This document shows positions 1 through 64,000 of a DNA stretch of 64,000 nucleotides, in pieces (within the stretch, counting starts at the first letter, position 1; every line of letters starts with the position of its first letter). The stretch comes from Alphaproteobacteria bacterium. GTDB taxonomy: Bacteria > Pseudomonadota > Alphaproteobacteria > Micavibrionales > UBA2020. The stretch lies in assembly GCA_004297545.1 (NCBI GenBank), contig SCTB01000050.1, forward strand, positions 5,138 through 69,137. The letters are read 5' to 3'. The notes under the pieces are model-generated. The model had not been told where the DNA came from, did no database searches, and worked only from the letters and a program-made list of their open reading frames with translations. Made by a program: the position numbers and the translations under genes.

Positions 1-596
1 TCATGCAGGAAGCCGAAGGTGCGCGCGGGCGCGACATCGGCGCGGTAGTTATCTTCCTTGAAATGCAGCGTGAATTTCTGGCGGCCGATGGCCGGGCTCG
101 GGAAGGAAATCTCGAAGCCGAAATACTGGCTGTCGGCGGGCGACAGGAATACTTCCTTCTCACCCTCCTGATAGGAAACGGTTTTCTTGATGCGCAGGAC
201 CTTGCGGGCGGCGCGTTGTTTGGTCAGGCCCGCGCGCTCGATGGCAGCCACGAACTTCTGCGCGCTGCCGTCCATGATGGGCACTTCAGGCCCGTCGATT
301 TGAACAACGGCGTTATCAAGGCCCATGGCCGCGCAGGCCGATAGCAGGTGCTCGACGGTCGAAACCGTGACGCCGGCCTTGTTGGCAAGAACGGTGCAGA
401 GCCGGGTGTCGACGACATGATCCCATTTTGCAGGGACGGCATTGTCGCGGTCCTTGATGTCGGTGCGGATGAAAACGATGCCGGTTGAGGCAGGCGCGGG
501 CTCGACGGTGATGACGGTATTGATGCCGGAATGAAGGCCGACACCGATGAGCGTGAGCGACGATTTCAGCGTGTGCTGAGATGTGGACGTCAACAT
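1..596 (-). CDS. lpxC: UDP-3-O-acyl-N-acetylglucosamine deacetylase LpxC, N-terminal ~198 codons (3' end lies beyond the window start)
   Basis: Not in the ORF track because it runs off the edge. ATG at 596 on the minus strand. My translation reads MLTSTSQHTLKSSLTLIGVGLHSGINTVITVEP...STVEHLLSACAAMGLDNAVVQIDGPEVPIMDGSA...ARTFGFLH, which matches LpxC landmarks (GxGLHxG, TVEHL, EIPIMDGSA, ARTFGF). It lies downstream of ftsZ, as is common. Confidence 0.9.
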   Translation of the reverse strand, partial: MLTSTSQHTLKSSLTLIGVGLHSGINTVITVEPAPASTGIVFIRTDIKDRDNAVPAKWDHVVDTRLCTVLANKAGVTVSTVEHLLSACAAMGLDNAVVQIDGPEVPIMDGSAQKFVAAIERAGLTKQRAARKVLRIKKTVSYQEGEKEVFLSPADSQYFGFEISFPSPAIGRQKFTLHFKEDNYRADVAPARTFGFLH

Positions 597-778
597 TTTG
601 TGTGAAAAACCCTGATTGTTGAAGTTGTTAGGATATCTCCCCCACCTCTTAAGTAACAAATGCAAAGCACCGGCTGAAGTCACTCTTTGCGACAATGTGT
701 TACAAAATTAAGTTACTGATTTAACACCTGTTTTGGCATTTCCGGATTGTTTTCCGCCGCGCAGCGCAGCAAAATTAA

Positions 779-807
779 TTGACATAATATATATGATTGG
801 ATATTGT
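779..807 (+). promoter_or_regulatory. putative sigma70-like promoter (TTGACA-17 nt-TATTGT) for the 870 gene
   Basis: TTGACA at 779-784, a 17-nt spacer, and TATTGT at 802-807, in the AT-rich divergent intergenic region between lpxC and 870. Confidence 0.3.
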
Positions 808-869
808 CTTTTAATGGAAAATGAAGTGCTATAAACGGCATCGCAGCCATTTATGGACGAAACAGTGTT

Positions 870-1526
870 ATGAGCAGGATCGTGGCAATCTGGGGACCGA
901 GCCGTGAGGATGCGCCGCAGCCCGAGCCGCCGGCGCGCGATCAGGGAGAGCCCGACGAACGGGAACGGGCGCTCTATGAAGCCTATATGGCGCAGCAGCA
1001 GGCGATGGCGCAGCAGCAGCAAAAGCAAAAGCCCCCCGGCAAGGCCAAGCGGATCATCTTCGGCACGCTCGGGTTCCTGATGAACATGACGATGCGGATC
1101 ATCGGCGTCGGCCTGATCGTCGCCGGAGGCGGATTAAAGTTAGTCCAGCGCGCCTTTGGCGGCGGAAATAATAACGGGAGCAAAAAAATGAGTCTGAGAA
1201 GCGTGTTTTTAGGGGCGGCCCTGGTGGCCGGCGCAATGGTGGGCCCCGGCGTCTATCACATGACGCAGGGCAACGAGATCGTGCGCACGCGCGTGACTGG
1301 AAAGGTCATGGCGGACGCCAACGCGGAATTCCCGGGGCAGAAATATTTCATCTACACCAACCAGGGCAAGTTCGACACCTTCGGCGCCGTGGGTGGCGCG
1401 GACATCAAGGAAGGCTGCGTCTACGACTTCAACCTGAAGAGCGCGCGCCTACAGGCCTGGCCGCCCTCCTATTCGCGCAGCATCATCGGCTACAAGCCCG
1501 TGCCCGACGGCGGCTGCGCGCCGTAA
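870..1526 (+). CDS. hypothetical membrane protein (Gln-rich N-terminus, two hydrophobic segments)
   Basis: ATG start and GC-rich third codon positions. Hydrophobic stretches are IIFGTLGFLMNMTMRIIGVGLIVAGGGL and VFLGAALVAGAMVGPGV. I recognise no family. Confidence 0.7.
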   Translation: MSRIVAIWGPSREDAPQPEPPARDQGEPDERERALYEAYMAQQQAMAQQQQKQKPPGKAKRIIFGTLGFLMNMTMRIIGVGLIVAGGGLKLVQRAFGGGNNNGSKKMSLRSVFLGAALVAGAMVGPGVYHMTQGNEIVRTRVTGKVMADANAEFPGQKYFIYTNQGKFDTFGAVGGADIKEGCVYDFNLKSARLQAWPPSYSRSIIGYKPVPDGGCAP

Positions 1527-1534
1527 AAAATAAT

Positions 1535-1561
1535 GTCATTCCGGCGAAATCCAGGGGTGAC
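1535..1561. repeat. degenerate single copy of the REP-like palindromic element family (GTCATTCCGGCGAA...GGTGAC)
   Basis: gtcattccggcgaaatccaggggtgac lies between the convergent stops of 870..1526 and the desaturase. It resembles the copies at 23908, 34389 and 63022. Confidence 0.45.
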
Positions 1562-1570
1562 GAAAGCGTC

Positions 1571-2662
1571 TTACGCCGTCTTCAAATCGCTGAACGCGAC
1601 CATCTTCGATAAATCCTCGTCCCATAGGGACCAGCGGGTGCACTTCAGGCTCTCCCAAAGTGTCAGCCGGTTCATGCCCTGAAGCTCCGGGCTGTCTTTC
1701 AGGCATTGCTGCAGCCTGTAGTTCGGGATCAGGCTGCAGAGATGGTGGATATGGTGCAGCCCGATGTTCCCGGTGAACCAGTGTAAAACGCGGGGCAGCA
1801 CATAGTACGAGCTGCCCATGACTGCGGCCTCCGAAAAATTCCAGTCCTGGGTGCGCTTCCAGTGGGCGCGCTCGAACTGGTGCTGGATGAAGAACAGCCA
1901 GCCGCCCGCCCAGCTCGTTAAAATCACCACCGGCACGTAAAGAACGAGGAGCGGCGCCCAGCCGAAGGCCAGCGCCGCGAGGCCGTAAAAAACCACCAGC
2001 GCGGCATTGAGCGCGTGGATGCTGCGGCGGGCCACGGCGTCGGGCACGCAGGGGTATTTTTCGAGAAAGGATGCGGACTGCGTGGAGGGGATACGCTGGC
2101 CGATGAATGTGTTGAACGGCACCGCCAGCCCAAGCAGGAAAAAAGGATTACGGTAGAGGCGGTAGGCGAGGCGCTTCTTCGCGGGCAGCGCCTGGTATTC
2201 CTTCACCGTCAGCGTGTCGATGCTGCCGATGCCGCGGCGGTCCAGGTCGCCGGATCCAGCATGGTGCATGTTATGCGCGGTGCGCCAGAAGCCGTAGGGC
2301 GTGAAGGTGAAAACGCTGATCGCGCGGCCAGCCCAGTCGTTGGCGCGGCGCGATGGAAAAAACGAGCCGTGGCCGCAGTCATGCTGGATGATGAAGAGGC
2401 GCACCAGCAGCAGCGCCGCCAGAGGCGCCAGCAGGACGCAGCCCCAATAGACGCCGTGATGAAAAGCCGCCAGCATCAGGCCGAGTGCGCCGAAAAAGAG
2501 TCCCGCGGTTGTCGCGAGCTGGAACAGGGCGCGCCGGGTGTCGGGACTTTTATAGGCGTGACAGTGTGCAGCAAGGCGCCGGAGCAGCTGCCGGTCGCCC
2601 GATATCCCTGACGGAGTCAAAGATTCATTTTCGCGCAACGGAATGGAAATATCGTCGATCAA
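1571..2662 (-). CDS. membrane fatty acid desaturase family protein
   Basis: The three histidine boxes are present: HDCGH, HNMHH and HHIHH. There are multiple TM segments. The start is TTG, preceded by GGGGAGGGA. Confidence 0.9.
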   Translation of the reverse strand: MIDDISIPLRENESLTPSGISGDRQLLRRLAAHCHAYKSPDTRRALFQLATTAGLFFGALGLMLAAFHHGVYWGCVLLAPLAALLLVRLFIIQHDCGHGSFFPSRRANDWAGRAISVFTFTPYGFWRTAHNMHHAGSGDLDRRGIGSIDTLTVKEYQALPAKKRLAYRLYRNPFFLLGLAVPFNTFIGQRIPSTQSASFLEKYPCVPDAVARRSIHALNAALVVFYGLAALAFGWAPLLVLYVPVVILTSWAGGWLFFIQHQFERAHWKRTQDWNFSEAAVMGSSYYVLPRVLHWFTGNIGLHHIHHLCSLIPNYRLQQCLKDSPELQGMNRLTLWESLKCTRWSLWDEDLSKMVAFSDLKTA

Positions 2663-2879
2663 GATCCCTCCCCCAGAATCCTTAATGTAGCCCGTTTCAG
2701 TGTGAAGGGTAGACGGGCGGGGAGCAAACGGAATTTTCCTCCCGAAGGTGGATATATGGAGAAAAAATATTTTACTTAATGTGTTAAATTTGCGAGCAAT
2801 AAGAACCCAAGGGACGCCCTCCCGGGGTTTTTCAAAGTCACGGCGCCAACCAAGGCGGCCGGTTCTGCGGCGTCTTGAG

Positions 2880-3101
2880 GGCCGAGCTGGCCGCGGCGAC
2901 CGCCTGGTTTTCGTTCGCCGGCGTCTGCGGCATGGAAAATTCCCTGAACGTGAAGGTCAGCTGCCTGCCCTCCAGGAAGGGCTTGGGCTGAGCAGGCTGA
3001 AGCTCAGGCAATCCGTGCGCCTTGACGTGACGGGCGTCGAAAACCCGGTCTGGATCAACGGCAATGCCGACGGCATCTCGCGGGCGCTGCCGATTACGTG
3101 A
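2880..3101 (+). pseudogene. possible relic of a sensor histidine kinase C-terminus (KdpD-like HATPase_c end)
   Basis: The tail of ORF 2748..3101 reads KFPEREGQLPALQEGLGLSRLKL...DGISRALPIT. This resembles a decayed G2 box (GxGLGL) and kinase C-terminus directly abutting the kdpE-like fragment. There is no N-terminal kinase body. Confidence 0.3.
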
Positions 3102-3493
3102 TGAAACCCTTGCGCGAATCTGCAGGCCTTGTGACCCGCATGAAAACGGCTCTGCGTCTCAGCGACAGGGCGCAGGCGCCGGAAATGACCTTTAAAACGC
3201 GCGGGTTGAACGTCGATATCTGGCGCCGCCGCGTCACGCTGCACGGCCGCGATATTAAACTGACGCCGCTTGAATTCGATTTGCTCGCCCTTCTCGTGCG
3301 CCGTGCGGGGCAGGTGGTGACGCAATCTGAAATCATGAAAGAAGTCTGGGACGAAAGCCCCGAAAAACACGGCCACTACCTGCGCATCTACATCCAGCGC
3401 CTGCGCGAAAAACTCGGCGACGACCCGTTTAACCCGCAATATCTTTTCACCGAGCCGAAGATCGGGTATCGGCTGAATGCGGAGGGTTCCTGA
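3098..3493 (+). CDS. OmpR/KdpE-like winged-helix DNA-binding domain protein lacking a receiver domain (probably a truncated kdpE)
   Basis: LTPLEFDLLALLVRRAGQVVTQSEIMKEVW...HYLRIYIQRLREKLGDDPFNPQYLFTEPKIGYRL closely follows the E. coli KdpE output domain (HYLRIYMGHLRQKLEQDP...TETGIGYRF). Only the linker and wHTH are present. Confidence 0.7.
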   Translation: MMKPLRESAGLVTRMKTALRLSDRAQAPEMTFKTRGLNVDIWRRRVTLHGRDIKLTPLEFDLLALLVRRAGQVVTQSEIMKEVWDESPEKHGHYLRIYIQRLREKLGDDPFNPQYLFTEPKIGYRLNAEGS

Positions 3494-3555
3494 ACAGATA
3501 CAACCTTTTTCTTTTCCTCAACGCATGTTGAGAGAAGGGACGGAGCGAAAAGAAA

Positions 3556-3590
3556 AACCCCGGGAAATCATCCCGGGGTTCTTTGTGTTT
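3556..3590. terminator. bidirectional rho-independent terminator hairpin
   Basis: A 10-bp stem, aaccccggga/tcccggggtt, with loop aatca. It has an A-run upstream and a T-rich run downstream, between the convergent genes 3098..3493 (+) and 3603..4103 (-). Confidence 0.6.
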
Positions 3591-3602
3591 CAGGACAAAA
3601 TC

Positions 3603-4103
3603 TTACCGGCGGCCGCGCGGCTGCACCTTTTCGACCGTCACCGGGCGATAGGGCTTTTCGGCGTCGACAGTAACATGCAGATAGGGCTGGCCTGCGCCGA
3701 CCTTGCGGCCGTAACCGTTCCGCCCTTGCGTGACCGTGCATGCGATGTCGAGGCCCTTGCAGGTCTCGTCCAGTTTTTTGAAACCGGGCAGCGTTTCCAT
3801 GTTTACTTCGCCGAGGCCGCGCAGCGTCAGGCTAGCTTCCGAGGCCGAATAGCTGAAATCCGCCGATACTGACTGGCCGGCGTCGAGGGCGCGGGTGATT
3901 TCCGCGACTTTCTTCGGGATATCCGCCGCGACATCGTTGAACCACTTGCTCAAAGAGCCGCCGAGCGCGTCGCGCGCATCCTGCTCGCGCTGCTGTTCCT
4001 GCGAATCTTCGTCGGCGCGGCGGCGGGCCAGCGCATCGCGCAGCGCGTTGCCGTCCGGCTGGGTTTTGTCGGTGGAGTGAGGGGGTCTGCGGGGCTTGTA
4101 CAT
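3603..4103 (-). CDS. hypothetical protein (orphan, 166 aa)
   Basis: An internal ATG at 4103 (MYKPRRPP...) is preceded by AGGAG about 10 nt upstream. The longer ORF start at 4238 would run through the ftsZ terminator and the AT-rich promoter. GC3 is high. Confidence 0.65.
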   Translation of the reverse strand: MYKPRRPPHSTDKTQPDGNALRDALARRRADEDSQEQQREQDARDALGGSLSKWFNDVAADIPKKVAEITRALDAGQSVSADFSYSASEASLTLRGLGEVNMETLPGFKKLDETCKGLDIACTVTQGRNGYGRKVGAGQPYLHVTVDAEKPYRPVTVEKVQPRGRR

Positions 4104-4136
4104 GGCTTGGAGGCTCCTGTCATGAAATGAGGTTGC

Positions 4137-4165
4137 ATAATATGGCAATCGGGGTGCGATGCCAA
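4137..4165 (-). promoter_or_regulatory. putative sigma70-like promoter (TTGGCA-17 nt-TATTAT) for the 3603..4103 gene
   Basis: On the minus strand, TTGGCA (plus-strand tgccaa at 4160-4165), a 17-nt spacer, and TATTAT (plus-strand ataata at 4137-4142), about 35 nt upstream of the ATG. Confidence 0.35.
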
Positions 4166-4220
4166 GCGATTTATGGCATTTGTAAATATGCATTATGTAA
4201 ATAAATAAGCAGGGAAAAGA

Positions 4221-4249
4221 AAAACCCCGGGAGGTCATCCCGGGGTTTT
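4221..4249 (-). terminator. rho-independent terminator downstream of ftsZ
   Basis: A 12-bp stem, aaaaccccggga/tcccggggtttt, followed on the minus strand by a T-rich run. It lies 25 nt after the ftsZ stop. Confidence 0.65.
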
Positions 4250-4273
4250 CTATCGAAAGCGGAGTTTAAGCGT

Positions 4274-6055
4274 TTAATTCGCCTGGCGGCGCAGGAAAGC
4301 CGGGATGTCCAGCTCGTCCTCCGTGGATTTGCCGCCGTCCTCAACCGTGAGTCTGGTCGAGGTATCCGCTCTGGGCGCCGCAGCGGCGGGAGCAGGAGCC
4401 GTAACCTCCTTCTCCCTCTGCAGCGTGAAGCGTTCGAACAGTGACGGTGATTTTTTCGGCTGCTTCTCCGTCATGTCCATTTTCGGCGCTGCCAGCGTCT
4501 CGCCGTCGGCAAACAGGTCTGCTCCCGTCGCATGCCCTGCCGCGTGGCGCGGATCGACGGGCTTGGGCGGGATGAAGCTGTTGCCTTGCCTTGTTGCGCG
4601 CGGCTGCTGGGCCGTCGGCTGGTTGCGCTGGGGATAGTTCTGGGTGACGGGGGGCGTTGAGGCCCTTGTCGTCCAGTTATCCGCCTGCTGCTCGTCCAGC
4701 TTGCGGGCCGTGGCCGTCGCGGCGCCGTAGTCGGCGTTGGACGATGCATGGCCCATTTGCGGCTCGGGCGAGCGCTCCCATTCCTCCTGCACCGGCGGAC
4801 GCTGCGAGACAACCGGCTGCGCCGCTGCCGAAGCGGTGGGCTGGTAGGCCGGGCGTCCCTGCGCGTGGACGGGCAGGATCGCCGCGGGTATCGCCGAGGT
4901 CGTGCCGAAGTTATCGCGCGTGCGCGGCGCTGCGGCGGGCTGGCGCTGCTCGTAGGTGGCATAGCCGCCCGTGACCGGCGTCTTCACCGGCTGGGGTTGC
5001 GGCTGCTGCTGTTGCTGTTGCACGACGGGTCTGCGCTGGGGTTCGACCACATGCGTCGCGATGCCCGGGCGGAGCGACTGCGTGCCCGTGCCTTCGATGC
5101 CCGTGGCGACCACGGAAATGCGCATCTTGCCGTTCAGCGTGACGTCTTCGGTCGAGCCGAAGATGATATTCGCGTCGGGGTCGACTTCGTCGCGGATACG
5201 GTTGACGGCTTCGTCAACTTCGAACAGCGTGAGGTCGGTGCCGCCGATGACGTTGATGAGGACGCCGCGTGCGCCTTTCATCGAGACATCGTCGAGCAGC
5301 GGGTTGGAGATCGCGGCTTCGGCGGCCGCGACTGCGCGGCGCTCGCCTTCGCCCACGCCCGTGCCCATCATGGCCTTGCCCATTTCGGCCATCACGGCGC
5401 GAACATCGGCGAAGTCCAGGTTGATAAGGCCCGGCATGACCATCAGGTCGGTCACGCCGCGGACGCCCGATTGCAGAACCTCGTCCGCCATTTTAAAGGC
5501 GTCCGCGAAGGTTGTCTTCTCGTTCGCCACGCGGAACAGGTTCTGGTTCGGGATGATAATGAGGGTGTCGACGTGCTTTTGCAGCTCGTTGATGCCGTTT
5601 TCCGCCAGCTTCATACGATGCGTGCCCTCGAAATGGAAGGGCTTGGTGATCACGCCGATGGTCAGGATGCCGGATTCCCGCGCCGCCTGCGCGATGACGG
5701 GAGCAGCGCCTGTGCCTGTGCCGCCGCCCATGCCGGCGGTGACGAAGACCATGTTGGAGCCCTCGAGATAGGCCATGATTTCGTCGATGCTTTCTTCAGC
5801 AGCGGCACGGCCGATTTCGGGATTCGCCCCGGCGCCCAGTCCGCGCGTGACGTTCACGCCCAGCTGGATTTTATGCGGCGACGAATTTCCTTCAAGCGCC
5901 TGCGCGTCGGTATTGCAGACGAGGAATTCGCAGCCTTCGAGATTCGAGTTGATCATGTTATTCACAGCATTGCCGCCGGCCCCGCCGACGCCAATCACCG
6001 TGATCTTTGGTTTCAGACGATTTGTCTGTGATTGCATTCTTATGTTGATTGCCAT
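4274..6055 (-). CDS. ftsZ: cell division GTPase FtsZ (long alpha-type linker)
   Basis: Tubulin signature [11 protein letters not shown]-terminal [15 protein letters not shown], a Q/P-rich linker, and the C-terminal peptide [14 protein letters not shown]. Confidence 0.98.
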
Positions 6056-6216
6056 TGTTTTTAGTCCTCCGCTTCGATTTGTTGATTCTAGTCGAGGTGA
6101 TTCGCGCTTTCCAGAGTCAATATTGTGTTTTCTTGTTTTTATAATTCCCCTAAAACTTTGGATTCAAAAGTCGATTTCAGGGTCCGGAAAGTAATTCTGT
6201 GTGGTTATTGAGTCGG

Positions 6217-7572
6217 TTACCAGTTCTCCTTCAACCAGTGGGTTACTTTATGCAGCAGTTCGCCGGCGAAAGGCACGGGCAGAGAAAACCCGTAGCCCTG
6301 CGGCGCGGCCGGAATTTCTTCCGCATGTTCCGCTGCGTAGTGGAGCAAACCCGCGCAGGCCGAAAACGCGGGTCCTCCGGTTGCTTCTGCAAGTCCTTTT
6401 ATTTTCTGCGGACGGCCGAGACGCACCTGCTTGTCGAGAATAAGCTGCGCAATGTCGCACAGGCCCGGCAATTGCGACGCGCCGCCTGTCAGAACCACGC
6501 GGCGCCCGGCGATTTTTCCCATGCCGTTGTCGTCAAGCTTTTGCCGCACCAGTTCAAATGTTTCCTCGATGCGCGGCTGGATGATATTGCCCAGCATGGA
6601 TTTGGGCACGTAATTGGGCTGCGAATGTTCTTCCTCGCCCACCGGCGGCACGTCGATCATCGCCGTGTCGTCAAGGCCGCTCGCCTGCGCCGTGCCGTAC
6701 AGTGTTTTGATGCGCTCCGCATCGTTGAGCGACGTGATAAGCCCGCGCGCGATATCGCTCGTCACATGCTGGCCGCCGACGGGCACGGCCGAAGAAAAGA
6801 TGAGGTTTCCCTCGAAAAACACGCCGATGCCGGTCGATCCGCCGCCCATGTCGATGACGGTGCAGCCCAAGTCCATCTCGTCGCCGACGAGCGCCGCCAG
6901 GCCCGACGCATAAGGCGTCGCGCAATAAGCCTCGATCTCCAGGTGGTTCTGGTTCACGACGGTCGCGATATTCCGCGTGGCGGAAACCAGCGCCGTGACC
7001 GGGTGCAGCGTGACGTCCAGCTGCTGTCCCGCCATGCCGCGCGGCTCCGAAATGCCACGCTGGCGGTCGATGGAATAGCCGGAGGCAATGACATGGATAA
7101 GCTCGTCCTTGCCGGGCACGGCGACATTGCCGCTTTGCGCAAGCGCCTGGCGGATATCGCGCTCCGTCACTTCGCCGGTCTGCACGCGCACGCCGGCGGT
7201 CAGTTGATGCGACAGCGTGTGCGTGCCGGGCACGTTCACGAAAACGGATTTGATCGGCTGGCCCTGCAGATGTTCTTTCGCCATCAGCTCCGCCGCCTCG
7301 ACCGCATGGGCGACCGCGGTTTCCGCCGCCTTCAGGTCGATGATGGCGCCGGCCTTCACGCCGCGCGAGGCCTGGTGGCCGATGCCGATGACCTCGATCG
7401 TGCCATGGCTCTTGATCTCGGCGATAAAGCAGCACACCTTGCTCGTCCCGATATCGAGCGCCGCGATGATGTTGCGCGAAAACAGGCTGTCCTGCCGCGT
7501 CTTGTCCGCCGCCAGTTTAATCGAACTCTTGGCCGAAAGGGGGCTCTTCAGTTCGCTTTTGTCCTTCTTCAT
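6217..7572 (-). CDS. ftsA: cell division protein FtsA
   Basis: Actin-like ATPase motifs (ALDIGTSKV, VIDMGGGST) in the position between ftsQ and ftsZ. Confidence 0.95.
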   Translation of the reverse strand: MKKDKSELKSPLSAKSSIKLAADKTRQDSLFSRNIIAALDIGTSKVCCFIAEIKSHGTIEVIGIGHQASRGVKAGAIIDLKAAETAVAHAVEAAELMAKEHLQGQPIKSVFVNVPGTHTLSHQLTAGVRVQTGEVTERDIRQALAQSGNVAVPGKDELIHVIASGYSIDRQRGISEPRGMAGQQLDVTLHPVTALVSATRNIATVVNQNHLEIEAYCATPYASGLAALVGDEMDLGCTVIDMGGGSTGIGVFFEGNLIFSSAVPVGGQHVTSDIARGLITSLNDAERIKTLYGTAQASGLDDTAMIDVPPVGEEEHSQPNYVPKSMLGNIIQPRIEETFELVRQKLDDNGMGKIAGRRVVLTGGASQLPGLCDIAQLILDKQVRLGRPQKIKGLAEATGGPAFSACAGLLHYAAEHAEEIPAAPQGYGFSLPVPFAGELLHKVTHWLKENW

Positions 7573-7619
7573 CTGTACTCTCCGCTTCGTTTCTTTATTG
7601 GACAGTTTCTTTTTTTATA

Positions 7620-8453
7620 TCAGATGGTTTTTTTGTTTTTATCTTCGGCAGATCCTCCGTTCACGGGTTCGATCACCATTTCATCGGGGATGCGCAGATC
7701 GACCGCCGTGATCAGCTTGTCGAACAGCCCGCGCTCCTCCTGTTCCTTCGCGAGGCGCGACAGCGCCAGCTCCGCATCGTTTTCCGGCAGCTTCACCAGC
7801 AGCCCGCTTTTCAGGCGCAAATCCCAGCGCCGCCCGCCCACGCGCACGGCGGAAGCGATTTCCTTTTCGACGGAAGGCTCGGCTTTCAGCAGATTCAGCA
7901 GCTCCGCCGCATGCAGCGGCGCGTCTTCGCCCACGACCAGCGGCAGACTCTGGTAGGAATCAAGGTCTTCGGATGTCAGCGGGCGGCCGTCGGCGTCGAT
8001 GACGGAAATCTTCTTCTGGTACTGCCACAGCGCCGCGGGCTTGCGTTCCACAATTTCAATGACGATCTTGTCGGGCAGTCGGCGTGTAACGCTCACCTCT
8101 TTCACCCAGGAAATTTCCGCGAGCGATCTCTGCGCGTCATCGACGGAGACGCCGAAGATGGGCTCGCCCTGTTTCACGTTCAGCTGCTTCAAAATCGTGT
8201 CGCGCCTGATATGAATGCGCCCTGTCACGATCACTTCGTTGACCTTGAAGCCGGAGGATGATGTGGTGGAAAGAATTTCGGCGCGCGCCCAGGTCGCGGC
8301 CCGGGCGAAGGAATTATTTTTCCAGCCGTAATAGCCGCCGCCCGCGACAACAGCGATTGCCGCAGCCATAATCCCGAATTTCCTGAATCGGAGCATCCAC
8401 AAGCGGGCGCCCCTTCGCGAGAGCGAGCCCTCGCGCATCCCAAACAGCTTCAT
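7620..8453 (-). CDS. ftsQ: cell division protein FtsQ
   Basis: An N-terminal TM segment (IMAAAIAVVAGGGYYGW), a POTRA-like region (FKVNEVIVTG), and the dcw position. Confidence 0.9.
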   Translation of the reverse strand: MKLFGMREGSLSRRGARLWMLRFRKFGIMAAAIAVVAGGGYYGWKNNSFARAATWARAEILSTTSSSGFKVNEVIVTGRIHIRRDTILKQLNVKQGEPIFGVSVDDAQRSLAEISWVKEVSVTRRLPDKIVIEIVERKPAALWQYQKKISVIDADGRPLTSEDLDSYQSLPLVVGEDAPLHAAELLNLLKAEPSVEKEIASAVRVGGRRWDLRLKSGLLVKLPENDAELALSRLAKEQEERGLFDKLITAVDLRIPDEMVIEPVNGGSAEDKNKKTI

Positions 8454-8467
8454 CTATCCCCTTAACC

Positions 8468-9409
8468 TTATGTGTGTATCGCCGAATTTTCGACGAGCCA
8501 CTCCACAAGATCCCCAAAAGTCATCCCCAAGTGCGCCGCCTGCTCCGGAACCAGCGAAGTAGGCGTCATTCCGGGCTGAGTATTCGTTTCGAGGTAAAAG
8601 AGCCCCGATACGCCCGGTTCGTTATCATTATACCTGAAATCGCTGCGCGTGACACCTGTGCAGCCTAATTTTTCGTGTGCGAAAGCGGCGATGCGCAAGG
8701 CTTCTTCGAAAACGTCCTTGCCGATCTCGGCGGGTATTATATGTGTCGACCCGCCCGCCGCGTATTTCGCCTCGTAGTTATAGAAATCCAGATTCGTTTT
8801 GATTTCCGTAACCGTCAGCGCTTTCGCCTTCTGGTCGCGGATACCCATGACGCCCACCGACAGCTCGCGGCCGGGGATGTATTTTTCGACCAGCGCATAG
8901 GGCCCATAGGTCCATTTGTCGAGGCCGAGCGGCGGCTTGTTGTCGCCCTGGCGCACGATGTGGACGCCCACGCTCGAACCCTCGTCGTTCGGCTTCACGA
9001 CATAAGGCGGCTTGAAGGGCTGCAGGCCTTTGCGCAGATCGTCGATATGCACCAGCTGGCCTTCGGGGCAGGGAACGCCCATCGGCTTCAGCACTTCCTT
9101 GGCCTTCTGCTTGTTCATGGCGAGCGCCGACGCAAGTGGGCCGGAATGGGTATAAGGTATATTGAGTATCTCGAGGAGCCCCTGCACGCAGCCGTCTTCG
9201 CCCCATTTGCCGTGCAACGCGTTGAAGACCGCATCGGGCGCGGGGGTAAGCTGTTTCACGAGGTCCATCAGGTCGCGTTTGACGTCTATCTCCTTGACGT
9301 CATAGCCTTTTTGGCGCAACGCCTTGGCGCATTCGGCGCCCGACGACAGCGACACGTCGCGTTCCGCCGACCATCCGCCCTTCAGTAATGCGACTTTTTT
9401 CCTGACCAT
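8468..9409 (-). CDS. ddl: D-alanine--D-alanine ligase
   Basis: Starts at the ATG at 9409 ([24 protein letters not shown]). The ORF-track extension to 9766 overlaps murB in another frame. ATP-grasp motifs are present. Confidence 0.95.
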
Positions 9410-9410
9410 C

Positions 9411-10400
9411 TTATGCGCTGTCCCGCTGCATGAATTCCAAAATATCACGGTCTTTATCAAGCGGAATGCCGATACGCTTGATTTCCCAGCGTAACATGAT
9501 GCCCGACTTTTCCGCAACACGTTTGCGCACTTCTTCGCCAAGGCGCTCGATATCCGCGGCCGTGGCGTCGCCGGTATTGATAAGAAAGTTGCAGTGCATC
9601 TGCGACACCTGAGCCCCGCCGACCTTGTGGCCGCGCAGACCCGCCTCGTCCACCAGCTGCCAGGCGCGCTTGCCGTCCGGGTTGGCGAAGGTCGATCCGC
9701 CGGTCTTGGTGCGGATGGGCTGGCTTTCGGCGCGCTTGTTCTTGATCTCATCCATGCGCCGTTCAATCTCTTTCACGTCGCCCTCGCGCCCCTTGAAACG
9801 CGCGCCCATGAAAATGACGTCTTCCGGCAGGTCGTTGTGGCGGTACGACAGGCCCATGCTTTCCGCCGTCATCTCTTTCACCGTGCCGTCGCGGAACAAA
9901 ACATCCGCCGTAATCAGAACATCCTTTGTCTCCCCGCCGTAAGCGCCGGCATTCATGCGCAGCGCGCCGCCGATGGTGCCGGGGATGCCGCTGAAAAATT
10001 CCAGTCCGGCGATGCCGTGCTTGGCCGCCGCGAGCGCCACGTTGATGTCGAGAGCGGCGGAACCTGCCGCCACATTCGTGCCCTGCGCCTCGATACTCGC
10101 GAATTCGCGGCCCATGCGGATCACCACACCCGGTACGCCGCCGTCGCGGATAATCATGTTCGACGCAACGCCCAGCACGGTGAGGGGAATATCACGCGGA
10201 CAGGCGCCGATAAAGTTTATAAGGTCCTCGCGGTCTTCGGGCTTGAACAGCACCTCCGCCGGGCCGCCGACGCCGAACCACGTCATATGCCCCAGCGGCG
10301 CATTGGGCGTCAGCCGCCCGCGCACTTTCGGCAAGCGGTCGAGAAGCGCCGTATTGAAGCGCGGGCCGTAAGGTTTCGCAATCGGGGACATCGCCGTCAT
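9411..10400 (-). CDS. murB: UDP-N-acetylenolpyruvoylglucosamine reductase MurB
   Basis: [13 protein letters not shown], a FAD-binding domain, and GSTFANP. The ATG at 10400 forms an ATGA overlap with the murC stop. Confidence 0.93.
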
Positions 10401-11872
10401 TTCTTGCCATTCGCCTTTTTTGCGCCGGTGCCGTAAAGGTCTTCCAGTTCCTTCGGCAGCGCATGGGCCCACTGGGTAATCGTCCCCGCGCCAAGGCAGA
10501 TGACGAAATCGCCGGGGCGCGCGATGTCGTAAATCAGCGGCGCCAGTGCCTGCGGGGCCGCCAGCGCATGCACGCGGTCCTTGCCGGATTTGCGGATGCA
10601 GCTCGCCAGCGCCTCCTTGTTCACGCCCGGAATGGCTTCTTCGCCCGCCGAATAGACATCGGCGACGATGACCTCGTCCGCCAGCGTAAAGCAGGTGCAG
10701 AACTGGTCGAACAATGACGACAGGCGCGTATAGCGGTGCGGCTGCACGATGGCGATGACGCGGCCGTTCTTGTCATGGCCCTGAATCGCGTCGCGGCCCG
10801 CTTTCAGCACGGCGGCGATTTCGACCGGGTGATGGCCGTAGTCGTCGATGATGGTAATGCCGTTCACGATGCCGGTGGTGGTAAAGCGGCGCTTGACGCC
10901 CTGGAATTTGCTCAGGGCCTCGACGATTTTTTCGTAGCCGATGCCGATATCGTGGCCGACCGCAAAGGTCGTCAGCGAGTTCAGCACGTTATGCGGCCCG
11001 AACATGGGCAGCTTCACGCCTTTTATCTCTTTGGGGAAGCCGGTCAGACGCGGGTTGTTGATGCGCACGTCATAGACCAGTCCGTCGGGCGTCGTGGTGA
11101 CATTCACGGCCTGTATATCCGCCGCGTCGCTGAAGCCGTAGGATATGACCTTGCGCTGGAACTGCGGAATCAGCTCGGCCACCACGGGGTGGTCGATGCA
11201 GCAGATGACGACGCCGTAGAACGGCAGGTTGCGCGCGTAGGAAATAAAGGCTTCCTTCACGTTTTCGAAGGTGCCGAAATAGTCCATATGCTCGGGGTCG
11301 ATATTGGTGATGATGGAAGCGACCGAGGGCAGCTTGGCGAAGGTGCCGTCGCTCTCGTCCGATTCCACGACCATCCAGTTCGACGCGCCCATGCGCGTAT
11401 TCGTGCCATAAGCATTGATGATGCCGCCGTTGATGACGGTGGGGTCGAGGCCGGCCTTCTCCAGCACATGGCCGATCATAGATGTCGTGGTGGTCTTGCC
11501 GTGCGTGCCGGAGATATTGATGCACCATTTCGACTTCATCAGCTCGGCCAGCAGCGCGACGCGCGGGATGACGGGCACGCCCTTTTGCTTCGCGGCGATG
11601 ATTTCAGGGTTGGTGTCCTTGACGGCGGTGGATTTGACGACCACGGCGCAGGGGCGGCCTTCGGCATCCAGTATATTTTCCGGCGCATGGCCGACGATGA
11701 CGCGCACGCCGAGTTTCCGCAGGCGCAGCACATTCGCATTTTCCGCCTGATCGGAGCCCTGCACGCGGTAGCCAAGGTTATTCAGCACCTCGGCATAGCC
11801 GCTCATGCCGATGCCGCCGATGCCGATGATATGCACGGTGCCGATAGGAAAGGGAAATGTGTTCTTCATCAT
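10397..11872 (-). CDS. murC: UDP-N-acetylmuramate--L-alanine ligase MurC
   Basis: HIIGIGGIGMSGYAEVL and GTHGKTTTTSM (Mur ligase P-loop). Confidence 0.97.
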   Translation of the reverse strand: MMKNTFPFPIGTVHIIGIGGIGMSGYAEVLNNLGYRVQGSDQAENANVLRLRKLGVRVIVGHAPENILDAEGRPCAVVVKSTAVKDTNPEIIAAKQKGVPVIPRVALLAELMKSKWCINISGTHGKTTTTSMIGHVLEKAGLDPTVINGGIINAYGTNTRMGASNWMVVESDESDGTFAKLPSVASIITNIDPEHMDYFGTFENVKEAFISYARNLPFYGVVICCIDHPVVAELIPQFQRKVISYGFSDAADIQAVNVTTTPDGLVYDVRINNPRLTGFPKEIKGVKLPMFGPHNVLNSLTTFAVGHDIGIGYEKIVEALSKFQGVKRRFTTTGIVNGITIIDDYGHHPVEIAAVLKAGRDAIQGHDKNGRVIAIVQPHRYTRLSSLFDQFCTCFTLADEVIVADVYSAGEEAIPGVNKEALASCIRKSGKDRVHALAAPQALAPLIYDIARPGDFVICLGAGTITQWAHALPKELEDLYGTGAKKANGKK

Positions 11873-11884
11873 ATGTCTTTCTGT

Positions 11885-12991
11885 TTAGCGTTTAAGCGTG
11901 GCGATTTTCTTTTCAACGACGTCGGCCAGATTGCGCGCGGCATCCGGCTGGCCGCAGGATTTCGCGGCGGCGGCCGCCTGTTCCAGCTGCTTCGGGTCCC
12001 GCATAAGTTCCGTGAGCTTCGCGGCGACGGCATCGGGGCTGAAAGTATCCTGCAGCATGACCCAGCCGCCGCCCTTGGTGGACAGCACCTCGGCGTTGAA
12101 TTTCTGCTGCATGTCCTTGTGGCCGGGGTAGGGCACGAAGATGGCCGGGCGGCCCACCGCCGCGATTTCCGCGACGGTCGAGGCGCCGGAGCGTCCTATG
12201 AACAAGTGACAGGTCTTCAGCCGGTCAGCCATATCGTTGAAGAAGGATTTAATCTCGACCTTGACGCCTGCGATCTTGTATTTCGCCTCTGTCGGCGCGA
12301 CGTCGTCTTCGCGGCACTGGTGCACGATGCTGAGTTTCTTCTTCAGGTCGTCGGGCAGCTTGCCGACGGCTTCGGGCACCACTTCGCTGAAGACCTTCGC
12401 GGCCTGGCTGCCGCCGGTGATAAATATCCTCATGTCGTTGGACGGAGGCTGGTACAGGTTGTTGCGCACCGCCACGATATCGGCGCGCACGGGGTTGCCC
12501 GTGGTCACCACCTTGTTCTGGTTCGCGGGCTTGATGCCCGAGGTGCCGGGCAGGGACACGGCGATCTGCTCCGCCTTGTCGGCCAGCCAGACATTCGCCT
12601 TGCCCAGCACCGCGTTCTGCTCATGCAGGATGGTCGGGATACCAAGGTGCTGCCCCGCGAAAACGCCGGGGAAGGACGGATAACCGCCGAAGCCCACGAT
12701 GACGTCGGGCTTTATTTTCTTCAGCAGCTTGCGCGCCTGCAAAATGCCGATGCCCATATCGGTCACGGCCTTAATTTTACTGATAATCCCGGCGCGCAAT
12801 GTCGCGGCGCGCACGGTATGAATCTCCACGCGGTCGCCCACGCTTTTGAACGCATTGCCGCGCTTGTCGGTGATGATGACGACCTTGTGGCCGCGCGCCA
12901 GCAGCTCCTGCGCCAGCGCTTCGGCCGGGAACAGGTGACCGCCGGTGCCGCCCGCCGCCAGGACGATGGTGCGTTGCTGTTTTTCAGCCAT
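11885..12991 (-). CDS. murG: UDP-N-acetylglucosamine--N-acetylmuramyl-(pentapeptide) pyrophosphoryl-undecaprenol GlcNAc transferase MurG
   Basis: LAAGGTGGHLFPAEALA, GGSQAA, and the dcw position. Confidence 0.97.
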   Translation of the reverse strand: MAEKQQRTIVLAAGGTGGHLFPAEALAQELLARGHKVVIITDKRGNAFKSVGDRVEIHTVRAATLRAGIISKIKAVTDMGIGILQARKLLKKIKPDVIVGFGGYPSFPGVFAGQHLGIPTILHEQNAVLGKANVWLADKAEQIAVSLPGTSGIKPANQNKVVTTGNPVRADIVAVRNNLYQPPSNDMRIFITGGSQAAKVFSEVVPEAVGKLPDDLKKKLSIVHQCREDDVAPTEAKYKIAGVKVEIKSFFNDMADRLKTCHLFIGRSGASTVAEIAAVGRPAIFVPYPGHKDMQQKFNAEVLSTKGGGWVMLQDTFSPDAVAAKLTELMRDPKQLEQAAAAAKSCGQPDAARNLADVVEKKIATLKR

Positions 12992-14186
12992 AGCTTTCTC
13001 CTGTTTGCGACCAGTTGCGCCACATCGTGGACGGGCTCGCCTGCGTGCGTTTGCGGGTCAGCGCCAGCAGCATGCCGATGCCAAGGCCGAGCGAGAGCAG
13101 CGATGAGCCGCCGTAGCTGATAAAGGGCAGCGTCATGCCCTTGGCGGGCAGCAATTGCAGCGACGAGCCCATGTGGATCAGGCTCTGCAGCGCGAACTGC
13201 GTCAGAAGCCCCGCTGTGCCGAGCACGATGAACAAATCATCGCTGTTCATCACGCGCCAGATGCAGCGCAGCAGGATAAAGCAGAAGACAAGAACGATAA
13301 AGAGGGCGGCGGCAAAGCCGAATTCCTCGCCTGCGACCGAAAAAATGAAATCGGCATGCGCGTCGGGCAGGTTCATCTTGATGACGCCGTGGCCGGGCCC
13401 CGTGCCGAACAGCCCGCCGTTGGCGAAAGCGTCGAGCGATTTCTGCACCTGATAGTTGTCGCCGCTCGCGGGGTCGAGGAAGCGGTCGATGCGGCTGGCC
13501 ACATGCGGGAAGAACAGGTAGGCGCCGAACAGCCCGCCTGCGCCCAGGATCCCCAGCGCCACGACCCAGAGCATGGGCAGGCCGGAGAGGAATATCTGCA
13601 CCGCCCAGATGGCGCAGAGCACGAAAGACATGCCAAGATCCGGCTGCGCCAGCAGCAGCATCAGGCACAGCGCGAAGACGCCGGTTGCGAGGTGCTGGCC
13701 GGGGAATTTCGACTGGTGCTGGTGGCGCGCGATTAGCCAGGCGGAAGTGACGGCGAAGGCGGGCTTCAGGAATTCGGAAGGCTGCAGCGAAAAGCCGAAG
13801 ACATGCACCCAGCGCGTCGCGCCCTTGATCTCGACGCCGAAGAAGATGGCGAACAGCGTCAGCACTATCGCGCCGACCAGCGTCGAAGAAGCGATGCGCC
13901 AGAGCATTTTGCGGTTCATGGTCGAGACGATAATCATCCCCAGCACGGTGGGGATCAGGAAGGCGATATGGCGGTAGACGAAGTAGAACGGCGCAAGGCC
14001 GAGGCGCTCCGCCACCGAGGGCGAGGCGGCTGTCACGATAACGATGCCCAGCATGATAAGGACGCCCAGCGCAGAGAGCGTCCAGCGGTCGACCGACCAC
14101 CACCAGCGCCCGAGGATGGACTTGTCGGTGCGCCCGAAGAGGGTAGACCCGGCGCGGCTCACCGCTTCCCTCAATTCATTGCTCAT
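12984..14186 (-). CDS. ftsW: peptidoglycan glycosyltransferase FtsW (SEDS family)
   Basis: The ATG at 14186 (MSNELREAVS...) forms an ATGA overlap with the murD stop. It is multi-TM with SEDS motifs (PDAHADFIFSV, LPAKGMTLPFISYGGSS). The upstream ORF-track extension is Arg-rich out-of-context sequence. Confidence 0.93.
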   Translation of the reverse strand: MSNELREAVSRAGSTLFGRTDKSILGRWWWSVDRWTLSALGVLIMLGIVIVTAASPSVAERLGLAPFYFVYRHIAFLIPTVLGMIIVSTMNRKMLWRIASSTLVGAIVLTLFAIFFGVEIKGATRWVHVFGFSLQPSEFLKPAFAVTSAWLIARHQHQSKFPGQHLATGVFALCLMLLLAQPDLGMSFVLCAIWAVQIFLSGLPMLWVVALGILGAGGLFGAYLFFPHVASRIDRFLDPASGDNYQVQKSLDAFANGGLFGTGPGHGVIKMNLPDAHADFIFSVAGEEFGFAAALFIVLVFCFILLRCIWRVMNSDDLFIVLGTAGLLTQFALQSLIHMGSSLQLLPAKGMTLPFISYGGSSLLSLGLGIGMLLALTRKRTQASPSTMWRNWSQTGESYG

Positions 14187-15589
14187 GCGGACTCCCTCTT
14201 GGCTGTGACGGCGGGCGCGGGAACGAGTTTTTTGACCAGCGCGACAAAGGCGTCGCCGCGCTGTTCGAAGTTCCTGTACTGGTCGAAGCTCGCGCAGGCG
14301 GGCGAGAGCAGCACGACGGCCTTGTCGAGCTTCTCGGCCTGCGCCATCGTATGCGCGATGGCGACGGCGTGGTCGAGCGTGCCGCAGCGCGTGAAGGGCG
14401 TGGATTTGTCGGACAGCCACTTCGCCATGACTTCTTCCGCCTCGCCGATCAGGAACGCGTGGCGCACGTGGGCGAGGTGCTTTTCGCAATCCGCGTAGCC
14501 GCCGTCCTTGGGCTTGCCGCCCGCGATCCAGTAGATGGGGTCGTAGGTGCGCAGCGCCACGCCCGCCGCCTGATCGTTGGTGGCCTTGCTGTCGTTGATG
14601 TAGAGGACGCTGTTGATGGAGGCGACGATGTTCTGCCGGTGCGCGAGGCCGGGGAAGCTCTGCATCGCCTTTGCGATGGTTTCCGCATCCAGCCCCGCCG
14701 CGCGGCACGCGGCATAGGCCATTCCGGCGTTCTGCCAGTTATGCGCGCCGGGCAGCGACGGGCATTTATTGAGGTCGATGATTTTTTTCTTGCCGTCGAA
14801 GAGCGCGCCGTCCTTTGACGCGAAAATGCCGCTCATCAGGGGCCTTTCACAGGATACCTGGACGATCTTGCGCCGCGCCAGCCTGCGCACACGCTCGGCC
14901 ACGCCCTGGCTCCATTCGTCGTCGATGCCGATGATAGCCACGCCGGGCCCGCGGAAAATATTCTCCTTCGCCGCGATATAGCCGTCCATGCCGCCATGGC
15001 GGTCCAGATGATCGGGGCTCAGGTTGATGAGGATGGAAATCTCCGGCGCGAAAGTCGGGCAGAGGTCGACCTGGTATGACGACATCTCCAGCACGTAAAT
15101 CGCGTCCTCGGGCAGGTCGGGCAGGGTCAGGATCGCCTCCCCGATATTGCCGCCGACGGCGGAAGGGACTTTCGCTTCTTTCAGGATATGCCCGATAAGT
15201 GCCGTGGTGGTCGATTTGCCGTTGGTGCCGGTGATCGCAATGGTGCGGTTCTTCGGCTTGGCGCGGCGGAACAGCTCGATATCGCCCAGCACCTCGACGC
15301 CCGCCGCCTTCGCCTTCAGGGCGGCCGGGTGCGGCTTCGGGTGCGTCAGCGGAATGCCGGGCGATATGCACAGGCAGGCGACGTCTTTGTAATCGTAAAC
15401 GGAAAGATCTTTCAGGGTTGCGCCCGCCGCCTCCGCGGCCTTGCGCGCCTCGGGCCCGTCGTCCCAGACGATGGTTGCGATACCGGCCTTCTTGCAGGCT
15501 TCATAGACAGGCATGCCCGACTTGCCGAGGCCGAGGATGGCGACGGCTTTGCCCTGCAGTTTTTCCTTCAGAGGCGACAGGTCGATCAT
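14183..15589 (-). CDS. murD: UDP-N-acetylmuramoylalanine--D-glutamate ligase MurD
   Basis: ILGLGKSG and ITGTNGKSTTTALI. Confidence 0.96.
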   Translation of the reverse strand: MIDLSPLKEKLQGKAVAILGLGKSGMPVYEACKKAGIATIVWDDGPEARKAAEAAGATLKDLSVYDYKDVACLCISPGIPLTHPKPHPAALKAKAAGVEVLGDIELFRRAKPKNRTIAITGTNGKSTTTALIGHILKEAKVPSAVGGNIGEAILTLPDLPEDAIYVLEMSSYQVDLCPTFAPEISILINLSPDHLDRHGGMDGYIAAKENIFRGPGVAIIGIDDEWSQGVAERVRRLARRKIVQVSCERPLMSGIFASKDGALFDGKKKIIDLNKCPSLPGAHNWQNAGMAYAACRAAGLDAETIAKAMQSFPGLAHRQNIVASINSVLYINDSKATNDQAAGVALRTYDPIYWIAGGKPKDGGYADCEKHLAHVRHAFLIGEAEEVMAKWLSDKSTPFTRCGTLDHAVAIAHTMAQAEKLDKAVVLLSPACASFDQYRNFEQRGDAFVALVKKLVPAPAVTAKRESA

Positions 15590-15593
15590 CTCC

Positions 15594-16676
15594 CTACCTC
15601 AGCTTCAGCGTTGACAGGCCGATCAGCGCGAAAATGATCGCGATGATCCAGAAGCGCACCACCACTTGAGTCTCCGCCCAGCCCATTTTCTCGAAATGGT
15701 GGTGGATGGGCGCCATCTTGAACACGCGCTTGCCGCGCGTCTTGAAAGACACGACCTGGATGATGACCGAGAGCGTCTCGATGACGAAAAGTCCGCCGAT
15801 GATGGCGAGGACGATCTCGTGCTTGGTCACGACGGCGATGGCGCCCAGGGCGCCGCCCATCGACAGCGATCCCGTGTCGCCCATGAAGACCATGGCCGGC
15901 GGCGCGTTGAACCACAGGAAGCCCAGGCCCGCGCCCACCAGCGCCCCGCAGAAGACGGCGAGCTCGCCTGCGTCCTTCACGTAGTGTATCTGCAGGTATT
16001 CCGCGAATTTCGCGTTGCCGATGAGATAAGAGATAATGCCGAAACAGGCCGCGCTGATCATGATAGGCCCGATGGCAAGACCGTCGAGCCCGTCGGTCAG
16101 GTTCACGGCGTTCGCGGCGCCGACCACGACCAGCAGCCCGAAGGGCACGAAGAACCAGCCGAGATCGACCAGCAGGTTCTTGAAGAAGGGGAAGGCAAGG
16201 CTGCTGCCGAGCACGGGGCCCGAGAGAATCATGACCACCAGCACCGCCACCAGCGCAATCGCGCATTCCAAAAACAGCCGCACCTTGCCCGGCACGCCCT
16301 TCGAGCTGCTCCGCGTCAGCTTGGCGTAATCGTCGCAAAAGCCGATCGCGCCGTAGCCGAGGAACACGAACAGGACCGTCCACATATAGGGGTTCGCCAC
16401 ATCGACCCACAAAATCGTCGACAGCGTGACGGTGAACAGGATCATCAATCCGCCCATGGTCGGCGTGCCGGCCTTTTTGAAATGCGTTTCCGGCCCGTCG
16501 GAGCGGATCTGCTGCCCCACTTTTTTCGCGCGCAGCCAGGCGATGAAGGAGGGGCCGATGATAAAGGACAAGATCATCGCCGTCATCATCGCGCCGCCGG
16601 TGCGGAACGTGATGTACTTGAACAGGTTGAAGATGAGGAACGTCTCTTTGAGAGGGTACAGAAGGTTATACAGCAT
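15594..16676 (-). CDS. mraY: phospho-N-acetylmuramoyl-pentapeptide transferase MraY
   Basis: [28 protein letters not shown]. Confidence 0.98.
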
Positions 16677-18120
16677 TGCGTTGGTCCTTCTGCTTCTGCT
16701 GGGAGGGCTGCAGCGCCTGCAGCGCGTGGATGATATAGCCCATCTTGCTTCCCGCTGATCCCTTGATCAGCAGCACGTCGCCGGGGCGCACCGCCTCGAT
16801 GACGCGCGCGGCCAGCGCCTTGCTGTCGCTCTCATGCGCCCCGCGCCAGTCGGGCGGCAGCGCGTGATAGAGCGCGTCCATCTGCGGGCCGCAACAAAAT
16901 AAGAGCTCCGTTTTGGCCTTCAGGAGCGGGTTGGCGAGCTCCGCATGCAGGCGGGGCCCGTCCTTTCCCAGCTCCAGCATGTCGCCGAGGACGGCGATGC
17001 GCCGGCCTTCGGGCGCGGGCTGCACCAGCTCGAACACCTTGAGGGCCGCCAGCATGGAGGCCGGGTTCGCGTTATAGCTTTCATCGATGATGGTAAGCGG
17101 CGGCTTGCCGCCGTCCAGCGTCACCATGATGCGGTTGCCGCGGCCCTCGACCGGCTCGGAGTTCTTCAGCGCTTCGACGGCCTTGCCCAGCTCTCCCGCC
17201 GCCGCCTTCACGACGGTCAGCGCCCCCAGCGAATTCACGACGATATGCTTGCCGGGGATGTTGATCTTGTACTTCACGCGCTCGCCCAGGATATCCGCCG
17301 TCACGCGGCTGGAATCGGCATGCAGCGTGCAGTCGATAAGACGGCTTTTCGCCTCCTCGTCCTCGCCGAAGCCGTAAATCTTGCGAAGCCCGCGCTTTTC
17401 GGCGGCGTTCTTCAGCCGCGCGAAATGCGGGTTGTCGACGTTCAAAATCACGATGCCCTTGTCATCCATGCCCTCGAAAATCTCGGCCTTGGCGTCGGCG
17501 ATGGCCTCGACGGTCTTGAAATGCTCGATATGCGCGGGCTCGATGGTGGTGATGATGACGATCTGCGGGCGCACTTGCGCCGTGAGCGCCGACATCTCGC
17601 CCTTGTGGTTCATGCCCATCTCGAAGACGGCAAAGCGCGCTGTCTTCGGCAGGTTGGCCAGCGACAGCGGCACGCCCCAGTGGTTGTTGAAGCTTTTCTT
17701 CGAGGCGTGGGTCTCGCCGATCGCGCCCAGCATCACGGACAGCATCTCTTTCGTGCCGGTCTTGCCGGCGGAGCCCGTCACGCCGATGATCGTCGCTTTC
17801 GTGCGGGCGCGCGAGGCTCTCCCCAGGCCCTCCAGCGCCTTCATCGTGTCATCGACGCGCAGCAGCGGCCATGTGGCGTCTTCGGGTTTGAAGTCTTTCG
17901 AGACGATGGCCGCGGAAGCACCCGCCTTGAACGCGGCCTCCACGTAATCGTGCCCGTCCAGCTTCTCGCCTTTCAGCGCAAGAAAAGCCTGCCCTTTCTT
18001 CAGGGTGCGCGTGTCGATGGATATGCCGGTCGCCGCAAAGTCATGCGTCGCCTCGCCCCCCGTCGCCTCCACCGCTTCCTTCGCGGTCCAGAGAATTTCT
18101 TTTTTATTGTTGGTGGTCAT
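16666..18120 (-). CDS. murF: UDP-N-acetylmuramoyl-tripeptide--D-alanyl-D-alanine ligase MurF
   Basis: [14 protein letters not shown], and the dcw position between murE and mraY. Confidence 0.96.
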
Positions 18121-19595
18121 TTCGTTACCTCTAGTACCGCCGCTTTTGCTTCGCTGACGTCGTCAAAGGGCAGGACTTCCTTGCCCACAATTTGTCCCTG
18201 TTCGTGGCCCTTGCCGGCGATGACGAGGACGTCATCGGGGCCGAGCGCGCGGATGGCGGTGCGTATCGCATCGCGCCGTCCCGCGATTTCGGCCGCTTTC
18301 GGGCAGCCGCGCATCACTTCGCCGCGCACGAACGCGGGGTCTTCGGTGCGCGGGTTGTCGTCGGTCACGATGACCTTGTCGGCAAGCCTTGCCGCGATCT
18401 CGCCCATCATCGGGCGCTTGCCGCGGTCGCGGTCGCCGCCGCAGCCGAAAACGACATGCAGGTGCTTTGCCGTATGGGGGCGCAGCGCATTCAGCATGGT
18501 CTCGAGGCCGTCGGGCGTATGCGCGTAATCGACATAGATGGAGGCGCCGTTCGGGTGCCGTGCGGCGAATTCCAGCCGGCCGCGCACGCTCTGCAGCCCT
18601 TCCAGCGCATAGACGCCCTGCATATGCAGCAGGCGGTTGTCGGGGTCTTCCGCGATGACGAGGCCGAGCGCGCAGAGCGCGTTTTCCGCCTGGAACTCTC
18701 CGACCAGCGGCAGCTCCAGCTCGTACCTTTCGCCGAAAACCGTGATGTCGATAAACTGTCCCGAGGAGAGCGACTTGCGCTTGTTCAGCCGGATGTCTTT
18801 CGCGTCCCTGCCGAAATCGATCACGCGGACGCCGCGCGCCTTGCAGGCCTCGATCACGCGCTCCGAATAGGGCGTGTCGGCATGCACGACGCCGACGCCG
18901 TCCGGCTGCAGCACTTCGGTGAAAAGGCGCAGCTTGGCCTGGAAATAGTTTTCCATCGAGCCGTGATAATCGAGGTGATCGCGCGTGAGGTTGGTATAGC
19001 CCGCAGCGGTGACGCGCAGCCCGTCGAGCCGGTACTGGTCGAGGCCGATGGATGATGCTTCCATGGCCAGATGCGTGACGCCGGAAGCTTCCAGCTCGGC
19101 GATTTCCGAATGCAGCACGACCGGGTCGGGCGTGGTCAGGATGCCGGGGCGGTTGATGCCGGGGCCGATGATTCCAATGGTGCCAAGGCAGGCGGCGGCA
19201 TTGTCCATCGACTGCCAGATCTGGCGGCAGAAATTGACGGTCGAGCTTTTGCCGTTGGTGCCGGTGACAGCCACGACCACATCCATCTGCTTGCCGAAGA
19301 AATTGGCGGCCATCAGCGAAAAGCGCCGGCGCGGATTTTTGTCCGTCACGACGACGGCTTTCACGTCCTTCACGTCGGTGCCCTCCGGCCCCAGCACGGC
19401 GGCGGCGCCGCGGTTCACCGCGTCGGCGATGAATTGCCGCCCGTCGGCTTTCGCGCCTGGAAATGCCGCGAAAAGGTATCCCGCGCGCACTTCGCGCGAG
19501 TCGGACGTCAGCCCCCGAATTTCCAGCGTGGCGGCGGCAGCGGTATCGCTTACCTGCGCGCCTTCCGCGTCACCGATCAGCTCCAATAGATGCAA
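18117..19595 (-). CDS. murE: UDP-N-acetylmuramoyl-L-alanyl-D-glutamate--2,6-diaminopimelate ligase MurE
   Basis: LTSDSREVRAGYLFAA, VTGTNGKSST, DDNPRTEDP. It appears to start at TTG, and its stop forms an ATGA overlap with the murF start. Confidence 0.95.
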   Translation of the reverse strand: MHLLELIGDAEGAQVSDTAAAATLEIRGLTSDSREVRAGYLFAAFPGAKADGRQFIADAVNRGAAAVLGPEGTDVKDVKAVVVTDKNPRRRFSLMAANFFGKQMDVVVAVTGTNGKSSTVNFCRQIWQSMDNAAACLGTIGIIGPGINRPGILTTPDPVVLHSEIAELEASGVTHLAMEASSIGLDQYRLDGLRVTAAGYTNLTRDHLDYHGSMENYFQAKLRLFTEVLQPDGVGVVHADTPYSERVIEACKARGVRVIDFGRDAKDIRLNKRKSLSSGQFIDITVFGERYELELPLVGEFQAENALCALGLVIAEDPDNRLLHMQGVYALEGLQSVRGRLEFAARHPNGASIYVDYAHTPDGLETMLNALRPHTAKHLHVVFGCGGDRDRGKRPMMGEIAARLADKVIVTDDNPRTEDPAFVRGEVMRGCPKAAEIAGRRDAIRTAIRALGPDDVLVIAGKGHEQGQIVGKEVLPFDDVSEAKAAVLEVTK

Positions 19596-21300
19596 GCGCT
19601 TTTCCTTCTTCGATATCTCTTAAATACATGCTCATGTCGCGCGTGATGTCGCGCGTTTCCAGGTCGGGCGCCATGTGGTAAAGCGGCCCCAGCTGCGAAA
19701 TGACCGAGGCCACCACGGGCGCCGCGGTCCAGCCCCCTGTCGCGAAGCCCTTGCTTTCGGGTATCCCCTGCGGCTCGTCCAGCATCGCCAGCACTGCATA
19801 GCGCGGGTTGTCGATGGGGAAGACGCCGATAAAGGAGGACAGGAGCGAATTCTCTTCGTACCTGCCGTCCTTGTTCTTCTCTGCCGTGCCGGTCTTGCCG
19901 CCGACGTTGTAGCCTTCGACGTAGGCCTTCTCGCCGGTGCCGCCGGCCACGACCAGTTCGAGGAGCTGGCGTATCTGCTGCGAGGTCTGCGGCTTGATCA
20001 CGCGCTCGCCGCCGGACTCCAGCGAGATCCGCGTTTTCTCCGGCTTCACGATGGTGGGCGTCACCAGCGTGCCGCCATTGACAAGGGCCGAGGCCGCGCG
20101 CATCAGATGCAGCGGCGACACGGCGACGCCGTGCCCGAAGGAGGCGGTCAGCGTGTTGATGGCGCGCCAGGGTTTCGGGTAGAGCGGGTTGCCGCGCTCG
20201 GGCAGTTCGACGGGCGCGGCTTCGAAAAAGCCCAGTCTCTCATAGAAATCCTTCAATCCGGAGGGGCCCAGCGCCGTCGCCATCTTGGCGGTGCCGATGT
20301 TGGAGGAATAGATGAAAATCTCCGGCACGCTCAGCACGCGCTTCTTGGCGTGATAGTCGTTGATGGTGAAGCGGCCGTAATGAATGGGCTCGGACGCGTC
20401 AAACCTCGACCCGAAATGCACCTCGCCGGAATCGAGCGCGGCCGCGGTCGAAAACAGCTTGAAGGTCGATCCCATCTCGAAAACGCCGAGAGTCGCGCGG
20501 TTGAACCTTGCGTCGTCGGGCGCGTCGCCGGGGTGCAGCGGGTCGAAATCGGGCAGCGATACCATCGCGATGATCTCGCCCGTGTTGACGTCCATCACCA
20601 TGCCGACGCCGGCTTTCGCGTGGAATTTCCTGACCGAATCCTCCAGCTCGCGGTGCAGCAGGTGCTGCACGCGCAGGTCGATGGTCAGCTGCACGGGCTT
20701 CGCGCCTTCCGTCAGCTGCTTGTCGAAGGATTTTTCGATGCCAGCGATGCCGTTGCCGTCCACGTCGGTGTAACCCGTGATATGCGCGGCAAGCTCCGCG
20801 TTCGGGTAGATGCGGCGGTCCTCGTCCTGGAAGCCGAGGTCGGGGTGGCCGAGCGCGTTGATCGCGTATTCCTGCTTGGGCGTGATGTTGCGCGCGATCC
20901 AGACGAAATGCTTGCCGGACGACAGGCGCTTTTGTATTTCCGCCGCATCCTCGTCCTGCAGGATGGCTGCGAGTTCTTTTGCTTCCTGCTCCGCGTTCTC
21001 GGTGATCGTCGCGTCGGCATAGAGCGAGGGCATGGAGAGCGAGGTGGCCATCAGTTCCCCGTTGCGGTCGACAATGGCGCCGCGCAGGGGCCGGGTCAGC
21101 GGGCGCACGTCTTCGGCCTTGGCGATCTCCGCCTGGGGCTTGGAGCGCAGGAGCGTCAGGTCCGCTGCGCGCAGCGTAATGGCAAGATAACCCAGCAGGA
21201 AAGCGCCCGCCACCATGACAAGGCGCGACTTGGCCTGCGAGAGAAGCGGCGAGGGCGTGCCCGGAAGGTTCGAATAGTCATGCGGGTGCATATCGGCCAT
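19570..21300 (-). CDS. ftsI: peptidoglycan D,D-transpeptidase FtsI (PBP3)
   Basis: An N-terminal TM segment, a PBP dimerisation domain, and transpeptidase motifs STFK, SSN and KTGT. Confidence 0.96.
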   Translation of the reverse strand: MADMHPHDYSNLPGTPSPLLSQAKSRLVMVAGAFLLGYLAITLRAADLTLLRSKPQAEIAKAEDVRPLTRPLRGAIVDRNGELMATSLSMPSLYADATITENAEQEAKELAAILQDEDAAEIQKRLSSGKHFVWIARNITPKQEYAINALGHPDLGFQDEDRRIYPNAELAAHITGYTDVDGNGIAGIEKSFDKQLTEGAKPVQLTIDLRVQHLLHRELEDSVRKFHAKAGVGMVMDVNTGEIIAMVSLPDFDPLHPGDAPDDARFNRATLGVFEMGSTFKLFSTAAALDSGEVHFGSRFDASEPIHYGRFTINDYHAKKRVLSVPEIFIYSSNIGTAKMATALGPSGLKDFYERLGFFEAAPVELPERGNPLYPKPWRAINTLTASFGHGVAVSPLHLMRAASALVNGGTLVTPTIVKPEKTRISLESGGERVIKPQTSQQIRQLLELVVAGGTGEKAYVEGYNVGGKTGTAEKNKDGRYEENSLLSSFIGVFPIDNPRYAVLAMLDEPQGIPESKGFATGGWTAAPVVASVISQLGPLYHMAPDLETRDITRDMSMYLRDIEEGKALASIGADR

Positions 21301-21301
21301 G

Positions 21302-21865
21302 TCAGCGCACCCCCAGGCTTTTCATCAGGTCGGTGAAACTGCGCGACTTGGCTCCCGATGCCGTGACCGGGGCGGCTTTTTTGACGGGCGCGGGCGGCGC
21401 TGCGGGCTTGCGGAATTTGACAATCGTTGCGGTTGGCGTCGCGGCAGGTTTTTCGGCAACCGGTTTTTCGGCCGGCGGCTTCTCCGCCGCGGGCTTTTCA
21501 GTTGTGGCGACGGGCAGAGGCTTCTGCGTTTCTTCCGCAACCGCCGCAACCGTCGCGACCGACGTTTCGGCCTGCGCCTCCGCTGCCGGCGCGGGCCGGG
21601 CGGGGAATTCTTCCAGCTTTGTGAACTGCCGGCCTTTCAGGGGCGCAAGGTCGAGGTACTGTTTCGAGAGTTTTTCAAGGCGGTCGGGCTGGTTCAGGTA
21701 GCTCCATTCCGCCTGCAGCACGCGGATGCTTTCTTCTTCCTTGCGCGCGTCCTGGCTTAAGCCGGCCAGTTTCGCGCGGCCGTCTGTCACCTGCTGGCTG
21801 GTGTGGAACAAAACGGCGGAGCAGATGGCGGCCAGCGCCAGCCAGAGTATCGTCATCCTGCGCAT
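21302..21865 (-). CDS. ftsL: alpha-type cell division protein FtsL with a Pro/Ala/Glu/Lys-rich C-terminal extension
   Basis: A single TM segment (ILWLALAAICSAVLF), a coiled-coil segment, and EKLSKQYLDLAPL. It sits between rsmH and ftsI. Confidence 0.85.
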   Translation of the reverse strand: MRRMTILWLALAAICSAVLFHTSQQVTDGRAKLAGLSQDARKEEESIRVLQAEWSYLNQPDRLEKLSKQYLDLAPLKGRQFTKLEEFPARPAPAAEAQAETSVATVAAVAEETQKPLPVATTEKPAAEKPPAEKPVAEKPAATPTATIVKFRKPAAPPAPVKKAAPVTASGAKSRSFTDLMKSLGVR

Positions 21866-22887
21866 GCGCCCTCCATTGCCGGTGCCGACGTGCGGATGGC
21901 CCAGCGCAGCCGCGCGGAGCGCGAGCGCGGGTTCCGTGATACTTCTTCGCCAGACGGCGCGACGCCGCTATTGCGCTCGATGCTGAAGCTGGCCGCCGCG
22001 GCGTCTTTGGACGGCGGCAGGTGGCGCGAAACATTCGGCGTGCGTCCCGCGCGGTCTTTCAGGAAATTCTTCACGCGCCAGTCCTCCAGCGAATGGAAGG
22101 ACACGACGACAAGCCGGCCGTCGGGGGCCAGCACCTGTTCGGCCGCCGCCAGCGCGCGGTCGAGCTCGCCCAGCTCGTCGTTGACGTAGATGCGCAGGGC
22201 CTGGAAGGTGCGCGTGGCCGTATCCGTCTTCATGCCGCCGTGCATGGGCAAAACGCTGTGCACGATTTTCGCCAGTTCCTTCGTGGTTTCGATGGGTTTT
22301 TCGCGGCGCGCCTCGACGATGCGCTTTGCGATGCGGCGCGAGGCGCGTTCTTCCCCGCAGGTGAAGATGATATCGGCCAGTTCCGCTTCGGACGCCTTGT
22401 TCACGACGTCTTTCGCGCTCGGGCCCTCCGCGCTCATGCGCATGTCGAGCGGCCCGTCGGACTGGAACGAAAACCCGCGCTGCGGCGTGGCGAGCTGAAT
22501 GGAAGAAACGCCGAGGTCGAGCACCAGCCCGTCGATATGCGTCACGCCGCTCGCCTGCAGAATTTCCGCGACGCTGCCGAAGCATCCGTGTTTCGGGATC
22601 AGGCGGCCCGGATAATTCGTTGCCATCGCAACGGCGCGCGCATAGGCCTCGGGGTCGCGGTCGATCGCATAGACGGTGCAGTCCGCGGCATCGAGGATCG
22701 CGCCCGTGTATCCGCCCGCGCCGAAGGTGCCGTCGACGTAAATGCCGCCGTCCTTCGGCGCAAGCGCATCCAGCACTTCGCCCAGCATCACCGGAATATG
22801 CGCGCGTGTGTCGCTGTTGCGATTTTTACGTTCGGGAGACATGCCCAGTTTTCGTGCCCAGCCCCTGTGCCATCCGGAATGAAGCAT
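21853..22887 (-). CDS. rsmH: 16S rRNA (cytosine1402-N4)-methyltransferase RsmH
   Basis: HIPVMLGEVL, DGTFGAGGYT, SFHSLEDW. An alternative ATG at 22842 (MSPERKN...) is equally plausible. Confidence 0.93.
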   Translation of the reverse strand: MLHSGWHRGWARKLGMSPERKNRNSDTRAHIPVMLGEVLDALAPKDGGIYVDGTFGAGGYTGAILDAADCTVYAIDRDPEAYARAVAMATNYPGRLIPKHGCFGSVAEILQASGVTHIDGLVLDLGVSSIQLATPQRGFSFQSDGPLDMRMSAEGPSAKDVVNKASEAELADIIFTCGEERASRRIAKRIVEARREKPIETTKELAKIVHSVLPMHGGMKTDTATRTFQALRIYVNDELGELDRALAAAEQVLAPDGRLVVVSFHSLEDWRVKNFLKDRAGRTPNVSRHLPPSKDAAAASFSIERNSGVAPSGEEVSRNPRSRSARLRWAIRTSAPAMEGACAG

Positions 22888-22972
22888 TTCCGTCGGCGGA
22901 TTCTGTTATTCTTTTTCGTCAAACCGACAGGCACACCGCCCTCGAAAAACCTGTCGTATCCAACCCATTTTT

Positions 22973-23001
22973 AATGTACACGCGGGACGCGAATCCGTCA
23001 A
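22973..23001 (-). promoter_or_regulatory. putative promoter of the dcw operon (TTGACG-17 nt-TACATT)
   Basis: Minus-strand TTGACG (plus-strand cgtcaa at 22996-23001), a 17-nt spacer, and TACATT (plus-strand aatgta at 22973-22978), upstream of rsmH. Confidence 0.3.
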
Positions 23002-23105
23002 CGCCGCGAGGCGAAGAAAAGCTTGATTTCTCTCTGGTTTTCGGCGAAGCCGTCCCGGAGGAGGGCTTGCACAAAATTTGCAAAATTCGGGCGCGCGACA
23101 GGAGC

Positions 23106-23435
23106 TCAGAGACTAAGGCTCTTCCCCGGCTTGTTCACCGGCGAAACGACATCCGGCAGCCCTGGCGGGTTGCCGCCCAGCTCGCAGAGCTTTTTGTGCA
23201 TGTCCGCGACCTCGTCCAGGCTGTCGAGCTCGCTGAATTTCTGGACCTGCATGCTCGAGGTCACGCTGCTGCTGTACCACATGGAATAGATGCTGGTGAC
23301 CTGCCGCGCCTTGAAGTTGAAGATGCGGCGCAGTTCGGGGTCCGCGCCCTTCTGGCGGGCGAAGTCATTGGTGACCGAAAGCGTATAATCATTCAGTTTT
23401 TCAAAGACTTCTTCGTTTTTTACGTCATCGGTCAT
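23106..23435 (-). CDS. hypothetical protein, paralog of the adjacent upstream gene
   Basis: 109 aa. It aligns with the 23432..23779 product (KLNDYTL/KLNDHTL, FNFKARQ/FNFLSRQ, LCELGGNPPGLPD/LVALGGKPPPLDE). The two genes overlap by 4 nt. Confidence 0.7.
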   Translation of the reverse strand: MTDDVKNEEVFEKLNDYTLSVTNDFARQKGADPELRRIFNFKARQVTSIYSMWYSSSVTSSMQVQKFSELDSLDEVADMHKKLCELGGNPPGLPDVVSPVNKPGKSLSL

Positions 23436-23779
23436 GGCATTCCTTTCGGGCTGGCCGGCGCCAGGCGCAGGCTTTTGCGGTCCAGAACTTCATCGAGCGG
23501 CGGGGGCTTTCCGCCCAGGGCGACCAGCGCGGCATGGGCCCTTGCGATCTCGCCTTCGCCCTCGATATCGCGAAAATTGTCAATGGTCGTGGACACGGCC
23601 AGGCTGTGTTGCTTGGCGGTCTTGCTCCACAGCACGAATTCGACCGTGGTCGTGCGCTGGCGCGACAGGAAATTGAACTCCCGGCAGATGCAGCTCTCCC
23701 GGAACCAGTCGGCGTCGTTCTTCGACACGATGGAGTCGCTTTCATAGAGCGTGTGGTCGTTCAGCTTCTGCTGGCTCAT
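23432..23779 (-). CDS. hypothetical protein, paralog of 23106..23435
   Basis: 115 aa with the same motif order as the downstream gene. I recognise no family. Confidence 0.7.
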   Translation of the reverse strand: MSQQKLNDHTLYESDSIVSKNDADWFRESCICREFNFLSRQRTTTVEFVLWSKTAKQHSLAVSTTIDNFRDIEGEGEIARAHAALVALGGKPPPLDEVLDRKSLRLAPASPKGMP

Positions 23780-23907
23780 GTAGTGGTATCCATAAACTTG
23801 CCGATGTTAACACCGACAAGTTAGGGGAAGGGGGTGGATATGTCAATGTGGGGGGGGGGTATGATTTTTCGTAATAAATATGAGAGTTCCCGGCTCTCCA
23901 TTTGTCT

Positions 23908-23938
23908 GTCATTCCCGCGCAAGCGGGAATCCCGTGAC
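23908..23938. repeat. REP-like palindromic element (GTCATTCCCGCGCAAGCGGGAATC...)
   Basis: A hairpin-forming unit, tcccgcgcaagcggga. It generates the spurious peptide motifs RLRGND / SFPRKRES in the ORF track. Confidence 0.8.
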
Positions 23939-23964
23939 AGTGGATGGCGGTGTTCGCCCCTCGA

Positions 23965-23988
23965 GATCCCCGCTTTCGCGGGGATGAC
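23965..23988. repeat. REP-like palindromic element, inverted partner of 23908
   Basis: The reverse complement of gatccccgctttcgcggggatgac is gtcatccccgcgaaagcggggatc, the same family as 23908. It gives the VIPAKAGI / IPAFAGMT pseudo-peptides. Confidence 0.8.
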
Positions 23989-24104
23989 AGAAGGGGGAGG
24001 GGGCGCTTTCAAACCCCTTCATGGGGCGCTGTGTGCATGCTCCTTGTGCGCTTTGTGACGCCTCCCGGCCTGCGCGGAACACGCATTTAACTGCGATGGC
24101 GCAA

Positions 24105-24175
24105 GCGTTTTCAGCGCTTTTGCACCGCTTTAAGGGCGCTTTTTAAAAAGCGGATAAAACGCTCTTAAGGCGTTG
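24105..24175. repeat. phased GCG(C)TTTT / AAAA(G)CG(C) units (~10-11 bp period) with a dyad centre near 24144/24145
   Basis: T-runs start at 24108, 24118, 24129 and 24140. A-runs start at 24145, 24156 and 24167. The centre is cgctttttaaaaagcg. Confidence 0.5.
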
Positions 24176-24244
24176 TAATACCGCAATAATATGCGTGCAG
24201 AGTTTGTGCGCTGATGCTGCGCCATCTGCGCTGAAACGCTTCTC

Positions 24245-24475
24245 TTACGCCGCCAGCAGCAATGGCGAGATGAAATCCGCGGTCTCTATAGCCGCTTCGT
24301 GCTTGCCGCAGCCGTTCGCGACCATGCCGTAAAGCGCGTTCATGTCGGGGGTTTCTTCCAGCTCCTCGGGCTCCGTAGGCAGTTCTTTCTGCGCGGTCTT
24401 CAGCGCGCGCCGCGACGCTGCAAGGACTTCGCGGATATCGCGGTTCCGTTGCGATGTGTCTGCTTTGGGTGTCAT
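24245..24475 (-). CDS. small acidic hypothetical protein (76 aa)
   Basis: The ATG at 24475 (MTPKADTSQ...) is preceded by GGAGGAAG. I recognise no family. Confidence 0.5.
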   Translation of the reverse strand: MTPKADTSQRNRDIREVLAASRRALKTAQKELPTEPEELEETPDMNALYGMVANGCGKHEAAIETADFISPLLLAA

Positions 24476-24506
24476 GGCTTCCTCCGTCAAAATTCATTTT
24501 TGAATA

Positions 24507-24683
24507 TCAGTCGGTCGCGCGGTCGCAGCATTCTTCTTCCTTCACGGTCAGCAGCGCAAAAATATCCGTTTCCGTCACGGCTGAATCACGGCGGTTGTCG
24601 CGCACGATGCGCATGCGCACGCGCGGCGCGAAAGGATGATGCAGCGGGGCGGGGCCGAATTGAAGCGCGTTATTCGTTTTCAT
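24507..24683 (-). CDS. possible small protein (58 aa, below the ORF-track cutoff)
   Basis: My translation is MKTNNALQFGPAPLHHPFAPRVRMRIVRDNRRDSAVTETDIFALLTVKEEECCDRATD. It has an ATG start, a weak AAGGA upstream, and lies 31 nt upstream of the 76-aa gene. Confidence 0.3.
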   Translation of the reverse strand: MKTNNALQFGPAPLHHPFAPRVRMRIVRDNRRDSAVTETDIFALLTVKEEECCDRATD

Positions 24684-24837
24684 TTTTTATCCTTTTCAAA
24701 AAATAAACTTCGCCTCCGCGCCCAAACGGCGCGGGAAATTTCAGTTCGAATCGGTTTGCGATCTATGCGTCAGAGAGTAGCGCGAAATGGTTACGATTTG
24801 ATTAATGCGAATATGCGAAATGATTTCGCCGAAAAGA

Positions 24838-25212
24838 AAAACCAGAGAGCCTGTAAGCCGGGTTCTGTCCGTTCTTGCGAACGGGGCAATCATTCATCTG
24901 GGACGATGATCGCTCATCGCCTCATGCGACCTACCCGGAAAGCGGGACTGAAAATATTCCCTGCAACCGAAGTTGCGTCGCTTTCCCTATTTGGCCTTGC
25001 TCCCGGTGGGGTTTTCCGTGCCGTTCCTGTTGCCAGCAACGCGGTGCGCTCTTACCGCACCTTTTCACCCTTACCGCATTTCTGCGGCGGTATATTTTCT
25101 GTGGCACTTTCCCTGGGGTCGCCCCCGCCGGATGTTATCCGGCACCGTATTTTCATGGAGCCCGGACTTTCCTCACGCTTTAAGCATGCGATTACCCGGC
25201 TCTCTGGTTTGA
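24838..25212 (-). ncRNA. rnpB: RNase P RNA, bacterial type A
   Basis: The reverse complement contains GAGGAAAGTCCGGGCTCCA, GGTAAGGGTGAAAAGGTGCGGTAAGAGCGCACC, GAGCAAGGCCAAATAGGG, CAGATGAATGA and ACAGAACCCGGCTTA. P1 pairs accagagagcc with ggctctctggt. The ends are approximate. Confidence 0.93.
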
Positions 25213-25277
25213 AAGGAAGATAATGCGGGACGCGAAATAAAGCAAGAAACATCGCGAAAAACCTGCCTATTCAGATG

Positions 25278-25458
25278 ATTAACGCGGAGGCCCGGAGACC
25301 CGGAGTTCTTTTTTCTGCACCCTCTCGGTCAAATCGAATGACGGTTATCAATCGCGGTCTCGACTTAATGCGCGCCTTGCGCGCGATCAAATGAAGTGGC
25401 CGGACAGAGCCAAGTTGCGATAGAAGAAAGAACTCCGGGTCTCCGGGCCTCCGCGTTA
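25278..25458. mobile_element. MITE-like element or long stem-loop with perfect 32-bp terminal inverted repeats
   Basis: ttaacgcggaggcccggagacccggagttctt (25278-25309) is the exact reverse complement of 25427-25458. A 117-nt interior carries a central gcgcgccttgcgcgc hairpin. There is no coding capacity. Confidence 0.6.
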
Positions 25459-25465
25459 AATTCTT

Positions 25466-26200
25466 TTACGCGGTTTTCGGCCGCAGCGCGAGGCGCTGTT
25501 TGTTGAGCGCCATCAGCCGCCGCAGCGTGTGAATCGTGACTTCGCCGGGGCGGTCCTCCGCGAAGACTTCGGGCTCGAAATGGCGCTGGAAGGCGGTCAC
25601 GACAGCCTTGAAATCGACGCGCGGATCATAGCCGTAGCGGTTCAGCAGTGAGCGCACTTCCTCGTCGCGGTCGCGAACGTCGTGTGAATCGGCTTCGATG
25701 GATTCTGTCACGTTCGGCCATAAACCAACCCCGGCACCCGCAAGTCTTCCCCACGGAAAAAATTCGCCGGGATCCATTTTGCGCTCGGGTGCGATGTCGG
25801 AATGCGCCAGCACGTGATAGGGCAGGATTTTGTTGCGCGCGATAATCTCGCGGCACAGGTTCGTCACGGCCCTGATCTGATCTTCCGGGAAAGCGACATA
25901 GCCGTTGGTGTGTCCGGGATTTTGAATCTCGATGCCGATGGAGACGGAATTGATATCCGTCTCGCCCTGCCAGTACGACTTGCCCGCGTGCCACGCGCGC
26001 ATCTCTTCCGGCACGAGGCGCATGATGTGGCCGTCGTCGTTGACGAAATAATGCGAGCTCACCCTGCGCTCCTCGCTCTGCAGAATTTTCAGAGCCTCGA
26101 AGCCGGTCACCGTGTCGGTGTAATGCAAGATCAGCAGCGACGGCTTCTTGCCGTCGGCGCGGTCGTTGAAATTCGGCGAGGGCGCGTCGGAAATCATCAT
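25466..26200 (-). CDS. N-acetylmuramoyl-L-alanine amidase (Amidase_2, AmpD/AmiD-like) with a C-terminal PG-binding-like segment
   Basis: PSPNFNDR, LILHYT, RAWHAG, SIGIEIQN, HSDIAPERKMDPGEFFPW. The C-terminal LLNRYGYD...VVTAFQRHF resembles PG_binding_1. Confidence 0.9.
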   Translation of the reverse strand: MMISDAPSPNFNDRADGKKPSLLILHYTDTVTGFEALKILQSEERRVSSHYFVNDDGHIMRLVPEEMRAWHAGKSYWQGETDINSVSIGIEIQNPGHTNGYVAFPEDQIRAVTNLCREIIARNKILPYHVLAHSDIAPERKMDPGEFFPWGRLAGAGVGLWPNVTESIEADSHDVRDRDEEVRSLLNRYGYDPRVDFKAVVTAFQRHFEPEVFAEDRPGEVTIHTLRRLMALNKQRLALRPKTA

Positions 26201-26289
26201 CCCCCGATTATTCCCGAGTTGTTATAAAAAATCCATTCCAAAAGCTATTCTTTCATCAATTCGTGTAGAATGGGGGCCGGGGAAGGGAT

Positions 26290-28413
26290 ATGGACAAAGA
26301 CCAGAAAATCAAGCTCAGGAAAATCCGCAAACTCGTAAAGGGCTTCAGCGCAGAGCTGGTCTTCTCCTCGCTGCATCACGGCGTGTTCATCCTTGCTTCG
26401 CCCTTTCTGACCTTTGCCGCTTTCGCCGCGGAAGAAATCCGGCTTCAGGCTTATATCATCGCGGGCCTTCTGTTCCTGCCCTTCCTGTGGTTCTGCACCT
26501 GGGACTTCGTGCGCGTCGCGGTCAAGCGAAAATACGCGACGTTCAACGCCGTCTGGATGCACACACTGCCGCAGGACATGGTTGCTCCCACAGAAGGCGA
26601 CAACGCGCCGGACGCGCCTTCGCTGCTGTCCCCCGTGAACGCGCTTTACCGCCTGCAGCTTTTTTCGCTGCTCTTCGCGGTGGTGATGACGGCGGCCGCG
26701 GCGTGCCTGCTTTTCCTCGTCGATATCCCGGTCTGGCTGGCGTTTCCTCTCGCCCCCATCCTCTGGCTCGCCGCGCTGCGCCGCGCGATACAGAAACTTC
26801 TTGCCGGAAAAACCGACAGCGACCCGGCCTTCGCGGCGATCGTCGAGGAAGCCGCGCTGCAGCGAAAAAAAAGAATGTTCCGCGAAAAGCTGAAATCGGC
26901 GTGGTATGTCGTCAAGGACTTCGTGTTCTGGACCTGGATCGTAGGGCCGTTCTGGTGTTTCTTCATCATGATGGGGCCGGGGCTTGCCCCGTACCCCTTG
27001 AGCGACGCGGCGCGCGCGTTCTTCGAAACGCCGGCGTATCAGCCGAAAGACGACGGCTTCTACGCGCTCTCCGGGCTCGAGGCGCCGCTCGATTCCAAAG
27101 ACCTCATCGCGTTCGGAAAGCAGAGCGAGACGCTTTTGAGCGGCATACTCGTCGATCCAAAGGACTATTTTTCCGAAGGATTCGACGACTATAAGCACTT
27201 CAATATCTGTGACGGAGAAAAGCCGGAAAAAATCGTCTTTCCGCTGCCTCCCCCTCCGCCGCCGGACCCGAACGCGCCGCCTATGCCGATTCCGCAATCG
27301 CATCTCGAAATCCTGCCGCCCGCGCCGCCGATGCCGCCGCCCGGCCAACCGTGCCTTTATCTCGACGACTGGGGGCCGATCATCGAGGCGAATAAATCGA
27401 TTCTGGAACGCTACGAAAACCTGTACCGCTACAGCGACTTTCTCGCGCCGCCGGGCGGCGAGGCGTCGTTTCACGGCCAGCTGATGATGAATCTCGCGCG
27501 GCTTGAATCTGTCGCGATCGCCTGGCGCGCCTACAGCGGCGACCCGGAAAAGGCGGTGCAGGACTGGCTGCGCACCGCGCAGTTCCTGGGGCGCCTTACC
27601 GACACGCAGGCCACCGCCATCGGGTTCGCGATCTACAAGACCTGCTACAACCTGCATTTCCGCTATCTGCCGTATATCCTGTCGCGCCGCCCGGAGCTGG
27701 CGGCGAAGTACAAGGCGGAGCTCGAGGCGCAGATGCTCTTCGCGGATCCCCTCCGTTACGACTATAAGAAAATCTGGGACCGCGATGTCAGGATGGCTTC
27801 GCTCCTGTTCCAGAAAGAGATGGACAACGTAGTAAATAAAAATGATCCCGACATCCCCGACGGATTCCAGGGCCTCTTCCGGGTCGTGAAAGGATTTTTC
27901 CTGAAGGCGCTGAACGTCAATCTTTTCAAGGCGCGCCTCTATGAAGCCACGCTCAGGGTGCACGCGGCGCTCGACCTGAAGGAGCCCGCCGCGCGCGCCG
28001 CCGCGTTCGACGCGATCGACCGCGAATACGATCTTAATATGGACCGCATGTTCACGCATCTGTCGGATATGGCATCCATGTACCAGAGCTTTGTCGTGCC
28101 GATGCTGATCGGCGGCATGGTCAAGCAGACCCAGCTTTACGACGCCAACGGACTGACCGCGAACAAGGAGCGCCTCCGCATCGCGCTGATCGAGGCGCTT
28201 GCGGCGGGCGTAAAGCCTGAAGAGATGGAAGGTTTTTTGAAGAAGGGCGCGAAAACGGACGCGCGGTTGAAGGATGTCATCACCGGCGAGGCGTTCTTCA
28301 TCGACAAGAAGACCGGAGCGGTCTGCTTTACCTTGCATTTCTCGGGCATTTCCGATGTGCACTGCAGCGAGCCCGCGCGGCTGATCGAGAATGAAAGCCA
28401 GCTGAAAAAATAA
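26290..28413 (+). CDS. hypothetical large membrane protein (about 5 N-terminal TM segments, a proline-rich linker, and a ~350-aa helical C-terminal domain)
   Basis: GC3 bias and amino-acid composition favour the plus frame over the antisense 705-aa ORF. The TM-like segments are FILASPFLTFAAFAA, YIIAGLLFLPFLWFC, LFSLLFAVVMTAAAACLLFLV, VWLAFPLAPILWLAAL and FVFWTWIVGPFWCFFIMMG. I recognise no family. Confidence 0.75.
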   Translation: MDKDQKIKLRKIRKLVKGFSAELVFSSLHHGVFILASPFLTFAAFAAEEIRLQAYIIAGLLFLPFLWFCTWDFVRVAVKRKYATFNAVWMHTLPQDMVAPTEGDNAPDAPSLLSPVNALYRLQLFSLLFAVVMTAAAACLLFLVDIPVWLAFPLAPILWLAALRRAIQKLLAGKTDSDPAFAAIVEEAALQRKKRMFREKLKSAWYVVKDFVFWTWIVGPFWCFFIMMGPGLAPYPLSDAARAFFETPAYQPKDDGFYALSGLEAPLDSKDLIAFGKQSETLLSGILVDPKDYFSEGFDDYKHFNICDGEKPEKIVFPLPPPPPPDPNAPPMPIPQSHLEILPPAPPMPPPGQPCLYLDDWGPIIEANKSILERYENLYRYSDFLAPPGGEASFHGQLMMNLARLESVAIAWRAYSGDPEKAVQDWLRTAQFLGRLTDTQATAIGFAIYKTCYNLHFRYLPYILSRRPELAAKYKAELEAQMLFADPLRYDYKKIWDRDVRMASLLFQKEMDNVVNKNDPDIPDGFQGLFRVVKGFFLKALNVNLFKARLYEATLRVHAALDLKEPAARAAAFDAIDREYDLNMDRMFTHLSDMASMYQSFVVPMLIGGMVKQTQLYDANGLTANKERLRIALIEALAAGVKPEEMEGFLKKGAKTDARLKDVITGEAFFIDKKTGAVCFTLHFSGISDVHCSEPARLIENESQLKK

Positions 28414-29163
28414 TTACGCTTCGGGTTGGTCCTTTTTCGGGCGGTTCAGCCGCGCGACGGCGCGGAGTTTCGCGACGGTTCCGGCGGTGGCCTTGCCCGG
28501 TTTTGCATCGGGCTTGCTGAACGCTTCCGGCTCATAGCGGCGCTGGAAGGCGGTGACGAGTTCTTTGAGCTTCGGCTTGTTCTTGCCGAAAGCATTTACG
28601 CCATAGCCCGCTTCGTTGAAAAGCTCTTTGAGTTTCTTCGGGCTGCGCGCGACGGCAGCGGCGTTGAACTGGTCGGCGGCGGTCGGCTCCGGCCAGCGGC
28701 CGATGTCGTGGCGGGAGAGTTTCTGCCACGGGAAATGCGCGCCGGGGTCCTGCTTGCGGTCGGGCGCGACGTCGGAATGCCCGACCACATTTTCCGTCGG
28801 GATTTTGTGGCGGAACATCAGGTCCTTGCAGAGCAGCGCCAGCGAGAAAATCTGCTCTTTCGTATAGGGCTGGTCGTCGCGGTTTGAAATCTCGATGCCG
28901 ATGGAGCGCGAGTTCACGTCATCCTTGCCCATCCAGCTCGACACGCCGGCATGCCAGGCGCGCTTGTCTTCATCCACCAGCTGGAAGATATTTCCCTTTT
29001 CGTCGATAAGATAATGACAGCTGACTTTCGAGGCGGGGTCGGTCAGTTTCTCCAGCGCGGCCTCGGTTGAATCCATGCTGGTGTAATGCAGCACGATCAG
29101 CTCGGGCTTTGCGCCGTCCTTGCGGTCGTCGAAGTTCGGCGATGGGCGGTCATAGCATCTCAT
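28414..29163 (-). CDS. N-acetylmuramoyl-L-alanine amidase (Amidase_2), paralog of 25466..26200
   Basis: PSPNFDDR, IVLHYT, RAWHAG, SIGIEISN, HSDVAPDRKQDPGAHFPW, VTAFQRRYEPE. The start forms an ATGA overlap with the upstream PNP gene. Confidence 0.9.
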   Translation of the reverse strand: MRCYDRPSPNFDDRKDGAKPELIVLHYTSMDSTEAALEKLTDPASKVSCHYLIDEKGNIFQLVDEDKRAWHAGVSSWMGKDDVNSRSIGIEISNRDDQPYTKEQIFSLALLCKDLMFRHKIPTENVVGHSDVAPDRKQDPGAHFPWQKLSRHDIGRWPEPTAADQFNAAAVARSPKKLKELFNEAGYGVNAFGKNKPKLKELVTAFQRRYEPEAFSKPDAKPGKATAGTVAKLRAVARLNRPKKDQPEA

Positions 29164-30035
29164 ATCAGTCTCACGAACTCCGCGACCAGTTTTTCAAAAT
29201 CGGCGGCGCCGCGCGCGGCCATTTCCAGCGTATGCGCATGGCTCAGTTTTTCATCCGACAGCCCCGCGCCCATATTCGTGATGAGCGAGCAGCCGACGAC
29301 CTTGAGTCCGCAATGCCGCGCGATGATGCAATCCGGAACGCTTGACATGCCGACCGCCTGCGCGCCCATGGTTATCGCCATGCGGATTTCGGCGGGCGTC
29401 TCGAAGGTCGGCCCGCGGAAGGCGATATAGACGCCTTCGTGAAGTTTCACGCCGGTTTTCTTCGCGGCGTCTTTCAGTTTCGCGCGCAGCGCCGGGTCCC
29501 AGGCATCCGTCATGGGCGGGAAGCGCGGACCGAAATCATCGTCATTCGCGCCGATGAGGGGATTAACCGCCATATAATTGATATGGTCCGTAATCAGCAT
29601 CAGCTGCGACACACCGATATCTGCGCGCAAAGAACCTGCCGCGTTGGAAACAAATAATGTCTCCACGCCCACCGCCTTCATGGTGCGGATCATGGTTTTC
29701 AGCGGGTAGGGGTCGTTCGTCTCATAGAAATGTTTGCGGCCCTTGAGCGCAATCACATCCACGCCGTTCAGCTTGCCGGCAATCAATTCTCCGGAATGGC
29801 CGATGATGGTGGGAATGGGAAATCCCGGCAAATCTTTATACGGAATTTTAACCGCGCTTTGCACCTTGTCGCCCAACCCGCCAAGACCGGAACCGAGGAT
29901 GATCGCGATTTTCGGTTTCAGGCTGCCGAGGCGCGACAAAATCAAGCCCTTCGAAATCTCGACGTTCTTTTTATGCTGCGCCTGTGCGCTGGCGACATCA
30001 TCCGCGCTCGCGGTTGCGCTGGCCTGTGCGGTCAT
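29160..30035 (-). CDS. purine nucleoside phosphorylase (trimeric PNP-I family)
   Basis: IAIILGSGLGGL, HSGELIAGKL, GPRFPPM, GPTFETPAEIR, VGMSSVPD. AGGAGC lies upstream of the ATG. Confidence 0.9.
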   Translation of the reverse strand: MTAQASATASADDVASAQAQHKKNVEISKGLILSRLGSLKPKIAIILGSGLGGLGDKVQSAVKIPYKDLPGFPIPTIIGHSGELIAGKLNGVDVIALKGRKHFYETNDPYPLKTMIRTMKAVGVETLFVSNAAGSLRADIGVSQLMLITDHINYMAVNPLIGANDDDFGPRFPPMTDAWDPALRAKLKDAAKKTGVKLHEGVYIAFRGPTFETPAEIRMAITMGAQAVGMSSVPDCIIARHCGLKVVGCSLITNMGAGLSDEKLSHAHTLEMAARGAADFEKLVAEFVRLI

Positions 30036-30152
30036 CTCTCGTGCTCCTGAAAGGACGGGTTCTGATAGGTATAGGACGAAGCAGCCCGAAGCGCAACCGC
30101 CTATTTCATATTCACGGGCGGTTTTCCTGCAATGTCAGGCGCTTGGGCGGGT

Positions 30153-31433
30153 TTAAAAGTCGAGGCTGGCGCCGCGTTTGGGCTTGGGCGGGCCGTCGTC
30201 TTCCTTCACTTCGGGCGGCGGCTCATAGGCGTTGACCTTGATCGTGAAGTCCGACGGCAGCAGGGCGGCCACGGCTTCTTTCAGGTAGGTGACGAATTTT
30301 TCCTTGCCGCCCAGTTCGCGGCGCAGGTCGCGCAGGAAAGCGTCGATGCAATAATCGCGGCGCGGCTGTTCGTCGTAGGGGAAATGGTCGAGCGGCAATT
30401 CGCCTTTGGAATTTTCCATCAGCAGCAGGTTTTTCACGAGCCCCGTCGCGACATCCGTGCCCAGCATGCGGTCGAGGGAGGCGATGAACGCCCCCAGCCT
30501 GTCCTGAACTTCGCCCGCGCTGTCGGGCGAGCTCATGAAAACGGAATGCTGCCAGCTGCGGTGCATCGGCGTATTGCCGGCGGCGTCCTGCCGCGACAGC
30601 TGCACCAGAATGCGTTCGGCCTGCTGTTCCGGCGGCACCGGCGCGAATTTCTGCTCCAGGTTCAAGAGATACTCGAACACGGGGCCCGGAAAGGCCTGTG
30701 TGACCGGCGTGCCGTCGACCTTGACGCAATCCGGGTCTTCGGCGAAGGCGCGCATCTTCTGTTCCTTGCCGCGCTGATACTCTGACTTCTTCGGATCAGC
30801 GGCATGCTTGTCCAGCCATTCGATGATGAGGGGCCGCGCCAAGTCCACGGCCTGTTTCAGGCCTTCGTAACTTGCGGGCTGATAGCCGTCGTTGCAGAGC
30901 GTATCGATTTTCACAGCCTCCGGCGATTGCCACGGGCGGATGTCGCGCACGTCCTGCAGCGCGTTCGACATGTCGTGGTCGATGGCGCCGAGTTTTGAAT
31001 CGAGGAAGTTTTCCAGGAAGGCGCGGGCCGCGTCGTCGCCGCCCCATTTCTGCAGCCGCTCCGCCAGCATGCCGAAAACCGCAACATCGCCGCCGAAGCG
31101 TATGGCTTTGTGGAACGGCGTCTGGCCCAGATCGTTCGCGGCGGTCAAAATCGCCACGCGCTGCTCCGCGCTTTCCGTCGCTTTTTCGATGGCGTCGAGA
31201 ACGACTTTCGTGAATTCCCCGCGCGGCGTGTCGCCGCTGTAGAAACTGTCGAAATATCCGTCCGAGATCATGTAGCTCAGCGTGTTTTCCGTGACGTCGG
31301 GGGCAAGCGGCGTCAGCAGCGTTGCGCGCATACCGTCCTGCGCCAGAATGTTCTGCAGCGTTTCCGCCGCCTTGTCCCGCCCGTTCGCGCCGATTTTGTA
31401 ATAGAGATCCCGTAAAGATTTTTCTCCGGCCAT
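30153..31433 (-). CDS. hypothetical protein with degenerate ankyrin-like repeats
   Basis: ANDLGQTPFHKAIRFGGDVAVFGMLAERL, QDAAGNTPMHRS and ENSKGELPLDH resemble the ankyrin G-x-TPLH core. The rest is unrecognised. Confidence 0.7.
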   Translation of the reverse strand: MAGEKSLRDLYYKIGANGRDKAAETLQNILAQDGMRATLLTPLAPDVTENTLSYMISDGYFDSFYSGDTPRGEFTKVVLDAIEKATESAEQRVAILTAANDLGQTPFHKAIRFGGDVAVFGMLAERLQKWGGDDAARAFLENFLDSKLGAIDHDMSNALQDVRDIRPWQSPEAVKIDTLCNDGYQPASYEGLKQAVDLARPLIIEWLDKHAADPKKSEYQRGKEQKMRAFAEDPDCVKVDGTPVTQAFPGPVFEYLLNLEQKFAPVPPEQQAERILVQLSRQDAAGNTPMHRSWQHSVFMSSPDSAGEVQDRLGAFIASLDRMLGTDVATGLVKNLLLMENSKGELPLDHFPYDEQPRRDYCIDAFLRDLRRELGGKEKFVTYLKEAVAALLPSDFTIKVNAYEPPPEVKEDDGPPKPKRGASLDF

Positions 31434-31630
31434 GGCGCGCGCCCTTCTTTTAAAAATGATTTTGACGGGCGCGAAAGGGTGCGCCCCGGGAACTGTTATA
31501 GGAAAAATATACTTCTTATGTCAATAACTATGGCCATTCGAATCAACCCTTTGGCTATATCGTTGACATAACTAACAGATTATGGTTTCTGAAAGACCAG
31601 CACAGAATCAACGCCGGAGGCACCACCGTT

Positions 31631-32353
31631 TTGACGCAGGACTTCGCCAGCACGCCATCCCTGACGCCCGAGTATTGCCGGGGCGTTCAGAACCGCCTTG
31701 TCTTCCACCCGAAGACGCTGGGGGAGGCGGAATTCATCGTCGCCCAGCTGCAGGGCATGGGTTTCAAATATTACCGGGATGAATACGCCCAGCAGCTGAA
31801 AAATGTGCTGAAGGGCAGCCTGTACCTCGATAACGACAAGACCATCATGGTCACGGATACGCAGGCCGACGGGATTGCCTGCAGCGTCGACGGCTTCCGG
31901 CAGTTTTATCTCCCGGCCGAGCCGCCGTCGCCCGACGCGCGGCTGACGGCGAAGGATTGCGTTACCCGCACGCTCGCCTTTTATCCGCGCACCAGCAGCG
32001 AGGCGCGCGGCGTGCTGCAGACGCTCTTCGCCGCCGGCGTGACGCCGCCGCCGGAAGAACAAAGCGTGGTGATGATGATGACGCGCGCGGTCGTGCAGGG
32101 CATGCTGGTTCGCGACGGCCAGCTGACCTTCAACCCCGCGCCCGCCGATATCCGCCATGCCGAAATCTGCACCGCCGCCGACCTCGGCGTGAACGCGGGC
32201 GTCACCCTCTCGGCGGAACAGGCGACCATCATGGCCGCCTTCAACGAAATCGGCGCGCGGCTGGAGCAAATGTCCGGCCGCATTGCGCGGCTGGAAGATG
32301 AAGTGCTGCCGAAAACGCTTGAGAAGAAAACGCTGCCGCCGCCGAAGCGGTAG
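31631..32353 (+). CDS. hypothetical protein with an internal domain duplication and a C-terminal coiled coil
   Basis: TTG start, 10 nt after GGAGG. CRGVQNRLVFHPKTLGEAEFIVAQLQGMGF is echoed by CVTRTLAFYPRTSSEARGVLQTLFAAGV. GC3 is high. Confidence 0.6.
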   Translation: MTQDFASTPSLTPEYCRGVQNRLVFHPKTLGEAEFIVAQLQGMGFKYYRDEYAQQLKNVLKGSLYLDNDKTIMVTDTQADGIACSVDGFRQFYLPAEPPSPDARLTAKDCVTRTLAFYPRTSSEARGVLQTLFAAGVTPPPEEQSVVMMMTRAVVQGMLVRDGQLTFNPAPADIRHAEICTAADLGVNAGVTLSAEQATIMAAFNEIGARLEQMSGRIARLEDEVLPKTLEKKTLPPPKR

Positions 32354-32356
32354 CCA

Positions 32357-33154
32357 TTAAGCCTTCCGCGCCACCATCAGTTTTTTAATCTCCGCAATCG
32401 CTTTCGCCGGGTTCAGGCCCTTGGGGCAGGTATTGGTGCAGTTCATGATGGTATGGCAGCGGTACAAACGGAAGGGATCTTCCAGCTGGTCGAGGCGTTC
32501 GCCCGCGGCTTCGTCGCGCGTATCGGAGAGCCAGCGATAGGCCTGCAGCAGGATTGCGGGGCCGAGGAAGCGGTCGCCGTTCCACCAGTAGGACGGGCAC
32601 GACGTCGAGCAGCAGAAACACAAAATGCAGGCGGCGGGGCCGTGGCCGTCCTCGCCGTTCAGCTTGTTGGCGTCTTCGGCGCTCTGCAGCCGCTCGCGGC
32701 TGGGCGGAGGCGATTCCGTTTTCAGCCAAGGCTCGATGATATTGTACTGCGCATAGACATGCGTGAGGTCGGGCACCAGGTCTTTCATCACCGGCATATG
32801 CGGCAGCGGCGTGATTTTCACAACGTCGCTTTTGATATCGTCCACGTGCTTGGTGCAGGCCAGCGTGTTCATGCCGTCGATATTCATCGCGCAGGAACCG
32901 CAGACGCCCTCGCGGCAGGAGCGGCGGAAGGTGAGCGATGCATCCATTTCATTCTTGATGTAGATGAGCGCGTCCAGAACCATCGGCCCCGATTTCGCGA
33001 TATCGACTTCGTAACTATCGAGCCGCGGGTTTTCCTTGTCGTCCGGATTCCAGCGGTAGATGCGGAAGGTGCGCGGCTTTTTCGCGTCCTTGGGCGCGGG
33101 ATGCGTCTTGCCTTCCTTGACTGTCGAATTTTTCGGGAGCGAGAGCTGGACCAT
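32357..33154 (-). CDS. sdhB: succinate dehydrogenase iron-sulfur subunit
   Basis: [44 protein letters not shown]. Confidence 0.98.
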
Positions 33155-33285
33155 GGTTGCCGTCTTTCAGATCATTATATTGGCGCTATTGTGAACCCGG
33201 GCGGCGGCCCCTGTAAAGCATCCGGCGCTGAAAAATTTAAAATCGTTTGCCTTTTCAGGCGGATAAGGCGCGGGCGGATTTGGAA

Positions 33286-33314
33286 TTGACATATTAGGCC
33301 AATCCCGCTACAAA
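33286..33314 (+). promoter_or_regulatory. putative promoter (TTGACA-17 nt-TACAAA) for the 33369 gene
   Basis: TTGACA at 33286-33291 and TACAAA at 33309-33314. AGAGGGA lies 7-8 nt before the ATG at 33369. Confidence 0.35.
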
Positions 33315-33368
33315 ACAGCCGGATCAACATTTCTGTTTCAACATTTTCAAACCAAGAGGGATCATATC

Positions 33369-33662
33369 ATGGCCAGACCAATGGGTATCGCAGCAAGCTT
33401 CGCGAACGTCACTTTCAAGAAAGACGACGAAGAAATCTACACCGCGCGCGTTTCGAACGGCGGCTGCCTCGGCCGCGACAAGGCGGATGTCGTTATCAAC
33501 CGCGCCTATGCGCAGCTGAAAGAAGCGATTGACGATGGCAAGCTGACCACTGCCGCGCTGGATTTCAACCGCGTCGCCGTCGGCGCCGCCGAATTCGAAA
33601 TCGCCACGCCGCATGGCGCCGATCGCATCGCGAAAAGCGAAATCAAGCGCGTCTCGCCGTAA
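33369..33662 (+). CDS. hypothetical protein (97 aa)
   Basis: ATG with an AGAGGGA Shine-Dalgarno, high GC3, and its own terminator. The antisense 96-aa ORF is Arg-rich shadow. Confidence 0.65.
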   Translation: MARPMGIAASFANVTFKKDDEEIYTARVSNGGCLGRDKADVVINRAYAQLKEAIDDGKLTTAALDFNRVAVGAAEFEIATPHGADRIAKSEIKRVSP

Positions 33663-33686
33663 TCAGCGGTTTTTGCTTCAGAAATC

Positions 33687-33724
33687 AAACGGGGGCCCCC
33701 AAGAAGGGCTCCCGTTTATTTTTG
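33687..33724 (+). terminator. rho-independent terminator
   Basis: aaacgggggc...gctcccgttt forms a stem with one mismatch, followed by ATTTTTGG. Confidence 0.55.
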
Positions 33725-33725
33725 G

Positions 33726-33754
33726 TTGACTTCGGGGGCTCATATTGTCATAAT
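33726..33754 (+). promoter_or_regulatory. putative promoter (TTGACT-17 nt-CATAAT) for the ankyrin gene
   Basis: TTGACT at 33726-33731 and CATAAT at 33749-33754, about 18 nt upstream of the ATG at 33772. Confidence 0.4.
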
Positions 33755-33771
33755 GCTGCCGATTTAAAGAA

Positions 33772-34386
33772 ATGGAGCAGGACTTGGGCCTTATCAAGTA
33801 TGTCACCGATGTTTTCAACGGCACAGCCAGGCCTTCCGAGCGGCAGGTGCGCCGCCTTGTCGGCCGCACGAAAACGCGCGAGGGCCGCATGGAGCATCTG
33901 GAGTTTCTGGCGCAATATCCCGAGCATATCAACGCCACCGACAAGAACCACAAGAGCGCTCTATCCCATGCGGCGGCCGAGGGCGATACCGAAGTCATGG
34001 GGAAGCTGATCAAGCTCGGCATCATGCCGTATTTTTATCACGACGCGATTTATGCCGCCGCCCACAACGAACAGAAGGCGGCTCTTGACCTGCTGGTCGC
34101 CGCGGGCGGCGTGGTCGGCGAAGACCATATCGACGTCACCTGCAACATGGCCATCGTCTACGGCGAGCCCGGACCGGAGGGCGAACCGTCGCCGACCGAG
34201 GATTACTCCCAAAAGCTTTACCGCGGGCTGGAGATGCTGAAATCGATCCGCAAGGCGCAGGAAGAAAAACGCGCCGTCGACGCAGAAAACGCGAAGATAC
34301 CAGGGCCGCTGGTGCTGGCGGATAATATCAGCGTGCGGAAGCCGCTCAAACTGAAGCTCTCGTCGCGCATGTTCATGCCGCTGTAA
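33772..34386 (+). CDS. ankyrin repeat-containing protein
   Basis: INATDKNHKSALSHAAAEGDTEVMGKLIKLG is a canonical ankyrin unit, followed by YAAAHNEQKAALDLLVAAGG. Confidence 0.75.
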   Translation: MEQDLGLIKYVTDVFNGTARPSERQVRRLVGRTKTREGRMEHLEFLAQYPEHINATDKNHKSALSHAAAEGDTEVMGKLIKLGIMPYFYHDAIYAAAHNEQKAALDLLVAAGGVVGEDHIDVTCNMAIVYGEPGPEGEPSPTEDYSQKLYRGLEMLKSIRKAQEEKRAVDAENAKIPGPLVLADNISVRKPLKLKLSSRMFMPL

Positions 34387-34388
34387 GC

Positions 34389-34412
34389 GTAACCCCGGCG
34401 AAAGCCGGGGTC
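34389..34412. repeat. REP-like palindromic element (GTAACCCCGGCGAAAGCCGGGGTC)
   Basis: Starts 3 nt after the ankyrin gene stop. It is a perfect inverted partner of 34472-34495. Confidence 0.85.
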
Positions 34413-34471
34413 TTGGCTTTGTCCACACGCGCGGTGGAAATCAACACTTCCGTTATCGCTGATAAAGCTTA

Positions 34472-34495
34472 GACCCCGGCTTTCGCCGGGGTTAC
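34472..34495. repeat. REP-like palindromic element, exact reverse complement of 34389-34412
   Basis: gaccccggctttcgccggggttac matches 24/24. It ends 9 nt before the sdhA stop. Confidence 0.85.
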
Positions 34496-34503
34496 GAGAG
34501 GGA

Positions 34504-36297
34504 TCAATACACCCGTGCTTTCGGCGGGATCGGCTCGACGTCGTTGGTCAGCGTGTTCATATGCACGGGGCGGTAGGTGATGGTGGTCTTGCCGTTGTCG
34601 TTCACATAGATGACGCTGTGCTTCATCCAGTTCTTGTCGTCGCGGTCCTTGAAGTCCTCGCGGGCATGGGCGCCGCGGCTTTCCTTGCGGTTCTCGGCCG
34701 AGGTGATGGAGGCCACGGCCTGCAGCATCAGGTTGTCGAGTTCGATGGTTTCGACCAGGTCCGAGTTCCAGATCATCGAGCGGTCGGAAACGCCCAGATC
34801 GGCGCGGCCCGCCATGCATTTCTGGATTTTCGCGACGCCTTCTTTCAGAAGGTCGCCGGTGCGGAAGACTGCGCAATGCTCCTGCATCGCCTTCTGCATC
34901 TGCAATCTTAAGTGCGCCGTGCGCGTGCCGCCCTTGGCGTTGCGCAGGCGGTCGAGGCGCTCGAGCGCGTTGTCGCCGGCATTGGCCGGCAGGCGCTTGT
35001 GGGAGGCGCCGGGGGTAATAACCTTCGCGGCCTGTATCGCCGCTGCGCGCCCGAAGACGACGAGATCGAGCAGTGAGTTGGAGCCAAGCCGGTTCGCGCC
35101 ATGCACCGACACGCAGGCGGCTTCGCCCACGGCCATGAGCCCCGGCACGATCTTGTCCGGATCCTTGGCGGTCGGGTTGACGACTTCGGTATGCACATTC
35201 GTGGGGATGCCGCCCATATTATAATGTACGGTCGGCAGCACGGGGATGGGTTCCTTCGTCACATCGACGTTGGAGAAAATGCGCGCGGTCTCGGAAATGC
35301 CGGGCAGGCGCTCGCGGATGATCGCGGGGTCGAGGTGCTCGAGATGCAGGAAGATATGGTCCTTGTGCTCGCCCACGCCGCGGCCTTCGCGGATTTCGAT
35401 GGTCATCGAACGGCTCACGACATCGCGGGATGCAAGGTCTTTCGCCGAGGGCGCATAGCGCTCCATGAAGCGCTCGCCCTGTGAATTCGTGAGATACCCG
35501 CCTTCGCCGCGCACGCCTTCGGTGATCAGGCAGCCTGCGCCGTAAATGCCGGTCGGGTGGAACTGGATGAATTCCATGTCCTGCAGCGGCAGGCCCGCGC
35601 GCAGCACCATCGCATTGCCGTCGCCCGTGCAGGTATGCGCCGAGGTGCAGGAGAAGTAGGCGCGGCCATAGCCGCCCGTCGCCATCACGACGCTATGCGC
35701 GCGGAAACGGTGGATGGTGCCGTCGGCCAGGTTCCAGGCCATCACGCCGCGGCAGGCGCCCTCGTCATCCATGATGAGGTCTAGCGCGAAATATTCGACG
35801 AAGAATTCCGCTTTGTGCTTTAAGGATTGCTGGTACAGCGTATGCAGCATCGCGTGGCCGGTGCGGTCGGCAGCGGCCGCCGTGCGGCGGGCGGTGCCCT
35901 TGCCCATATGCGTGGTCATGCCGCCGAAGGCGCGCTGGTAGATTTTCCCTTCCGCGGTGCGGCTGAAGGGCAGGCCGTAATGCTCGAGTTCGAGCACGGC
36001 GGGAACGGCCTCGCGGCACATATATTCGATGGCGTCCTGGTCGCCCAGCCAGTCCGAGCCCTTGACGGTATCATACATATGCCAGCGCCAGTCGTCCTCG
36101 CCCGCATTGCCGAGCGCGGCGGAAATACCGCCCTGTGCGGCAACGGTGTGGCTGCGCGTCGGGAAGACCTTCGTGATGCAGGCGGTCTTCAGGCCTTTTT
36201 CCGCCATGCCGAAGGTCGCGCGCAATCCCGCGCCGCCCGCGCCGACCACGACGACGTCATATTCATGCTCGATGATGGGATAAGCCTGTTCGGTCAT
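34504..36297 (-). CDS. sdhA: succinate dehydrogenase flavoprotein subunit
   Basis: [23 protein letters not shown] (FAD attachment site), [16 protein letters not shown]. Confidence 0.98.
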
Positions 36298-36710
36298 GGC
36301 GCTTCATACCCGTGAAGTGAAAAACTGATGTGGAGAATGGCGAAGATGCAGGCTGCGCCGAGCGCGATGAAGGTAAAATTGTTCAGCATCAGCAGCGCGA
36401 GTTTCCTGCCCTCGGAGGTCACGTAGTCTTCAATAATCACCTGCAGGCCCAGAACCGCATGGTAGAAGCTCGCGATGATGAAGAGTATCGCAAGGATGGC
36501 GACCAGCGGAGAGCCGATCCAGCTGATGAAATGCGCATAGGTGCCGGTCGTCATCTCTGGCAGGCAGGTCAGCCAGTAGAGCGACAGCGGCACGAGCGCG
36601 GCGGCGGAGGCGCGCTGCATCCACCAGTGGTGCATGCCTGCCTTCGCGGAGCCGAGGCCGCGTGCAGCGCCGAGAGGTGTGCGGATGCTGCTGTTGCTGT
36701 CTTTTGTCAT
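36294..36710 (-). CDS. sdhD: succinate dehydrogenase membrane anchor subunit
   Basis: [12 protein letters not shown] and three TM segments. The stop forms an ATGA overlap with the sdhA start. Confidence 0.9.
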
Positions 36711-36711
36711 G

Positions 36712-37101
36712 TTACTGCACCTCTCCGCCGGCCAGGCACCAGATGAGCAGCGTGACGGCGACCGAGCCGATCAGCACGAACCAGGCGCTGTTCGCCGCCT
36801 GCCGGATGGTAAGCCCGCGCCCCGTATCCCATACCAGGTGCCGGATGCCGTTCAGGAAATGGAAGGAAAAAGACCAGGCCCAGCCCAGCAGCATCAGCTT
36901 GCCAGGGATGGAGGCCGTGAAATTGTGAAATGTCATGAAAGATTCCGCGCCGCCTGCGGCAGCCAGCAATCCCCAGGTCACCAGCACCGCGCCCGCCGCG
37001 AGTCCGAATCCGGTCATGCGATGCAGGATCGACAGCACCATGGTGACCTGCCAGCGGTAGACTTGAAGATGGGGCGAAAGAGGGCGGCTGCTGTTTGCCA
37101 T
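36712..37101 (-). CDS. sdhC: succinate dehydrogenase cytochrome b556 subunit
   Basis: ATG at 37101 (MANSSRPLSPHLQVYRWQ...). HRMTG and NGIRHLVWD are present. The ORF-track extension to 37272 is AT-rich upstream sequence. Confidence 0.92.
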   Translation of the reverse strand: MANSSRPLSPHLQVYRWQVTMVLSILHRMTGFGLAAGAVLVTWGLLAAAGGAESFMTFHNFTASIPGKLMLLGWAWSFSFHFLNGIRHLVWDTGRGLTIRQAANSAWFVLIGSVAVTLLIWCLAGGEVQ

Positions 37102-37414
37102 ATATTTAACCAACCTGTGTTTACCAGAATACTGCTTAACCACGCAATATATAGCAACATACTCTTCCCGCTTGTTACACGTCCATACCGGCGCTAAAAA
37201 AAACCGCTCATGCTGCACCGCACACAGCCTTGACATTTCAGCTGCATCCAATAGGATTTCATAATAATTCATCAGTGTTCAGATCGGTTTTTGTAAAGGA
37301 ATAGATTTCCTTTGGGACAGTTTCGTATTAATTATGTCCATCTGCAAAAACCGAAAACGGATTCGCGCCGGGGCGATTGACTTAACGCCGCCCAGGCAAG
37401 GCACAGGATAAGAA

Positions 37415-40400
37415 GTGGCACAGGACGCGGACAACGCCCCCGGCACCCCACCGCCCGACAAGACGGCAGGCAGCGCGTCGCGCATTTTCACGATCGCGCC
37501 GGATAAATCCTTCCTTGATTCCGTGGCGGGAGGCATTCTCGCGCAGGTCGGCAACGACCCGTTAAAGCTTTCCGATTACACGATTCTTGTGCCCGACCGC
37601 GCCACGCGCGACCTCTTGCGGCAGGCCTTCATGGAGCAGTCGAAGGGCAAGCCCGGCATCATGCCGCGCATCGACGCGCCGGGAGACATGGACGACGATG
37701 ACCTGAGCTTGAAGATCTCCGACAATCATATATTGTCGCAGGCGCTCATGGATATTCCGCAGGCGGTGCCGGAACTGCACCGTCAGCTGATTTTGGCGCA
37801 GGAGATTTTGAAGATCCCCGGCATGGCAAGCTCGGTGCAAAAGGCCATCAAGCTGGGCGGCGAGCTGGGCTCCTTTCTTGACGAGATCCAGCGTAATAAC
37901 CTCGACCTGCAAAAAGCCAGCAGTTTCGTTCCTGCCGAGTTCAAGGACCAGTGGGCGCATACCGCGGAGTTTTTAAAAATCCTCACCGAGACCTGGCCGA
38001 AAGAACTCCAGAAGCTCGGCATGGTCGACCCCGAAGACCACAAGAACGCGCTCATCAGCATCCAGGCCGCGCACTGGAAACAGCATCCGCCCGCAAACCC
38101 GATCGTCGCCGTCGGCTTCACTGACACGTCGCCCGCCGTCCTCGGCCTGCTGCAGACCGTCGCCGGCCTGCCCAAGGGCGCCGTCGTGCTGCCGGGCGTG
38201 GACCTGCAGCTTGACCAGAAAAGCTGGGACGTTTTGACGCCGGTGCATCCGCAATACGCTTTCAAGCAGATGCTGACTGCCTTCGGCCTCGACCGCGCCG
38301 CCGTGTCCGAATGGAGCGACAATGTGCCCGATCCGCAGCATGTGCGGGCGAATGATCTTGAAAAGACCAACCGCGAACGCCAGAAGCTGCTGCGCGAGAC
38401 CATGCGCCCCGCCGGCACCTCTGAGGGCTGGAGCGGGCTCAAAGGCCGCAAGAAAGCCAAGCGGCCGCATATCGACGCTGAAGACGAAGAGGCTATCGAC
38501 ATTGAAGCCTTAAGCGGCATGGACCTCATCACCTGTTCTTCCCAGCAGGAAGAAGCTTCTGTCATCGCGCTGAAAATGCGCGAGTCTCTCGAAGTACCGG
38601 GGCGCACCGCGACGCTGGTGACGGGCGACCGCTCGCTCGCGCGCCGCGTCGCTGCCCGCCTGCGCTACTGGCGGATCGATGTGGAAGACGGCGCAGGCGA
38701 AACCCTCTCCGAAACCCCGGCAGGAGTTTTCCTGCTCGCAACCGCCAACATGGCAGCCGAGGAATGGGCGCCGGTGGCGACACTGGAGGCGCTCAAGCAT
38801 CCGCTCGCCACGCTGGGCGAAACCCACGAGGCCTTTGCGCAGAAATTATCGGTACTGGAGGACATGGTATTCCACGGGCCGCGCCCCGGTCCCGGCCACG
38901 AAGGCGTCAAGGGCGTGCTGAAAGCCGCGTTCAACCGCGCCGCGCGCCGCCCCGATCACCGCCCGCTTGCAGACCTCAATGCCGACAAGCAGAAACTGGA
39001 TGCCTGGCTCGATGCGATCGAGGCCGCCGGCAAGCCGCTGTTCGATAAAATGTCCGAAGGCAAGACGCTGCCCTTCGCGGAATTCCTCGATGATCATATC
39101 CGTTTCGCCGAAGCGCTGGCCAAGACCGCCGATGAAACCGGCGCGGACCGCCTGTGGCGCGGCGACGACGGCGTGAAAGCCGCACGCTTCCTCACCCAGC
39201 TGCGCGACGCCGCGAAATATATTCCCGACCTGACGGGCGAAGACTATGTCGACGTGCTGCAGGGGTTGATGCGCGATGTGTCGCTGAAATCCACCTCCGC
39301 CCCGCACCCGACGCTGAAAATTCTCACGCCGGAACAGGCGCGTCTGACCAAGGCCGACATTATGATTGTCGGCGGCATCAACGATGAGTCCTGGCCAAAG
39401 CGCCCGGATGAAAGTCCGTGGTTGTCCCCCGATATGGGCAAGGCCCTGGGCCTGCCGCCCGCCGAGGCGCAGATCGGCCATGCCGCGCACCAGTTCGTGC
39501 AGGCGACGTCGAATCCCAATGTGCTGCTGTCGCGCTCCGTGCGTTCCGGCGATGCGCCGACCGTCGCTTCGCCTTTCCTGACGCGCCTGATGATGGTGCT
39601 GAAAGGCGCCAACCTCGACCAGGAAATCCAGAGCAAGACGCAGCTGCTCGAAATCCACGACGCGATGCAGACGCCCGCCGACGTCAAGCCGATCGCGCCG
39701 CCGGAGCCGCGCCCGCCGTCATCCGCGCGGCCCAAGGAACTGCCGGTGACGGCGATTGAAAAGCTGATGCGCGACCCCTATGCGGTCTATGCGAAATACG
39801 TGCTGAAACTGCGGCCCAAGACGCCGCTCGACGCCTCGCCCAGCGTGGCGGAGCGCGGCACCTTCACGCATGATGCGCTCGATACCTTCGTCAAGAAGTA
39901 TCCCGACAAGCTGCCCGACAACGCCTATGACGAGCTGCTGAAAATCGGCCGTGAGTCCTTCGAGACGCGCATCAATAACCCGAACGTGCAGGCCTTCTGG
40001 TGGCCGCGCTTCGAGCGCATCGCGAAATGGTTCGTGAAGTTCGAGGAAGAGCGCCGCGAAATGACGCGAACGCTGGGCACCGAGGTCCGCGGCAAGCTCG
40101 AAATCGACATGGGCGGGGGCGAGGTCTTCACGCTGACCACCATCGCCGACCGCGTCGACCGCAACTCTGACGACCAGCTGGCTGTCATCGACTACAAGAC
40201 CGGCGCCGTGCCGACGCAGAAATCCGTCGCGCTCGGCTATTCGCCGCAGCTGACGCTGGAGGCGCTTATCGCCTTCCGCGGCGGGTTCGATAAAATCGAC
40301 GCATCCGAAGTGGGCGAACTGCAGTACTGGAAACTTTCCGGCGGCAAGCCCGCGGCGGATGTGACCAAGGTGCGCGGCGACGTCAAGCAGCTGGTGACGG

Positions 40401-40630
40401 AAGCCAATGAAGGCATCCAGAACCTTGTGAAAGCCTTCAACGATTCCAAGACGCCCTACCTCTCGACCCCGCGCCCCGAATGGGCGCCGCGCTATAACGA
40501 CTACAAGCACCTCTCCCGCTCGGGCGAATGGGGCACCGTCAAGCAGCAGGCGGATGCGAAAAAGAAACTCAAAAAACCGAAGACGCAAAAGCCGAAGCCG
40601 AAACGGCACGGACGGGGAGGGCATAAATAA
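37415..40630 (+). CDS. addB: double-strand break repair protein AddB (alphaproteobacterial type)
   Basis: 1071 aa with a GTG start. It has a C-terminal PD-(D/E)xK nuclease region (IDYKTG), lies immediately upstream of addA, and overlaps it as TAATG. Confidence 0.9.
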   Translation: MAQDADNAPGTPPPDKTAGSASRIFTIAPDKSFLDSVAGGILAQVGNDPLKLSDYTILVPDRATRDLLRQAFMEQSKGKPGIMPRIDAPGDMDDDDLSLKISDNHILSQALMDIPQAVPELHRQLILAQEILKIPGMASSVQKAIKLGGELGSFLDEIQRNNLDLQKASSFVPAEFKDQWAHTAEFLKILTETWPKELQKLGMVDPEDHKNALISIQAAHWKQHPPANPIVAVGFTDTSPAVLGLLQTVAGLPKGAVVLPGVDLQLDQKSWDVLTPVHPQYAFKQMLTAFGLDRAAVSEWSDNVPDPQHVRANDLEKTNRERQKLLRETMRPAGTSEGWSGLKGRKKAKRPHIDAEDEEAIDIEALSGMDLITCSSQQEEASVIALKMRESLEVPGRTATLVTGDRSLARRVAARLRYWRIDVEDGAGETLSETPAGVFLLATANMAAEEWAPVATLEALKHPLATLGETHEAFAQKLSVLEDMVFHGPRPGPGHEGVKGVLKAAFNRAARRPDHRPLADLNADKQKLDAWLDAIEAAGKPLFDKMSEGKTLPFAEFLDDHIRFAEALAKTADETGADRLWRGDDGVKAARFLTQLRDAAKYIPDLTGEDYVDVLQGLMRDVSLKSTSAPHPTLKILTPEQARLTKADIMIVGGINDESWPKRPDESPWLSPDMGKALGLPPAEAQIGHAAHQFVQATSNPNVLLSRSVRSGDAPTVASPFLTRLMMVLKGANLDQEIQSKTQLLEIHDAMQTPADVKPIAPPEPRPPSSARPKELPVTAIEKLMRDPYAVYAKYVLKLRPKTPLDASPSVAERGTFTHDALDTFVKKYPDKLPDNAYDELLKIGRESFETRINNPNVQAFWWPRFERIAKWFVKFEEERREMTRTLGTEVRGKLEIDMGGGEVFTLTTIADRVDRNSDDQLAVIDYKTGAVPTQKSVALGYSPQLTLEALIAFRGGFDKIDASEVGELQYWKLSGGKPAADVTKVRGDVKQLVTEANEGIQNLVKAFNDSKTPYLSTPRPEWAPRYNDYKHLSRSGEWGTVKQQADAKKKLKKPKTQKPKPKRHGRGGHK

Positions 40631-43600
40631 TGGCCGCGAAGAAACCCGCCCCCGCAAAGGAAGAACCGGATATCGAGATCAAGCGCGTTCCTGAAGCCGC
40701 GCCGCCGCCCTTGCCCAAGGGCAAGCCTGACCCGAATGTCGTGCAGCGCCAGGCTTCCGATCCTTCCGCCAGCGTCTGGGTGACGGCTTCGGCCGGCACC
40801 GGCAAGACGAAGGTGCTGACCGACCGCGTGCTGCGGCTGATGCTGAACGGCGCGCAGCCCGACCAGATTTTATGCCTGACCTTCACCCGCGCGGCCGCTT
40901 CCGTCATGACCAACCGCATCCGAGAGGAGCTCAGCGCCTGGGCGACCTGTGACGACGATTCACTCGAGGAAAGGCTGACCAAGCTCAACGGCGTGAAGCC
41001 TGATGAAGACACGACAAAGCGTGCGCGGCAGCTCTTCGCCGAATTCCTCGACGCCTACGGCGGCATGCGCGTCCAGACCATTCACTCTTTTTCCCAGTCG
41101 CTGCTGCGGCGCTTCCCGATCGAATCCGGCATTCCGCCCTATTTCGACGTCATGGACGAACAGACTTCGTCTGAAATGCTGCGCGAGGCGCAGGCGGATG
41201 TCCTGCGCGACGTCCAGCGCGACCCGACCACGCCGCTCGCCAAAGCCGTGCAGATGGTGACGCCCGAAGTGCCGGAAGACGATTTCGCGGCCATCATTGG
41301 CGAGCTTACCTATCGCCGGGGGCAGCTGTTCTCGGTCTTCGGCCAGAACGGCGGCCTCGAAGGCACCATCGCCAATATATACAAGTATCTCGCGGCCCCG
41401 ACCGGCACCGATACCGCCACGATGATGGCGCAGCTGAATTCGAATACCGGCCTGAACGGCACGGCGCCCGACATCAAGGCGCTGCGTGAGGCGGCGGATA
41501 CGCTGGCCGGCGGAACGCCCTCCGATCTCGAAAAGGCCAAGATCATCAAGGCGTGGATTTTGCACCCCGCGCAGCGCGAAGAGCTGTTCAACGACTACGT
41601 CAGCGTGTTCCTGACGCAGGACGGCGATATGCGCAAGCGCCTGACCACCAAGGCGACGGCGGACGCGCAAGATGCGTTGGAAAAAGAAGCGAAACGCCTC
41701 ATCGAAGGCATCGAGGCTATCTCCACGATGAACGTCGCGCGCGGCACCGAGGCGCTGCTGCGCCTGACCGCAGCGGTGCTGGAGAAATATACCGAAAAAA
41801 AACGCTCCCTGAACCTGCTCGACTTCGACGACCTCGTCTATAACGCCAACAAGATGATGAGCCAGGACAATGCAGCGGGCTGGGTGCTGCAGAAACTGCC
41901 CGGCAACCTGAAGCATATCCTCGTCGACGAGGCGCAGGACACGAACCCCGACCAGTGGGAGCTCGTCGCCGCCGTCGCGAAAGAGTTCTTCACCAACCCC
42001 GCGCGCAAGGCGTCGAAAGACAATACCATTTTCGTCGTCGGCGACGAAAAGCAGTCGATTTTCAGCTTCCAGCGCGCGGATCCGCGCGAATTCAACCTGC
42101 ACAAGCAGTTCTTTGCCGACCTCGTCAAGCAGGCGGGCGGACGCTGGCGCGAAGTGGAGATGGAAATCGCCTTCCGCTCTTCGCCCGCCATCACGCGCGC
42201 GGTCGATGCCGTTTTCGCCAACCCGGAGGCTTCCGATGGGCTGTTTTTCGAAGGCGACAACGGCGAAAAGCAGGTGCGGCATAACCCCTTTCGCCGCGGG
42301 CAGGCCGGCGTGGTCGAGGTGCATCCCGTCATCCGCGCGGAAAAAGCCGAAGAGCCGAAGCCCTGGTCGCTGCCGCTCCAGATGGAAGCCAAGCCCGACC
42401 CCTCCGTCGAGATGGCGGATAAAATCGCCGACCAGATCAAGGGCTGGCTCGATTCAGGCGAGCAGCTGCAGTCGCGCAAGCGCCCGATCAACCCTTCCGA
42501 CATCGTCATCCTCGTGCGCCGCCGCTCCGAATTCGTCGACAACATGGTGCGCGCGCTGAAAAAACGCGACATCCCCGTGGCCGGCGCCGACCGCATGGCG
42601 CTGCGTGAGCAGATTGCCGTCATGGACCTTGTCGCGCTGGGCGAAGTGCTGCTCTTTCCGAAAGACGACTACAAGCTGGCCTGCGTTCTGAAGTCCCCCA
42701 TCATCGGCCTCAACGACCAGCAACTCGAAAACCTGGCTGTCGGGCGCAGCGGCGACCTCTGGGAAGCGCTGAAAACGAAAGCCGCGGACAAGAAAGCGGA
42801 TAAAATCTATCACGACGCCTTCGAATATCTCTCCGGCCTGCAAAAGAACATGAATGCCGAGCGCCCTTACGAGTTTTACTCGCGCGTGCTCATGAACCCC
42901 TGCCCTGCGAATGCGAAATCGGGCCTGAACGCGATGTACAGCCGCTTAGGGTTCGAGGCCGAAGACCCGCTGGTCGAATTCATGAACGCGGTCGAGCGTT
43001 TCGAGAAAATCCACACGCCTTCCTTGCAGGGCTTCCTGTCCTGGCTCGATGCCGGGGAGGCGGAAGTCAAGCGCGAGATGAACATGAACCCCGAAACGCC
43101 GCGCGTCCATATCATGACGGTGCACGGCGCCAAGGGGCTGGAAGCGCCCATCGTCTTCCTGCCTGACACGACGGGCCTACCCGAAGACAACGCCCGCGCA
43201 AGGCCGAAATTCCTGTGGCCGGCGGGAGACCGCAAGGTGCCCCTGTGGGTGCCGCGCGCCGATTTCGAAAGCAGCGTCTTCGTGCGCGAGCGCGAAAAAG
43301 CCGAGCTGGAGCGCGACCGCGAGTTCCGCCGCCTGATGTATGTCGCCATGACCCGCGCCGCCGACAGGCTTTACGTCTACGGCGCGCAGAATGCGGACAA
43401 GAGTTCCGAGAAAAGCTGGTATTCCCTTATCCGCAAGGGACTTGAAGAGAACCTGAAAGACGAGATCGAGACGCTGAAACCCGGTGACGACGGCTCGGTC
43501 AAGTCGCTGGCCGCCTCCTTCCGCAAGAAGGCGGCAAAGGCGACTCCCGCCGCTAAAGGAGAGGAAGAGACGCCGCGCGACGACAGCACCATCCTGCGCT

Positions 43601-44379
43601 TTACCGTCAAGCAGACCGCCCGTCCGCAGCCCGACGGCCTGAAGCCGCTCGGCAAAAGCAAGACGGTCGGTATTCCCGTATGGGCGCGCACGCTCCCCAA
43701 TGCCGACCAGACGCCGGTCACAAAATTCCGCCCCTCCGAATACAAAGGCTCCAACGACAACCACAGCGCGCCCTCGCCGCTTGAGGCCGAAAAGGAAACC
43801 TATTTCCGCAAGCTTGGCACCGTGGTGCACGAATTGTTCGAATTCCTGCCCTCCCTGCCGCCCGAAGATCGCGAAGCTGCCGCGAAGAAACACCTCGCGA
43901 AACCGGGCTGGAATTTAAGCGAAAAAGACCAGGAGATGGCGGTCAAGGAAGTGCTGAAAATCCTCGGCGATCCCGAATTCGGCGGCCTTTTCGGCCCCAA
44001 CAGCCGCGCCGAAGTCGGCATCACCGGCCTCTTCGACAAGGCCGGCGTCAAGCAGATGATGTCGGGCCAGATCGACCGCCTCGTCGTGGATGACAAGAGC
44101 GTGCTGATCATCGACTTCAAGAACAGCGTTCACATCCCGAAATCCGTCGACGATGTGCAATACAAATATATCGTGCAGATGGCGGCCTACCGCCTTGCGC
44201 TGCAGCAGATCTACCCGGACAAGGAAGTCAAATGCGCACTGCTCTACACGCGGCAGGCGAAGCTGGTGCCGCTCCCCGCAGCCAAGCTGGATGAGGCCCT
44301 GAAGAAAATCGACCTCAAGCCGCATGTCTCGAAAAAGCCCGATGTGAAGCCGTCCGCGCCCAAGGGACCGCAACCCTGA
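40630..44379 (+). CDS. addA: double-strand break repair helicase AddA (UvrD-family helicase plus nuclease)
   Basis: ASAGTGKTKVL (Walker A), HILVDEAQDTNP, VGDEKQSIFSFQRAD, TVHGAKGLEAP, YVAMTRA, and a C-terminal nuclease (IIDFKN). Confidence 0.95.
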   Translation: MAAKKPAPAKEEPDIEIKRVPEAAPPPLPKGKPDPNVVQRQASDPSASVWVTASAGTGKTKVLTDRVLRLMLNGAQPDQILCLTFTRAAASVMTNRIREELSAWATCDDDSLEERLTKLNGVKPDEDTTKRARQLFAEFLDAYGGMRVQTIHSFSQSLLRRFPIESGIPPYFDVMDEQTSSEMLREAQADVLRDVQRDPTTPLAKAVQMVTPEVPEDDFAAIIGELTYRRGQLFSVFGQNGGLEGTIANIYKYLAAPTGTDTATMMAQLNSNTGLNGTAPDIKALREAADTLAGGTPSDLEKAKIIKAWILHPAQREELFNDYVSVFLTQDGDMRKRLTTKATADAQDALEKEAKRLIEGIEAISTMNVARGTEALLRLTAAVLEKYTEKKRSLNLLDFDDLVYNANKMMSQDNAAGWVLQKLPGNLKHILVDEAQDTNPDQWELVAAVAKEFFTNPARKASKDNTIFVVGDEKQSIFSFQRADPREFNLHKQFFADLVKQAGGRWREVEMEIAFRSSPAITRAVDAVFANPEASDGLFFEGDNGEKQVRHNPFRRGQAGVVEVHPVIRAEKAEEPKPWSLPLQMEAKPDPSVEMADKIADQIKGWLDSGEQLQSRKRPINPSDIVILVRRRSEFVDNMVRALKKRDIPVAGADRMALREQIAVMDLVALGEVLLFPKDDYKLACVLKSPIIGLNDQQLENLAVGRSGDLWEALKTKAADKKADKIYHDAFEYLSGLQKNMNAERPYEFYSRVLMNPCPANAKSGLNAMYSRLGFEAEDPLVEFMNAVERFEKIHTPSLQGFLSWLDAGEAEVKREMNMNPETPRVHIMTVHGAKGLEAPIVFLPDTTGLPEDNARARPKFLWPAGDRKVPLWVPRADFESSVFVREREKAELERDREFRRLMYVAMTRAADRLYVYGAQNADKSSEKSWYSLIRKGLEENLKDEIETLKPGDDGSVKSLAASFRKKAAKATPAAKGEEETPRDDSTILRFTVKQTARPQPDGLKPLGKSKTVGIPVWARTLPNADQTPVTKFRPSEYKGSNDNHSAPSPLEAEKETYFRKLGTVVHELFEFLPSLPPEDREAAAKKHLAKPGWNLSEKDQEMAVKEVLKILGDPEFGGLFGPNSRAEVGITGLFDKAGVKQMMSGQIDRLVVDDKSVLIIDFKNSVHIPKSVDDVQYKYIVQMAAYRLALQQIYPDKEVKCALLYTRQAKLVPLPAAKLDEALKKIDLKPHVSKKPDVKPSAPKGPQP

Positions 44380-45248
44380 TGGCCGAAAAACTTGGATTTA
44401 TTGGACTGGGCATCATGGGCCTGCCGATGGCGCTGAACCTAAGGCGCGCCGGCTTCCCCCTGTCGGTTTACAACCGCACCAAAAGCCGCACCGTGCCGCT
44501 GAAGGATGCCGGGGCCGCGATCTGCACAAGTCCGAAAGACGTTGCCGCGAATTCCGATATCATCTTCATCTGCGTTTCCGACACGCCCGATGTGAACGAG
44601 GTTCTCTTCGGCAAGGAGGGCGTGGCGGCGGGGGCAAAGAAAGGCTCTGTCGTGGTCGATATGAGCACGATTTCCCCGGATTCGACGAGGCGTTTCGCCG
44701 CCGATCTCAAAATGGCGGGCATCGACATGCTCGATGCGCCCGTCTCGGGCGGCGAGGCGGGCGCCATCGCGGGCAGCCTTTCCATCATGGTCGGCGGGAA
44801 GGAAGAGGTGTGCCGCCGCGTGCTGCCCTTCTTCCAGAAGCTCGGCAAGAACATCGTGCTGGTCGGCGACCATGGCGCGGGACAGGTGGCCAAGGCCTGC
44901 AACCAGATCGTCATCGCCGTCACCATCGAGGCGGTGGGCGAGGCGCTGCTGCTCGCTGAAAAAAGCGGCGTCAGCGGCCACAAGGTGCGCGAGGCGCTGA
45001 TGGGCGGTTTTGCAGGTTCGAAGGTTCTGGAAGTGCACGGCAACCGCATGCTGAACGACGATTACAAGCCCGGTTTCAAGGCGAAGCTGCACCGCAAGGA
45101 CATGGGCATCGTGCTCGACACCGCCAAAAACCTGCAACTGCCGTTGCCCGCGACCACGCTGGTCACGCTGCATATGGACGAAGTCATCAAGTCCGGCGAC
45201 GGCGAGCTCGACTCCTCCGCCATCTTCAAGGCGCTCAGGAAGAACTAA
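44379..45248 (+). CDS. NAD(P)-dependent oxidoreductase, 3-hydroxyisobutyrate / 2-hydroxy-3-oxopropionate reductase family
   Basis: GFIGLGIMGLPMALNL Rossmann fold, DAPVSGG, and a beta-hydroxyacid dehydrogenase layout. Its start overlaps the addA stop as TGATG. Confidence 0.88.
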   Translation: MAEKLGFIGLGIMGLPMALNLRRAGFPLSVYNRTKSRTVPLKDAGAAICTSPKDVAANSDIIFICVSDTPDVNEVLFGKEGVAAGAKKGSVVVDMSTISPDSTRRFAADLKMAGIDMLDAPVSGGEAGAIAGSLSIMVGGKEEVCRRVLPFFQKLGKNIVLVGDHGAGQVAKACNQIVIAVTIEAVGEALLLAEKSGVSGHKVREALMGGFAGSKVLEVHGNRMLNDDYKPGFKAKLHRKDMGIVLDTAKNLQLPLPATTLVTLHMDEVIKSGDGELDSSAIFKALRKN

Positions 45249-45252
45249 TCTT

Positions 45253-45735
45253 CTATAATTTGGTCAGAGCCTCAAGCGCACCCTGCAGGATATGGGATGC
45301 CGCCAGCGCGTCGATAATTTCTTTCCGTTTTTTGTGCGGCATCTTGCGCTCTTCGGCCAGGAAGTCCTCGACCGCGAAACTGGACAGGCGTTCATCAAAA
45401 AATGTTATGACAGGCTCGAAGCCAAGCGTATCTTTTGCCTTGAGCAGGTTCGCGGCGAAATGCCGCACAGACTGCGCGCGCGGGCCCTCGCTGTCGTCCA
45501 TGTTCAAAGGCAGGCCGATGACGAAGCCGCGCACGCCATATTCGCGCGAAAGCGCCGAAAGCTCCTTAAGATTTTCCGTAAATGTCGTTCGGCGCAGGGT
45601 TTTGAACGGCGTCGCGATTGTGAGCTCGGGATTGGACAGGGCGAGGCCCAGCGTCTTCTCGCCGTGGTCCATGCCCAAAAGCCTTGATTTGAGAGGCAGG
45701 TGGCTTCTGAGTTCTTTAATTGCGACAATCGCCAT
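45253..45735 (-). CDS. ruvX: Holliday junction resolvase-like / pre-16S rRNA nuclease RuvX (YqgF)
   Basis: ATG at 45735. LGMDHGEKTLGLALS and GFVIGLPLNMDDSEGPRAQ are present. The rest of the 588-aa ORF-track entry is antisense to gatC/gatA. Confidence 0.9.
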   Translation of the reverse strand: MAIVAIKELRSHLPLKSRLLGMDHGEKTLGLALSNPELTIATPFKTLRRTTFTENLKELSALSREYGVRGFVIGLPLNMDDSEGPRAQSVRHFAANLLKAKDTLGFEPVITFFDERLSSFAVEDFLAEERKMPHKKRKEIIDALAASHILQGALEALTKL

Positions 45736-45795
45736 GCTAAGTTCTTTCCGCGACATTATATAAATAAAAGGCCGGATTTGAACAGGAAATAAGAG

Positions 45796-46083
45796 ATGTC
45801 CATCGACAAGAACACCGTCGGAAAAATCGCCCGCCTCGCCCGGATCAAAGTCTCGGAGGAGGAAAAGGAGGTGCTTTCCGCACAGCTCAGCAATATCCTC
45901 AAGATGATCGAGGAGCTCAACGCCGTCAACACCGATGGCGTGGAGCCGCTGACCTCGGTCGTGCAGATGCAGATGTATGAGCGCGAGGACAAGGTGACGG
46001 ACGGCGGCATCCCGGAGAAAATCCTCCAGAACGCGCCCGAGCAGACGGCCGGTTTCTTCGTCGTGCCCAAGGTGGTGGAGTAA
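45796..46083 (+). CDS. gatC: Asp-tRNA(Asn)/Glu-tRNA(Gln) amidotransferase subunit C
   Basis: 95 aa with IARLARIKVSEEE...FFVVPKVVE. It lies directly upstream of gatA. Confidence 0.95.
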   Translation: MSIDKNTVGKIARLARIKVSEEEKEVLSAQLSNILKMIEELNAVNTDGVEPLTSVVQMQMYEREDKVTDGGIPEKILQNAPEQTAGFFVVPKVVE

Positions 46084-46086
46084 GCC

Positions 46087-47571
46087 ATGTCGAAACTGAC
46101 CAACCTCACCATCGCGCAGGCGCTGGCTGGCCTCAAGAAAAAAGAATTCACGGCGGTCGAGCTGGTGGACGCGCATATCCATGCGGCTGAAGCCGCGCGC
46201 CTCCTCAACTGTTTTATCACCGAAACTTTCGACGCTGCGCGCGCGCAGGCGAAGGAATCCGACGCCCGCTACGCCAAGGGCAACCCGCTGCCCCTCGACG
46301 GCATTCCGATCGCCATGAAAGACCTCTTCTGCACCGAAGGCGTGCAGACGACGGCGGCAAGCGCCATCCTCAAGGGCTTCAAGCCTCCTTATGAATCGAC
46401 CGTTTCGGCGCAGATGAAGCGCGACGGCACAATCACACTGGGCAAGGCAAACCTCGACGAATTCGCGATGGGCTCGTCGAACACGACCAGCGCCTATGGC
46501 AACGTCATCAACCCCTGGAAGCGCAAGGGCGACAATAAAGACCTCGTTCCGGGCGGCTCCTCGGGCGGTTCGGCGGCTGCCGTCGCCGCGCGCATCGTGA
46601 TGGGCGCGACGGGAACGGATACTGGCGGTTCCATTCGCCAGCCGGCCGCCTTCTGCGGTATCACGGGCATCAAACCCACCTATGGCCGCTGTTCGCGCTG
46701 GGGCATCGTCGCTTTCGCTTCCTCGCTCGACCAGGCGGGACCCTTCGGCAAGACCAACGAAGACTGCGCGCTGCTGCTGCGCTCCATGGCCGGCTGGGAC
46801 CCGAAAGATTCCACCTCCGTCAACAAGCCCGTGCCGGATTACACGGCGACACTGGCACAGGGCGTCAAGGGGTTGAGAGTCGGCGTACCCAAGGAATACC
46901 GCGTGGAAGGCACCAGCCCCGAGATCATCGCGCTCTGGGAAAGGGGCGTGCAGATGATGAAGGACGCCGGCGCCCAGATCGTCGACGTGTCGCTGCCGCA
47001 TACCAAATACGCGCTGCATGCCTATTACGTGGTGGCGCCTGCCGAATGCTCCTCCAATCTCGCGCGCTATGACGGCGTGCGCTATGGCTTGAGGGTCGAG
47101 GGCGACAACCTGATCGACACCTACGAAAAGACGCGCCAGCAGGGCTTCGGCAAGGAAGTGAAGCGCCGCATCCTCATCGGCACCTATGTGCTCTCGGCGG
47201 GCTATTACGACGCCTATTACAACAAGGCGCGCCGCGTGCGCAAGCTCATCTGGAACGACTTTATCGAGGCGTATAAAAAGTGCGACGTGCTGCTCACGCC
47301 GACCGCGCCCACGCCGGCTTTCGCCATCGGCGAGAATACGCAGGATCCCATCACGATGTACCTGAACGACGTCTTCACCATCCCGGCCTCGATGGCGGGA
47401 ATGCCGGGGATGTCGGTGCCGGTGGGCTTAAGCGCTGACGGCCTGCCGCTCGGCCTGCAGCTGCTGGGCCGCCCGTTCGAAGAAGAGACATTGTTCCGCG
47501 CCGCGCAGGCGCTCGAAAACGCCGCCAATTTCAAGGCCGTGCCGCAGAATTTCGTCGGCAAGGCCGCATAG
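46087..47571 (+). CDS. gatA: Asp-tRNA(Asn)/Glu-tRNA(Gln) amidotransferase subunit A
   Basis: Amidase signature [13 protein letters not shown] and [11 protein letters not shown]. Confidence 0.97.
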
Positions 47572-47596
47572 GGATATTTTGAAAGGACATTCACCG

Positions 47597-47992
47597 ATGA
47601 AGATGAGCCCGAAATCCATTAAAGACCGTTTCAACAAACTCGCGAAGAAGGGCGGCGAAGCTGTTATCCGCGTCGAGGCAGAATGGCATGCCTCAGGTCT
47701 CGAAGACCGTTTTGGCCCCTGGCAGGACGGCAAGATGGCCATCTGCGTGTTCAACGGCGCGGTGCAGGAAAACACCCAGATCCTTTCCATCACGAATGTA
47801 ACGGAAGACAAGGACGGCCTGACCGTCAATGTGCGCACGGGTATTCTTGGCGGCCCGCCGTCGCGGCCCGGACACTTCTCTTGTCCTCAGGACGTCAAAT
47901 TCGTGGATGCAAGCGACAAGCCCGTCAAGTTTGAGTATGCGGGCATCGTCCAGCCGCTGCACAGGCAAACGCCCCCCTCAAGGAAACATTAA
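47597..47992 (+). CDS. hypothetical protein inserted between gatA and gatB
   Basis: The ATG at 47597 (MKMSPKS...) is preceded by AAAGGA. The ORF track starts at a TTG at 47579. I recognise no family. Confidence 0.6.
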   Translation: MKMSPKSIKDRFNKLAKKGGEAVIRVEAEWHASGLEDRFGPWQDGKMAICVFNGAVQENTQILSITNVTEDKDGLTVNVRTGILGGPPSRPGHFSCPQDVKFVDASDKPVKFEYAGIVQPLHRQTPPSRKH

Positions 47993-47995
47993 AAT

Positions 47996-49453
47996 ATGGC
48001 GCACGCACTTCTGAAAGGCGGAACAGGCGACTGGGAAATGGTCATCGGGCTCGAGGTCCATGCCCAGGTGCTGACGAAATCCAAGCTGTTCTCCGGCGCT
48101 TCCGCCGATTTCGGCGCCGCGCCCAACGCGCAGGTCAGCCCTGTCGACGCGGGCATGCCCGGCATGCTGCCAGTCATCAACAAGGAATGCGTGGAAAAAG
48201 CCGTGCGCACCGGCCTTGGCCTCAACGCCAAAATCAACCCGGTCTCGGTTTTCGAGCGCAAGAATTATTTCTACCCCGACCTGCCGCAGGGCTACCAGAT
48301 TTCGCAGTACCAGCACCCGATCGTGGGCAACGGAGAGGTCGAAATCGACCTGCCCGACGGCACGATCAAGAAGGTCGGCATCGAGCGCCTGCACCTGGAG
48401 CAGGACGCGGGAAAGTCGCTGCACGATCAGCACCCGACGAAAAGCTATGTCGACCTGAACCGCTCCGGCAACCCGCTCATGGAGATCGTTTCCAAGCCCG
48501 ACATGCGTTCGCCCGAAGAGGCAGGGGCCTATGTGACCAAGCTGCGCGCCATCGTGCGCTACCTCGGCACCTGCGACGGGAATATGGACGAAGGCTCCAT
48601 GCGCTGCGACGTGAATGTCTCCGTGCGCCGCCCCGGCGCGGAACTCGGCACGCGCTGCGAGATCAAGAACGTGAACTCCGTGCGCTTCGTCCAGCAGGCT
48701 ATCGAATACGAGGCGCGCCGCCAGATCGAGATTATCGAAGGCGGCGGCAAGATCCACCAGGAAACGCGGCTTTTCGACACGAAGCAGGGCGCCACGCGCT
48801 CCATGCGCTCCAAGGAAGACGCGCACGACTATCGCTATTTCCCGGACCCCGACCTGCTGCCGCTCACCGTGGATGCGGCTTTCGTCGAGAAGATCCGCAC
48901 TTCGATGCCGGAACTCCCCGATGCGATGAAAAAGCGCTTCATCGAAAAATTCGGCCTCTCTCCCTATGACGCCAGCGTGCTGGTGTCCGAAAAGGAGCGC
49001 GCCGAGTATTTTGAGACGGTTGCAAAAGGCCGCGACCCGAAGCTCGCCGCCAACTGGGTGCTTACCGAACTGCTGGGCGCGCTGCACAAGGCGGAAAAAG
49101 ACCTCAGCCAGAGCCCGGTGAAAGCCGAGCAGCTGGGCGGCCTTATCGCCCTTATTTCCGACAACACCATTTCGGGCCGCATCGCGAAGGAAGTATTCGC
49201 GGAAATGTTCGGCACCGGCAAGAACCCGGCCGACATCGTGAAGGACCGCGGCCTGCAGCAGGTGACGGATACGGGCGCTATCGAGAAAATCGTGGCCGAA
49301 GTCGTGAAGGAAAATCCCGACAAGGTCGCCGAATACAAGTCCGGCAAGGACAAGCTTTTCGGGTTCTTCGTGGGCCAGATCATGAAGAAGTCCGGCGGCA
49401 AGGCCAACCCGGGGATGGTCAACGATCTCCTCAAGAAAAAGCTGGAGGAATGA
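47996..49453 (+). CDS. gatB: Asp-tRNA(Asn)/Glu-tRNA(Gln) amidotransferase subunit B
   Basis: [33 protein letters not shown], and a C-terminal GatB_Yqey-like region. Confidence 0.97.
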
Positions 49454-49454
49454 C

Positions 49455-50222
49455 ATGCCGACGGTAGCGGGCCCCGCCCAGAACGTCATAACCGACATGA
49501 AAATATCCCCGGAAGGGGCGCGGCGCTTCGTCGTCAAGCTGTCATGGACGCCGCGCGAGCTGCCCAAGCTCAATGTCGATGTAGCCGCCCCCCCGAAGGA
49601 AGGGGATACAACCGGAAAAATCGTGTTTTTCATGATGAAGCCGTTCGACCTGCTGCGCATCCTCTTTCTGTCGATCGTCAAGCTCATGAGTTTCGGGATG
49701 TATGCGAGCAAGGCGCGCCGGGACGTCGATGCCGACGGGCGCGATACGACGGCCGATCAGTTCGACCTCGACCTCGACTGCTATATCTTCGACGGAAACA
49801 TGATGCTCAAGTGCGTTATCGGCACGGAAGGCGACGCGCTGCTGATCGAAGGCAGCAAAAAGGTCTACCATTCCGGCGACGACCAGAGCGGCATGGCGGG
49901 CGAGCATATTTTCGTCGAGACGCAGGGGCTTCCGGAAGGTTATCAGAACTTCTTCTTTGTGGTGCGCAGCGACTGCAAATACAGTCTGGACCAGTTCGTC
50001 AATCCCCTGATCCGCCTGGCTGACGGGAAAACGGACGAAAACGTCCTTCAGAACACGCTTATCCCGGCGGAGCAGATGATACCGAAAGCGTTCAACTACG
50101 CCTTCTGTCATGTCTTCCGCGACGGCGATGCCTGGCGTTTCCGCAACCTCGACGCCTATCAGGGCGACGCCGTGGAATGGGAAATGTTCCTTCCCTCTCT
50201 CGTCATCAAGCAGGCCGCCTGA
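49455..50222 (+). CDS. TerD-fold domain protein with a large hydrophobic insertion (paralog 1)
   Basis: FVVKLSW, DLDLDCYIFD, VYHSGDDQSG, FFFVVRS, IRLAD and FRDGDAWRFRNLD follow TerD-domain motif order. The ATG is 2 nt after the gatB stop, and the Shine-Dalgarno GGAGGA lies inside gatB. Confidence 0.75.
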   Translation: MPTVAGPAQNVITDMKISPEGARRFVVKLSWTPRELPKLNVDVAAPPKEGDTTGKIVFFMMKPFDLLRILFLSIVKLMSFGMYASKARRDVDADGRDTTADQFDLDLDCYIFDGNMMLKCVIGTEGDALLIEGSKKVYHSGDDQSGMAGEHIFVETQGLPEGYQNFFFVVRSDCKYSLDQFVNPLIRLADGKTDENVLQNTLIPAEQMIPKAFNYAFCHVFRDGDAWRFRNLDAYQGDAVEWEMFLPSLVIKQAA

Positions 50223-50224
50223 GC

Positions 50225-50995
50225 ATGGCGACTGTCAGCGGCCCCCGTAAGGGACTGACGTCGCCGCTGCCGGTCCCGGCCGGAGCAGCCGGGCGCTTCC
50301 TTGTCGGGTTGTCGTGGGCGCCCAAGGAAGAAGGGCCGAAAATCAGGCCGGCAATTCCCCCCTTAAAAGATGAACAAGGCCATTACGACACGTTCTATTT
50401 CTTCAAGCTCCCCTGGTTCCTCCTTCGCGCCGCCGTCATGGGCGTGGTTTCGATCGTAGCGCCGGCATTGCGCCGGCACGGCATCGGGGTGTCAAGGGAG
50501 GGGCGGCCGAAGAACCCCGATCCGCATGACCTGGATCTCTTCTGCTATATCCTGGACCATGATATGCAGGTGTTGCAGCTGGTCGGCCCGAAGAACGCCG
50601 AGCTGATCGATCCGGGAAAGAAGATCTATCACAGCGGCGAAAACCAGACCGGGCGCGACGCGACGGACGCCGAGCAGATTTTCCTCGAGACGCGCGGGCT
50701 TCCGCCCGAATACCACTACTTCTTTTTCGTCGTCAAAAGCGCCAACCGCAACACGATGGGAGATATACCAGACGGCAACGTGCGCCTTGCCGACAGCGCG
50801 GCGAATGCGAACCTCCTTCAGAACCTGATGACGGAGCGCGCGGCGCCGCCCGGCAATTCCTTCGGTTACGTTTTCTGCAGCGTTTTCCGCGACGGCGACG
50901 GGTGGTCGTTCCGCAACATCGATTCCTTCGCGGGCAAGGAAGTGGACTGGCACCTGCTGCTGCAGGCGCTGGACTTGCAGAAGGGGCTGGCATGA
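50225..50995 (+). CDS. TerD-fold domain protein with a large hydrophobic insertion (paralog 2)
   Basis: FLVGLSW, DLDLFCYILD, IYHSGENQTGRDATDAEQ, FFFVVKS, VRLAD, FRDGDGWSFRNID. The ATG at 50225 follows the paralog 1 stop by 2 nt. Confidence 0.75.
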   Translation: MATVSGPRKGLTSPLPVPAGAAGRFLVGLSWAPKEEGPKIRPAIPPLKDEQGHYDTFYFFKLPWFLLRAAVMGVVSIVAPALRRHGIGVSREGRPKNPDPHDLDLFCYILDHDMQVLQLVGPKNAELIDPGKKIYHSGENQTGRDATDAEQIFLETRGLPPEYHYFFFVVKSANRNTMGDIPDGNVRLADSAANANLLQNLMTERAAPPGNSFGYVFCSVFRDGDGWSFRNIDSFAGKEVDWHLLLQALDLQKGLA

Positions 50996-51669
50996 AGGGG
51001 CTTATCGTTTTCGACGTCGACGGCACGTTTCTCGATTCATATACCCTGTTCGAAAAGATCATCCTCGACTATTCGCGGGCGCAGGGGCTCCCCAAGCCGG
51101 CGCTGGAGGCTATCCGCTTCGGCTACAGCGACCCGCACAATCATGATTTCAAGTGGGGGGTCTCGCGAACCGACCAGGTGGAGCATCTTATTTCCATCTT
51201 CAACCTGATGGACGACTGGTCGATGTCGGGCGAGCACACGAAGACACCGGGGCTTTTCGAAGGAGTCGAGGACGCGCTCAAGCATCTGAAGGACCTTGGT
51301 CATACGCTGGCCATCGTGACTTCGAAGCCGGAGGCGCCGCTGCTGCATCTGCTTGAATACCACAAGGTTGACGGCCTGTTCTCCGCGCACCGCAACTGGG
51401 ACGACATCGCAAGGCGCGGGGAGAAGGAAAAACCGGAACCCGATATGCTGCTGTCCGTCATGCGCGACCTGAAATTTACGCCTGAGGAAACGATCATGGT
51501 GGGGGACACGGTGATGGACGTCAAAATGGGCCGCGCCGCGAAAACCCACACGATTGGCGTCGCCTGGGGCATGCACCCGGTCAGCTACCTGACCGAGGCC
51601 GGCGCGCATCATATCGTCGACACGCATTTCAAGCATGTCGTCTCGACCGTGAAAAAGATTTTCAGTTAG
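50992..51669 (+). CDS. HAD-superfamily phosphatase (subfamily IA, phosphoglycolate phosphatase-like)
   Basis: VFDVDGT (motif I), IVTSK (II), KPEPD (III), VGDTVMD (IV). The start forms an ATGA overlap with the upstream TerD-like gene. Confidence 0.88.
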   Translation: MKGLIVFDVDGTFLDSYTLFEKIILDYSRAQGLPKPALEAIRFGYSDPHNHDFKWGVSRTDQVEHLISIFNLMDDWSMSGEHTKTPGLFEGVEDALKHLKDLGHTLAIVTSKPEAPLLHLLEYHKVDGLFSAHRNWDDIARRGEKEKPEPDMLLSVMRDLKFTPEETIMVGDTVMDVKMGRAAKTHTIGVAWGMHPVSYLTEAGAHHIVDTHFKHVVSTVKKIFS

Positions 51670-52241
51670 GGCTTCGGTCCCTTGCCGCGATGGTGGAAGA
51701 ATTTGGCCGCATCGGCCGGTTTTACGGCGGCGCGGCAGCGCGGCAGGTCCTTTATCTCGTCGACAAAACTTTCGGGGCATAGCAGAGAAATAAACCCGCG
51801 GTCGCCGTCAACATGGCGCACCAGCACCTGGCCGCCGACGCCCTTTGCGAGCGCGAGGTCGAGGATGTCGTCCTGCAGGCGCCAGGTGGCGGAGGGGAGC
51901 GACGGGTCCCTGGCCTCCTGCGCCAGCACGCGCGTGAGGTCTTTCGGGTTGACGGGCCCGGCGTGTCCTGCGCGGAATGTGGGGGCGCCCTTCCATTCGC
52001 GGCTGTCGCCGTAAAGGGGCAGGGCTTTCACCTTGTCTATGAATTCGGGGGTGCATTCCAGCAGCAGGCGCGGCGCGCCTTCCACCATGTTGTCCACATA
52101 GCGGTGGAAATACACCTCCTCGCCTTCCTGCTGCGCGAGGTCGAATATCTGGGCGCGCAGCTCGATATTCTTTTTGACGGTCTGCTCGAAATTTCCGGAT
52201 TTGGCGTAATCCAGTTCGACGGTGTAAACAACGGCGGGCAT
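51666..52241 (-). CDS. hypothetical protein, two copies of the small repeated domain (family member D4)
   Basis: 191 aa. It has LLLECTPEFIDKVKALP in the first half and ISLLCPESFVDEIKDLP in the second. AAAGGA lies before the ATG. Its stop overlaps the HAD stop by 4 nt. Confidence 0.7.
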   Translation of the reverse strand: MPAVVYTVELDYAKSGNFEQTVKKNIELRAQIFDLAQQEGEEVYFHRYVDNMVEGAPRLLLECTPEFIDKVKALPLYGDSREWKGAPTFRAGHAGPVNPKDLTRVLAQEARDPSLPSATWRLQDDILDLALAKGVGGQVLVRHVDGDRGFISLLCPESFVDEIKDLPRCRAAVKPADAAKFFHHRGKGPKP

Positions 52242-52256
52242 GAAAATCCTTTAAGG

Positions 52257-52604
52257 TTATCTGTTCGTGGCGGGGGAGCGGTGGCGGGTTTCCGTACGCT
52301 GCTGCGGCACGATATCGGGGCGCTCCTCTGTCTTTTCGACGAAGGGCAGCGCGCGCACCCTGTCCGCGACGGAATCGGAGCACTCAAGCAGGGTCTTGCG
52401 CTCGTTGGCGATCAGCGTGCTGCCGCCGACTTCGTGCAGGAGGGCGTTCTGGATGAGGAATTCCAGCAGGTTTTTGTGGCAGTCGCGCGCGTGGCGCATG
52501 AAGCGGTGAAAGCCGAGGCTTTTGCTGAGGTCGTTTTCTTCGACGAGGTTATCGGGCAAGGCGTAGGTGATCTCGAAAGTCTTCATCACAGGCGGCGGGT
52601 TCAA
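52257..52604 (-). CDS. hypothetical protein, small repeated-domain family (D3)
   Basis: FEITYAL...TLLECSDSVADRVRALPFVEKTEE. The TTG start at 52604 has GGGAG 6 nt upstream. An alternative ATG lies at 52586. Confidence 0.65.
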   Translation of the reverse strand: MNPPPVMKTFEITYALPDNLVEENDLSKSLGFHRFMRHARDCHKNLLEFLIQNALLHEVGGSTLIANERKTLLECSDSVADRVRALPFVEKTEERPDIVPQQRTETRHRSPATNR

Positions 52605-52622
52605 TTCTTTCTCCCTGAAAGG

Positions 52623-52958
52623 TTACCGGTATCTGCGGCCCGAGGTCCGTTTCCCGGCAGGAACGGCTTTGCGGTCGGAAGGCTTCTCGACATACTGCAC
52701 GCCCTCGAGCTTCTTCACCTTGGCGGCGAATTTCTCGGGCGCGTTCATGAAGAAGATGCCAAGCTTGTTCAGCGACCCGTCATCGAAGGAGACCTTGACC
52801 TTGGAAGAGCAGCCTTCCTCTTCCGCCAGTTCCTTGATGCGCTTTGCAGCGGCCTCCATGTCCTCGGTGAAGTCGGTCTTGCGCGAGTACTTCGCGCGCA
52901 CGCTGACCGAGTACAGGAACGTCTTGGCTTTTTCGTTGAAATCCTTCTTTGGCGGCAT
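52623..52958 (-). CDS. hypothetical protein, small repeated-domain family (D2)
   Basis: FLYSVSV...GIFFMNAPEKFAAKVKKLEGVQYVEKP. ATG with an AGAGGT Shine-Dalgarno and strongly GC-rich third positions. Confidence 0.7.
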   Translation of the reverse strand: MPPKKDFNEKAKTFLYSVSVRAKYSRKTDFTEDMEAAAKRIKELAEEEGCSSKVKVSFDDGSLNKLGIFFMNAPEKFAAKVKKLEGVQYVEKPSDRKAVPAGKRTSGRRYR

Positions 52959-52967
52959 GATGTACCT

Positions 52968-53270
52968 CTAAAGCCTGAATTTCGGGGGAAGGTAACGGGC
53001 CTTGTCTTCCTCGATGGAGGAAACGAAGCTTTGCCCCTTCAGCTTTTCGGCGACTTCATCGGTGCACACAAGCATTAGGCCAATCTGGTGAGGCACGGGC
53101 ACGATCGCCTTGACCTGGCCTTCCAGGCCTTCGCGCGCCAGGAATTCACGCAGCTCGCGCGTCGCCAGTTTGCGCGCATCGTCCATCTGCTGCATGATCT
53201 CAAGCGGCGTCGTGCACCAGCCGCTGGAGGGCTTCAGGTTCACGGGATAGGTCAGTTTAAACTGCTTCAT
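52968..53270 (-). CDS. hypothetical protein, small repeated-domain family (D1)
   Basis: FKLTYPV...GLMLVCTDEVAEKLKGQSFVSSIEED. I chose the ATG at 53270. The ORF track starts at a TTG at 53291. Confidence 0.65.
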   Translation of the reverse strand: MKQFKLTYPVNLKPSSGWCTTPLEIMQQMDDARKLATRELREFLAREGLEGQVKAIVPVPHQIGLMLVCTDEVAEKLKGQSFVSSIEEDKARYLPPKFRL

Positions 53271-53358
53271 CGGGCGTATATTTTTCCGCAATCTTTGTGG
53301 TGAGCCGCCGGTATCAGACGCGACTCGAATCTGCTCAAAGGTTTAAAAAGAATGCCAT

Positions 53359-53387
53359 AATCTATAAGACATGAGCCTTGCTGTCAA
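53359..53387 (-). promoter_or_regulatory. putative promoter (TTGACA-17 nt-TAGATT) for the D1-D4 operon
   Basis: Minus-strand TTGACA (plus-strand tgtcaa at 53382-53387) and TAGATT (plus-strand aatcta at 53359-53364). Confidence 0.3.
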
Positions 53388-53530
53388 TTTTCTTGACCCG
53401 GCCGGCAATTTGCCATAAATCTGTAAAAACGATGCGCCAAGCCTTAAAAAACGCCATATAACAGCCACATACGCCCGCAACGGACACGGCTGTGCTTTTC
53501 TTCCCGTTGCCGGGACGTTAGTATCCCGCC

Positions 53531-54700
53531 ATGGCACTGCAATATGACATGATCATTTTCGGCGGCGGCATCGCGGGGCTCTGGACCGCCAATACCCTCA
53601 AGCGCGCGGGTTACAACGTCATCCTCATTGAAAAAGACAAGCTCGGGGCAGGGCAGACGCTTGCTTCGCAGGGAATGATTCATGGCGGGCAGAAATACGT
53701 ACTGCAGGGGGCGGTCACCAAGCATGCCTCCTCTATCGCGAAAATGCCCGAGCGGTGGGAATCCAGCTTCGAAGGCTGGGGCGAGATCGACCTGACGGCG
53801 ACGAAATTCCTCAGCGACACGCAGGTGATGTGGCCCGCGGGCGGGGCGCTGTCCGGCACCGCCGTGCTGGGCGCCGCGAAGCTCGTTAATGCAGCCACGA
53901 AAAAGCTCAAGAAAGACGATTATCCTGACGTCCTGAAGGAGCGGCCAAAATTCAAGGGGCCGGTCTATGCGCTGCCTGAAAAGGTGGTTGAGGTGCGCTC
54001 GCTGGTGCAGGCGCTGGCGTCGCACCTGAAAGGCAGGTTGTTTACGGGCGAGGTGTCAGAAATTCTGCCCGACGGGCAGGCGGCGGTGTCCGGCATTGTC
54101 ATGCGGGCGCAGCTGATTATCTTCATGGCGGGCACGGGGAACGAACAGGCGCTCAAGCTGCTGAAGGTGCAGCAGCAGCATACGCAGCGCCGCCCCTTAC
54201 GGCAGGTCATGGTGCGCACCATGCCCTATGCGCTTTACGGCCATGGCATCGTGAGCGCGCCTAAGCCGCGCGTGACGGTGACAAGCCATCCGGCGGCAGG
54301 CGGCGGGTATATCTGGTATCTGGGCGGCGCCATCGCGGAGGAAAGCGCCGGCATGGAGGAGGGCGCCGCGCTGGAATTCGCGCGCAAGGAGTTGCAGGAT
54401 ATTTTCCCCGACATCGACTGGGGCAACCGCGAATGGGCGACCTGGTACGGCGACCGCGCGGAACCGTTCGATGAAAAAGGCGACCTGCCGCCCGGCCCCT
54501 TCATCCACCAGCGCGGGCGCATCCTGCTGGCCTGGCCCGCCAAGCTCACCTTCGCGCCAGCGCTCTCCGACCATATTTTCAATTGGCTGAAGGACAAGGA
54601 GATCCAGCCGGTCCCGCGGAAGCTGAAGGCGCCCAACCTCCCCGTTGCGAGCATTGGCTCCTATCCGTGGGAAACGGCTTCATGGCGAAAATTACCTTAA
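53531..54700 (+). CDS. FAD-dependent oxidoreductase (DAO / GlpD-like superfamily)
   Basis: N-terminal dinucleotide fold YDMIIFGGGIAGLWTA, and SQGMIHGGQKY resembling the GlpD IHGGLRY motif. 389 aa. Confidence 0.8.
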   Translation: MALQYDMIIFGGGIAGLWTANTLKRAGYNVILIEKDKLGAGQTLASQGMIHGGQKYVLQGAVTKHASSIAKMPERWESSFEGWGEIDLTATKFLSDTQVMWPAGGALSGTAVLGAAKLVNAATKKLKKDDYPDVLKERPKFKGPVYALPEKVVEVRSLVQALASHLKGRLFTGEVSEILPDGQAAVSGIVMRAQLIIFMAGTGNEQALKLLKVQQQHTQRRPLRQVMVRTMPYALYGHGIVSAPKPRVTVTSHPAAGGGYIWYLGGAIAEESAGMEEGAALEFARKELQDIFPDIDWGNREWATWYGDRAEPFDEKGDLPPGPFIHQRGRILLAWPAKLTFAPALSDHIFNWLKDKEIQPVPRKLKAPNLPVASIGSYPWETASWRKLP

Positions 54701-54781
54701 TTTTTCCATAATAATTAAATTTTACTGTCTTTGTTTTCGTAATATCTGGATTTTCACAGGGCTGTCGTTTAGGGTTACTGC

Positions 54782-55621
54782 ATGATCAACCGTCCGTCGC
54801 CCATATCTGCGCCGCGTCACGCTTCTTCCTTTCCACTGTCGTGGAAGGACGTGAGCCCGCTTGGGCTCGGCACAGTCAAGTTCGGCCGCAATACCGGCGT
54901 GAAATATCCGGGCGGCGAGGGTTTCGCGCTGCCTTCCGATGCCGAAGTAGAGGCGCTGCTTGACCTCACGCTGGAGTGCGGCATCAACCTGATCGACACG
55001 GCGCCCGCCTATGGCATCGCCGAGGAAAGATTGGGCAGCCTGCTGGGCGCGCGGCGCGAAAAGTTTTTCATCGTGACCAAGACCGGCGAGGAATTCCGGG
55101 ACGGCAGGTCCGATTACATCTTCACCGCCACGCATACCCGCATGAGCGTCGAGCGCAGCCTTAAGCGGCTGAGGACGGAATATATAGACTGCGTGCTGGT
55201 GCACAGCAACCGCGACGACGCCAGGGTGCTGACCCAGACGCCCGTGCTTGAAACGCTGGCGGCGCTGAAAAGCGAAGGAAAAATCGGCAGTTTCGGCGCC
55301 TCGACCTATACGCTCGAGGGCGGCCGGGCGGCGGTCGACCTGTCCGATGCCGTCATGGTCGCCTATAACAAGGGCTATACCGACGAGCTTCCTGTCATCG
55401 AATACGCCCGCGAAAAAGGCCGCGCCGTGCTGGTCAAGAAAGGCCTTGCCTCCGGCCATATCGGGGGCCTGGGGGATGTGGGCGACAATATCCGCTTTAT
55501 CGCCGGCACGCCCGGCGTGACCTGCATGGTCTTCGGATCCTTGAGGGCTGACAATATATTGGCCAACGCGCGGGCGCTGGGCGGCGGAAGCCTTGAAAAT
55601 CAAGGAAAAAACACCCAATAA
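54782..55621 (+). CDS. aldo/keto reductase family oxidoreductase
   Basis: LGLGTVKFGR, INLIDTAPAYG, FIVTKTG, and CVLVHS in typical AKR order. Confidence 0.85.
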   Translation: MINRPSPISAPRHASSFPLSWKDVSPLGLGTVKFGRNTGVKYPGGEGFALPSDAEVEALLDLTLECGINLIDTAPAYGIAEERLGSLLGARREKFFIVTKTGEEFRDGRSDYIFTATHTRMSVERSLKRLRTEYIDCVLVHSNRDDARVLTQTPVLETLAALKSEGKIGSFGASTYTLEGGRAAVDLSDAVMVAYNKGYTDELPVIEYAREKGRAVLVKKGLASGHIGGLGDVGDNIRFIAGTPGVTCMVFGSLRADNILANARALGGGSLENQGKNTQ

Positions 55622-55685
55622 GAATCTTGGATTCTTTAGCATATCCGTATAATATGCCCTCCAGACTATTTTAGCCTTCTAAGAT

Positions 55686-55779
55686 GGAGACGTGGCCGAG
55701 TGGCTGAAGGCGGCGGTTTGCTAAACCGTTATACTGGTGTTAGCCGGTATCCAGGGTTCGAATCCCTGCGTCTCCGCCA
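55686..55779 (+). tRNA. tRNA-Ser (anticodon GCU), CCA encoded
   Basis: Acceptor stem ggagacg/cgtctcc, anticodon loop TTGCTAA, a long variable arm, T-loop GGTTCGAATCC, and a 3' GCCA. Confidence 0.93.
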
Positions 55780-55782
55780 TTT

Positions 55783-55808
55783 AAAAAGCCCCCCAAAGGG
55801 GACTTTTT
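55783..55808 (+). terminator. hairpin terminator after tRNA-Ser
   Basis: aaaaagcccccc aaa ggggacttttt forms a stem with one bulge and a T-run. Confidence 0.5.
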
Positions 55809-55860
55809 AAATGGGCTGGGGTCAAGAGGTGGCGAAAAAGTATTTAGACGGAGAACGACA

Positions 55861-56343
55861 ATGAGCGACAAGCCCTATCAGGTCAGGATCTTCCTGAAAA
55901 AAGAATTTGCCGAAGCCGTCACGCGCGACGCGCCGCCCGCCGAAGTCAAGCCGCTCCTGGATATCCTGGCGCGCCACGACGCCAGCATCGACCACAACCA
56001 GTTCGATGAATTCTCCAAATTCGTGACCTGGGCGGAAGCGAACCTCGACAAGACCCATTTCGACGACGAAGACAAAAAGCAGCAGATGAAAAACCTGCTC
56101 ACCCTGACCAAAGGCTCGCTGGCGAACGAGGAAAAGGCCAGCTACTTCAAGCGCGAATTCACGCTCGCCATCAAAGGAAAGTCGCAGTTCTCGGGCGCAG
56201 AGGCCGACGCGCTGATCAAAGACCTCGAAACCCTGGGCGACGGCCCCATCATCACCAGCGGCAAAGGCTTTGTCCCCGGCAAAAGCTACGAAGTCCCGCC
56301 CGTGCGCAAAAGCTACGTGCCGAAGCGGCACCCGGGGACGTAA
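55861..56343 (+). CDS. hypothetical protein (160 aa), possibly distantly related to the D1-D4 domain family
   Basis: An ATG start. YQVRIFL... and FTLAIKGKSQFSGAEADALIKDLETLGDGPI loosely follow the strand, helix, then xxEAxxLIKxL pattern. Confidence 0.6.
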   Translation: MSDKPYQVRIFLKKEFAEAVTRDAPPAEVKPLLDILARHDASIDHNQFDEFSKFVTWAEANLDKTHFDDEDKKQQMKNLLTLTKGSLANEEKASYFKREFTLAIKGKSQFSGAEADALIKDLETLGDGPIITSGKGFVPGKSYEVPPVRKSYVPKRHPGT

Positions 56344-56346
56344 GAT

Positions 56347-57555
56347 TTAAGACTTACGTTTTTTTGCTTTCTTTATAGAGGGCATTTTCATGATGCGTTT
56401 TAGAAACTCGCCAAATAACGGAACGGTAAATGCAGTATCACCATGGGCTGGACTATAAATCATTCCCTTGCTGATCAACCCGCTTCTTAACGGGGCTACC
56501 TTATTAACTTCCATCCCCAATGTGTCTGCAATATCGCCGGAACGTTGGGGGCCATCCCCTAATTCAGCTAAAGCTCGCAAATAGTCCTTTTCTCTTGGCG
56601 TTAAGCGGTCAAATCGTACACGAAAAAAATTCTTGTCCAGTCTTGGTATGGATTCCGTAGTGGCTTGTTCAACATCTTTTAATGTTATTGGTGACATTGC
56701 TGCTAAGTTCCAAGAATGATATCCCCATTCCTGAAGAAAATATGGATATCCATGTGTTACGCGAATAATTTCCTTTAATGCGTCATCGGAGAATTCGGCA
56801 TCTTCCTTTTTTGCCGGAGTTTGCAAGGCGTTTTCTGCATCTTGCGCATTGAGGGGGCCTATATCCGGATAATTAAAAAGGCGTTCAGCATATGACTTGG
56901 CTTCGCCGGCCTTGCCCACCAGTTGCGGCAGGCCAGCCCCAATGACCACCAAGGGCAGCGCCTTTTGAGAAATTTTATGAACGGCCATAATCAGCGCGCT
57001 CAATTCAGCTTCACTAAGATATTGAAGCTCATCAATTATAATTGCCACGCCTGTACCGCGATCCTTCGCGGCTTCGGCAATTGCAACAAAAACGGCCGAC
57101 AAATCGCTTTCTAAGTCTCCACTATCCGCTGCTCCTTTCTCGGGTTCTGCATCATAGGAGAATTCGACGCCATGGGCTGCAACTTTGAACCCCTTTAAAA
57201 AGCTCGCCAGTACTGCTAGCCCTCTTTTTACTTTGGCGCTAACTTTTTCTCCCACATCAAGAGCAAGTAATACATGCCGCAGGTGGGGGTATAGGAGTGC
57301 CGGTAAAGCTTTTTTTTCCTGAGCTTCAATCATGACGGTCTTGTAGCCGCGTTGATTGGCCATTTCTGATATTCTGTAGAGAAGCACGGTTTTCCCTACG
57401 CCGCGCAGACCCACCATGAGAACGCTCTTCTCTGAGCGCCCCATTTGAGTCCTGTCCAGTGCCAACATTGCTTGTTCCAAGATGTCTTCGCGACCAGCCA
57501 GTTCCGGTGGCGGCGTGCCTGCACCTGGCGAAAAAGGGTTTCGCAGCTTATCCAC
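56347..57555 (-). CDS. AAA-type ATP-binding protein (AAA_16 / archaeal-ATPase-like) with a C-terminal winged helix
   Basis: NPFSPGAGTPPPELAGRE N-terminus, Walker A GLRGVGKT, Walker B AIIIDELQYL, and a C-terminal RLTPREKDYLRALAELG...IADTLG wHTH. It has a GTG start and A/T-rich third codon positions, unlike its neighbours. Confidence 0.85.
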   Translation of the reverse strand: MDKLRNPFSPGAGTPPPELAGREDILEQAMLALDRTQMGRSEKSVLMVGLRGVGKTVLLYRISEMANQRGYKTVMIEAQEKKALPALLYPHLRHVLLALDVGEKVSAKVKRGLAVLASFLKGFKVAAHGVEFSYDAEPEKGAADSGDLESDLSAVFVAIAEAAKDRGTGVAIIIDELQYLSEAELSALIMAVHKISQKALPLVVIGAGLPQLVGKAGEAKSYAERLFNYPDIGPLNAQDAENALQTPAKKEDAEFSDDALKEIIRVTHGYPYFLQEWGYHSWNLAAMSPITLKDVEQATTESIPRLDKNFFRVRFDRLTPREKDYLRALAELGDGPQRSGDIADTLGMEVNKVAPLRSGLISKGMIYSPAHGDTAFTVPLFGEFLKRIMKMPSIKKAKKRKS

Positions 57556-57692
57556 TTATATAGACCTTATCCAAAGTTACTAATGTTATCTTATTATTGG
57601 GTAACTTCTTTATAATCAATATCTATTGTATAATGAAGGGATATTTCCAATAATAATATTGAAAATCAAATACATAGAATTTATCCCCTTTT

Positions 57693-59564
57693 TCAAGTAC
57701 CCAGCCCCGTCGGTGGCTGAAGCGGCAGTCTTTTCGTTGCTATTTGGCTGCCTGACTGCGTCTGGCCCAAGAGACTGTATGCCGCGTCGGGGATGCCGGT
57801 GAAGGTGCGGGTATAGGTCACCTTGCCGTCGCCCACCACCGCCTGCACGCTATGCAGCGGCTTGATGACGTCATGGTGCGCGATGCTGATGACGATGCCG
57901 TGTTTCATGCGCTCGAGCAGCATCGGGTACAGCCGCGCCTCGGATGCCGCGTCGAGCGCTGCGGTGATTTCGTCGACGATCAGCACTTTTGTATCCTTCG
58001 CGTGCAAAAATGCGCCCGCGAAGCCGACCTTGTTCTTCTGCCCGCCGGAGAGGGTGTTCTTCCAGTATTCGCCGCGCTTGGAAGGATCGTCCATGTCGGG
58101 AATAAACTGGGCGAGGCCCGCGTCGGTCAGCGCCTTTTCCACCTCCGCGCGCGTGTATTTCGATTCCGGGTCGGGCGCGCAGATCATGCCGCGCAGCGAG
58201 CGGTCGGGGAAATAATCTTCCTGCGGGACAAAGCGCACTTGCGCAGGCACGGTAATCTCGCCGCTGCCGCCCAGCGTCCAGGCGCCACGCATCGCGGCCA
58301 GGCCCGCCGACTTGCCGCTGCCGGGCGGGCCGCTCAGCATCACGCTGTCGCCGGGAACAAAGGTCGTGCTGCCGAAATCTACCAGAGGGTTGCCGTCGGG
58401 CCCCTGCAGCGCCACGTTGCGGAAGGTGATGCGGTCCGTTTCCGCGTCTTCGTTCACGCGCACGGAGGAAAGCGTTTTTATGACGGCCTCCGGCACAGCG
58501 CCCGTCACCCGCACGGGCACGGTGATGTCGTTCTTGTTGTCCTCGAGATCCTTTTTGAATTCCATGAGCTGGCCGACGTTGGCGGACCATCCGGCCAGCT
58601 GCGTATAGGCCTGCGGGAAGAACCCCAGGGCGCTGTAGAACTGGCTGAAGGACTGCCGCGCGAGCTCAAGCCCGCCCAGCGTCGCGGTGCCCGCGAAAAA
58701 TTTCGGCGCGCTCATCGCGATCGGCACGATGGAAGCCGCGTTGCCGCTTAGCGACCATACGACGCCCACGCGCATATTGGTCTTGTAGAATTTGCGCCGC
58801 GTCTCATCCAGGCTGTTAAACGCGTTGCTCAGGGTTTCCTTCTCGACGGGCTCATGGCCGGTCAGCGCGATGGTCTTCGCGTTGTCGCGCACGCGGGTCA
58901 GCGCGTGGCGGAACTTCGCCTCCGTGTCCATGAGGCCGCGCCACAAGCCCCGCATCGAGCTCCCCGCCAGATGTGTCGCCGCGAAGGATGCAGCGGAGCA
59001 GGCCGCCGCTGCTCCCACCATCAGTGGCGAGATGTGCCAGAGCATCAGCGCAAAAGTGCAGCCGCCGATCACGGCGCGGAACGCGCCAAGGCCGAGGTTC
59101 AGGGTCTGGTTCGTCACGTTGCCGACGGTTTCCGCGATGCGCTGGTCGGGGTTTTGCGCGTATTTCTTGCTGTGCTGGAGCTTCAGGTAGGCTTTGTCGC
59201 CGAGCCAGGCATCGTTGAATTTCCGCGTCAGCCAGCCGCGCCAGTTCTGGCCCAGGTTGTCGGTCACATACTGCCGCTTGTTGCCCGCATAGGTCGAGGC
59301 GCCCATGGCCGCCACCGTGGCGCCGCCCGCCATCGCGAATCCCATCGCGTTCTTCGCGACCAGCGCATTCAGCGCCGCCTGGAAGCCCAGGCCCATGCCG
59401 GCGGTCAGCGCGATTTCGGCGACGGTCAGGGCAATAATGCCGCCCAGCATGAGGCGCGCCTTTATTTTCTGGTCCGAGACCCAGAAGGGTTTGAGCGCGC
59501 GCAGGCTTTCCATGAAGCCCGGACGACGCGGGGCGTCGTCGTTCGCTTCGCTAGATGTTTTCAT
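57693..59564 (-). CDS. ABC transporter, fused permease/ATPase of the SbmA-BacA / ABCD (ABC_membrane_2) type
   Basis: The TMD has NWRGWLTRKFNDAWLGDKAYLKL (SbmA_BacA/ABCD-like). The NBD has GPPGSGKS, LSGGQKNK and LIVDEITAALD. Confidence 0.88.
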   Translation of the reverse strand: MKTSSEANDDAPRRPGFMESLRALKPFWVSDQKIKARLMLGGIIALTVAEIALTAGMGLGFQAALNALVAKNAMGFAMAGGATVAAMGASTYAGNKRQYVTDNLGQNWRGWLTRKFNDAWLGDKAYLKLQHSKKYAQNPDQRIAETVGNVTNQTLNLGLGAFRAVIGGCTFALMLWHISPLMVGAAAACSAASFAATHLAGSSMRGLWRGLMDTEAKFRHALTRVRDNAKTIALTGHEPVEKETLSNAFNSLDETRRKFYKTNMRVGVVWSLSGNAASIVPIAMSAPKFFAGTATLGGLELARQSFSQFYSALGFFPQAYTQLAGWSANVGQLMEFKKDLEDNKNDITVPVRVTGAVPEAVIKTLSSVRVNEDAETDRITFRNVALQGPDGNPLVDFGSTTFVPGDSVMLSGPPGSGKSAGLAAMRGAWTLGGSGEITVPAQVRFVPQEDYFPDRSLRGMICAPDPESKYTRAEVEKALTDAGLAQFIPDMDDPSKRGEYWKNTLSGGQKNKVGFAGAFLHAKDTKVLIVDEITAALDAASEARLYPMLLERMKHGIVISIAHHDVIKPLHSVQAVVGDGKVTYTRTFTGIPDAAYSLLGQTQSGSQIATKRLPLQPPTGLGT

Positions 59565-59835
59565 CCGGCCTCTGCCGCGGGCCTTTGCTTTTCAGCAAAG
59601 CTCTTCATCGTCACCGGCTTTTGAAGGCCGATGCGCTGGACAGCTATGCGAAAGCCGACACGCTTTTTTGAAAGTGTTTAAAAAAGCCAATATTTCCAGA
59701 TATAACTCGACTCTACCCCACATCGCGAGGGGCGTCCAGAAAATTATGGCAAACCCATGACCGGGCGCGTTTTTCAGGCGCTAGAAATGCAGGGGGAAAT
59801 AGCGGCCTGCACGCGCGCGCGCGGCGTCAGGCGTT

Positions 59836-59868
59836 AAAAAACCCCGCCTTTGCGGGGCGGGGTTTTTT
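59836..59868 (-). terminator. rho-independent terminator downstream of the DEAD-box helicase gene
   Basis: aaccccgcc...ggcggggtt stem flanked by A/T runs, 17 nt after the stop at 59885. Confidence 0.65.
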
Positions 59869-59884
59869 ATCTTGTTCGGGATGG

Positions 59885-61276
59885 TCAGGCGCGCGCGGTG
59901 CGGCGCTGGCCGTATTCCTGCCGGCCGGAGCGATTTTCCGGACGATTGTTCGAGCGGTTTTCAAAACGTCCGCCAAAGCGGTCGCCGGTACGATCGCTTT
60001 TACGATCATTTGAACGATCATCAGACCTGCCGTGAGAGCGCTGGCCATTCTGGCCGTTACGGTCATCGCGACCATGGCCCCCGTTGCGCTCATCGCGCGC
60101 CTTGCGGTCGCGGAAGCCGCTGCGGTTATGCTTCTGCGCATAGGGACGGCCCACGGGCTTGCCCGAATGCGAGACCGGGCGCGTTCTGGGCGCGCCGGGG
60201 TTCAGCAGCTCATGGATGGCGCCCCACAGCTCGCCGTCTTCGGGCGTGATGAAGCAGACGGCCGAGCCTTCGGCGCCGGCGCGCGCGGTGCGGCCGATGC
60301 GGTGGATATAGTCTTCGGCCACCTGCGGCAGGTCATAGTTGATGACGTGTTCAATGTGCGGGATATCGAGGCCGCGGGCGGCCACGTCGGTCGCCACCAT
60401 GATGCGGTGCTTCTTGTCGCGGAAGGCCTGGATGACGCGGTTGCGCTGGTTCTGGTTCAGGTTGCCGTGGATGGAATCGGCGCTCTGCTTCTCGCCATTC
60501 AGTTTCTTGGCAAGACGGTCCGCGCCGCGCTTGGTGCGGACGAAGACGATGACGGAGCCTTCGCGGCTGCGCAGCTGGGTCATCAGCATGTTGTATTTGT
60601 CCGCGACGTTGACGCGGATAAGTTCCTGCTTGATGGCGCGGATGGGCTGGTTGGTTTCGCCGACCGCGATGCGCTCGGGGTTTTTCAGGTACTGCTGCGA
60701 AATCTTGACGATATGCGCGGGCAGCGTGGCGGAGAACATCAGCGTCTGGCGCACGGCGGGCAGGCGCTTCACGATGCGGTCGATCTGCGGCCCGAAGCCC
60801 ATGTCGAGCATGCGGTCAGTCTCGTCAAGCACGAGGAAGGAGGCCATGCTCAGGTTCAGGCTGTTCTGCTGCAGGTGGTCGTTGATGCGGCCGGGCGTGC
60901 CCACGATGATGCGGGGGCGCTGGCGGAGTTGCTGCAGCTGTTTGAACATCGACTGGCCGCCGATGAGCAGCGCGGTCCGGATACCGGGCGATGCGGTCAG
61001 CAGCTGGTCGATCATCGCGACGACCTGCGCGGCAAGTTCGCGCGTCGGCGTCATGACGAGGGCGGTGCCCTGCGGGTCTTTCAGCAGTTTGGCGATCAAG
61101 GGGATGGCGAAGGCGGCGGTCTTGCCGGTGCCGGTCTGGGCCGATCCCAGCACGTCGCGGCCGGTCAATGCCGGGGGGATGGCCTGCGCCTGGATCGGCG
61201 TGGGCGTGGTGAAGTTCATCTTCTCAAGGGCCTTGAGAAGGGGCTGGGGCAGGCCCAGCGACATAAAGTCGTTCAT
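59885..61276 (-). CDS. rhlE: ATP-dependent DEAD-box RNA helicase (RhlE-like) with an Arg/Asp/Gly/Asn-rich C-terminal tail
   Basis: Q-motif TPIQAQAIP, AQTGTGKT, PTRELA, VLDETDRMLDMGF (DETD in place of DEAD), SAT, HRIGRTARAG. ATG at 61276. Confidence 0.93.
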   Translation of the reverse strand: MNDFMSLGLPQPLLKALEKMNFTTPTPIQAQAIPPALTGRDVLGSAQTGTGKTAAFAIPLIAKLLKDPQGTALVMTPTRELAAQVVAMIDQLLTASPGIRTALLIGGQSMFKQLQQLRQRPRIIVGTPGRINDHLQQNSLNLSMASFLVLDETDRMLDMGFGPQIDRIVKRLPAVRQTLMFSATLPAHIVKISQQYLKNPERIAVGETNQPIRAIKQELIRVNVADKYNMLMTQLRSREGSVIVFVRTKRGADRLAKKLNGEKQSADSIHGNLNQNQRNRVIQAFRDKKHRIMVATDVAARGLDIPHIEHVINYDLPQVAEDYIHRIGRTARAGAEGSAVCFITPEDGELWGAIHELLNPGAPRTRPVSHSGKPVGRPYAQKHNRSGFRDRKARDERNGGHGRDDRNGQNGQRSHGRSDDRSNDRKSDRTGDRFGGRFENRSNNRPENRSGRQEYGQRRTARA

Positions 61277-61614
61277 TGTTATTTTTCTTTCATAAGCGTT
61301 ATCCAGCCTTGGCCACCGTGGCAAAAGCTTGAAAGAGCTAAAAAAACCGGTCGTTTACCGGCAACTCTTCCATCAAACGCAAACAAAGATTAAGAGGACA
61401 TCTCGATTTTACCCCTTCAAGGGGTAGGGCGCATCTTAAGCGCCATGCATAGGCAAAGAGTTCATTCTCACTCAGGCGTTCATATATATCAGGTTTGATA
61501 CTTGACCACAACAAGTATTAGGAAAATAACGCAAGGGGCTGTAATCGTTCCGGTTTATTTAATTTTTTCATAAGGAATTTGTTCTTTTTTCGCGCGTTTG
61601 CTGTCTGCGGCGAA

Positions 61615-61644
61615 GGGACAAGCCCGTTTCATACGTGGTATATT
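61615..61644 (+). promoter_or_regulatory. putative extended -10 promoter (GGGACA...TGgTATATT) for the first SH3 gene
   Basis: TG at 61636-61637, TATATT at 61639-61644, and GGGACA at 61615-61620. Confidence 0.3.
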
Positions 61645-61693
61645 CGCTCCTGATATCCGGAGGGGAAGACTTCAAAAAAAGAAAGGCAATCAC

Positions 61694-62260
61694 ATGCGTT
61701 ACACAGTTTTACTTGGGTTTTTCACGCTGTTGCTTTTCGCGCCCGTTCAGGCGCGCGCGGCCAGCAGCATGGTCGTCCACAAGACGCATATTTTCGCCGG
61801 GCCCGCCAACCATTACCCGAAGCTCGCGCTCGTGCGCGCCAATACCGGGCTGAACCTGCTGGGCTGCACTTCCGGCTGGCGCTGGTGCGAGATCGAAACC
61901 CACGGCATCCATGGCTGGGTGCCGTCGGGGAACATCAAGGTCATTGTTTACGGCCGCCAGATTGGGGTCGCCAATTACGCCAGCCACAGCTGGTTGCCCC
62001 TCATCCGCTTCAACGAGCCGGTGTACTGGACCAAATATTATTACGACCGCGATTTCTGCATCAAGCGCTACGGCAAGCATCATGACAACCGCTGGAGCCA
62101 GCGGGACTGCGACTATCGCGACCGCAGCGGCCAGTGCCGCGCCTGGGACCGCCACCAGAACGATGATCGCGACGACGACCACGACCACGACAGAGACTAC
62201 TGGCGCGACCGTTATCAGCAGTACAATGACAGCCGTTATCACAGCCACTACAACAACTGA
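61694..62260 (+). CDS. secreted bacterial SH3 domain protein with an Asp/His/Arg/Tyr-rich tail (paralog 1)
   Basis: Signal peptide MRYTVLLGFFTLLLFAPVQARA. SH3b-like AGPANHYPKLALVRANTGLNLLGCTSGWRWCEIETHGIHGWV. The tail is DRHQNDDRDDDHDHDRDYWRDRYQQYNDSRYHSHYNN. Confidence 0.8.
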   Translation: MRYTVLLGFFTLLLFAPVQARAASSMVVHKTHIFAGPANHYPKLALVRANTGLNLLGCTSGWRWCEIETHGIHGWVPSGNIKVIVYGRQIGVANYASHSWLPLIRFNEPVYWTKYYYDRDFCIKRYGKHHDNRWSQRDCDYRDRSGQCRAWDRHQNDDRDDDHDHDRDYWRDRYQQYNDSRYHSHYNN

Positions 62261-62332
62261 TCATTCATCGTCACGGGGCGCCGCGATCCCTCAAAGGGTT
62301 GCGGCGCTTCAATATCACAAAGGGGGAAATTG

Positions 62333-62962
62333 ATGCGTTACACGTTTTTACCGGGAATTCTCGCGCTGCTGTTGCTGGCGCCGGTTCAGGCGCGCGCGGC
62401 GGAAGTCTTTACGATGCAGCCCACCGAAGTGCGCGCCGGCCCCGATCACCATTACCCGCTGATCACGGTCGCGCCGCGCAACGCCAAGCTGAAGATGGCC
62501 GGCTGCACGCGCAAATACAAATGGTGCGAGGTGGTGGCGAACGGGCTGCACGGCTGGGCGCGGTCGAAGCACCTGGCCGTCGTGCAGCATGGCAAGAACG
62601 TCCGCATCGAGCTTTACGGCGAGGCGCTGGCCGTGCCGGTCATCGTTTACAACGAGCAGGCCTATTGGGGCCGCTATTACCGGACGCGCGATTTCTACAT
62701 CACCCGCTATGTCCAGCATACGGACTGGCGCAACCGCAAGGCGGGCAGCCGCTGCTTCGACCCCGGCCGCGACAAGGACTGCCACCTGATGGTGGTCAAC
62801 CGCGCCGCCACCGTCAGCCGCCCGGTGTCGGAGGCCGACAGCGACCACACGCGTCACGGCAGCTATGCGGACATTGACGCGGGCAGCCGCCCCTTCTGGC
62901 GGAGCGGCACAGCCACCAGCACCCGCGTCAGCACGCGGGCGAATAACGACTACAACAACTGA
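62333..62962 (+). CDS. secreted bacterial SH3 domain protein (paralog 2)
   Basis: Signal peptide MRYTFLPGILALLLLAPVQARA. AGPDHHYPLITVAPRNAKLKMAGCTRKYKWCEVVANGLHGWA. It ends in YNN like paralog 1. GGGGGA lies before the ATG at 62333. Confidence 0.8.
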   Translation: MRYTFLPGILALLLLAPVQARAAEVFTMQPTEVRAGPDHHYPLITVAPRNAKLKMAGCTRKYKWCEVVANGLHGWARSKHLAVVQHGKNVRIELYGEALAVPVIVYNEQAYWGRYYRTRDFYITRYVQHTDWRNRKAGSRCFDPGRDKDCHLMVVNRAATVSRPVSEADSDHTRHGSYADIDAGSRPFWRSGTATSTRVSTRANNDYNN

Positions 62963-62977
62963 TTTTCGCCTGAAATT

Positions 62978-63012
62978 AAAAACGCCGCGGGGTCAAAGCC
63001 GCGGCGTTTTTT
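62978..63012 (+). terminator. strong rho-independent terminator
   Basis: A 13-bp stem, aaaaacgccgcgg/ccgcggcgttttt, with a T-run. Confidence 0.75.
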
Positions 63013-63021
63013 ATTTCATAT

Positions 63022-63053
63022 GTCATACCGGCGAAGGCCGGTATCCACGGACC
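63022..63053. repeat. REP-like palindromic element (GTCATACCGGCGAAGGCCGGTATCCACGGAC)
   Basis: Same family as 23908 and 34389. It is the left member of an inverted pair. Confidence 0.75.
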
Positions 63054-63102
63054 TGAAAGATGGAATAGAACCGTCAGCGGACGGTTTTATGCAGAGACTA
63101 AA

Positions 63103-63133
63103 GTCCGTGGGCCCCGGCCTCCGCCGGGGCGAC
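63103..63133. repeat. REP-like palindromic element, inverted partner of 63022
   Basis: The reverse complement of gtccgtgggccccggcctccgccggggcgac is gtcgccccggcggaggccggggcccacggac. It ends 6 nt before the stop of the nitrilase-family gene. Confidence 0.7.
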
Positions 63134-63138
63134 AGGAG

Positions 63139-64000
63139 TTACCCAATCGACGTCAGCAGCGGGTACGTCTCCGGCCGTCTGTCGCGGAAGAACTGCCAGG
63201 TGTCGCGCACCTGCTGGACCATATCCATGTCCATGTCGGCGATGACCAGCTCGTCCTTGTCTTCGGAGGCGGTGACCAGCAGCTCGCCGCGCGGGTTGCA
63301 GATGTAGGACGAGCCGTAGAACTTGCCGATGTTCCAGGGCTTTTCCACGCCGGGGCGGTTGATCGCGCCCACGTAATATCCGTTCGCGACGGCGGAAGCC
63401 GGCTGTTCCAGCTTCCACAGGTATTGGCTCAAACCCGCGACGGTGGCGGACGGGTTCACCACATATTCCGCGCCTTTCAGCGCCAGCGCGCGCCAGCCCT
63501 CGGGGAAGTGGCGGTCATAGCAGATATACACGCCAAGTTTCACATAGGCGGTGTTGAACACCGGCCAGTCGCTGAACCCGGGTTTGAAAAAGAATTTCTC
63601 ATAGAAACCGGGGCCGACATGCGGGATATGCGTCTTGCGGTATTTGCCAAGGTATTTGCCATCCGCGTCGATGACCGCGGCGGTGTTGTAGTAAATGCCG
63701 GTCAGGTCTTCTTCATAGATGGGAACGACCAGCACCATGTTGTACTTCTTGGCGTATTCCTGCATCAGCTTGACCGTATAGCCGTCGGGGATTTTTTCCG
63801 CCGCGCGATACCATTTCTTGTCCTGCGAGGGGCAGAAATAAGGCTGGGTGAAAACTTCCTGGAAGGACAGCACCTGCACGCCCGCCTTGCCCGCCTGCTC
63901 GATCAGCGGAATATGCGCCGCCAGCATCTTGTCGCGGATCTGCTCCGGCGTGTCGCGCTCGGCGTCGCCCTTCAGGCTCATCTGGATCAGGCCGGCTTTT
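63139..64000 (-). CDS. carbon-nitrogen hydrolase, beta-ureidopropionase-like (nitrilase superfamily), 5' end beyond the window
   Basis: Catalytic E-K-C context (SFQEVF, YRKTHIP, GVYICYDRHFPE) and NPSATV. The frame stays open upstream of the listed Met (…KAGLIQMSLKGD), so the true start is probably past 64000. Confidence 0.88.
   Translation of the reverse strand, partial: KAGLIQMSLKGDAERDTPEQIRDKMLAAHIPLIEQAGKAGVQVLSFQEVFTQPYFCPSQDKKWYRAAEKIPDGYTVKLMQEYAKKYNMVLVVPIYEEDLTGIYYNTAAVIDADGKYLGKYRKTHIPHVGPGFYEKFFFKPGFSDWPVFNTAYVKLGVYICYDRHFPEGWRALALKGAEYVVNPSATVAGLSQYLWKLEQPASAVANGYYVGAINRPGVEKPWNIGKFYGSSYICNPRGELLVTASEDKDELVIADMDMDMVQQVRDTWQFFRDRRPETYPLLTSIG

Follow-up and report, generated by a model that had tools for sequence, protein, structure and literature searches.

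TerD-like genes joined to the end of the gatCAB operon in Micavibrio-like alphaproteobacteria

In a Micavibrio-like alphaproteobacterium we find two TerD-like genes and a HAD phosphatase gene at the end of the gatCAB operon, and comparison of gene order across relatives indicates that the stable conserved link is that between gatB and TerD and not that between TerD and HAD. This link appears to be undescribed. In the literature library searched, no paper paired TerD with gatCAB or TerD with Micavibrio, which agrees with the suggestion in a preliminary description of this DNA that a tRNA-amidotransferase operon is a new context for Ter proteins. TerD is a widespread family of Ca2+-binding proteins, and we know of no defined biochemical function for it more than 30 years after the ter operon was discovered; a fixed genomic partner, gatB, that belongs to an essential and well-understood enzyme complex provides a handle on that function. 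In the likeliest reading of the sequences and structural models, the TerD pair would be a membrane-associated module with a single Ca2+-binding site in each protein, expressed from the gatCAB promoter.

Results

Three genes follow gatB in a complete gatCAB operon

The window, by which we mean the whole 64-kb stretch of DNA analyzed, contains gatC, gatA, and gatB in complete order, as identified with Pfam and NCBIfam HMMs. The ruvX gene (45256 to 45756, minus strand; RuvX, 123 bits) is divergent from gatC (45796 to 46083, plus strand; Pfam GatC, 74 bits), the first gene of the operon, which is followed on the plus strand by gatA (46087 to 47571; Pfam Amidase, 493 bits; 94% identical to gatA of relative L001) and gatB (47996 to 49453; NCBIfam GatB equivalog, 851 bits against a cutoff of 628), with its TGA stop at 49451 to 49453. 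A divergent ruvX followed by gatC, gatA, and gatB in that order is likewise found in the canonical bacterial gatCAB operon, to which the window adds an ORF between gatA and gatB and three genes at the 3' end. These three genes, all on the plus strand, encode TerD-like paralog 1 (49455 to 50222; 255 aa; stop TGA at 50220 to 50222), TerD-like paralog 2 (50225 to 50995; 256 aa), and a HAD-IA phosphatase (50992 to 51669; 225 aa). A convergent 191-aa ORF from the ORF list (51666 to 52241, minus strand), whose stop overlaps that of the HAD gene, forms the 3' boundary of this plus-strand gene string, and the same small ORFs in convergent orientation are present in relatives.

The junctions between these genes are of the operon type. 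A 1-nt gap separates the gatB stop from the ATG of paralog 1 at 49455, and a Shine-Dalgarno-like GGAGGA (49444 to 49449, plus strand) lies within the last gatB codons, 5 nt 5' of that ATG, in a context (CTGGAGGAxTAA) that recurs in most close relatives. The stop of paralog 1 is 2 nt from the ATG of paralog 2 at 50225, which we favored over an ATG at 50177 because most homologues begin at the corresponding M-x-T-V-x-GP position, and the paralog 2 stop and HAD start overlap by 4 nt (ATGA, 50992 to 50995). A sequence scan of the junctions from gatB through TerD1 and TerD2 to HAD detected no promoter- or terminator-like sites of note. Given such tight junctions with no intervening promoter or terminator, the gatCAB transcript is the only plausible transcript. 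The spacing, the internal Shine-Dalgarno sequence, and the lack of internal signals together argue that TerD1, TerD2, and HAD form a translationally coupled extension of gatCAB. On rereading of the sequence, all the coordinates and junctions of gatB and the three downstream genes in the preliminary description held, as did its view that the three are packed onto the end of the operon.

The ORF in the gatA-gatB slot (47579 to 47992, plus strand), which had been overlooked in that description, encodes 137 aa, and its translation probably begins at the ATG that yields MKMSPK. It had no Pfam, NCBIfam, or PADLOC match. An orthologue of 67% identity occupies the same slot in L001; elsewhere among the relatives the slot is empty or holds one or two ~220-aa signal-peptide proteins, a variation in content that indicates tolerance of the operon for unrelated inserts. 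Kinship between the 137-aa ORF and the ~220-aa slot proteins of distant relatives was ruled out by hhalign (probability of 0.2).

Two further candidates were rejected. A horizontally transferred island was discarded on the grounds that the GC content across TerD1, TerD2, and HAD (0.57 to 0.62) is similar to that of the flanks and that relatives share the synteny over more than 8 kb in both directions. A defense system was discarded because PADLOC returned no match for either TerD or the 137-aa ORF and only a weak, generic "Hydrolase" match for the HAD.

Both paralogs are predicted to adopt the TerD fold

The motifs LSW, DLDLxCYI, YHSG[DE][DN]Q[ST]G, FFFVV[RK]S, [IV]RLAD, and FRDGDxWxFRN, on which the preliminary assignment to TerD had been based, were present in both translations in the order given there. 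Both proteins scored above the Pfam TerD (PF02342) cutoff of 25.3 bits, with 26.8 bits for paralog 1 and 45.7 bits for paralog 2; paralog 1 is marginal by this measure yet shares 37% identity with paralog 2 (E = 4e-56), which in turn matched the sequences of the solved structures 3ibz and 2kxt with an E value of about 1e-5. AlphaFold models, for which the input alignment consisted of the window proteins and search-derived homologues, had a pLDDT of 85.5 and a pTM of 0.79 for paralog 1 and a pLDDT of 76.2 and a pTM of 0.70 for paralog 2. When the models were compared with solved TerD structures by Foldseek, both paralogs matched with a probability of 1.0 and target-normalized TM-scores of 0.62 to 0.73; for paralog 1, the matches were 9a6r_B, 3ibz, 2qng, 2qz7, and 2kxt, with scores of 0.66 to 0.73. 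The resemblance of both proteins to TerD is far more than chance would give, and the modeled structures confirm the TerD beta-sandwich fold that had been proposed for the two ~255-aa proteins.

This beta-sandwich is common to the window paralogs and to TerD, TerE, and TerZ of the Klebsiella terZABCDE(F) operon (PDB 2kxt), as are the landmarks GLxW, DLD, HxG(D/E)(N/D)xxG...E, and R, at 21 to 25% identity. Unlike the enterobacterial proteins, the window paralogs have a C-terminal helix, and whereas the enterobacterial ter genes lie in a stress or mobile island, those of the window lie within a housekeeping operon. The best structural matches were to the stand-alone TerD proteins of Gram-positive bacteria, namely, Streptomyces SCO (3ibz and 2qz7), SAV2460 (2qng), and SCP2 (9a6r). 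These resemble the window proteins in being multi-paralog, cytoplasmic, and free of a signal peptide, but they have neither a helical insertion nor linkage to gatCAB.

Because 9a6r, a model of the GlpD-SCP2 complex, was the top Foldseek match of both paralogs and a DAO-family flavoenzyme is encoded 2 kb downstream, a link to GlpD was considered and rejected. The flavoenzyme is PA4991-like (5ez7, 4e-84), with similarity to GlpD confined to the FAD-binding N terminus; therefore, the GlpD-SCP2 pairing has no counterpart in the window.

A hydrophobic helix is inserted in both paralogs

Neither window paralog is a compact TerD domain of ~190 aa free of large insertions. After the GLSW strand and before the DLDL motif, both have an insertion of 60 to 70 residues with a hydrophobic helix of 28 to 35 residues, which had escaped notice in the preliminary description and which alignment showed to be absent from Klebsiella TerD, TerE, and TerZ. 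In the AlphaFold models, the helix spans residues 52 to 86 of paralog 1 (49608 to 49712, plus strand) and residues 58 to 85 of paralog 2 (50396 to 50479, plus strand), with Kyte-Doolittle maxima over 19 residues of 1.77 and 1.92, respectively. The corresponding values for the nearer homologues (P0001 to P0022) ranged from 0.79 to 2.21 and were mostly above 1.2; some distant members, such as the gatB-linked P0092, have inserts resembling transmembrane segments (2.2 to 2.7), and the insertion of some relatives lacks hydrophobicity altogether (<0.6). The helix includes charged residues (K, D, and R) and, instead of contacting a membrane, could pack on the protein itself or mediate oligomerization. 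The insertion is a new structural element that varies among relatives from amphipathic to clearly transmembrane-like.

One of the two Ca2+ sites is retained

The Ca2+ ligands of Klebsiella TerD were taken from the ligand list in PMC8779313 (after Pan et al. 2011), in which residues 40, 41, 42, 78, 79, and 89 are assigned to Ca1 and residues 29, 82, 84, and 88 to Ca2. When mapped by alignment, the six Ca1 ligands (DLDDNE in Klebsiella) were kept as DLDDDE in paralog 1 and DLDENE in paralog 2, and they were retained in 35 of 35 aligned relatives. At Ca2, Asp88, the only side-chain ligand of this second site, was lost from both paralogs, by a 4-residue deletion in paralog 1 and by replacement with Ala in paralog 2, and Gly84 was replaced by Ala and Asp, respectively. 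Most relatives retain the WGGD of Ca2. The acidic Ca-binding sites singled out for comparison in the preliminary description thus stand in part, with the predicted Ca1 ligands intact and the acidic ligand of Ca2 gone from both proteins, a loss that description had overlooked. This pattern suggests that each paralog probably still binds one Ca2+ or similar divalent cation. With Ca1 always kept and Ca2 lost twice in one lineage, the family amounts to a natural experiment on the two sites.

The HAD phosphatase differs from that of a Klebsiella ter island

The third gene product matched Pfam HAD_2 at 99 bits, as expected from its earlier assignment to the HAD superfamily, and Hydrolase at 78.5 bits, and the catalytic motifs DVDGT, TSKP, K-PEPD, and GDTVMD are readable in its translation. 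Its nearest solved structures were AlnB (4ex6, 8e-16) and a putative PGP (2hi0). It aligned over its full length with the NCBIfam equivalogs for PpaX and phosphoglycolate phosphatase but scored far under every cutoff (83.3 against 225, 85.1 against 218, and 69.5 against 180 bits). By its sequence, including the full-length alignment, the HAD_2 domain, and the intact catalytic motifs, it is a HAD-IA phosphatase of the PGP/PpaX/AlnB-like group. Orthology with the HAD-IB hydrolase (PF12710 type) of a Klebsiella ter island was rejected (BLASTP E = 0.069, with only the DxDGT motif shared), and no similarity was found to the 257-aa hypothetical protein of the Klebsiella ATP-grasp/PRTase cluster; the ter-island comparison covered one Klebsiella island.

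In the ter (terZABCDE) system, TerB and TerC, and usually TerA, TerZ, and a VWA protein (TerF/TerY), are encoded together. None of these was detected in the window, in agreement with the earlier statement that no terB, terC, terZ, or terA is nearby: tblastn with Klebsiella ter-island proteins across the 64 kb yielded no match at E < 0.1 other than the two TerD paralogs and no homologue of TerB, TerC, TerA, TerZ, VWA, ATP-grasp, PRTase, or HpcH. A Pfam search of the neighbors of gatB-TerD in relatives also found no ter partner and no member of the ATP-grasp, PRTase, or HpcH families. The ter-associated biosynthetic module of Anantharaman, Iyer and Aravind (2012) reportedly combines ATP-grasp, PRTase, a HAD-type phosphoesterase, and an HpcH/CitE-like lyase. 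The window resembles it in having a TerD-family gene beside a HAD-superfamily phosphatase gene and differs in having no other module enzymes and, judged against the one Klebsiella island, a HAD from a different branch of the superfamily.

The distribution of the HAD gene is restricted. It follows the TerD gene(s), with overlapping or nearly overlapping junctions, throughout the subclade with a gatB identity to the window of 78% or more, and in many of these genomes a Sulfotransfer_1 gene lies exactly between TerD2 and HAD; this gene is patchy and is missing from the window. To our knowledge, a sulfotransferase is not part of the described ter-associated biosynthetic module. In more distant relatives, Rce1-like, DUF4177, or M17-peptidase genes take the place of HAD. 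With the HAD limited to one subclade and unlike that of the Klebsiella ter island compared, and with the partner enzymes missing, the earlier proposal that TerD-TerD-HAD is a minimal ter module is unsupported.

In its fuller form, this idea is that TerD-TerD-HAD, together with the sulfotransferase of relatives, is a minimal small-molecule module akin to the ter-associated one, in which the HAD (and the sulfotransferase) would make or trim a metabolite bearing phosphate or sulfate and TerD would bind or sense it. We consider this unlikely, while granting it a real chance of being correct. The unfailing presence of HAD after TerD in the subclade, under strong constraint (dN/dS of 0.09 to 0.12), is consistent with such a module, as is the exact placement of the sulfotransferase gene, but gene order in the subclade is kept for many kilobases on both sides of the locus, and the adjacency of TerD and HAD therefore weighs little. 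The closest solved HAD, AlnB, is a phosphatase of a ribose-phosphate-derived natural-product intermediate, and a link between TerD and a biosynthetic module with a diffusible product is proposed in the ter literature (PMC9240799, after Anantharaman et al. 2012). On the other side are the failure of the window HAD to match its counterpart in the Klebsiella island, the ATP-grasp, PRTase, HpcH, TerB, and TerC missing from the 64 kb, the patchiness of the sulfotransferase, and the lack of a HAD gene beside TerD in the other, more distant half of the lineage.

The gatB-TerD link is conserved across the lineage

The searches placed the insertion-bearing TerD family only in MAGs of Micavibrio-like alphaproteobacteria and on one unplaced contig. 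In about 25 distinct species-level genomes, the start of an insertion-bearing TerD lies -1 to +6 nt after the gatB stop; all 37 genomic relatives were either gatB linked or on contigs too short to tell, and the most distant genomes still have a ~200-aa TerD within 130 to 1,650 nt of gatB. The adjacency spans an order-level divergence, over which gatB falls to 67 to 70% identity and TerD to ~25 to 30%. The gatB-terD-terD-HAD arrangement for which the preliminary description had proposed a synteny survey was thus conserved in its gatB-TerD part, in the roughly 25 genomes, whereas its HAD part was confined to the one subclade.

Such persistence raises the question of whether the TerD-like proteins act as partners of GatCAB, for example by tethering the amidotransferase or transamidosome to the membrane, by regulating it there, or by coupling its activity to Ca2+ or metal status, with translational coupling to gatB setting the stoichiometry. 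TerD stays beside gatB throughout the sampled lineage while the genes downstream vary, and this, together with the near-abutting junctions and the absence of any demonstrably unlinked genome among the 37 relatives, is what such a partnership would produce. However, a promoterless gene embedded in an essential operon cannot easily move elsewhere; therefore, adjacency can outlast the absence of a common function. The unrelated, lineage-specific ORFs in the gatA-gatB slot favor a permissive operon over a functional unit, the evolutionary rate of TerD is two to three times that of GatB, one related TerD that has the insertion (P0128) adjoins atpH/atpA and not gatB, and the literature search gave no precedent for a TerD-GatCAB link. 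On balance, we regard a partnership as rather improbable. A more specific version, in which a TerD branch with a membrane-seeking helix became a GatCAB accessory in Micavibrio-like predators and localizes or regulates the enzyme according to Ca2+ or metal status, would explain why TerD stayed joined to the gatB stop while the downstream genes changed; we judge it distinctly improbable.

The three genes are under purifying selection

Reading frames were intact in 37 species-level genomes, and dN/dS ranged from 0.09 to 0.29 over two genome pairs (window/L001 and L002/L004), with values against L001 of 0.22 for paralog 1, 0.29 for paralog 2, and 0.12 for HAD. These values indicate that TerD1, TerD2, and HAD are under purifying selection; absence from all relatives together with inactivating mutations, which the preliminary description had named as counting against a real module, was not what we found. 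The idea that the three are decaying or miscalled ORFs without a current function, which could draw on the bare margin of paralog 1 over the Pfam threshold and on the degraded acidic Ca2 loop in the lineage, is effectively refuted by the intact frames, the dN/dS values, the confident AlphaFold folds, and the intact HAD catalytic motifs, and we assign it almost no probability.

Discussion

We favor the explanation that the gatCAB operon of this Micavibrio-like (predatory) alphaproteobacterium has been extended, in a lineage-specific way, by the TerD-TerD-HAD genes, which would have a TerD-type role in envelope or ion stress and not in tRNA amidation, and we put the chance that this explanation is right as a whole at about even. 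Under this explanation, the TerD genes and HAD would ride the constitutive promoter of the essential gatCAB operon. The inserted helix is predicted, most likely, to park the TerD proteins on the cytoplasmic face of the inner membrane, where TerD1 and TerD2 might form a putative heteromer, and each would bind a single Ca2+ or similar divalent cation via Ca1. The HAD is a putative phosphatase of a small phosphorylated metabolite, and many relatives also encode a PAPS-type sulfotransferase between TerD2 and HAD. Counting against this favored explanation are the charged residues of the helix, the insertions without hydrophobicity in some relatives, and the persistence of gatB-TerD despite the changing downstream genes, which exceeds what a pure passenger model predicts.

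Either outcome for the link to GatCAB would be informative. A functional link would be the first tie between TerD proteins and translation; otherwise, the locus would still illustrate how genes specific to a lineage of reduced, predatory bacteria can settle in an essential operon.

Two predicted TerD-fold proteins are encoded directly behind gatB

In the window, gatC (45796-46083, +; Pfam GatC, 74 bits), gatA (46087-47571, +; Amidase, 493 bits), an open reading frame (ORF) of 137 aa without annotation (47579-47992, +), set off from gatA and gatB by 7 and 3 nt, and gatB (47996-49453, +; NCBIfam GatB equivalog, 851 bits, cutoff 628) are followed by TerD-like 1 (paralog 1; 49455-50222, +), TerD-like 2 (paralog 2; 50225-50995, +) and a HAD phosphatase gene (50992-51669, +). 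The junctions reported in the preliminary description were exact: the gatB TGA stop occupies 49451-49453, GGAGGA (49444-49449, +) lies inside gatB upstream of the ATG at 49455, 2 nt separate the paralogs, and an ATGA overlap joins the end of paralog 2 to the HAD gene. The ruvX gene lies divergently upstream of gatC, and the HAD stop is overlapped by a convergent ORF. GC content was even across the locus, and a consensus scan of the junctions detected neither promoter- nor terminator-like sites. The gatB and TerD genes are predicted to be cotranscribed and translationally coupled.

The paralogs (37% identity, E = 4e-56) scored 26.8 and 45.7 bits against Pfam TerD (cutoff, 25.3 bits). AlphaFold models had mean pLDDT values of 85.5 (pTM 0.79) for paralog 1 and 76.2 (pTM 0.70) for paralog 2, and the top Foldseek matches of both were TerD structures only (9a6r_B, 3ibz, 2kxt, 2qz7, and 2qng), all with probability 1.0 and with target-normalized TM-scores of 0.66 to 0.73 and 0.62 to 0.72, respectively. 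The sequence of paralog 2 also matched the solved TerD structures 3ibz and 2kxt (E of ~1e-5). These data indicate that both ~255-aa proteins are TerD-fold proteins, the assignment previously made from sequence motifs.

The Klebsiella TerD ligands listed in PMC8779313, citing Pan et al. 2011, are residues 40, 41, 42, 78, 79, and 89 for the first Ca2+ site (Ca1) and 29, 82, 84, and 88 for the second (Ca2). We mapped these positions onto 35 family members by alignment. Ca1, DLDDNE in Klebsiella TerD, reads DLDDDE in paralog 1 and DLDENE in paralog 2 and is retained in all relatives. Ca2 is WGGD in Klebsiella TerD and in most relatives, WGA- in paralog 1, where a 4-residue deletion common to the close relative L001 takes out Asp88, and WGDA in paralog 2, where Asp88 is replaced by Ala, a change common to the loci L001, L002, and L004. 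Each window protein thus appears to retain one predicted cation site.

Pairwise dN/dS values for gatB, TerD1, TerD2, and HAD were 0.12, 0.22, 0.29, and 0.12 between the window and L001 and 0.05, 0.17, 0.09, and 0.09 between L002 and L004. The TerD proteins evolve fastest, and the ratios indicate that all four are functional genes under purifying selection.

A helical insertion distinguishes both paralogs from Klebsiella TerD

We aligned both paralogs and their relatives with Klebsiella TerD, TerE, and TerZ. Unlike the Klebsiella proteins, the window paralogs carry a 60- to 70-residue insertion between the GLSW strand and the DLDL motif, modeled as a single long helix (residues 52 to 86 in paralog 1 and 58 to 85 in paralog 2). 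Its Kyte-Doolittle 19-residue maxima, 1.77 and 1.92, exceed the classical threshold, and it also holds a few charged residues. Because the helix interrupts a single beta-sandwich in the models, it is unlikely to truly span the membrane and more plausibly mediates oligomerization or acts as a membrane anchor of the in-plane or re-entrant type. The insertion is plastic in the wider family, being TM-like in some members (Kyte-Doolittle values of 2.2 to 2.7) and not hydrophobic in others. We propose that the proteins would associate peripherally with the membrane through this helix and that the paralogs possibly form a heteromer.

Insertion-bearing TerD proteins form a lineage-specific subfamily linked to gatB

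A word-indexed search recovered only 23 homologues, from 89% down to 35% identity. Searching 1.84 billion cluster representatives exhaustively with a profile returned 64 clusters at E ≤ 1e-30, about 40 of which matched over the full length, insertion included. Scanning GTDB species genomes yielded 37 loci, labeled Micavibrio sp., Alphaproteobacteria bacterium, or Bdellovibrionales/Pseudobdellovibrionaceae, apart from one Patescibacteria.

In all of these relatives whose sequence extends upstream of TerD, gatCAB is found there. The start codon of the insertion-bearing TerD lies -1 to +6 nt from the gatB stop in ~25 distinct genomes and 24 nt after it in one; the most distant genomes have a shorter, more canonical TerD of ~200 aa (Pfam, 81 bits) 130 to 1650 nt downstream of gatB. 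Insertion-bearing TerD is an order-level, lineage-specific subfamily fixed directly behind gatB. A still more distant insertion-bearing homologue, P0128 (L053, 6001-6777), has no gatB link. In a neighbor-joining tree, single-copy genomes grouped with paralog 1 and paralog 2 formed a sister clade, which places the duplication inside the lineage.

The insert of P0128 is TM-like, and its gene adjoins atpH/atpA and a hexapeptide-repeat transferase gene. Distant relatives (L035/L036/L037/L040 [~9170-9800] and L043/L047/L051 [~7650-8600]) carry a second, more canonical TerD of ~200 aa with GLGWDPNE and GDGDDE. It follows gatB or the insertion-bearing TerD at a distance of a few hundred nucleotides and is preceded by conserved ~450-nt gaps. 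The contig labeled "Patescibacteria group bacterium" (L018, DASPMW010000137.1) has the order ruvX-gatCAB-TerD-TerD-sulfotransferase-HAD and a gatB 84% identical to that of the window; since these features match the other loci, it is probably mis-binned.

The genes flanking gatB-TerD are variable

Surveying relatives for the gatB-terD-terD-HAD order showed the gatB-TerD link to be conserved, but HAD behind the TerD gene(s) was confined to one subclade, in which gatB shares at least 78% identity with the window gene. Within that subclade, the gatB-linked TerD is accompanied by a HAD-IA phosphatase. The window enzyme has AlnB and putative phosphoglycolate phosphatases as its nearest solved relatives and scores well under every NCBIfam equivalog cutoff. 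In more distant genomes the gene after TerD instead encodes an M17 aminopeptidase, an Rce1-like protease, or a DUF4177 protein. In many genomes of the HAD-bearing subclade, a PAPS-type sulfotransferase gene (Sulfotransfer_1, 60 bits; L002, 8747-9565) is inserted precisely between HAD and the preceding TerD gene, whether TerD2 or a lone copy; this insert also occurs in L004, L009, L012, L019, L020, L022, L024, and L032 and is absent from the window and L001.

The gatA/gatB slot holds the 137-aa ORF, which has no family match, in the window and its closest relatives only (67% identity) and is empty in others. In distant Micavibrio-like genomes it holds one or two ~220-aa signal-peptide proteins, which proved unrelated to the 137-aa ORF on comparison. 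Because unrelated ORFs fill this slot across the lineage, the junction looks like a recurrent insertion point.

TerD, HAD, and, where present, the sulfotransferase could make up a metabolite module, in keeping with a looser idea of "TerD plus small-molecule enzymes," but we consider this doubtful. That the TerD-like proteins are true functional partners of GatCAB is improbable. The persistence of gatB-TerD adjacency while downstream genes change speaks for such a partnership; the operon's tolerance of unrelated inserts and the difficulty of relocating a TerD gene without its own promoter favor TerD as a passenger. In our preferred reading, the TerD-HAD genes would have a role separate from tRNA amidation.

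For comparison we used one Klebsiella ter island, comprising terZABCDE, VWA, ATP-grasp, PRTase, HpcH, and StiP genes, and a HAD family hydrolase gene. Only its TerD, TerE, and TerX proteins matched the window at E < 0.1, in agreement with the reported lack of terB, terC, terZ, and terA nearby, whereas the VWA, ATP-grasp, PRTase, HpcH, and StiP proteins had no homologues there at that threshold. The window HAD resembled the island HAD only in the DxDGT motif (E = 0.069) and showed no similarity to a hypothetical protein inside the island's biosynthetic cluster. The earlier suggestion of a minimal ter biosynthetic module is therefore not supported, as ATP-grasp, PRTase, and HpcH matches are missing and the HAD is unlike that of the island.

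A literature search found no paper mentioning TerD with gatCAB, consistent with the view that this Ter context is undescribed, or TerD with Micavibrio; literature pairing Micavibrio with a tellur- word was unrelated to the topic. The TerD family itself is known; the subfamily architecture and its conserved genomic context are new. The locus is a useful entry point for studying this enigmatic family rather than a demonstrated new mechanism.

Other features of the window

Four tandem small ORFs (191, 115, 111, and 107 aa; 51666-53291, -) run toward HAD from the opposite strand. They lack Pfam and NCBIfam matches but resemble one another weakly (E = 3e-8 and 3e-4), the 191-aa ORF apparently containing two copies, and have the common motif ..LL.C..EF..K.K.LP. 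Relatives keep two to four such ORFs at the same position. A PA4991-like FAD flavoenzyme gene (53531-54700, +; PDB 5ez7, 4e-84) is followed by an aldo/keto reductase gene (54782-55621, +); all close relatives conserve this pair on the downstream side of the locus. Just upstream of ruvX/gatCAB lies a gene for 2-hydroxy-3-oxopropionate (tartronate semialdehyde) reductase (44379-45248, +; TIGR01505, 345.8 bits, cutoff 340.75), an enzyme of glyoxylate/glycolate metabolism; its proximity to a phosphoglycolate-phosphatase-like HAD is probably a coincidence. The window also contains a class A RNase P RNA (24838-25207, -; 329 bits) and tRNA-Ser(GCT) (55686-55779, +), and its GC content drops from ~0.60 to 0.46-0.52 downstream of ~55600.

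Follow-up and report, generated by a model that had tools for sequence, protein, structure and literature searches.

Four small genes, G1 to G4, lie on the minus strand at positions 51666–53291 of the 64-kb window (the whole stretch of DNA analyzed, 64,000 nucleotides) and together contain five copies of one protein domain. The five copies are homologous and belong to an unannotated family of narrow distribution. The fold is likely to be similar to that of the subtilase prodomain/MEROPS I9 inhibitors, and the relationship is probably one of remote homology; the domain would be a very divergent relative of that fold or, failing that, a close mimic of its structure. By analogy with free-standing members of the I9 group, G1–G4 may be independent proteins that resemble prodomains, act as binders or inhibitors and carry basic, proline-containing tails, a reading to which we assign a probability of roughly 0.4. 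The operon is lineage-specific, with one conserved strong sigma-70 promoter and four small cytoplasmic paralogues, one of which is a tandem fusion.

Table 1. Positions of the small genes, their domains and flanking elements in the window.
Feature	Positions	Strand	Remarks
Sigma-70-type promoter TTGACA-N17-TAGATT	53359–53387	-	10/12 matches in scan
5′ leader	53271–53352	-	nearly invariant among close relatives
G1	52968–53270	-	100 aa, one domain; mechanical ORF reaches TTG at 53291
G2	52623–52958	-	111 aa, one domain, Cys-less
G3	52257–52604	-	115 aa from TTG (GGGAG before it), or 109 aa from ATG 52586; one domain
G4	51666–52241	-	191 aa, two domains in tandem
G4 domain a (G4a)	51993–52235	-	residues 3–83
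G4 domain b (G4b)	51723–51938	-	residues 102–173
Stop-codon overlap of G4 and convergent HAD gene (50902–51669, +)	51666–51669	.	4 nt, ORF coordinates

The most probable start of G1 is the ATG at 53270, since its homologues are all 100 aa long and open with MKQ[FY]K. The genes are separated by gaps of 9, 18 and 15 nt. An earlier note on this DNA described tight packing with a Shine-Dalgarno sequence for each gene; the packing is as described, and Shine-Dalgarno-like sequences are present before G2 (GAGG), G3 (GGGAG) and G4 (AAGGA), but that of G1 is weak. No further copy of the domain is found in the 64-kb window.

The four minus-strand genes are real and under purifying selection. Differences between the window and the related locus L004 at codon positions 1, 2 and 3 of the minus-strand frames number 24, 13 and 114, and those between the window and L005 number 82, 79 and 197. 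The longest open frame of the region is a 421 aa plus-strand ORF (51813–53078), and the earlier note held that its conservation or expression would speak against its own reading. The four minus-strand ORFs would in that case be shadows of the longer frame. However, this ORF is broken into segments of 227 and 199 aa in L004, a 91% relative, and of 235 and 181 aa in L005, and shows no family match. The gathering of substitutions at third positions of the minus-strand frames also argues against it, as do the 13–50 conserved homologue clusters of each minus-strand protein, and the 60% G+C content of the window favors long antisense ORFs. That the plus-strand frame is the real gene is thus extremely improbable.

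The promoter proposed in the earlier note is present and is kept in relatives, where AAATTGACA...TAGATTATGGCATTC is found 5′ of the first small gene (G1 or G2) in L004, L005, L008, L010, L003 and L001. The leader that follows hardly varies among the window, L004 and L005 despite many third-position differences in the coding DNA. It gives no Rfam match, no stable fold (z = +0.5) and no consensus structure. At the other end of the operon, the HAD gene whose stop codon overlaps that of G4 shows a HAD_2 match (E = 7e-28). The overlap, which had been pointed out before, agrees with the ORF coordinates and is also present in L004 and in the contig of the homologue P0001, and the scan gave no terminator-like site where the two genes meet.

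Profile-profile comparison (hhalign) links the copies as one domain family, as had been suggested from the letters of the sequence. P-values are 2e-11 for G1–G3, 4e-8 for G4a–G4b, 6e-8 for G2–G4b, 8e-6 for G3–G4a, 1.4e-4 for G2–G4a and 3.9e-4 for G1–G4b. All pairs are collinear and form the chain G1–G3–G4a–G4b–G2, and MAFFT gives a collinear alignment of all copies. G3 is a paralogue of G1, and the alignment of the G4 halves with each other agrees with the two copies claimed for that gene. When family-specific HMMs were run against 1,941 ORFs from the window and related loci, the cross-matches were operon members only; no unrelated ORF scored under E ~0.09. Searches of Pfam, NCBIfam and PDB sequences gave no significant match for the domain, which the earlier note had likewise been unable to place. 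In a set of 1.84 billion representatives the family accounts for about 55 clusters. None of these clusters has a name, and the hosts are all uncultured Alphaproteobacteria or MAGs labelled Micavibrio, a genus of predatory bacteria. Gene sets at related loci are G1-G2-G3-G4, G1-G2-G3, G2-G4 or G2 alone, and two-fold tandem and six-fold domain fusions occur elsewhere in the family.

The paralogues differ in their conserved residues. In G1, Cys19 and Cys69 are invariant. G3 carries a conserved stripe on helix 1, KSLxFHRFMRHARxCH, with H27 and H37 invariant and C36 and C69 nearly so; its shared Cys lies within ..EC[ST]. G4 has 13 homologue clusters, in which H46, C63, H93, H143, D145, C155 and C169 are invariant. 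G2 is the most conserved paralogue, with 39 homologue clusters at 45–94% identity and an invariant stretch GIFFMNAPEKFAAKVKKLxGVxxVEKP, and across an equal range of relatives is far better conserved than G4. Of the paralogues it alone occurs at all related loci that were read, and it therefore probably has an important role there. G2 has a pI of 9.8 and Lys/Arg-rich termini that are modelled at pLDDT below 50. After each domain comes a family-specific C-terminal tail, basic and proline-containing. G1 shows IEED after beta4 and then RYLPPKF[RK][LIM], and the tails as a group read ...YLPPKFRL, ...GRRYR, ...RRPPxxGR and ...GPKP. In G2 the tail is strongly basic in 39/39 homologues and ends in Arg in 33 of them. 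Outside the tails, G1, G3 and G4 are neutral or acidic. No signal peptide was seen in the small-gene proteins, as judged by eye.

The AlphaFold model of G4 (pLDDT 86.7, pTM 0.80) shows the predicted βαββαβ, ferredoxin-like pattern twice, with E4–10, H18–39, E43–48, E59–63, H65–71 and E77–82 in G4a, and E102–107, H115–132, E140–145, E150–154, H157–164 and E169–173 in G4b. The G2 model, of low confidence (pLDDT 63), has the same order of elements. This is also the secondary-structure pattern of the I9 family (Pfam PF05922). The top Foldseek matches of the G2 model in the PDB are the PCSK9 prodomain, the subtilisin BPN′ prosegment (1spb_P), pro-subtilisin E, Tk-propeptide and MORF proteins, with probability 0.9–1.0, rmsd of about 3 Å over 77–80 columns and TM values, taken relative to the prodomain, of up to 0.6. 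The E-values are weak (0.04–0.3), and the NGN domains of NusG/Spt5 score nearly as well. For the whole G4 chain, the best but weak matches are proteins that also consist of two fused ferredoxin-like domains: chlorite dismutase/HemQ, the ABM-like 3f44 and Cas6f/Csy4. Membership of G4 in the dimeric alpha+beta-barrel group was rejected, the best Foldseek E-value being 1.3e-3 with TM ~0.25 and rmsd 14–17 Å, and there were no sequence matches. The haem or active-site motifs of the barrel proteins are not present in G4.

Resemblance to I9-type domains, only vaguely entertained in the earlier note, proves to be the best-supported placement, although it stays below threshold in Pfam. The window proteins give no match to Inhibitor_I9 (PF05922), and no member of the family reaches the gathering score; the best is P0139 (E = 0.0048, 18.0 bits against a cut-off of 21.2), and two more members show sub-threshold matches. 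Inhibitor_I9 is nevertheless the sole Pfam family that recurs among remote members. Other sub-threshold matches are to families of the same fold, namely Fervidolysin_NPro-like and MORF_dom, the latter in 7 of 32 G2 members, in P0123 and in one remote member. A superfamily alignment of 67 sequences matches a 7-sequence I9 profile in hhalign with a probability of 80.9%, P = 1.2e-5 and a score of 32.3, the confident stretch covering about 30 columns (beta3, alpha2, beta4). The I9 profile itself retrieves PDB I9 chains at 1e-20 to 1e-31. As controls, 100 column-shuffled I9 profiles score 8.0 on average and 12.6 at most, and the reversed profile scores 8.5. The accepted same-fold pair I9–MORF, used as a yardstick, scores 29.7. 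Against other ferredoxin-like families the superfamily alignment scores 19.0 for HMA (in a non-equivalent register), 13.3 for S6, 11.5 for NGN and 10.0 for RRM.

The likeness to I9 extends to a shared pattern, h-h-h-x-[C/L]-[ST/N]-x-x-x-h-x-x-h-K-x-x-P-x-V-x-x-[VI]-E-x-[DE], over beta3-alpha2-beta4, and to a plan in which the domain is followed by a C-terminal tail. The G1 segment ...LVC-TDEVAEKLKGQSFVSS-IEED aligns without gaps to the subtilisin BPN′ prosegment. The acidic cap after beta4, [VI]-E-x-[DE], is IEED in G1 and is situated 16 residues past the end of beta3, a distance also seen in BPN′, PCSK9 and Tk-subtilisin; G3 and P0139 show the same spacing. The cap is partial in G3 (TEER) and G2 (VEKP) and absent from both G4 domains. 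In I9 proteins about 6 residues follow the cap as a C-terminal tail, which fills the S4–S1 sites of the protease. Of the remote members, P0139 and P0126 terminate precisely 6 residues past the cap, as I9 prodomains do, whereas the window proteins carry 11–25 residues there. A hydrophobic-hydrophobic-Pro element (YLP, AVP, IVP) is found at +6 to +8 after the cap. Prodomain-type inhibitors have the capping pair and the C-terminal tail as their known functional elements (PMC6993865). The window proteins differ from typical I9 proteins in their cytoplasmic location, their four-paralogue operon, their longer, basic and proline-rich tails, the incomplete or missing cap in three of the paralogues, and scores that fall under the Pfam threshold for all members.

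The earlier note listed a conserved Cys motif as part of the domain plan. All five quoted instances are present as written, but a role for the Cys as a functional center is unlikely: G2 lacks it, and other family members have A, M or R at this position (the P0104 repeats and P0141). The equivalent position is L, V or M in solved I9 prodomains, Cys in MORF9 and MORF2, and Ala in MORF1. Because I9 proteins have Leu there and MORF proteins Cys or Ala, this Cys, which lies where beta3 ends, is probably structural and buried.

Two other readings of the proteins draw on the same folds and residues. MORF proteins are plant organellar RNA-editing factors that bind PPR proteins; their domain (MORF/RIP, PF21864) has the same I9-like fold and resembles the window domain in a Cys-Thr or Cys-Glu at the end of beta3 (GFQCTIDEE in MORF9, GFGCEIDEE in MORF2). 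Membership in that family was tried and rejected, since the Pfam matches are sub-threshold (best E = 0.012) and the hhalign score of 18.0 (P = 0.012) compares with a shuffle maximum of 18.1; nothing here points to a PPR partner. The NGN domain of NusG/Spt5 is likewise an alpha/beta domain of similar size, which Foldseek superposes on the G2 model at an rmsd of 3.0–3.4 Å across about 80 columns, but its profile score equals background and neither a KOW partner nor NGN motifs are found. Small basic proteins of this NusG-NGN/MORF fold, associated with RNA, ribosomes or transcription, with G2 as a lineage-specific housekeeping protein and G1, G3 and G4 as accessories, would fit the basicity of G2 and its tails, its conservation and presence at every locus, the place of NGN and MORF among the top fold matches, the MORF_dom hits in G2 members and a near-consensus promoter suited to high expression. 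The G2 profile also weakly matches NusA and KRR1 in the PDB (E 0.08–0.4). These two matches are not significant, however, the NGN and MORF profile scores lie within the shuffle range while that of I9 does not, the other three paralogues are not basic besides their tails, and no RNA-binding motif was identified, so that we regard such a role as rather unlikely. Somewhat less likely still are metal, redox or cofactor proteins that act through the conserved Cys and His, perhaps as a hetero-oligomer or barrel-like sheet pair, and are linked to TerD or to the DAO/AKR genes. The invariant residues of G4, G3 and G1 given above point this way, as does the fact that the best fold matches of G4 (chlorite dismutase/HemQ, 3f44) bind haem or other cofactors and that the operon sits between TerD-HAD and DAO-AKR throughout the clade. 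On the other hand, none of those matches reaches E ≤ 0.001, the HMA match is out of register, the shared Cys is missing or replaced as described, known metal motifs, CxxC among them, were not seen, and the neighboring genes are separate transcription units without which family members also occur.

The same neighborhood bears on a coupling of the operon to the convergent TerD-TerD-HAD genes, either by antisense or transcriptional interference over the overlapping stop codons or as parts of one stress-response system. The junction described above favors this, and G2 adjoins an HAD gene at each of the G2 loci read, including those with identity as low as 50%. The block gatCAB-TerD-HAD/small genes/DAO-AKR is syntenic throughout the clade, however, and because it also holds the housekeeping genes gatCAB, this order of genes resembles general synteny within a single clade. 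Some relatives have additional genes, a DCC1-like one and one for a sulfotransferase, placed between G4 and HAD or between HAD and TerD, and the operon has its own conserved promoter. Co-occurrence with TerD/HAD, for which the earlier note suggested a check elsewhere, is confined to this clade; family members beside unrelated genes, with neither TerD nor HAD as neighbor, are P0104 (L013), P0113 (L014) and the one on the P0010 contig. Coupling is judged very unlikely. On the P0010 contig, the G4 homologue is followed by three tandem serpin genes, which we count as context for a protease-inhibitor reading.

The preferred reading, that of stand-alone prodomain-like proteins, has precedents. Free-standing mimics of I9 prodomains include POIA1, yeast PBI2, Arabidopsis SPI-1, Plasmodium SUB1-ProM and TgMIC5. 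Most bacterial subtilases are secreted, and here the small-gene proteins lack a recognizable signal peptide, which stands against the inhibitor model. By analogy with the first four mimics, G1–G4 may be tight protein binders, the most likely role being that of an inhibitor or chaperone of serine proteases; protease binding as such is a tentative and somewhat doubtful assignment. The domain would dock on its partner and the tail, with its conserved hydrophobic-hydrophobic-Pro 6–8 residues past the acidic cap and basic residues after it, would occupy a substrate-like groove, the paralogues presenting differing tails. No S8 or S1 catalytic motifs were found in ORFs of more than 200 aa in the 64-kb window and 12 related loci (L001–L012). 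Further points against the inhibitor model are the conservation of G2, strongest on helix 2 and beta4 and not obviously on the sheet face used by I9, the invariant His, Cys and Asp residues of G3 and G4, which it leaves unexplained, and G4 itself, which lacks the cap and finds its best fold matches among tandem ferredoxin-like barrels.

The known I9 members include small free-standing proteins that lack sequence similarity to their prodomain models, and the well-characterized stand-alone prodomain mimics have so far come from fungi, plants and apicomplexan parasites (PMC6993865). If the placement is right, the family described here is an unannotated bacterial branch of the I9 fold, free-standing and organized as an operon of paralogues, other parts of the family having tandem and six-fold fusions. 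It is conceivable, though improbable, that the clade expanded this branch into a constitutive cytoplasmic set whose diversified basic, proline-rich tails thread the active sites of several proteases and resist cleavage, forming a multi-specific intracellular protease-safety system, or that the proteins carry short proline-rich basic peptides in the manner of proline-rich antimicrobial peptide precursors. The family is small, the clade poorly studied and the fold common; the finding therefore offers a firm starting point for defining a Pfam-type family and is not a field-changing surprise. If true, a bacterial, cytoplasmic, multi-paralogue version of such proteins would add to the means by which cells are known to restrain proteases and might yield new specific inhibitors.

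The open reading frames of four tightly packed minus-strand genes, here G1 to G4, are found behind a TTGACA-17-TAGATT promoter, as the earlier note had described. The intergenic gaps G1-G2, G2-G3 and G3-G4 are 9, 18 and 15 nt, and Shine-Dalgarno-like sequences GAGG, GGGAG and AAGGA precede G2, G3 and G4, respectively. The ATG used for G1 is the likely start since all homologues are 100 aa long and begin with MKQ[FY]K. The promoter (AAATTGACA-N17-TAGATTATGGCATTC) is near-consensus and is kept in related loci. The small-gene set is shown to be one transcription unit with a clade-conserved promoter. The leader, approximately 85 nt, is nearly invariant in close relatives, exceeding the conservation of coding DNA, and carries the motif TTCGAGTCGCG. 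It displays no Rfam match, no stable fold (MFE z-score +0.5) and no consensus structure, therefore a riboswitch or structured leader is not supported. It may serve as an operator, or as a leader to which a protein binds.

Coordinates of the small-gene set and of other features (window positions unless a locus or contig is named)
Feature	Sequence	Position	Strand	Remark
G1	window	52968-53291	minus	100 aa counted from ATG at 53270
G2	window	52623-52958	minus	111 aa
G3	window	52257-52604	minus	115 aa, TTG start after GGGAG; in-frame ATG at 52586
G4	window	51666-52241	minus	191 aa, two domains (G4a, G4b)
Promoter	window	53387-53359	minus	
Leader	window	53271-53400 (with the promoter)	minus	
Antisense ORF	window	51813-53078	plus	421 aa, opposite G1-G4
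TerD ORF	window	49455-50222	plus	
TerD ORF	window	50177-50995	plus	
ORF right after tRNA-Ser	window	55861-56343	plus	160 aa
RNase P RNA class A	window	24838-25207	minus	Rfam 328.8 bits
tRNA-Ser(GCT)	window	55686-55779	plus	
Membrane protein, ~290 aa	L001	6531-7424		
Membrane protein, ~290 aa	L003	8583-9437		
Membrane protein, ~290 aa	L008	5589-6485		
Membrane protein, ~290 aa	L010	5547-6410		
Membrane protein, ~290 aa	L012	407-1258		
P0104	L013	8001-10055		684 aa
P0010 and serpin genes	contig JGI 3300071358	290-5153		serpins of 430, 444 and 450 aa on the same strand

Orthologous loci were taken from public assemblies: L004 (G4 91% identical), L005/L006 (65%), and L001/L002, L003 and L007 (about 50%); L008-L012 were retrieved via G2. 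In the minus-strand frames the window and L004 differ at 24, 13 and 114 first, second and third codon positions, and the window and L005 at 82, 79 and 197. Such a third-position excess is characteristic of purifying selection acting on the minus-strand frames. The earlier note had raised the possibility that the long antisense ORF is the conserved frame, but L004 carries this ORF in two pieces of 227 + 199 aa, and L005 in two of 235 + 181 aa. It has no homologues, and no family match in Pfam and NCBIfam scans. The G+C content of the window is 60%, thus long antisense ORFs are expected, and the ORF was rejected as an artefact of high G+C. Judged from the sequences, the four minus-strand ORFs are genuine genes, whereas the antisense ORF is not one.

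BLASTP among the five domain pieces shows a clear link for G1-G3 only, and family alignments were therefore built from homologues, with 13 clusters for G4, 39 for G2 and 50 for G1 and G3. Profile-profile comparison gives P = 2e-11 for G1-G3, 6e-8 for G2-G4b, 4e-8 for G4a-G4b, 8e-6 for G3-G4a, 1.4e-4 for G2-G4a and 3.9e-4 for G1-G4b. All of these alignments are collinear, at equivalent positions, and MAFFT aligns the families end to end. Specificity was controlled by running each family HMM against all 1,941 ORFs of 50 aa or more from the window and loci; cross-matches are exclusively to other operon members, with no unrelated ORF below E of about 0.09. The homology of the five copies proposed in the earlier note is borne out by these P-values together with the HMM control. 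No further copy of the domain was found in the 64-kb window.

[quoted passage not shown] Neither Pfam nor NCBIfam gives a significant match for G1-G4 or the antisense ORF, and PDB sequence searches with four profiles yield nothing significant; weak NusA and KRR1 PDB matches of G2 were judged noise. When 126 family sequences were scanned one by one against Pfam, all matches were sub-threshold. Among the remote members Inhibitor_I9 is the sole Pfam family to recur, with P0139 as the top match (E = 0.0048, 18 bits vs a cut-off of 21.2). MORF_dom, of the same fold, appears sub-threshold in 7 of 32 G2 sequences and two others, Fervidolysin_NPro-like in one sequence, and DUF4911 recurs in G4b with E of at least 0.04. 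The Foldseek matches of the G2 model (pLDDT 63) are headed by the PCSK9 prodomain, the BPN' prosegment 1spb_P, pro-subtilisin E, the Tk-subtilisin propeptide and MORF proteins (probability 0.9-1.0, rmsd about 3 A over 77-80 columns, E-values 0.04-0.3), with NusG NGN domains nearly equal to prodomains in score. The G4 model gives weak matches only, to tandem ferredoxin-like proteins.

An I9 profile of seven prodomain/inhibitor sequences, which retrieves PDB I9 chains at 1e-20 to 1e-31, was aligned by hhalign with a 67-sequence superfamily alignment (probability 80.9%, P = 1.2e-5, score 32.3). The scores of 100 column-shuffled I9 profiles have a mean of 8.0 and a maximum of 12.6, and the reversed profile scores 8.5. 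HMA, RRM, NGN and S6 score 19.0, 10.0, 11.5 and 13.3 with provisional control sequences; those used for I9 and MORF were confirmed in the PDB, except PBI2. In calibration the accepted same-fold pair I9-MORF scores 29.7 vs 18.0 for superfamily-MORF. The comparisons with MORF, NGN, RRM, HMA and S6 were set aside as at or near background. A separate built-in profile comparison of the superfamily with I9 gives 73.5%. By direct sequence comparison, the G1 segment ...LVC-TDEVAEKLKGQSFVSS-IEED matches BPN' without gaps, and its 16-residue spacing is common to G1, BPN', PCSK9, Tk-subtilisin, G3 and P0139. Prodomain-type inhibitors use the acidic pair after beta4, [VI]-E-x-[DE], for helix capping (PMC6993865). 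Homology of the family with I9 is plausible on these comparisons. The I9 resemblance suggested in the earlier note is likely at the level of the fold; formal membership fails, the Pfam threshold not being reached, and the family is best described as a variant of the prodomain/I9-like fold. PADLOC and PHROGs scans show nothing beyond a marginal match of G3 to the PADLOC E1-E2 model (G3 residues 48-111, the Cys-containing half of the domain, vs model positions 138-201 of 589), rejected as chance because of its low score (15.7 bits, E = 0.00098).

The motif Cys is situated at the end of beta3, immediately ahead of the helix 2 N-cap. The Cys motif is present in several copies, as had been noted, but is unlikely to be a functional centre: the position is Asn in G2 and Ala, Met or Arg in some other members. 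Solved prodomains display Leu, Val or Met at this position, and MORF proteins Cys (MORF9 and MORF2) or Ala (MORF1). Thus the Cys is most likely a buried structural residue, neither catalytic nor metal-binding.

Each family carries its own conserved C-terminal tail, basic and proline-containing: RYLPPKF[RK][LIM] in G1, ...AVPAxxRxSGRRYR in G2 (Arg-terminated in 33 of 39 sequences), ...RRPPxxGR in G3 and ...GPKP in G4. In G1, G2 and G3 a hydrophobic-hydrophobic-Pro element lies 6-8 residues past the [VI]-E-x-[DE] position and the chain then continues. The remote members P0139 and P0126 stop exactly six residues past this motif, an ending that resembles those of prodomains.

G1-G4 are four paralogous proteins built from one domain, with no signal peptide by eye. 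Free-standing prodomain mimics are known, e.g. POIA1, PBI2, SPI-1 and SUB1-ProM (PMC6993865). By analogy, the domains would dock on another protein, a serine protease being the most likely partner, and the tail would sit in the substrate groove; distinct tails would confer distinct specificities, and Pro-Pro and Pro-rich stretches would perhaps resist cleavage. Taken whole, this explanation of G1-G4 is tentative, somewhat short of even odds, and binding to a protease specifically is more tentative still. The sole contextual support for a protease theme is P0010, a homologue of G4 at 53% identity, behind which three serpin genes lie in tandem where HAD and TerD would otherwise stand. Bacteria seldom have serpins, and these are the sole protease-related neighbour seen across the family. 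However, regex scans of the window and loci for S8/S1 active-site and serpin motifs found none, hence no subtilase or S1 protease nearby; the tails are long, the cap motif is missing from G4, and the strongest conservation of G2 falls on helix 2 and beta4. The inhibitor analogy also leaves residues invariant in G3 (H27, R31, R34, H37) and G4 (H46, H93, H143, D145, C155, C169) unexplained, and from this pattern G3 and G4 may instead bind a ligand through them.

The stop codon of G4 overlaps that of the convergent HAD-hydrolase gene by 4 nt. The convergence on a TerD-TerD-HAD unit seen earlier is real, and this arrangement recurs in relatives. Two TerD-domain genes and gatB lie upstream of HAD, and an FAD oxidoreductase (DAO) and an aldo/keto reductase form the opposite flank. 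The entire block including gatCAB is syntenic across the clade, some relatives having extra genes at the operon/HAD junction or between HAD and TerD, and some family members occur in unrelated neighbourhoods. Co-occurrence with TerD/HAD looks like clade-wide synteny, and functional coupling of the operon to these genes is not supported.

The two TerD ORFs overlap by 46 nt and each carries a strongly hydrophobic stretch ahead of the TerD domain (FFMMKPFDLLRILFLSIVKLMSFGMYA and FYFFKLPWFLLRAAVMGVVSIVAPAL), which looks like a membrane-inserted segment, unexpected for TerD proteins. In more distant relatives a conserved multi-pass membrane protein with no Pfam match is found between DAO and the promoter of the small genes. 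The window and its closest relatives lack this protein, and there DAO faces the operon directly. The only Rfam/tRNA features in the window are an ordinary RNase P RNA and an ordinary tRNA-Ser(GCT). The ORF right after the latter has no Pfam match, and a 160-aa Pfam-less gene is found at the equivalent position in a contig of a 93%-identical relative.

A search of 1.84 billion representative proteins with the superfamily profile yields 59 at E <= 0.001. Five are spurious repeat proteins and were discarded: P0103, P0125 and P0150 (ankyrin-repeat), P0134 (repeat-rich, surface-protein-like) and P0142. The remainder are one-domain proteins of 94-137 aa, two-domain proteins of 190-263 aa and P0104, which contains six tandem copies of the domain. 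P0104, from an Alphaproteobacteria MAG, is flanked by two peptidyl-prolyl isomerase genes and a homogentisate dioxygenase gene, with no TerD/HAD nearby. Scanning metagenome contigs with the G4 alignment gave no match. Tblastn found no family match in plasmids and phages; thus this is not a mobile-element family. G1-G2-G3-G4 is found in the window, L004, L005 and the contigs of P0001 and P0005, G1-G2-G3 in L008 and L010, G2-G4 in L001, L003 and L007, and G2 alone in L012. G2 is the constant member of the clade and by far the most conserved (92% identity between L005 and the window, vs 65% for G4). The hosts are uncultured Alphaproteobacteria MAGs, in one case "Micavibrio sp.", and all members are named "hypothetical protein". 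The family is thus unannotated, narrowly distributed and organised as an operon of paralogues.
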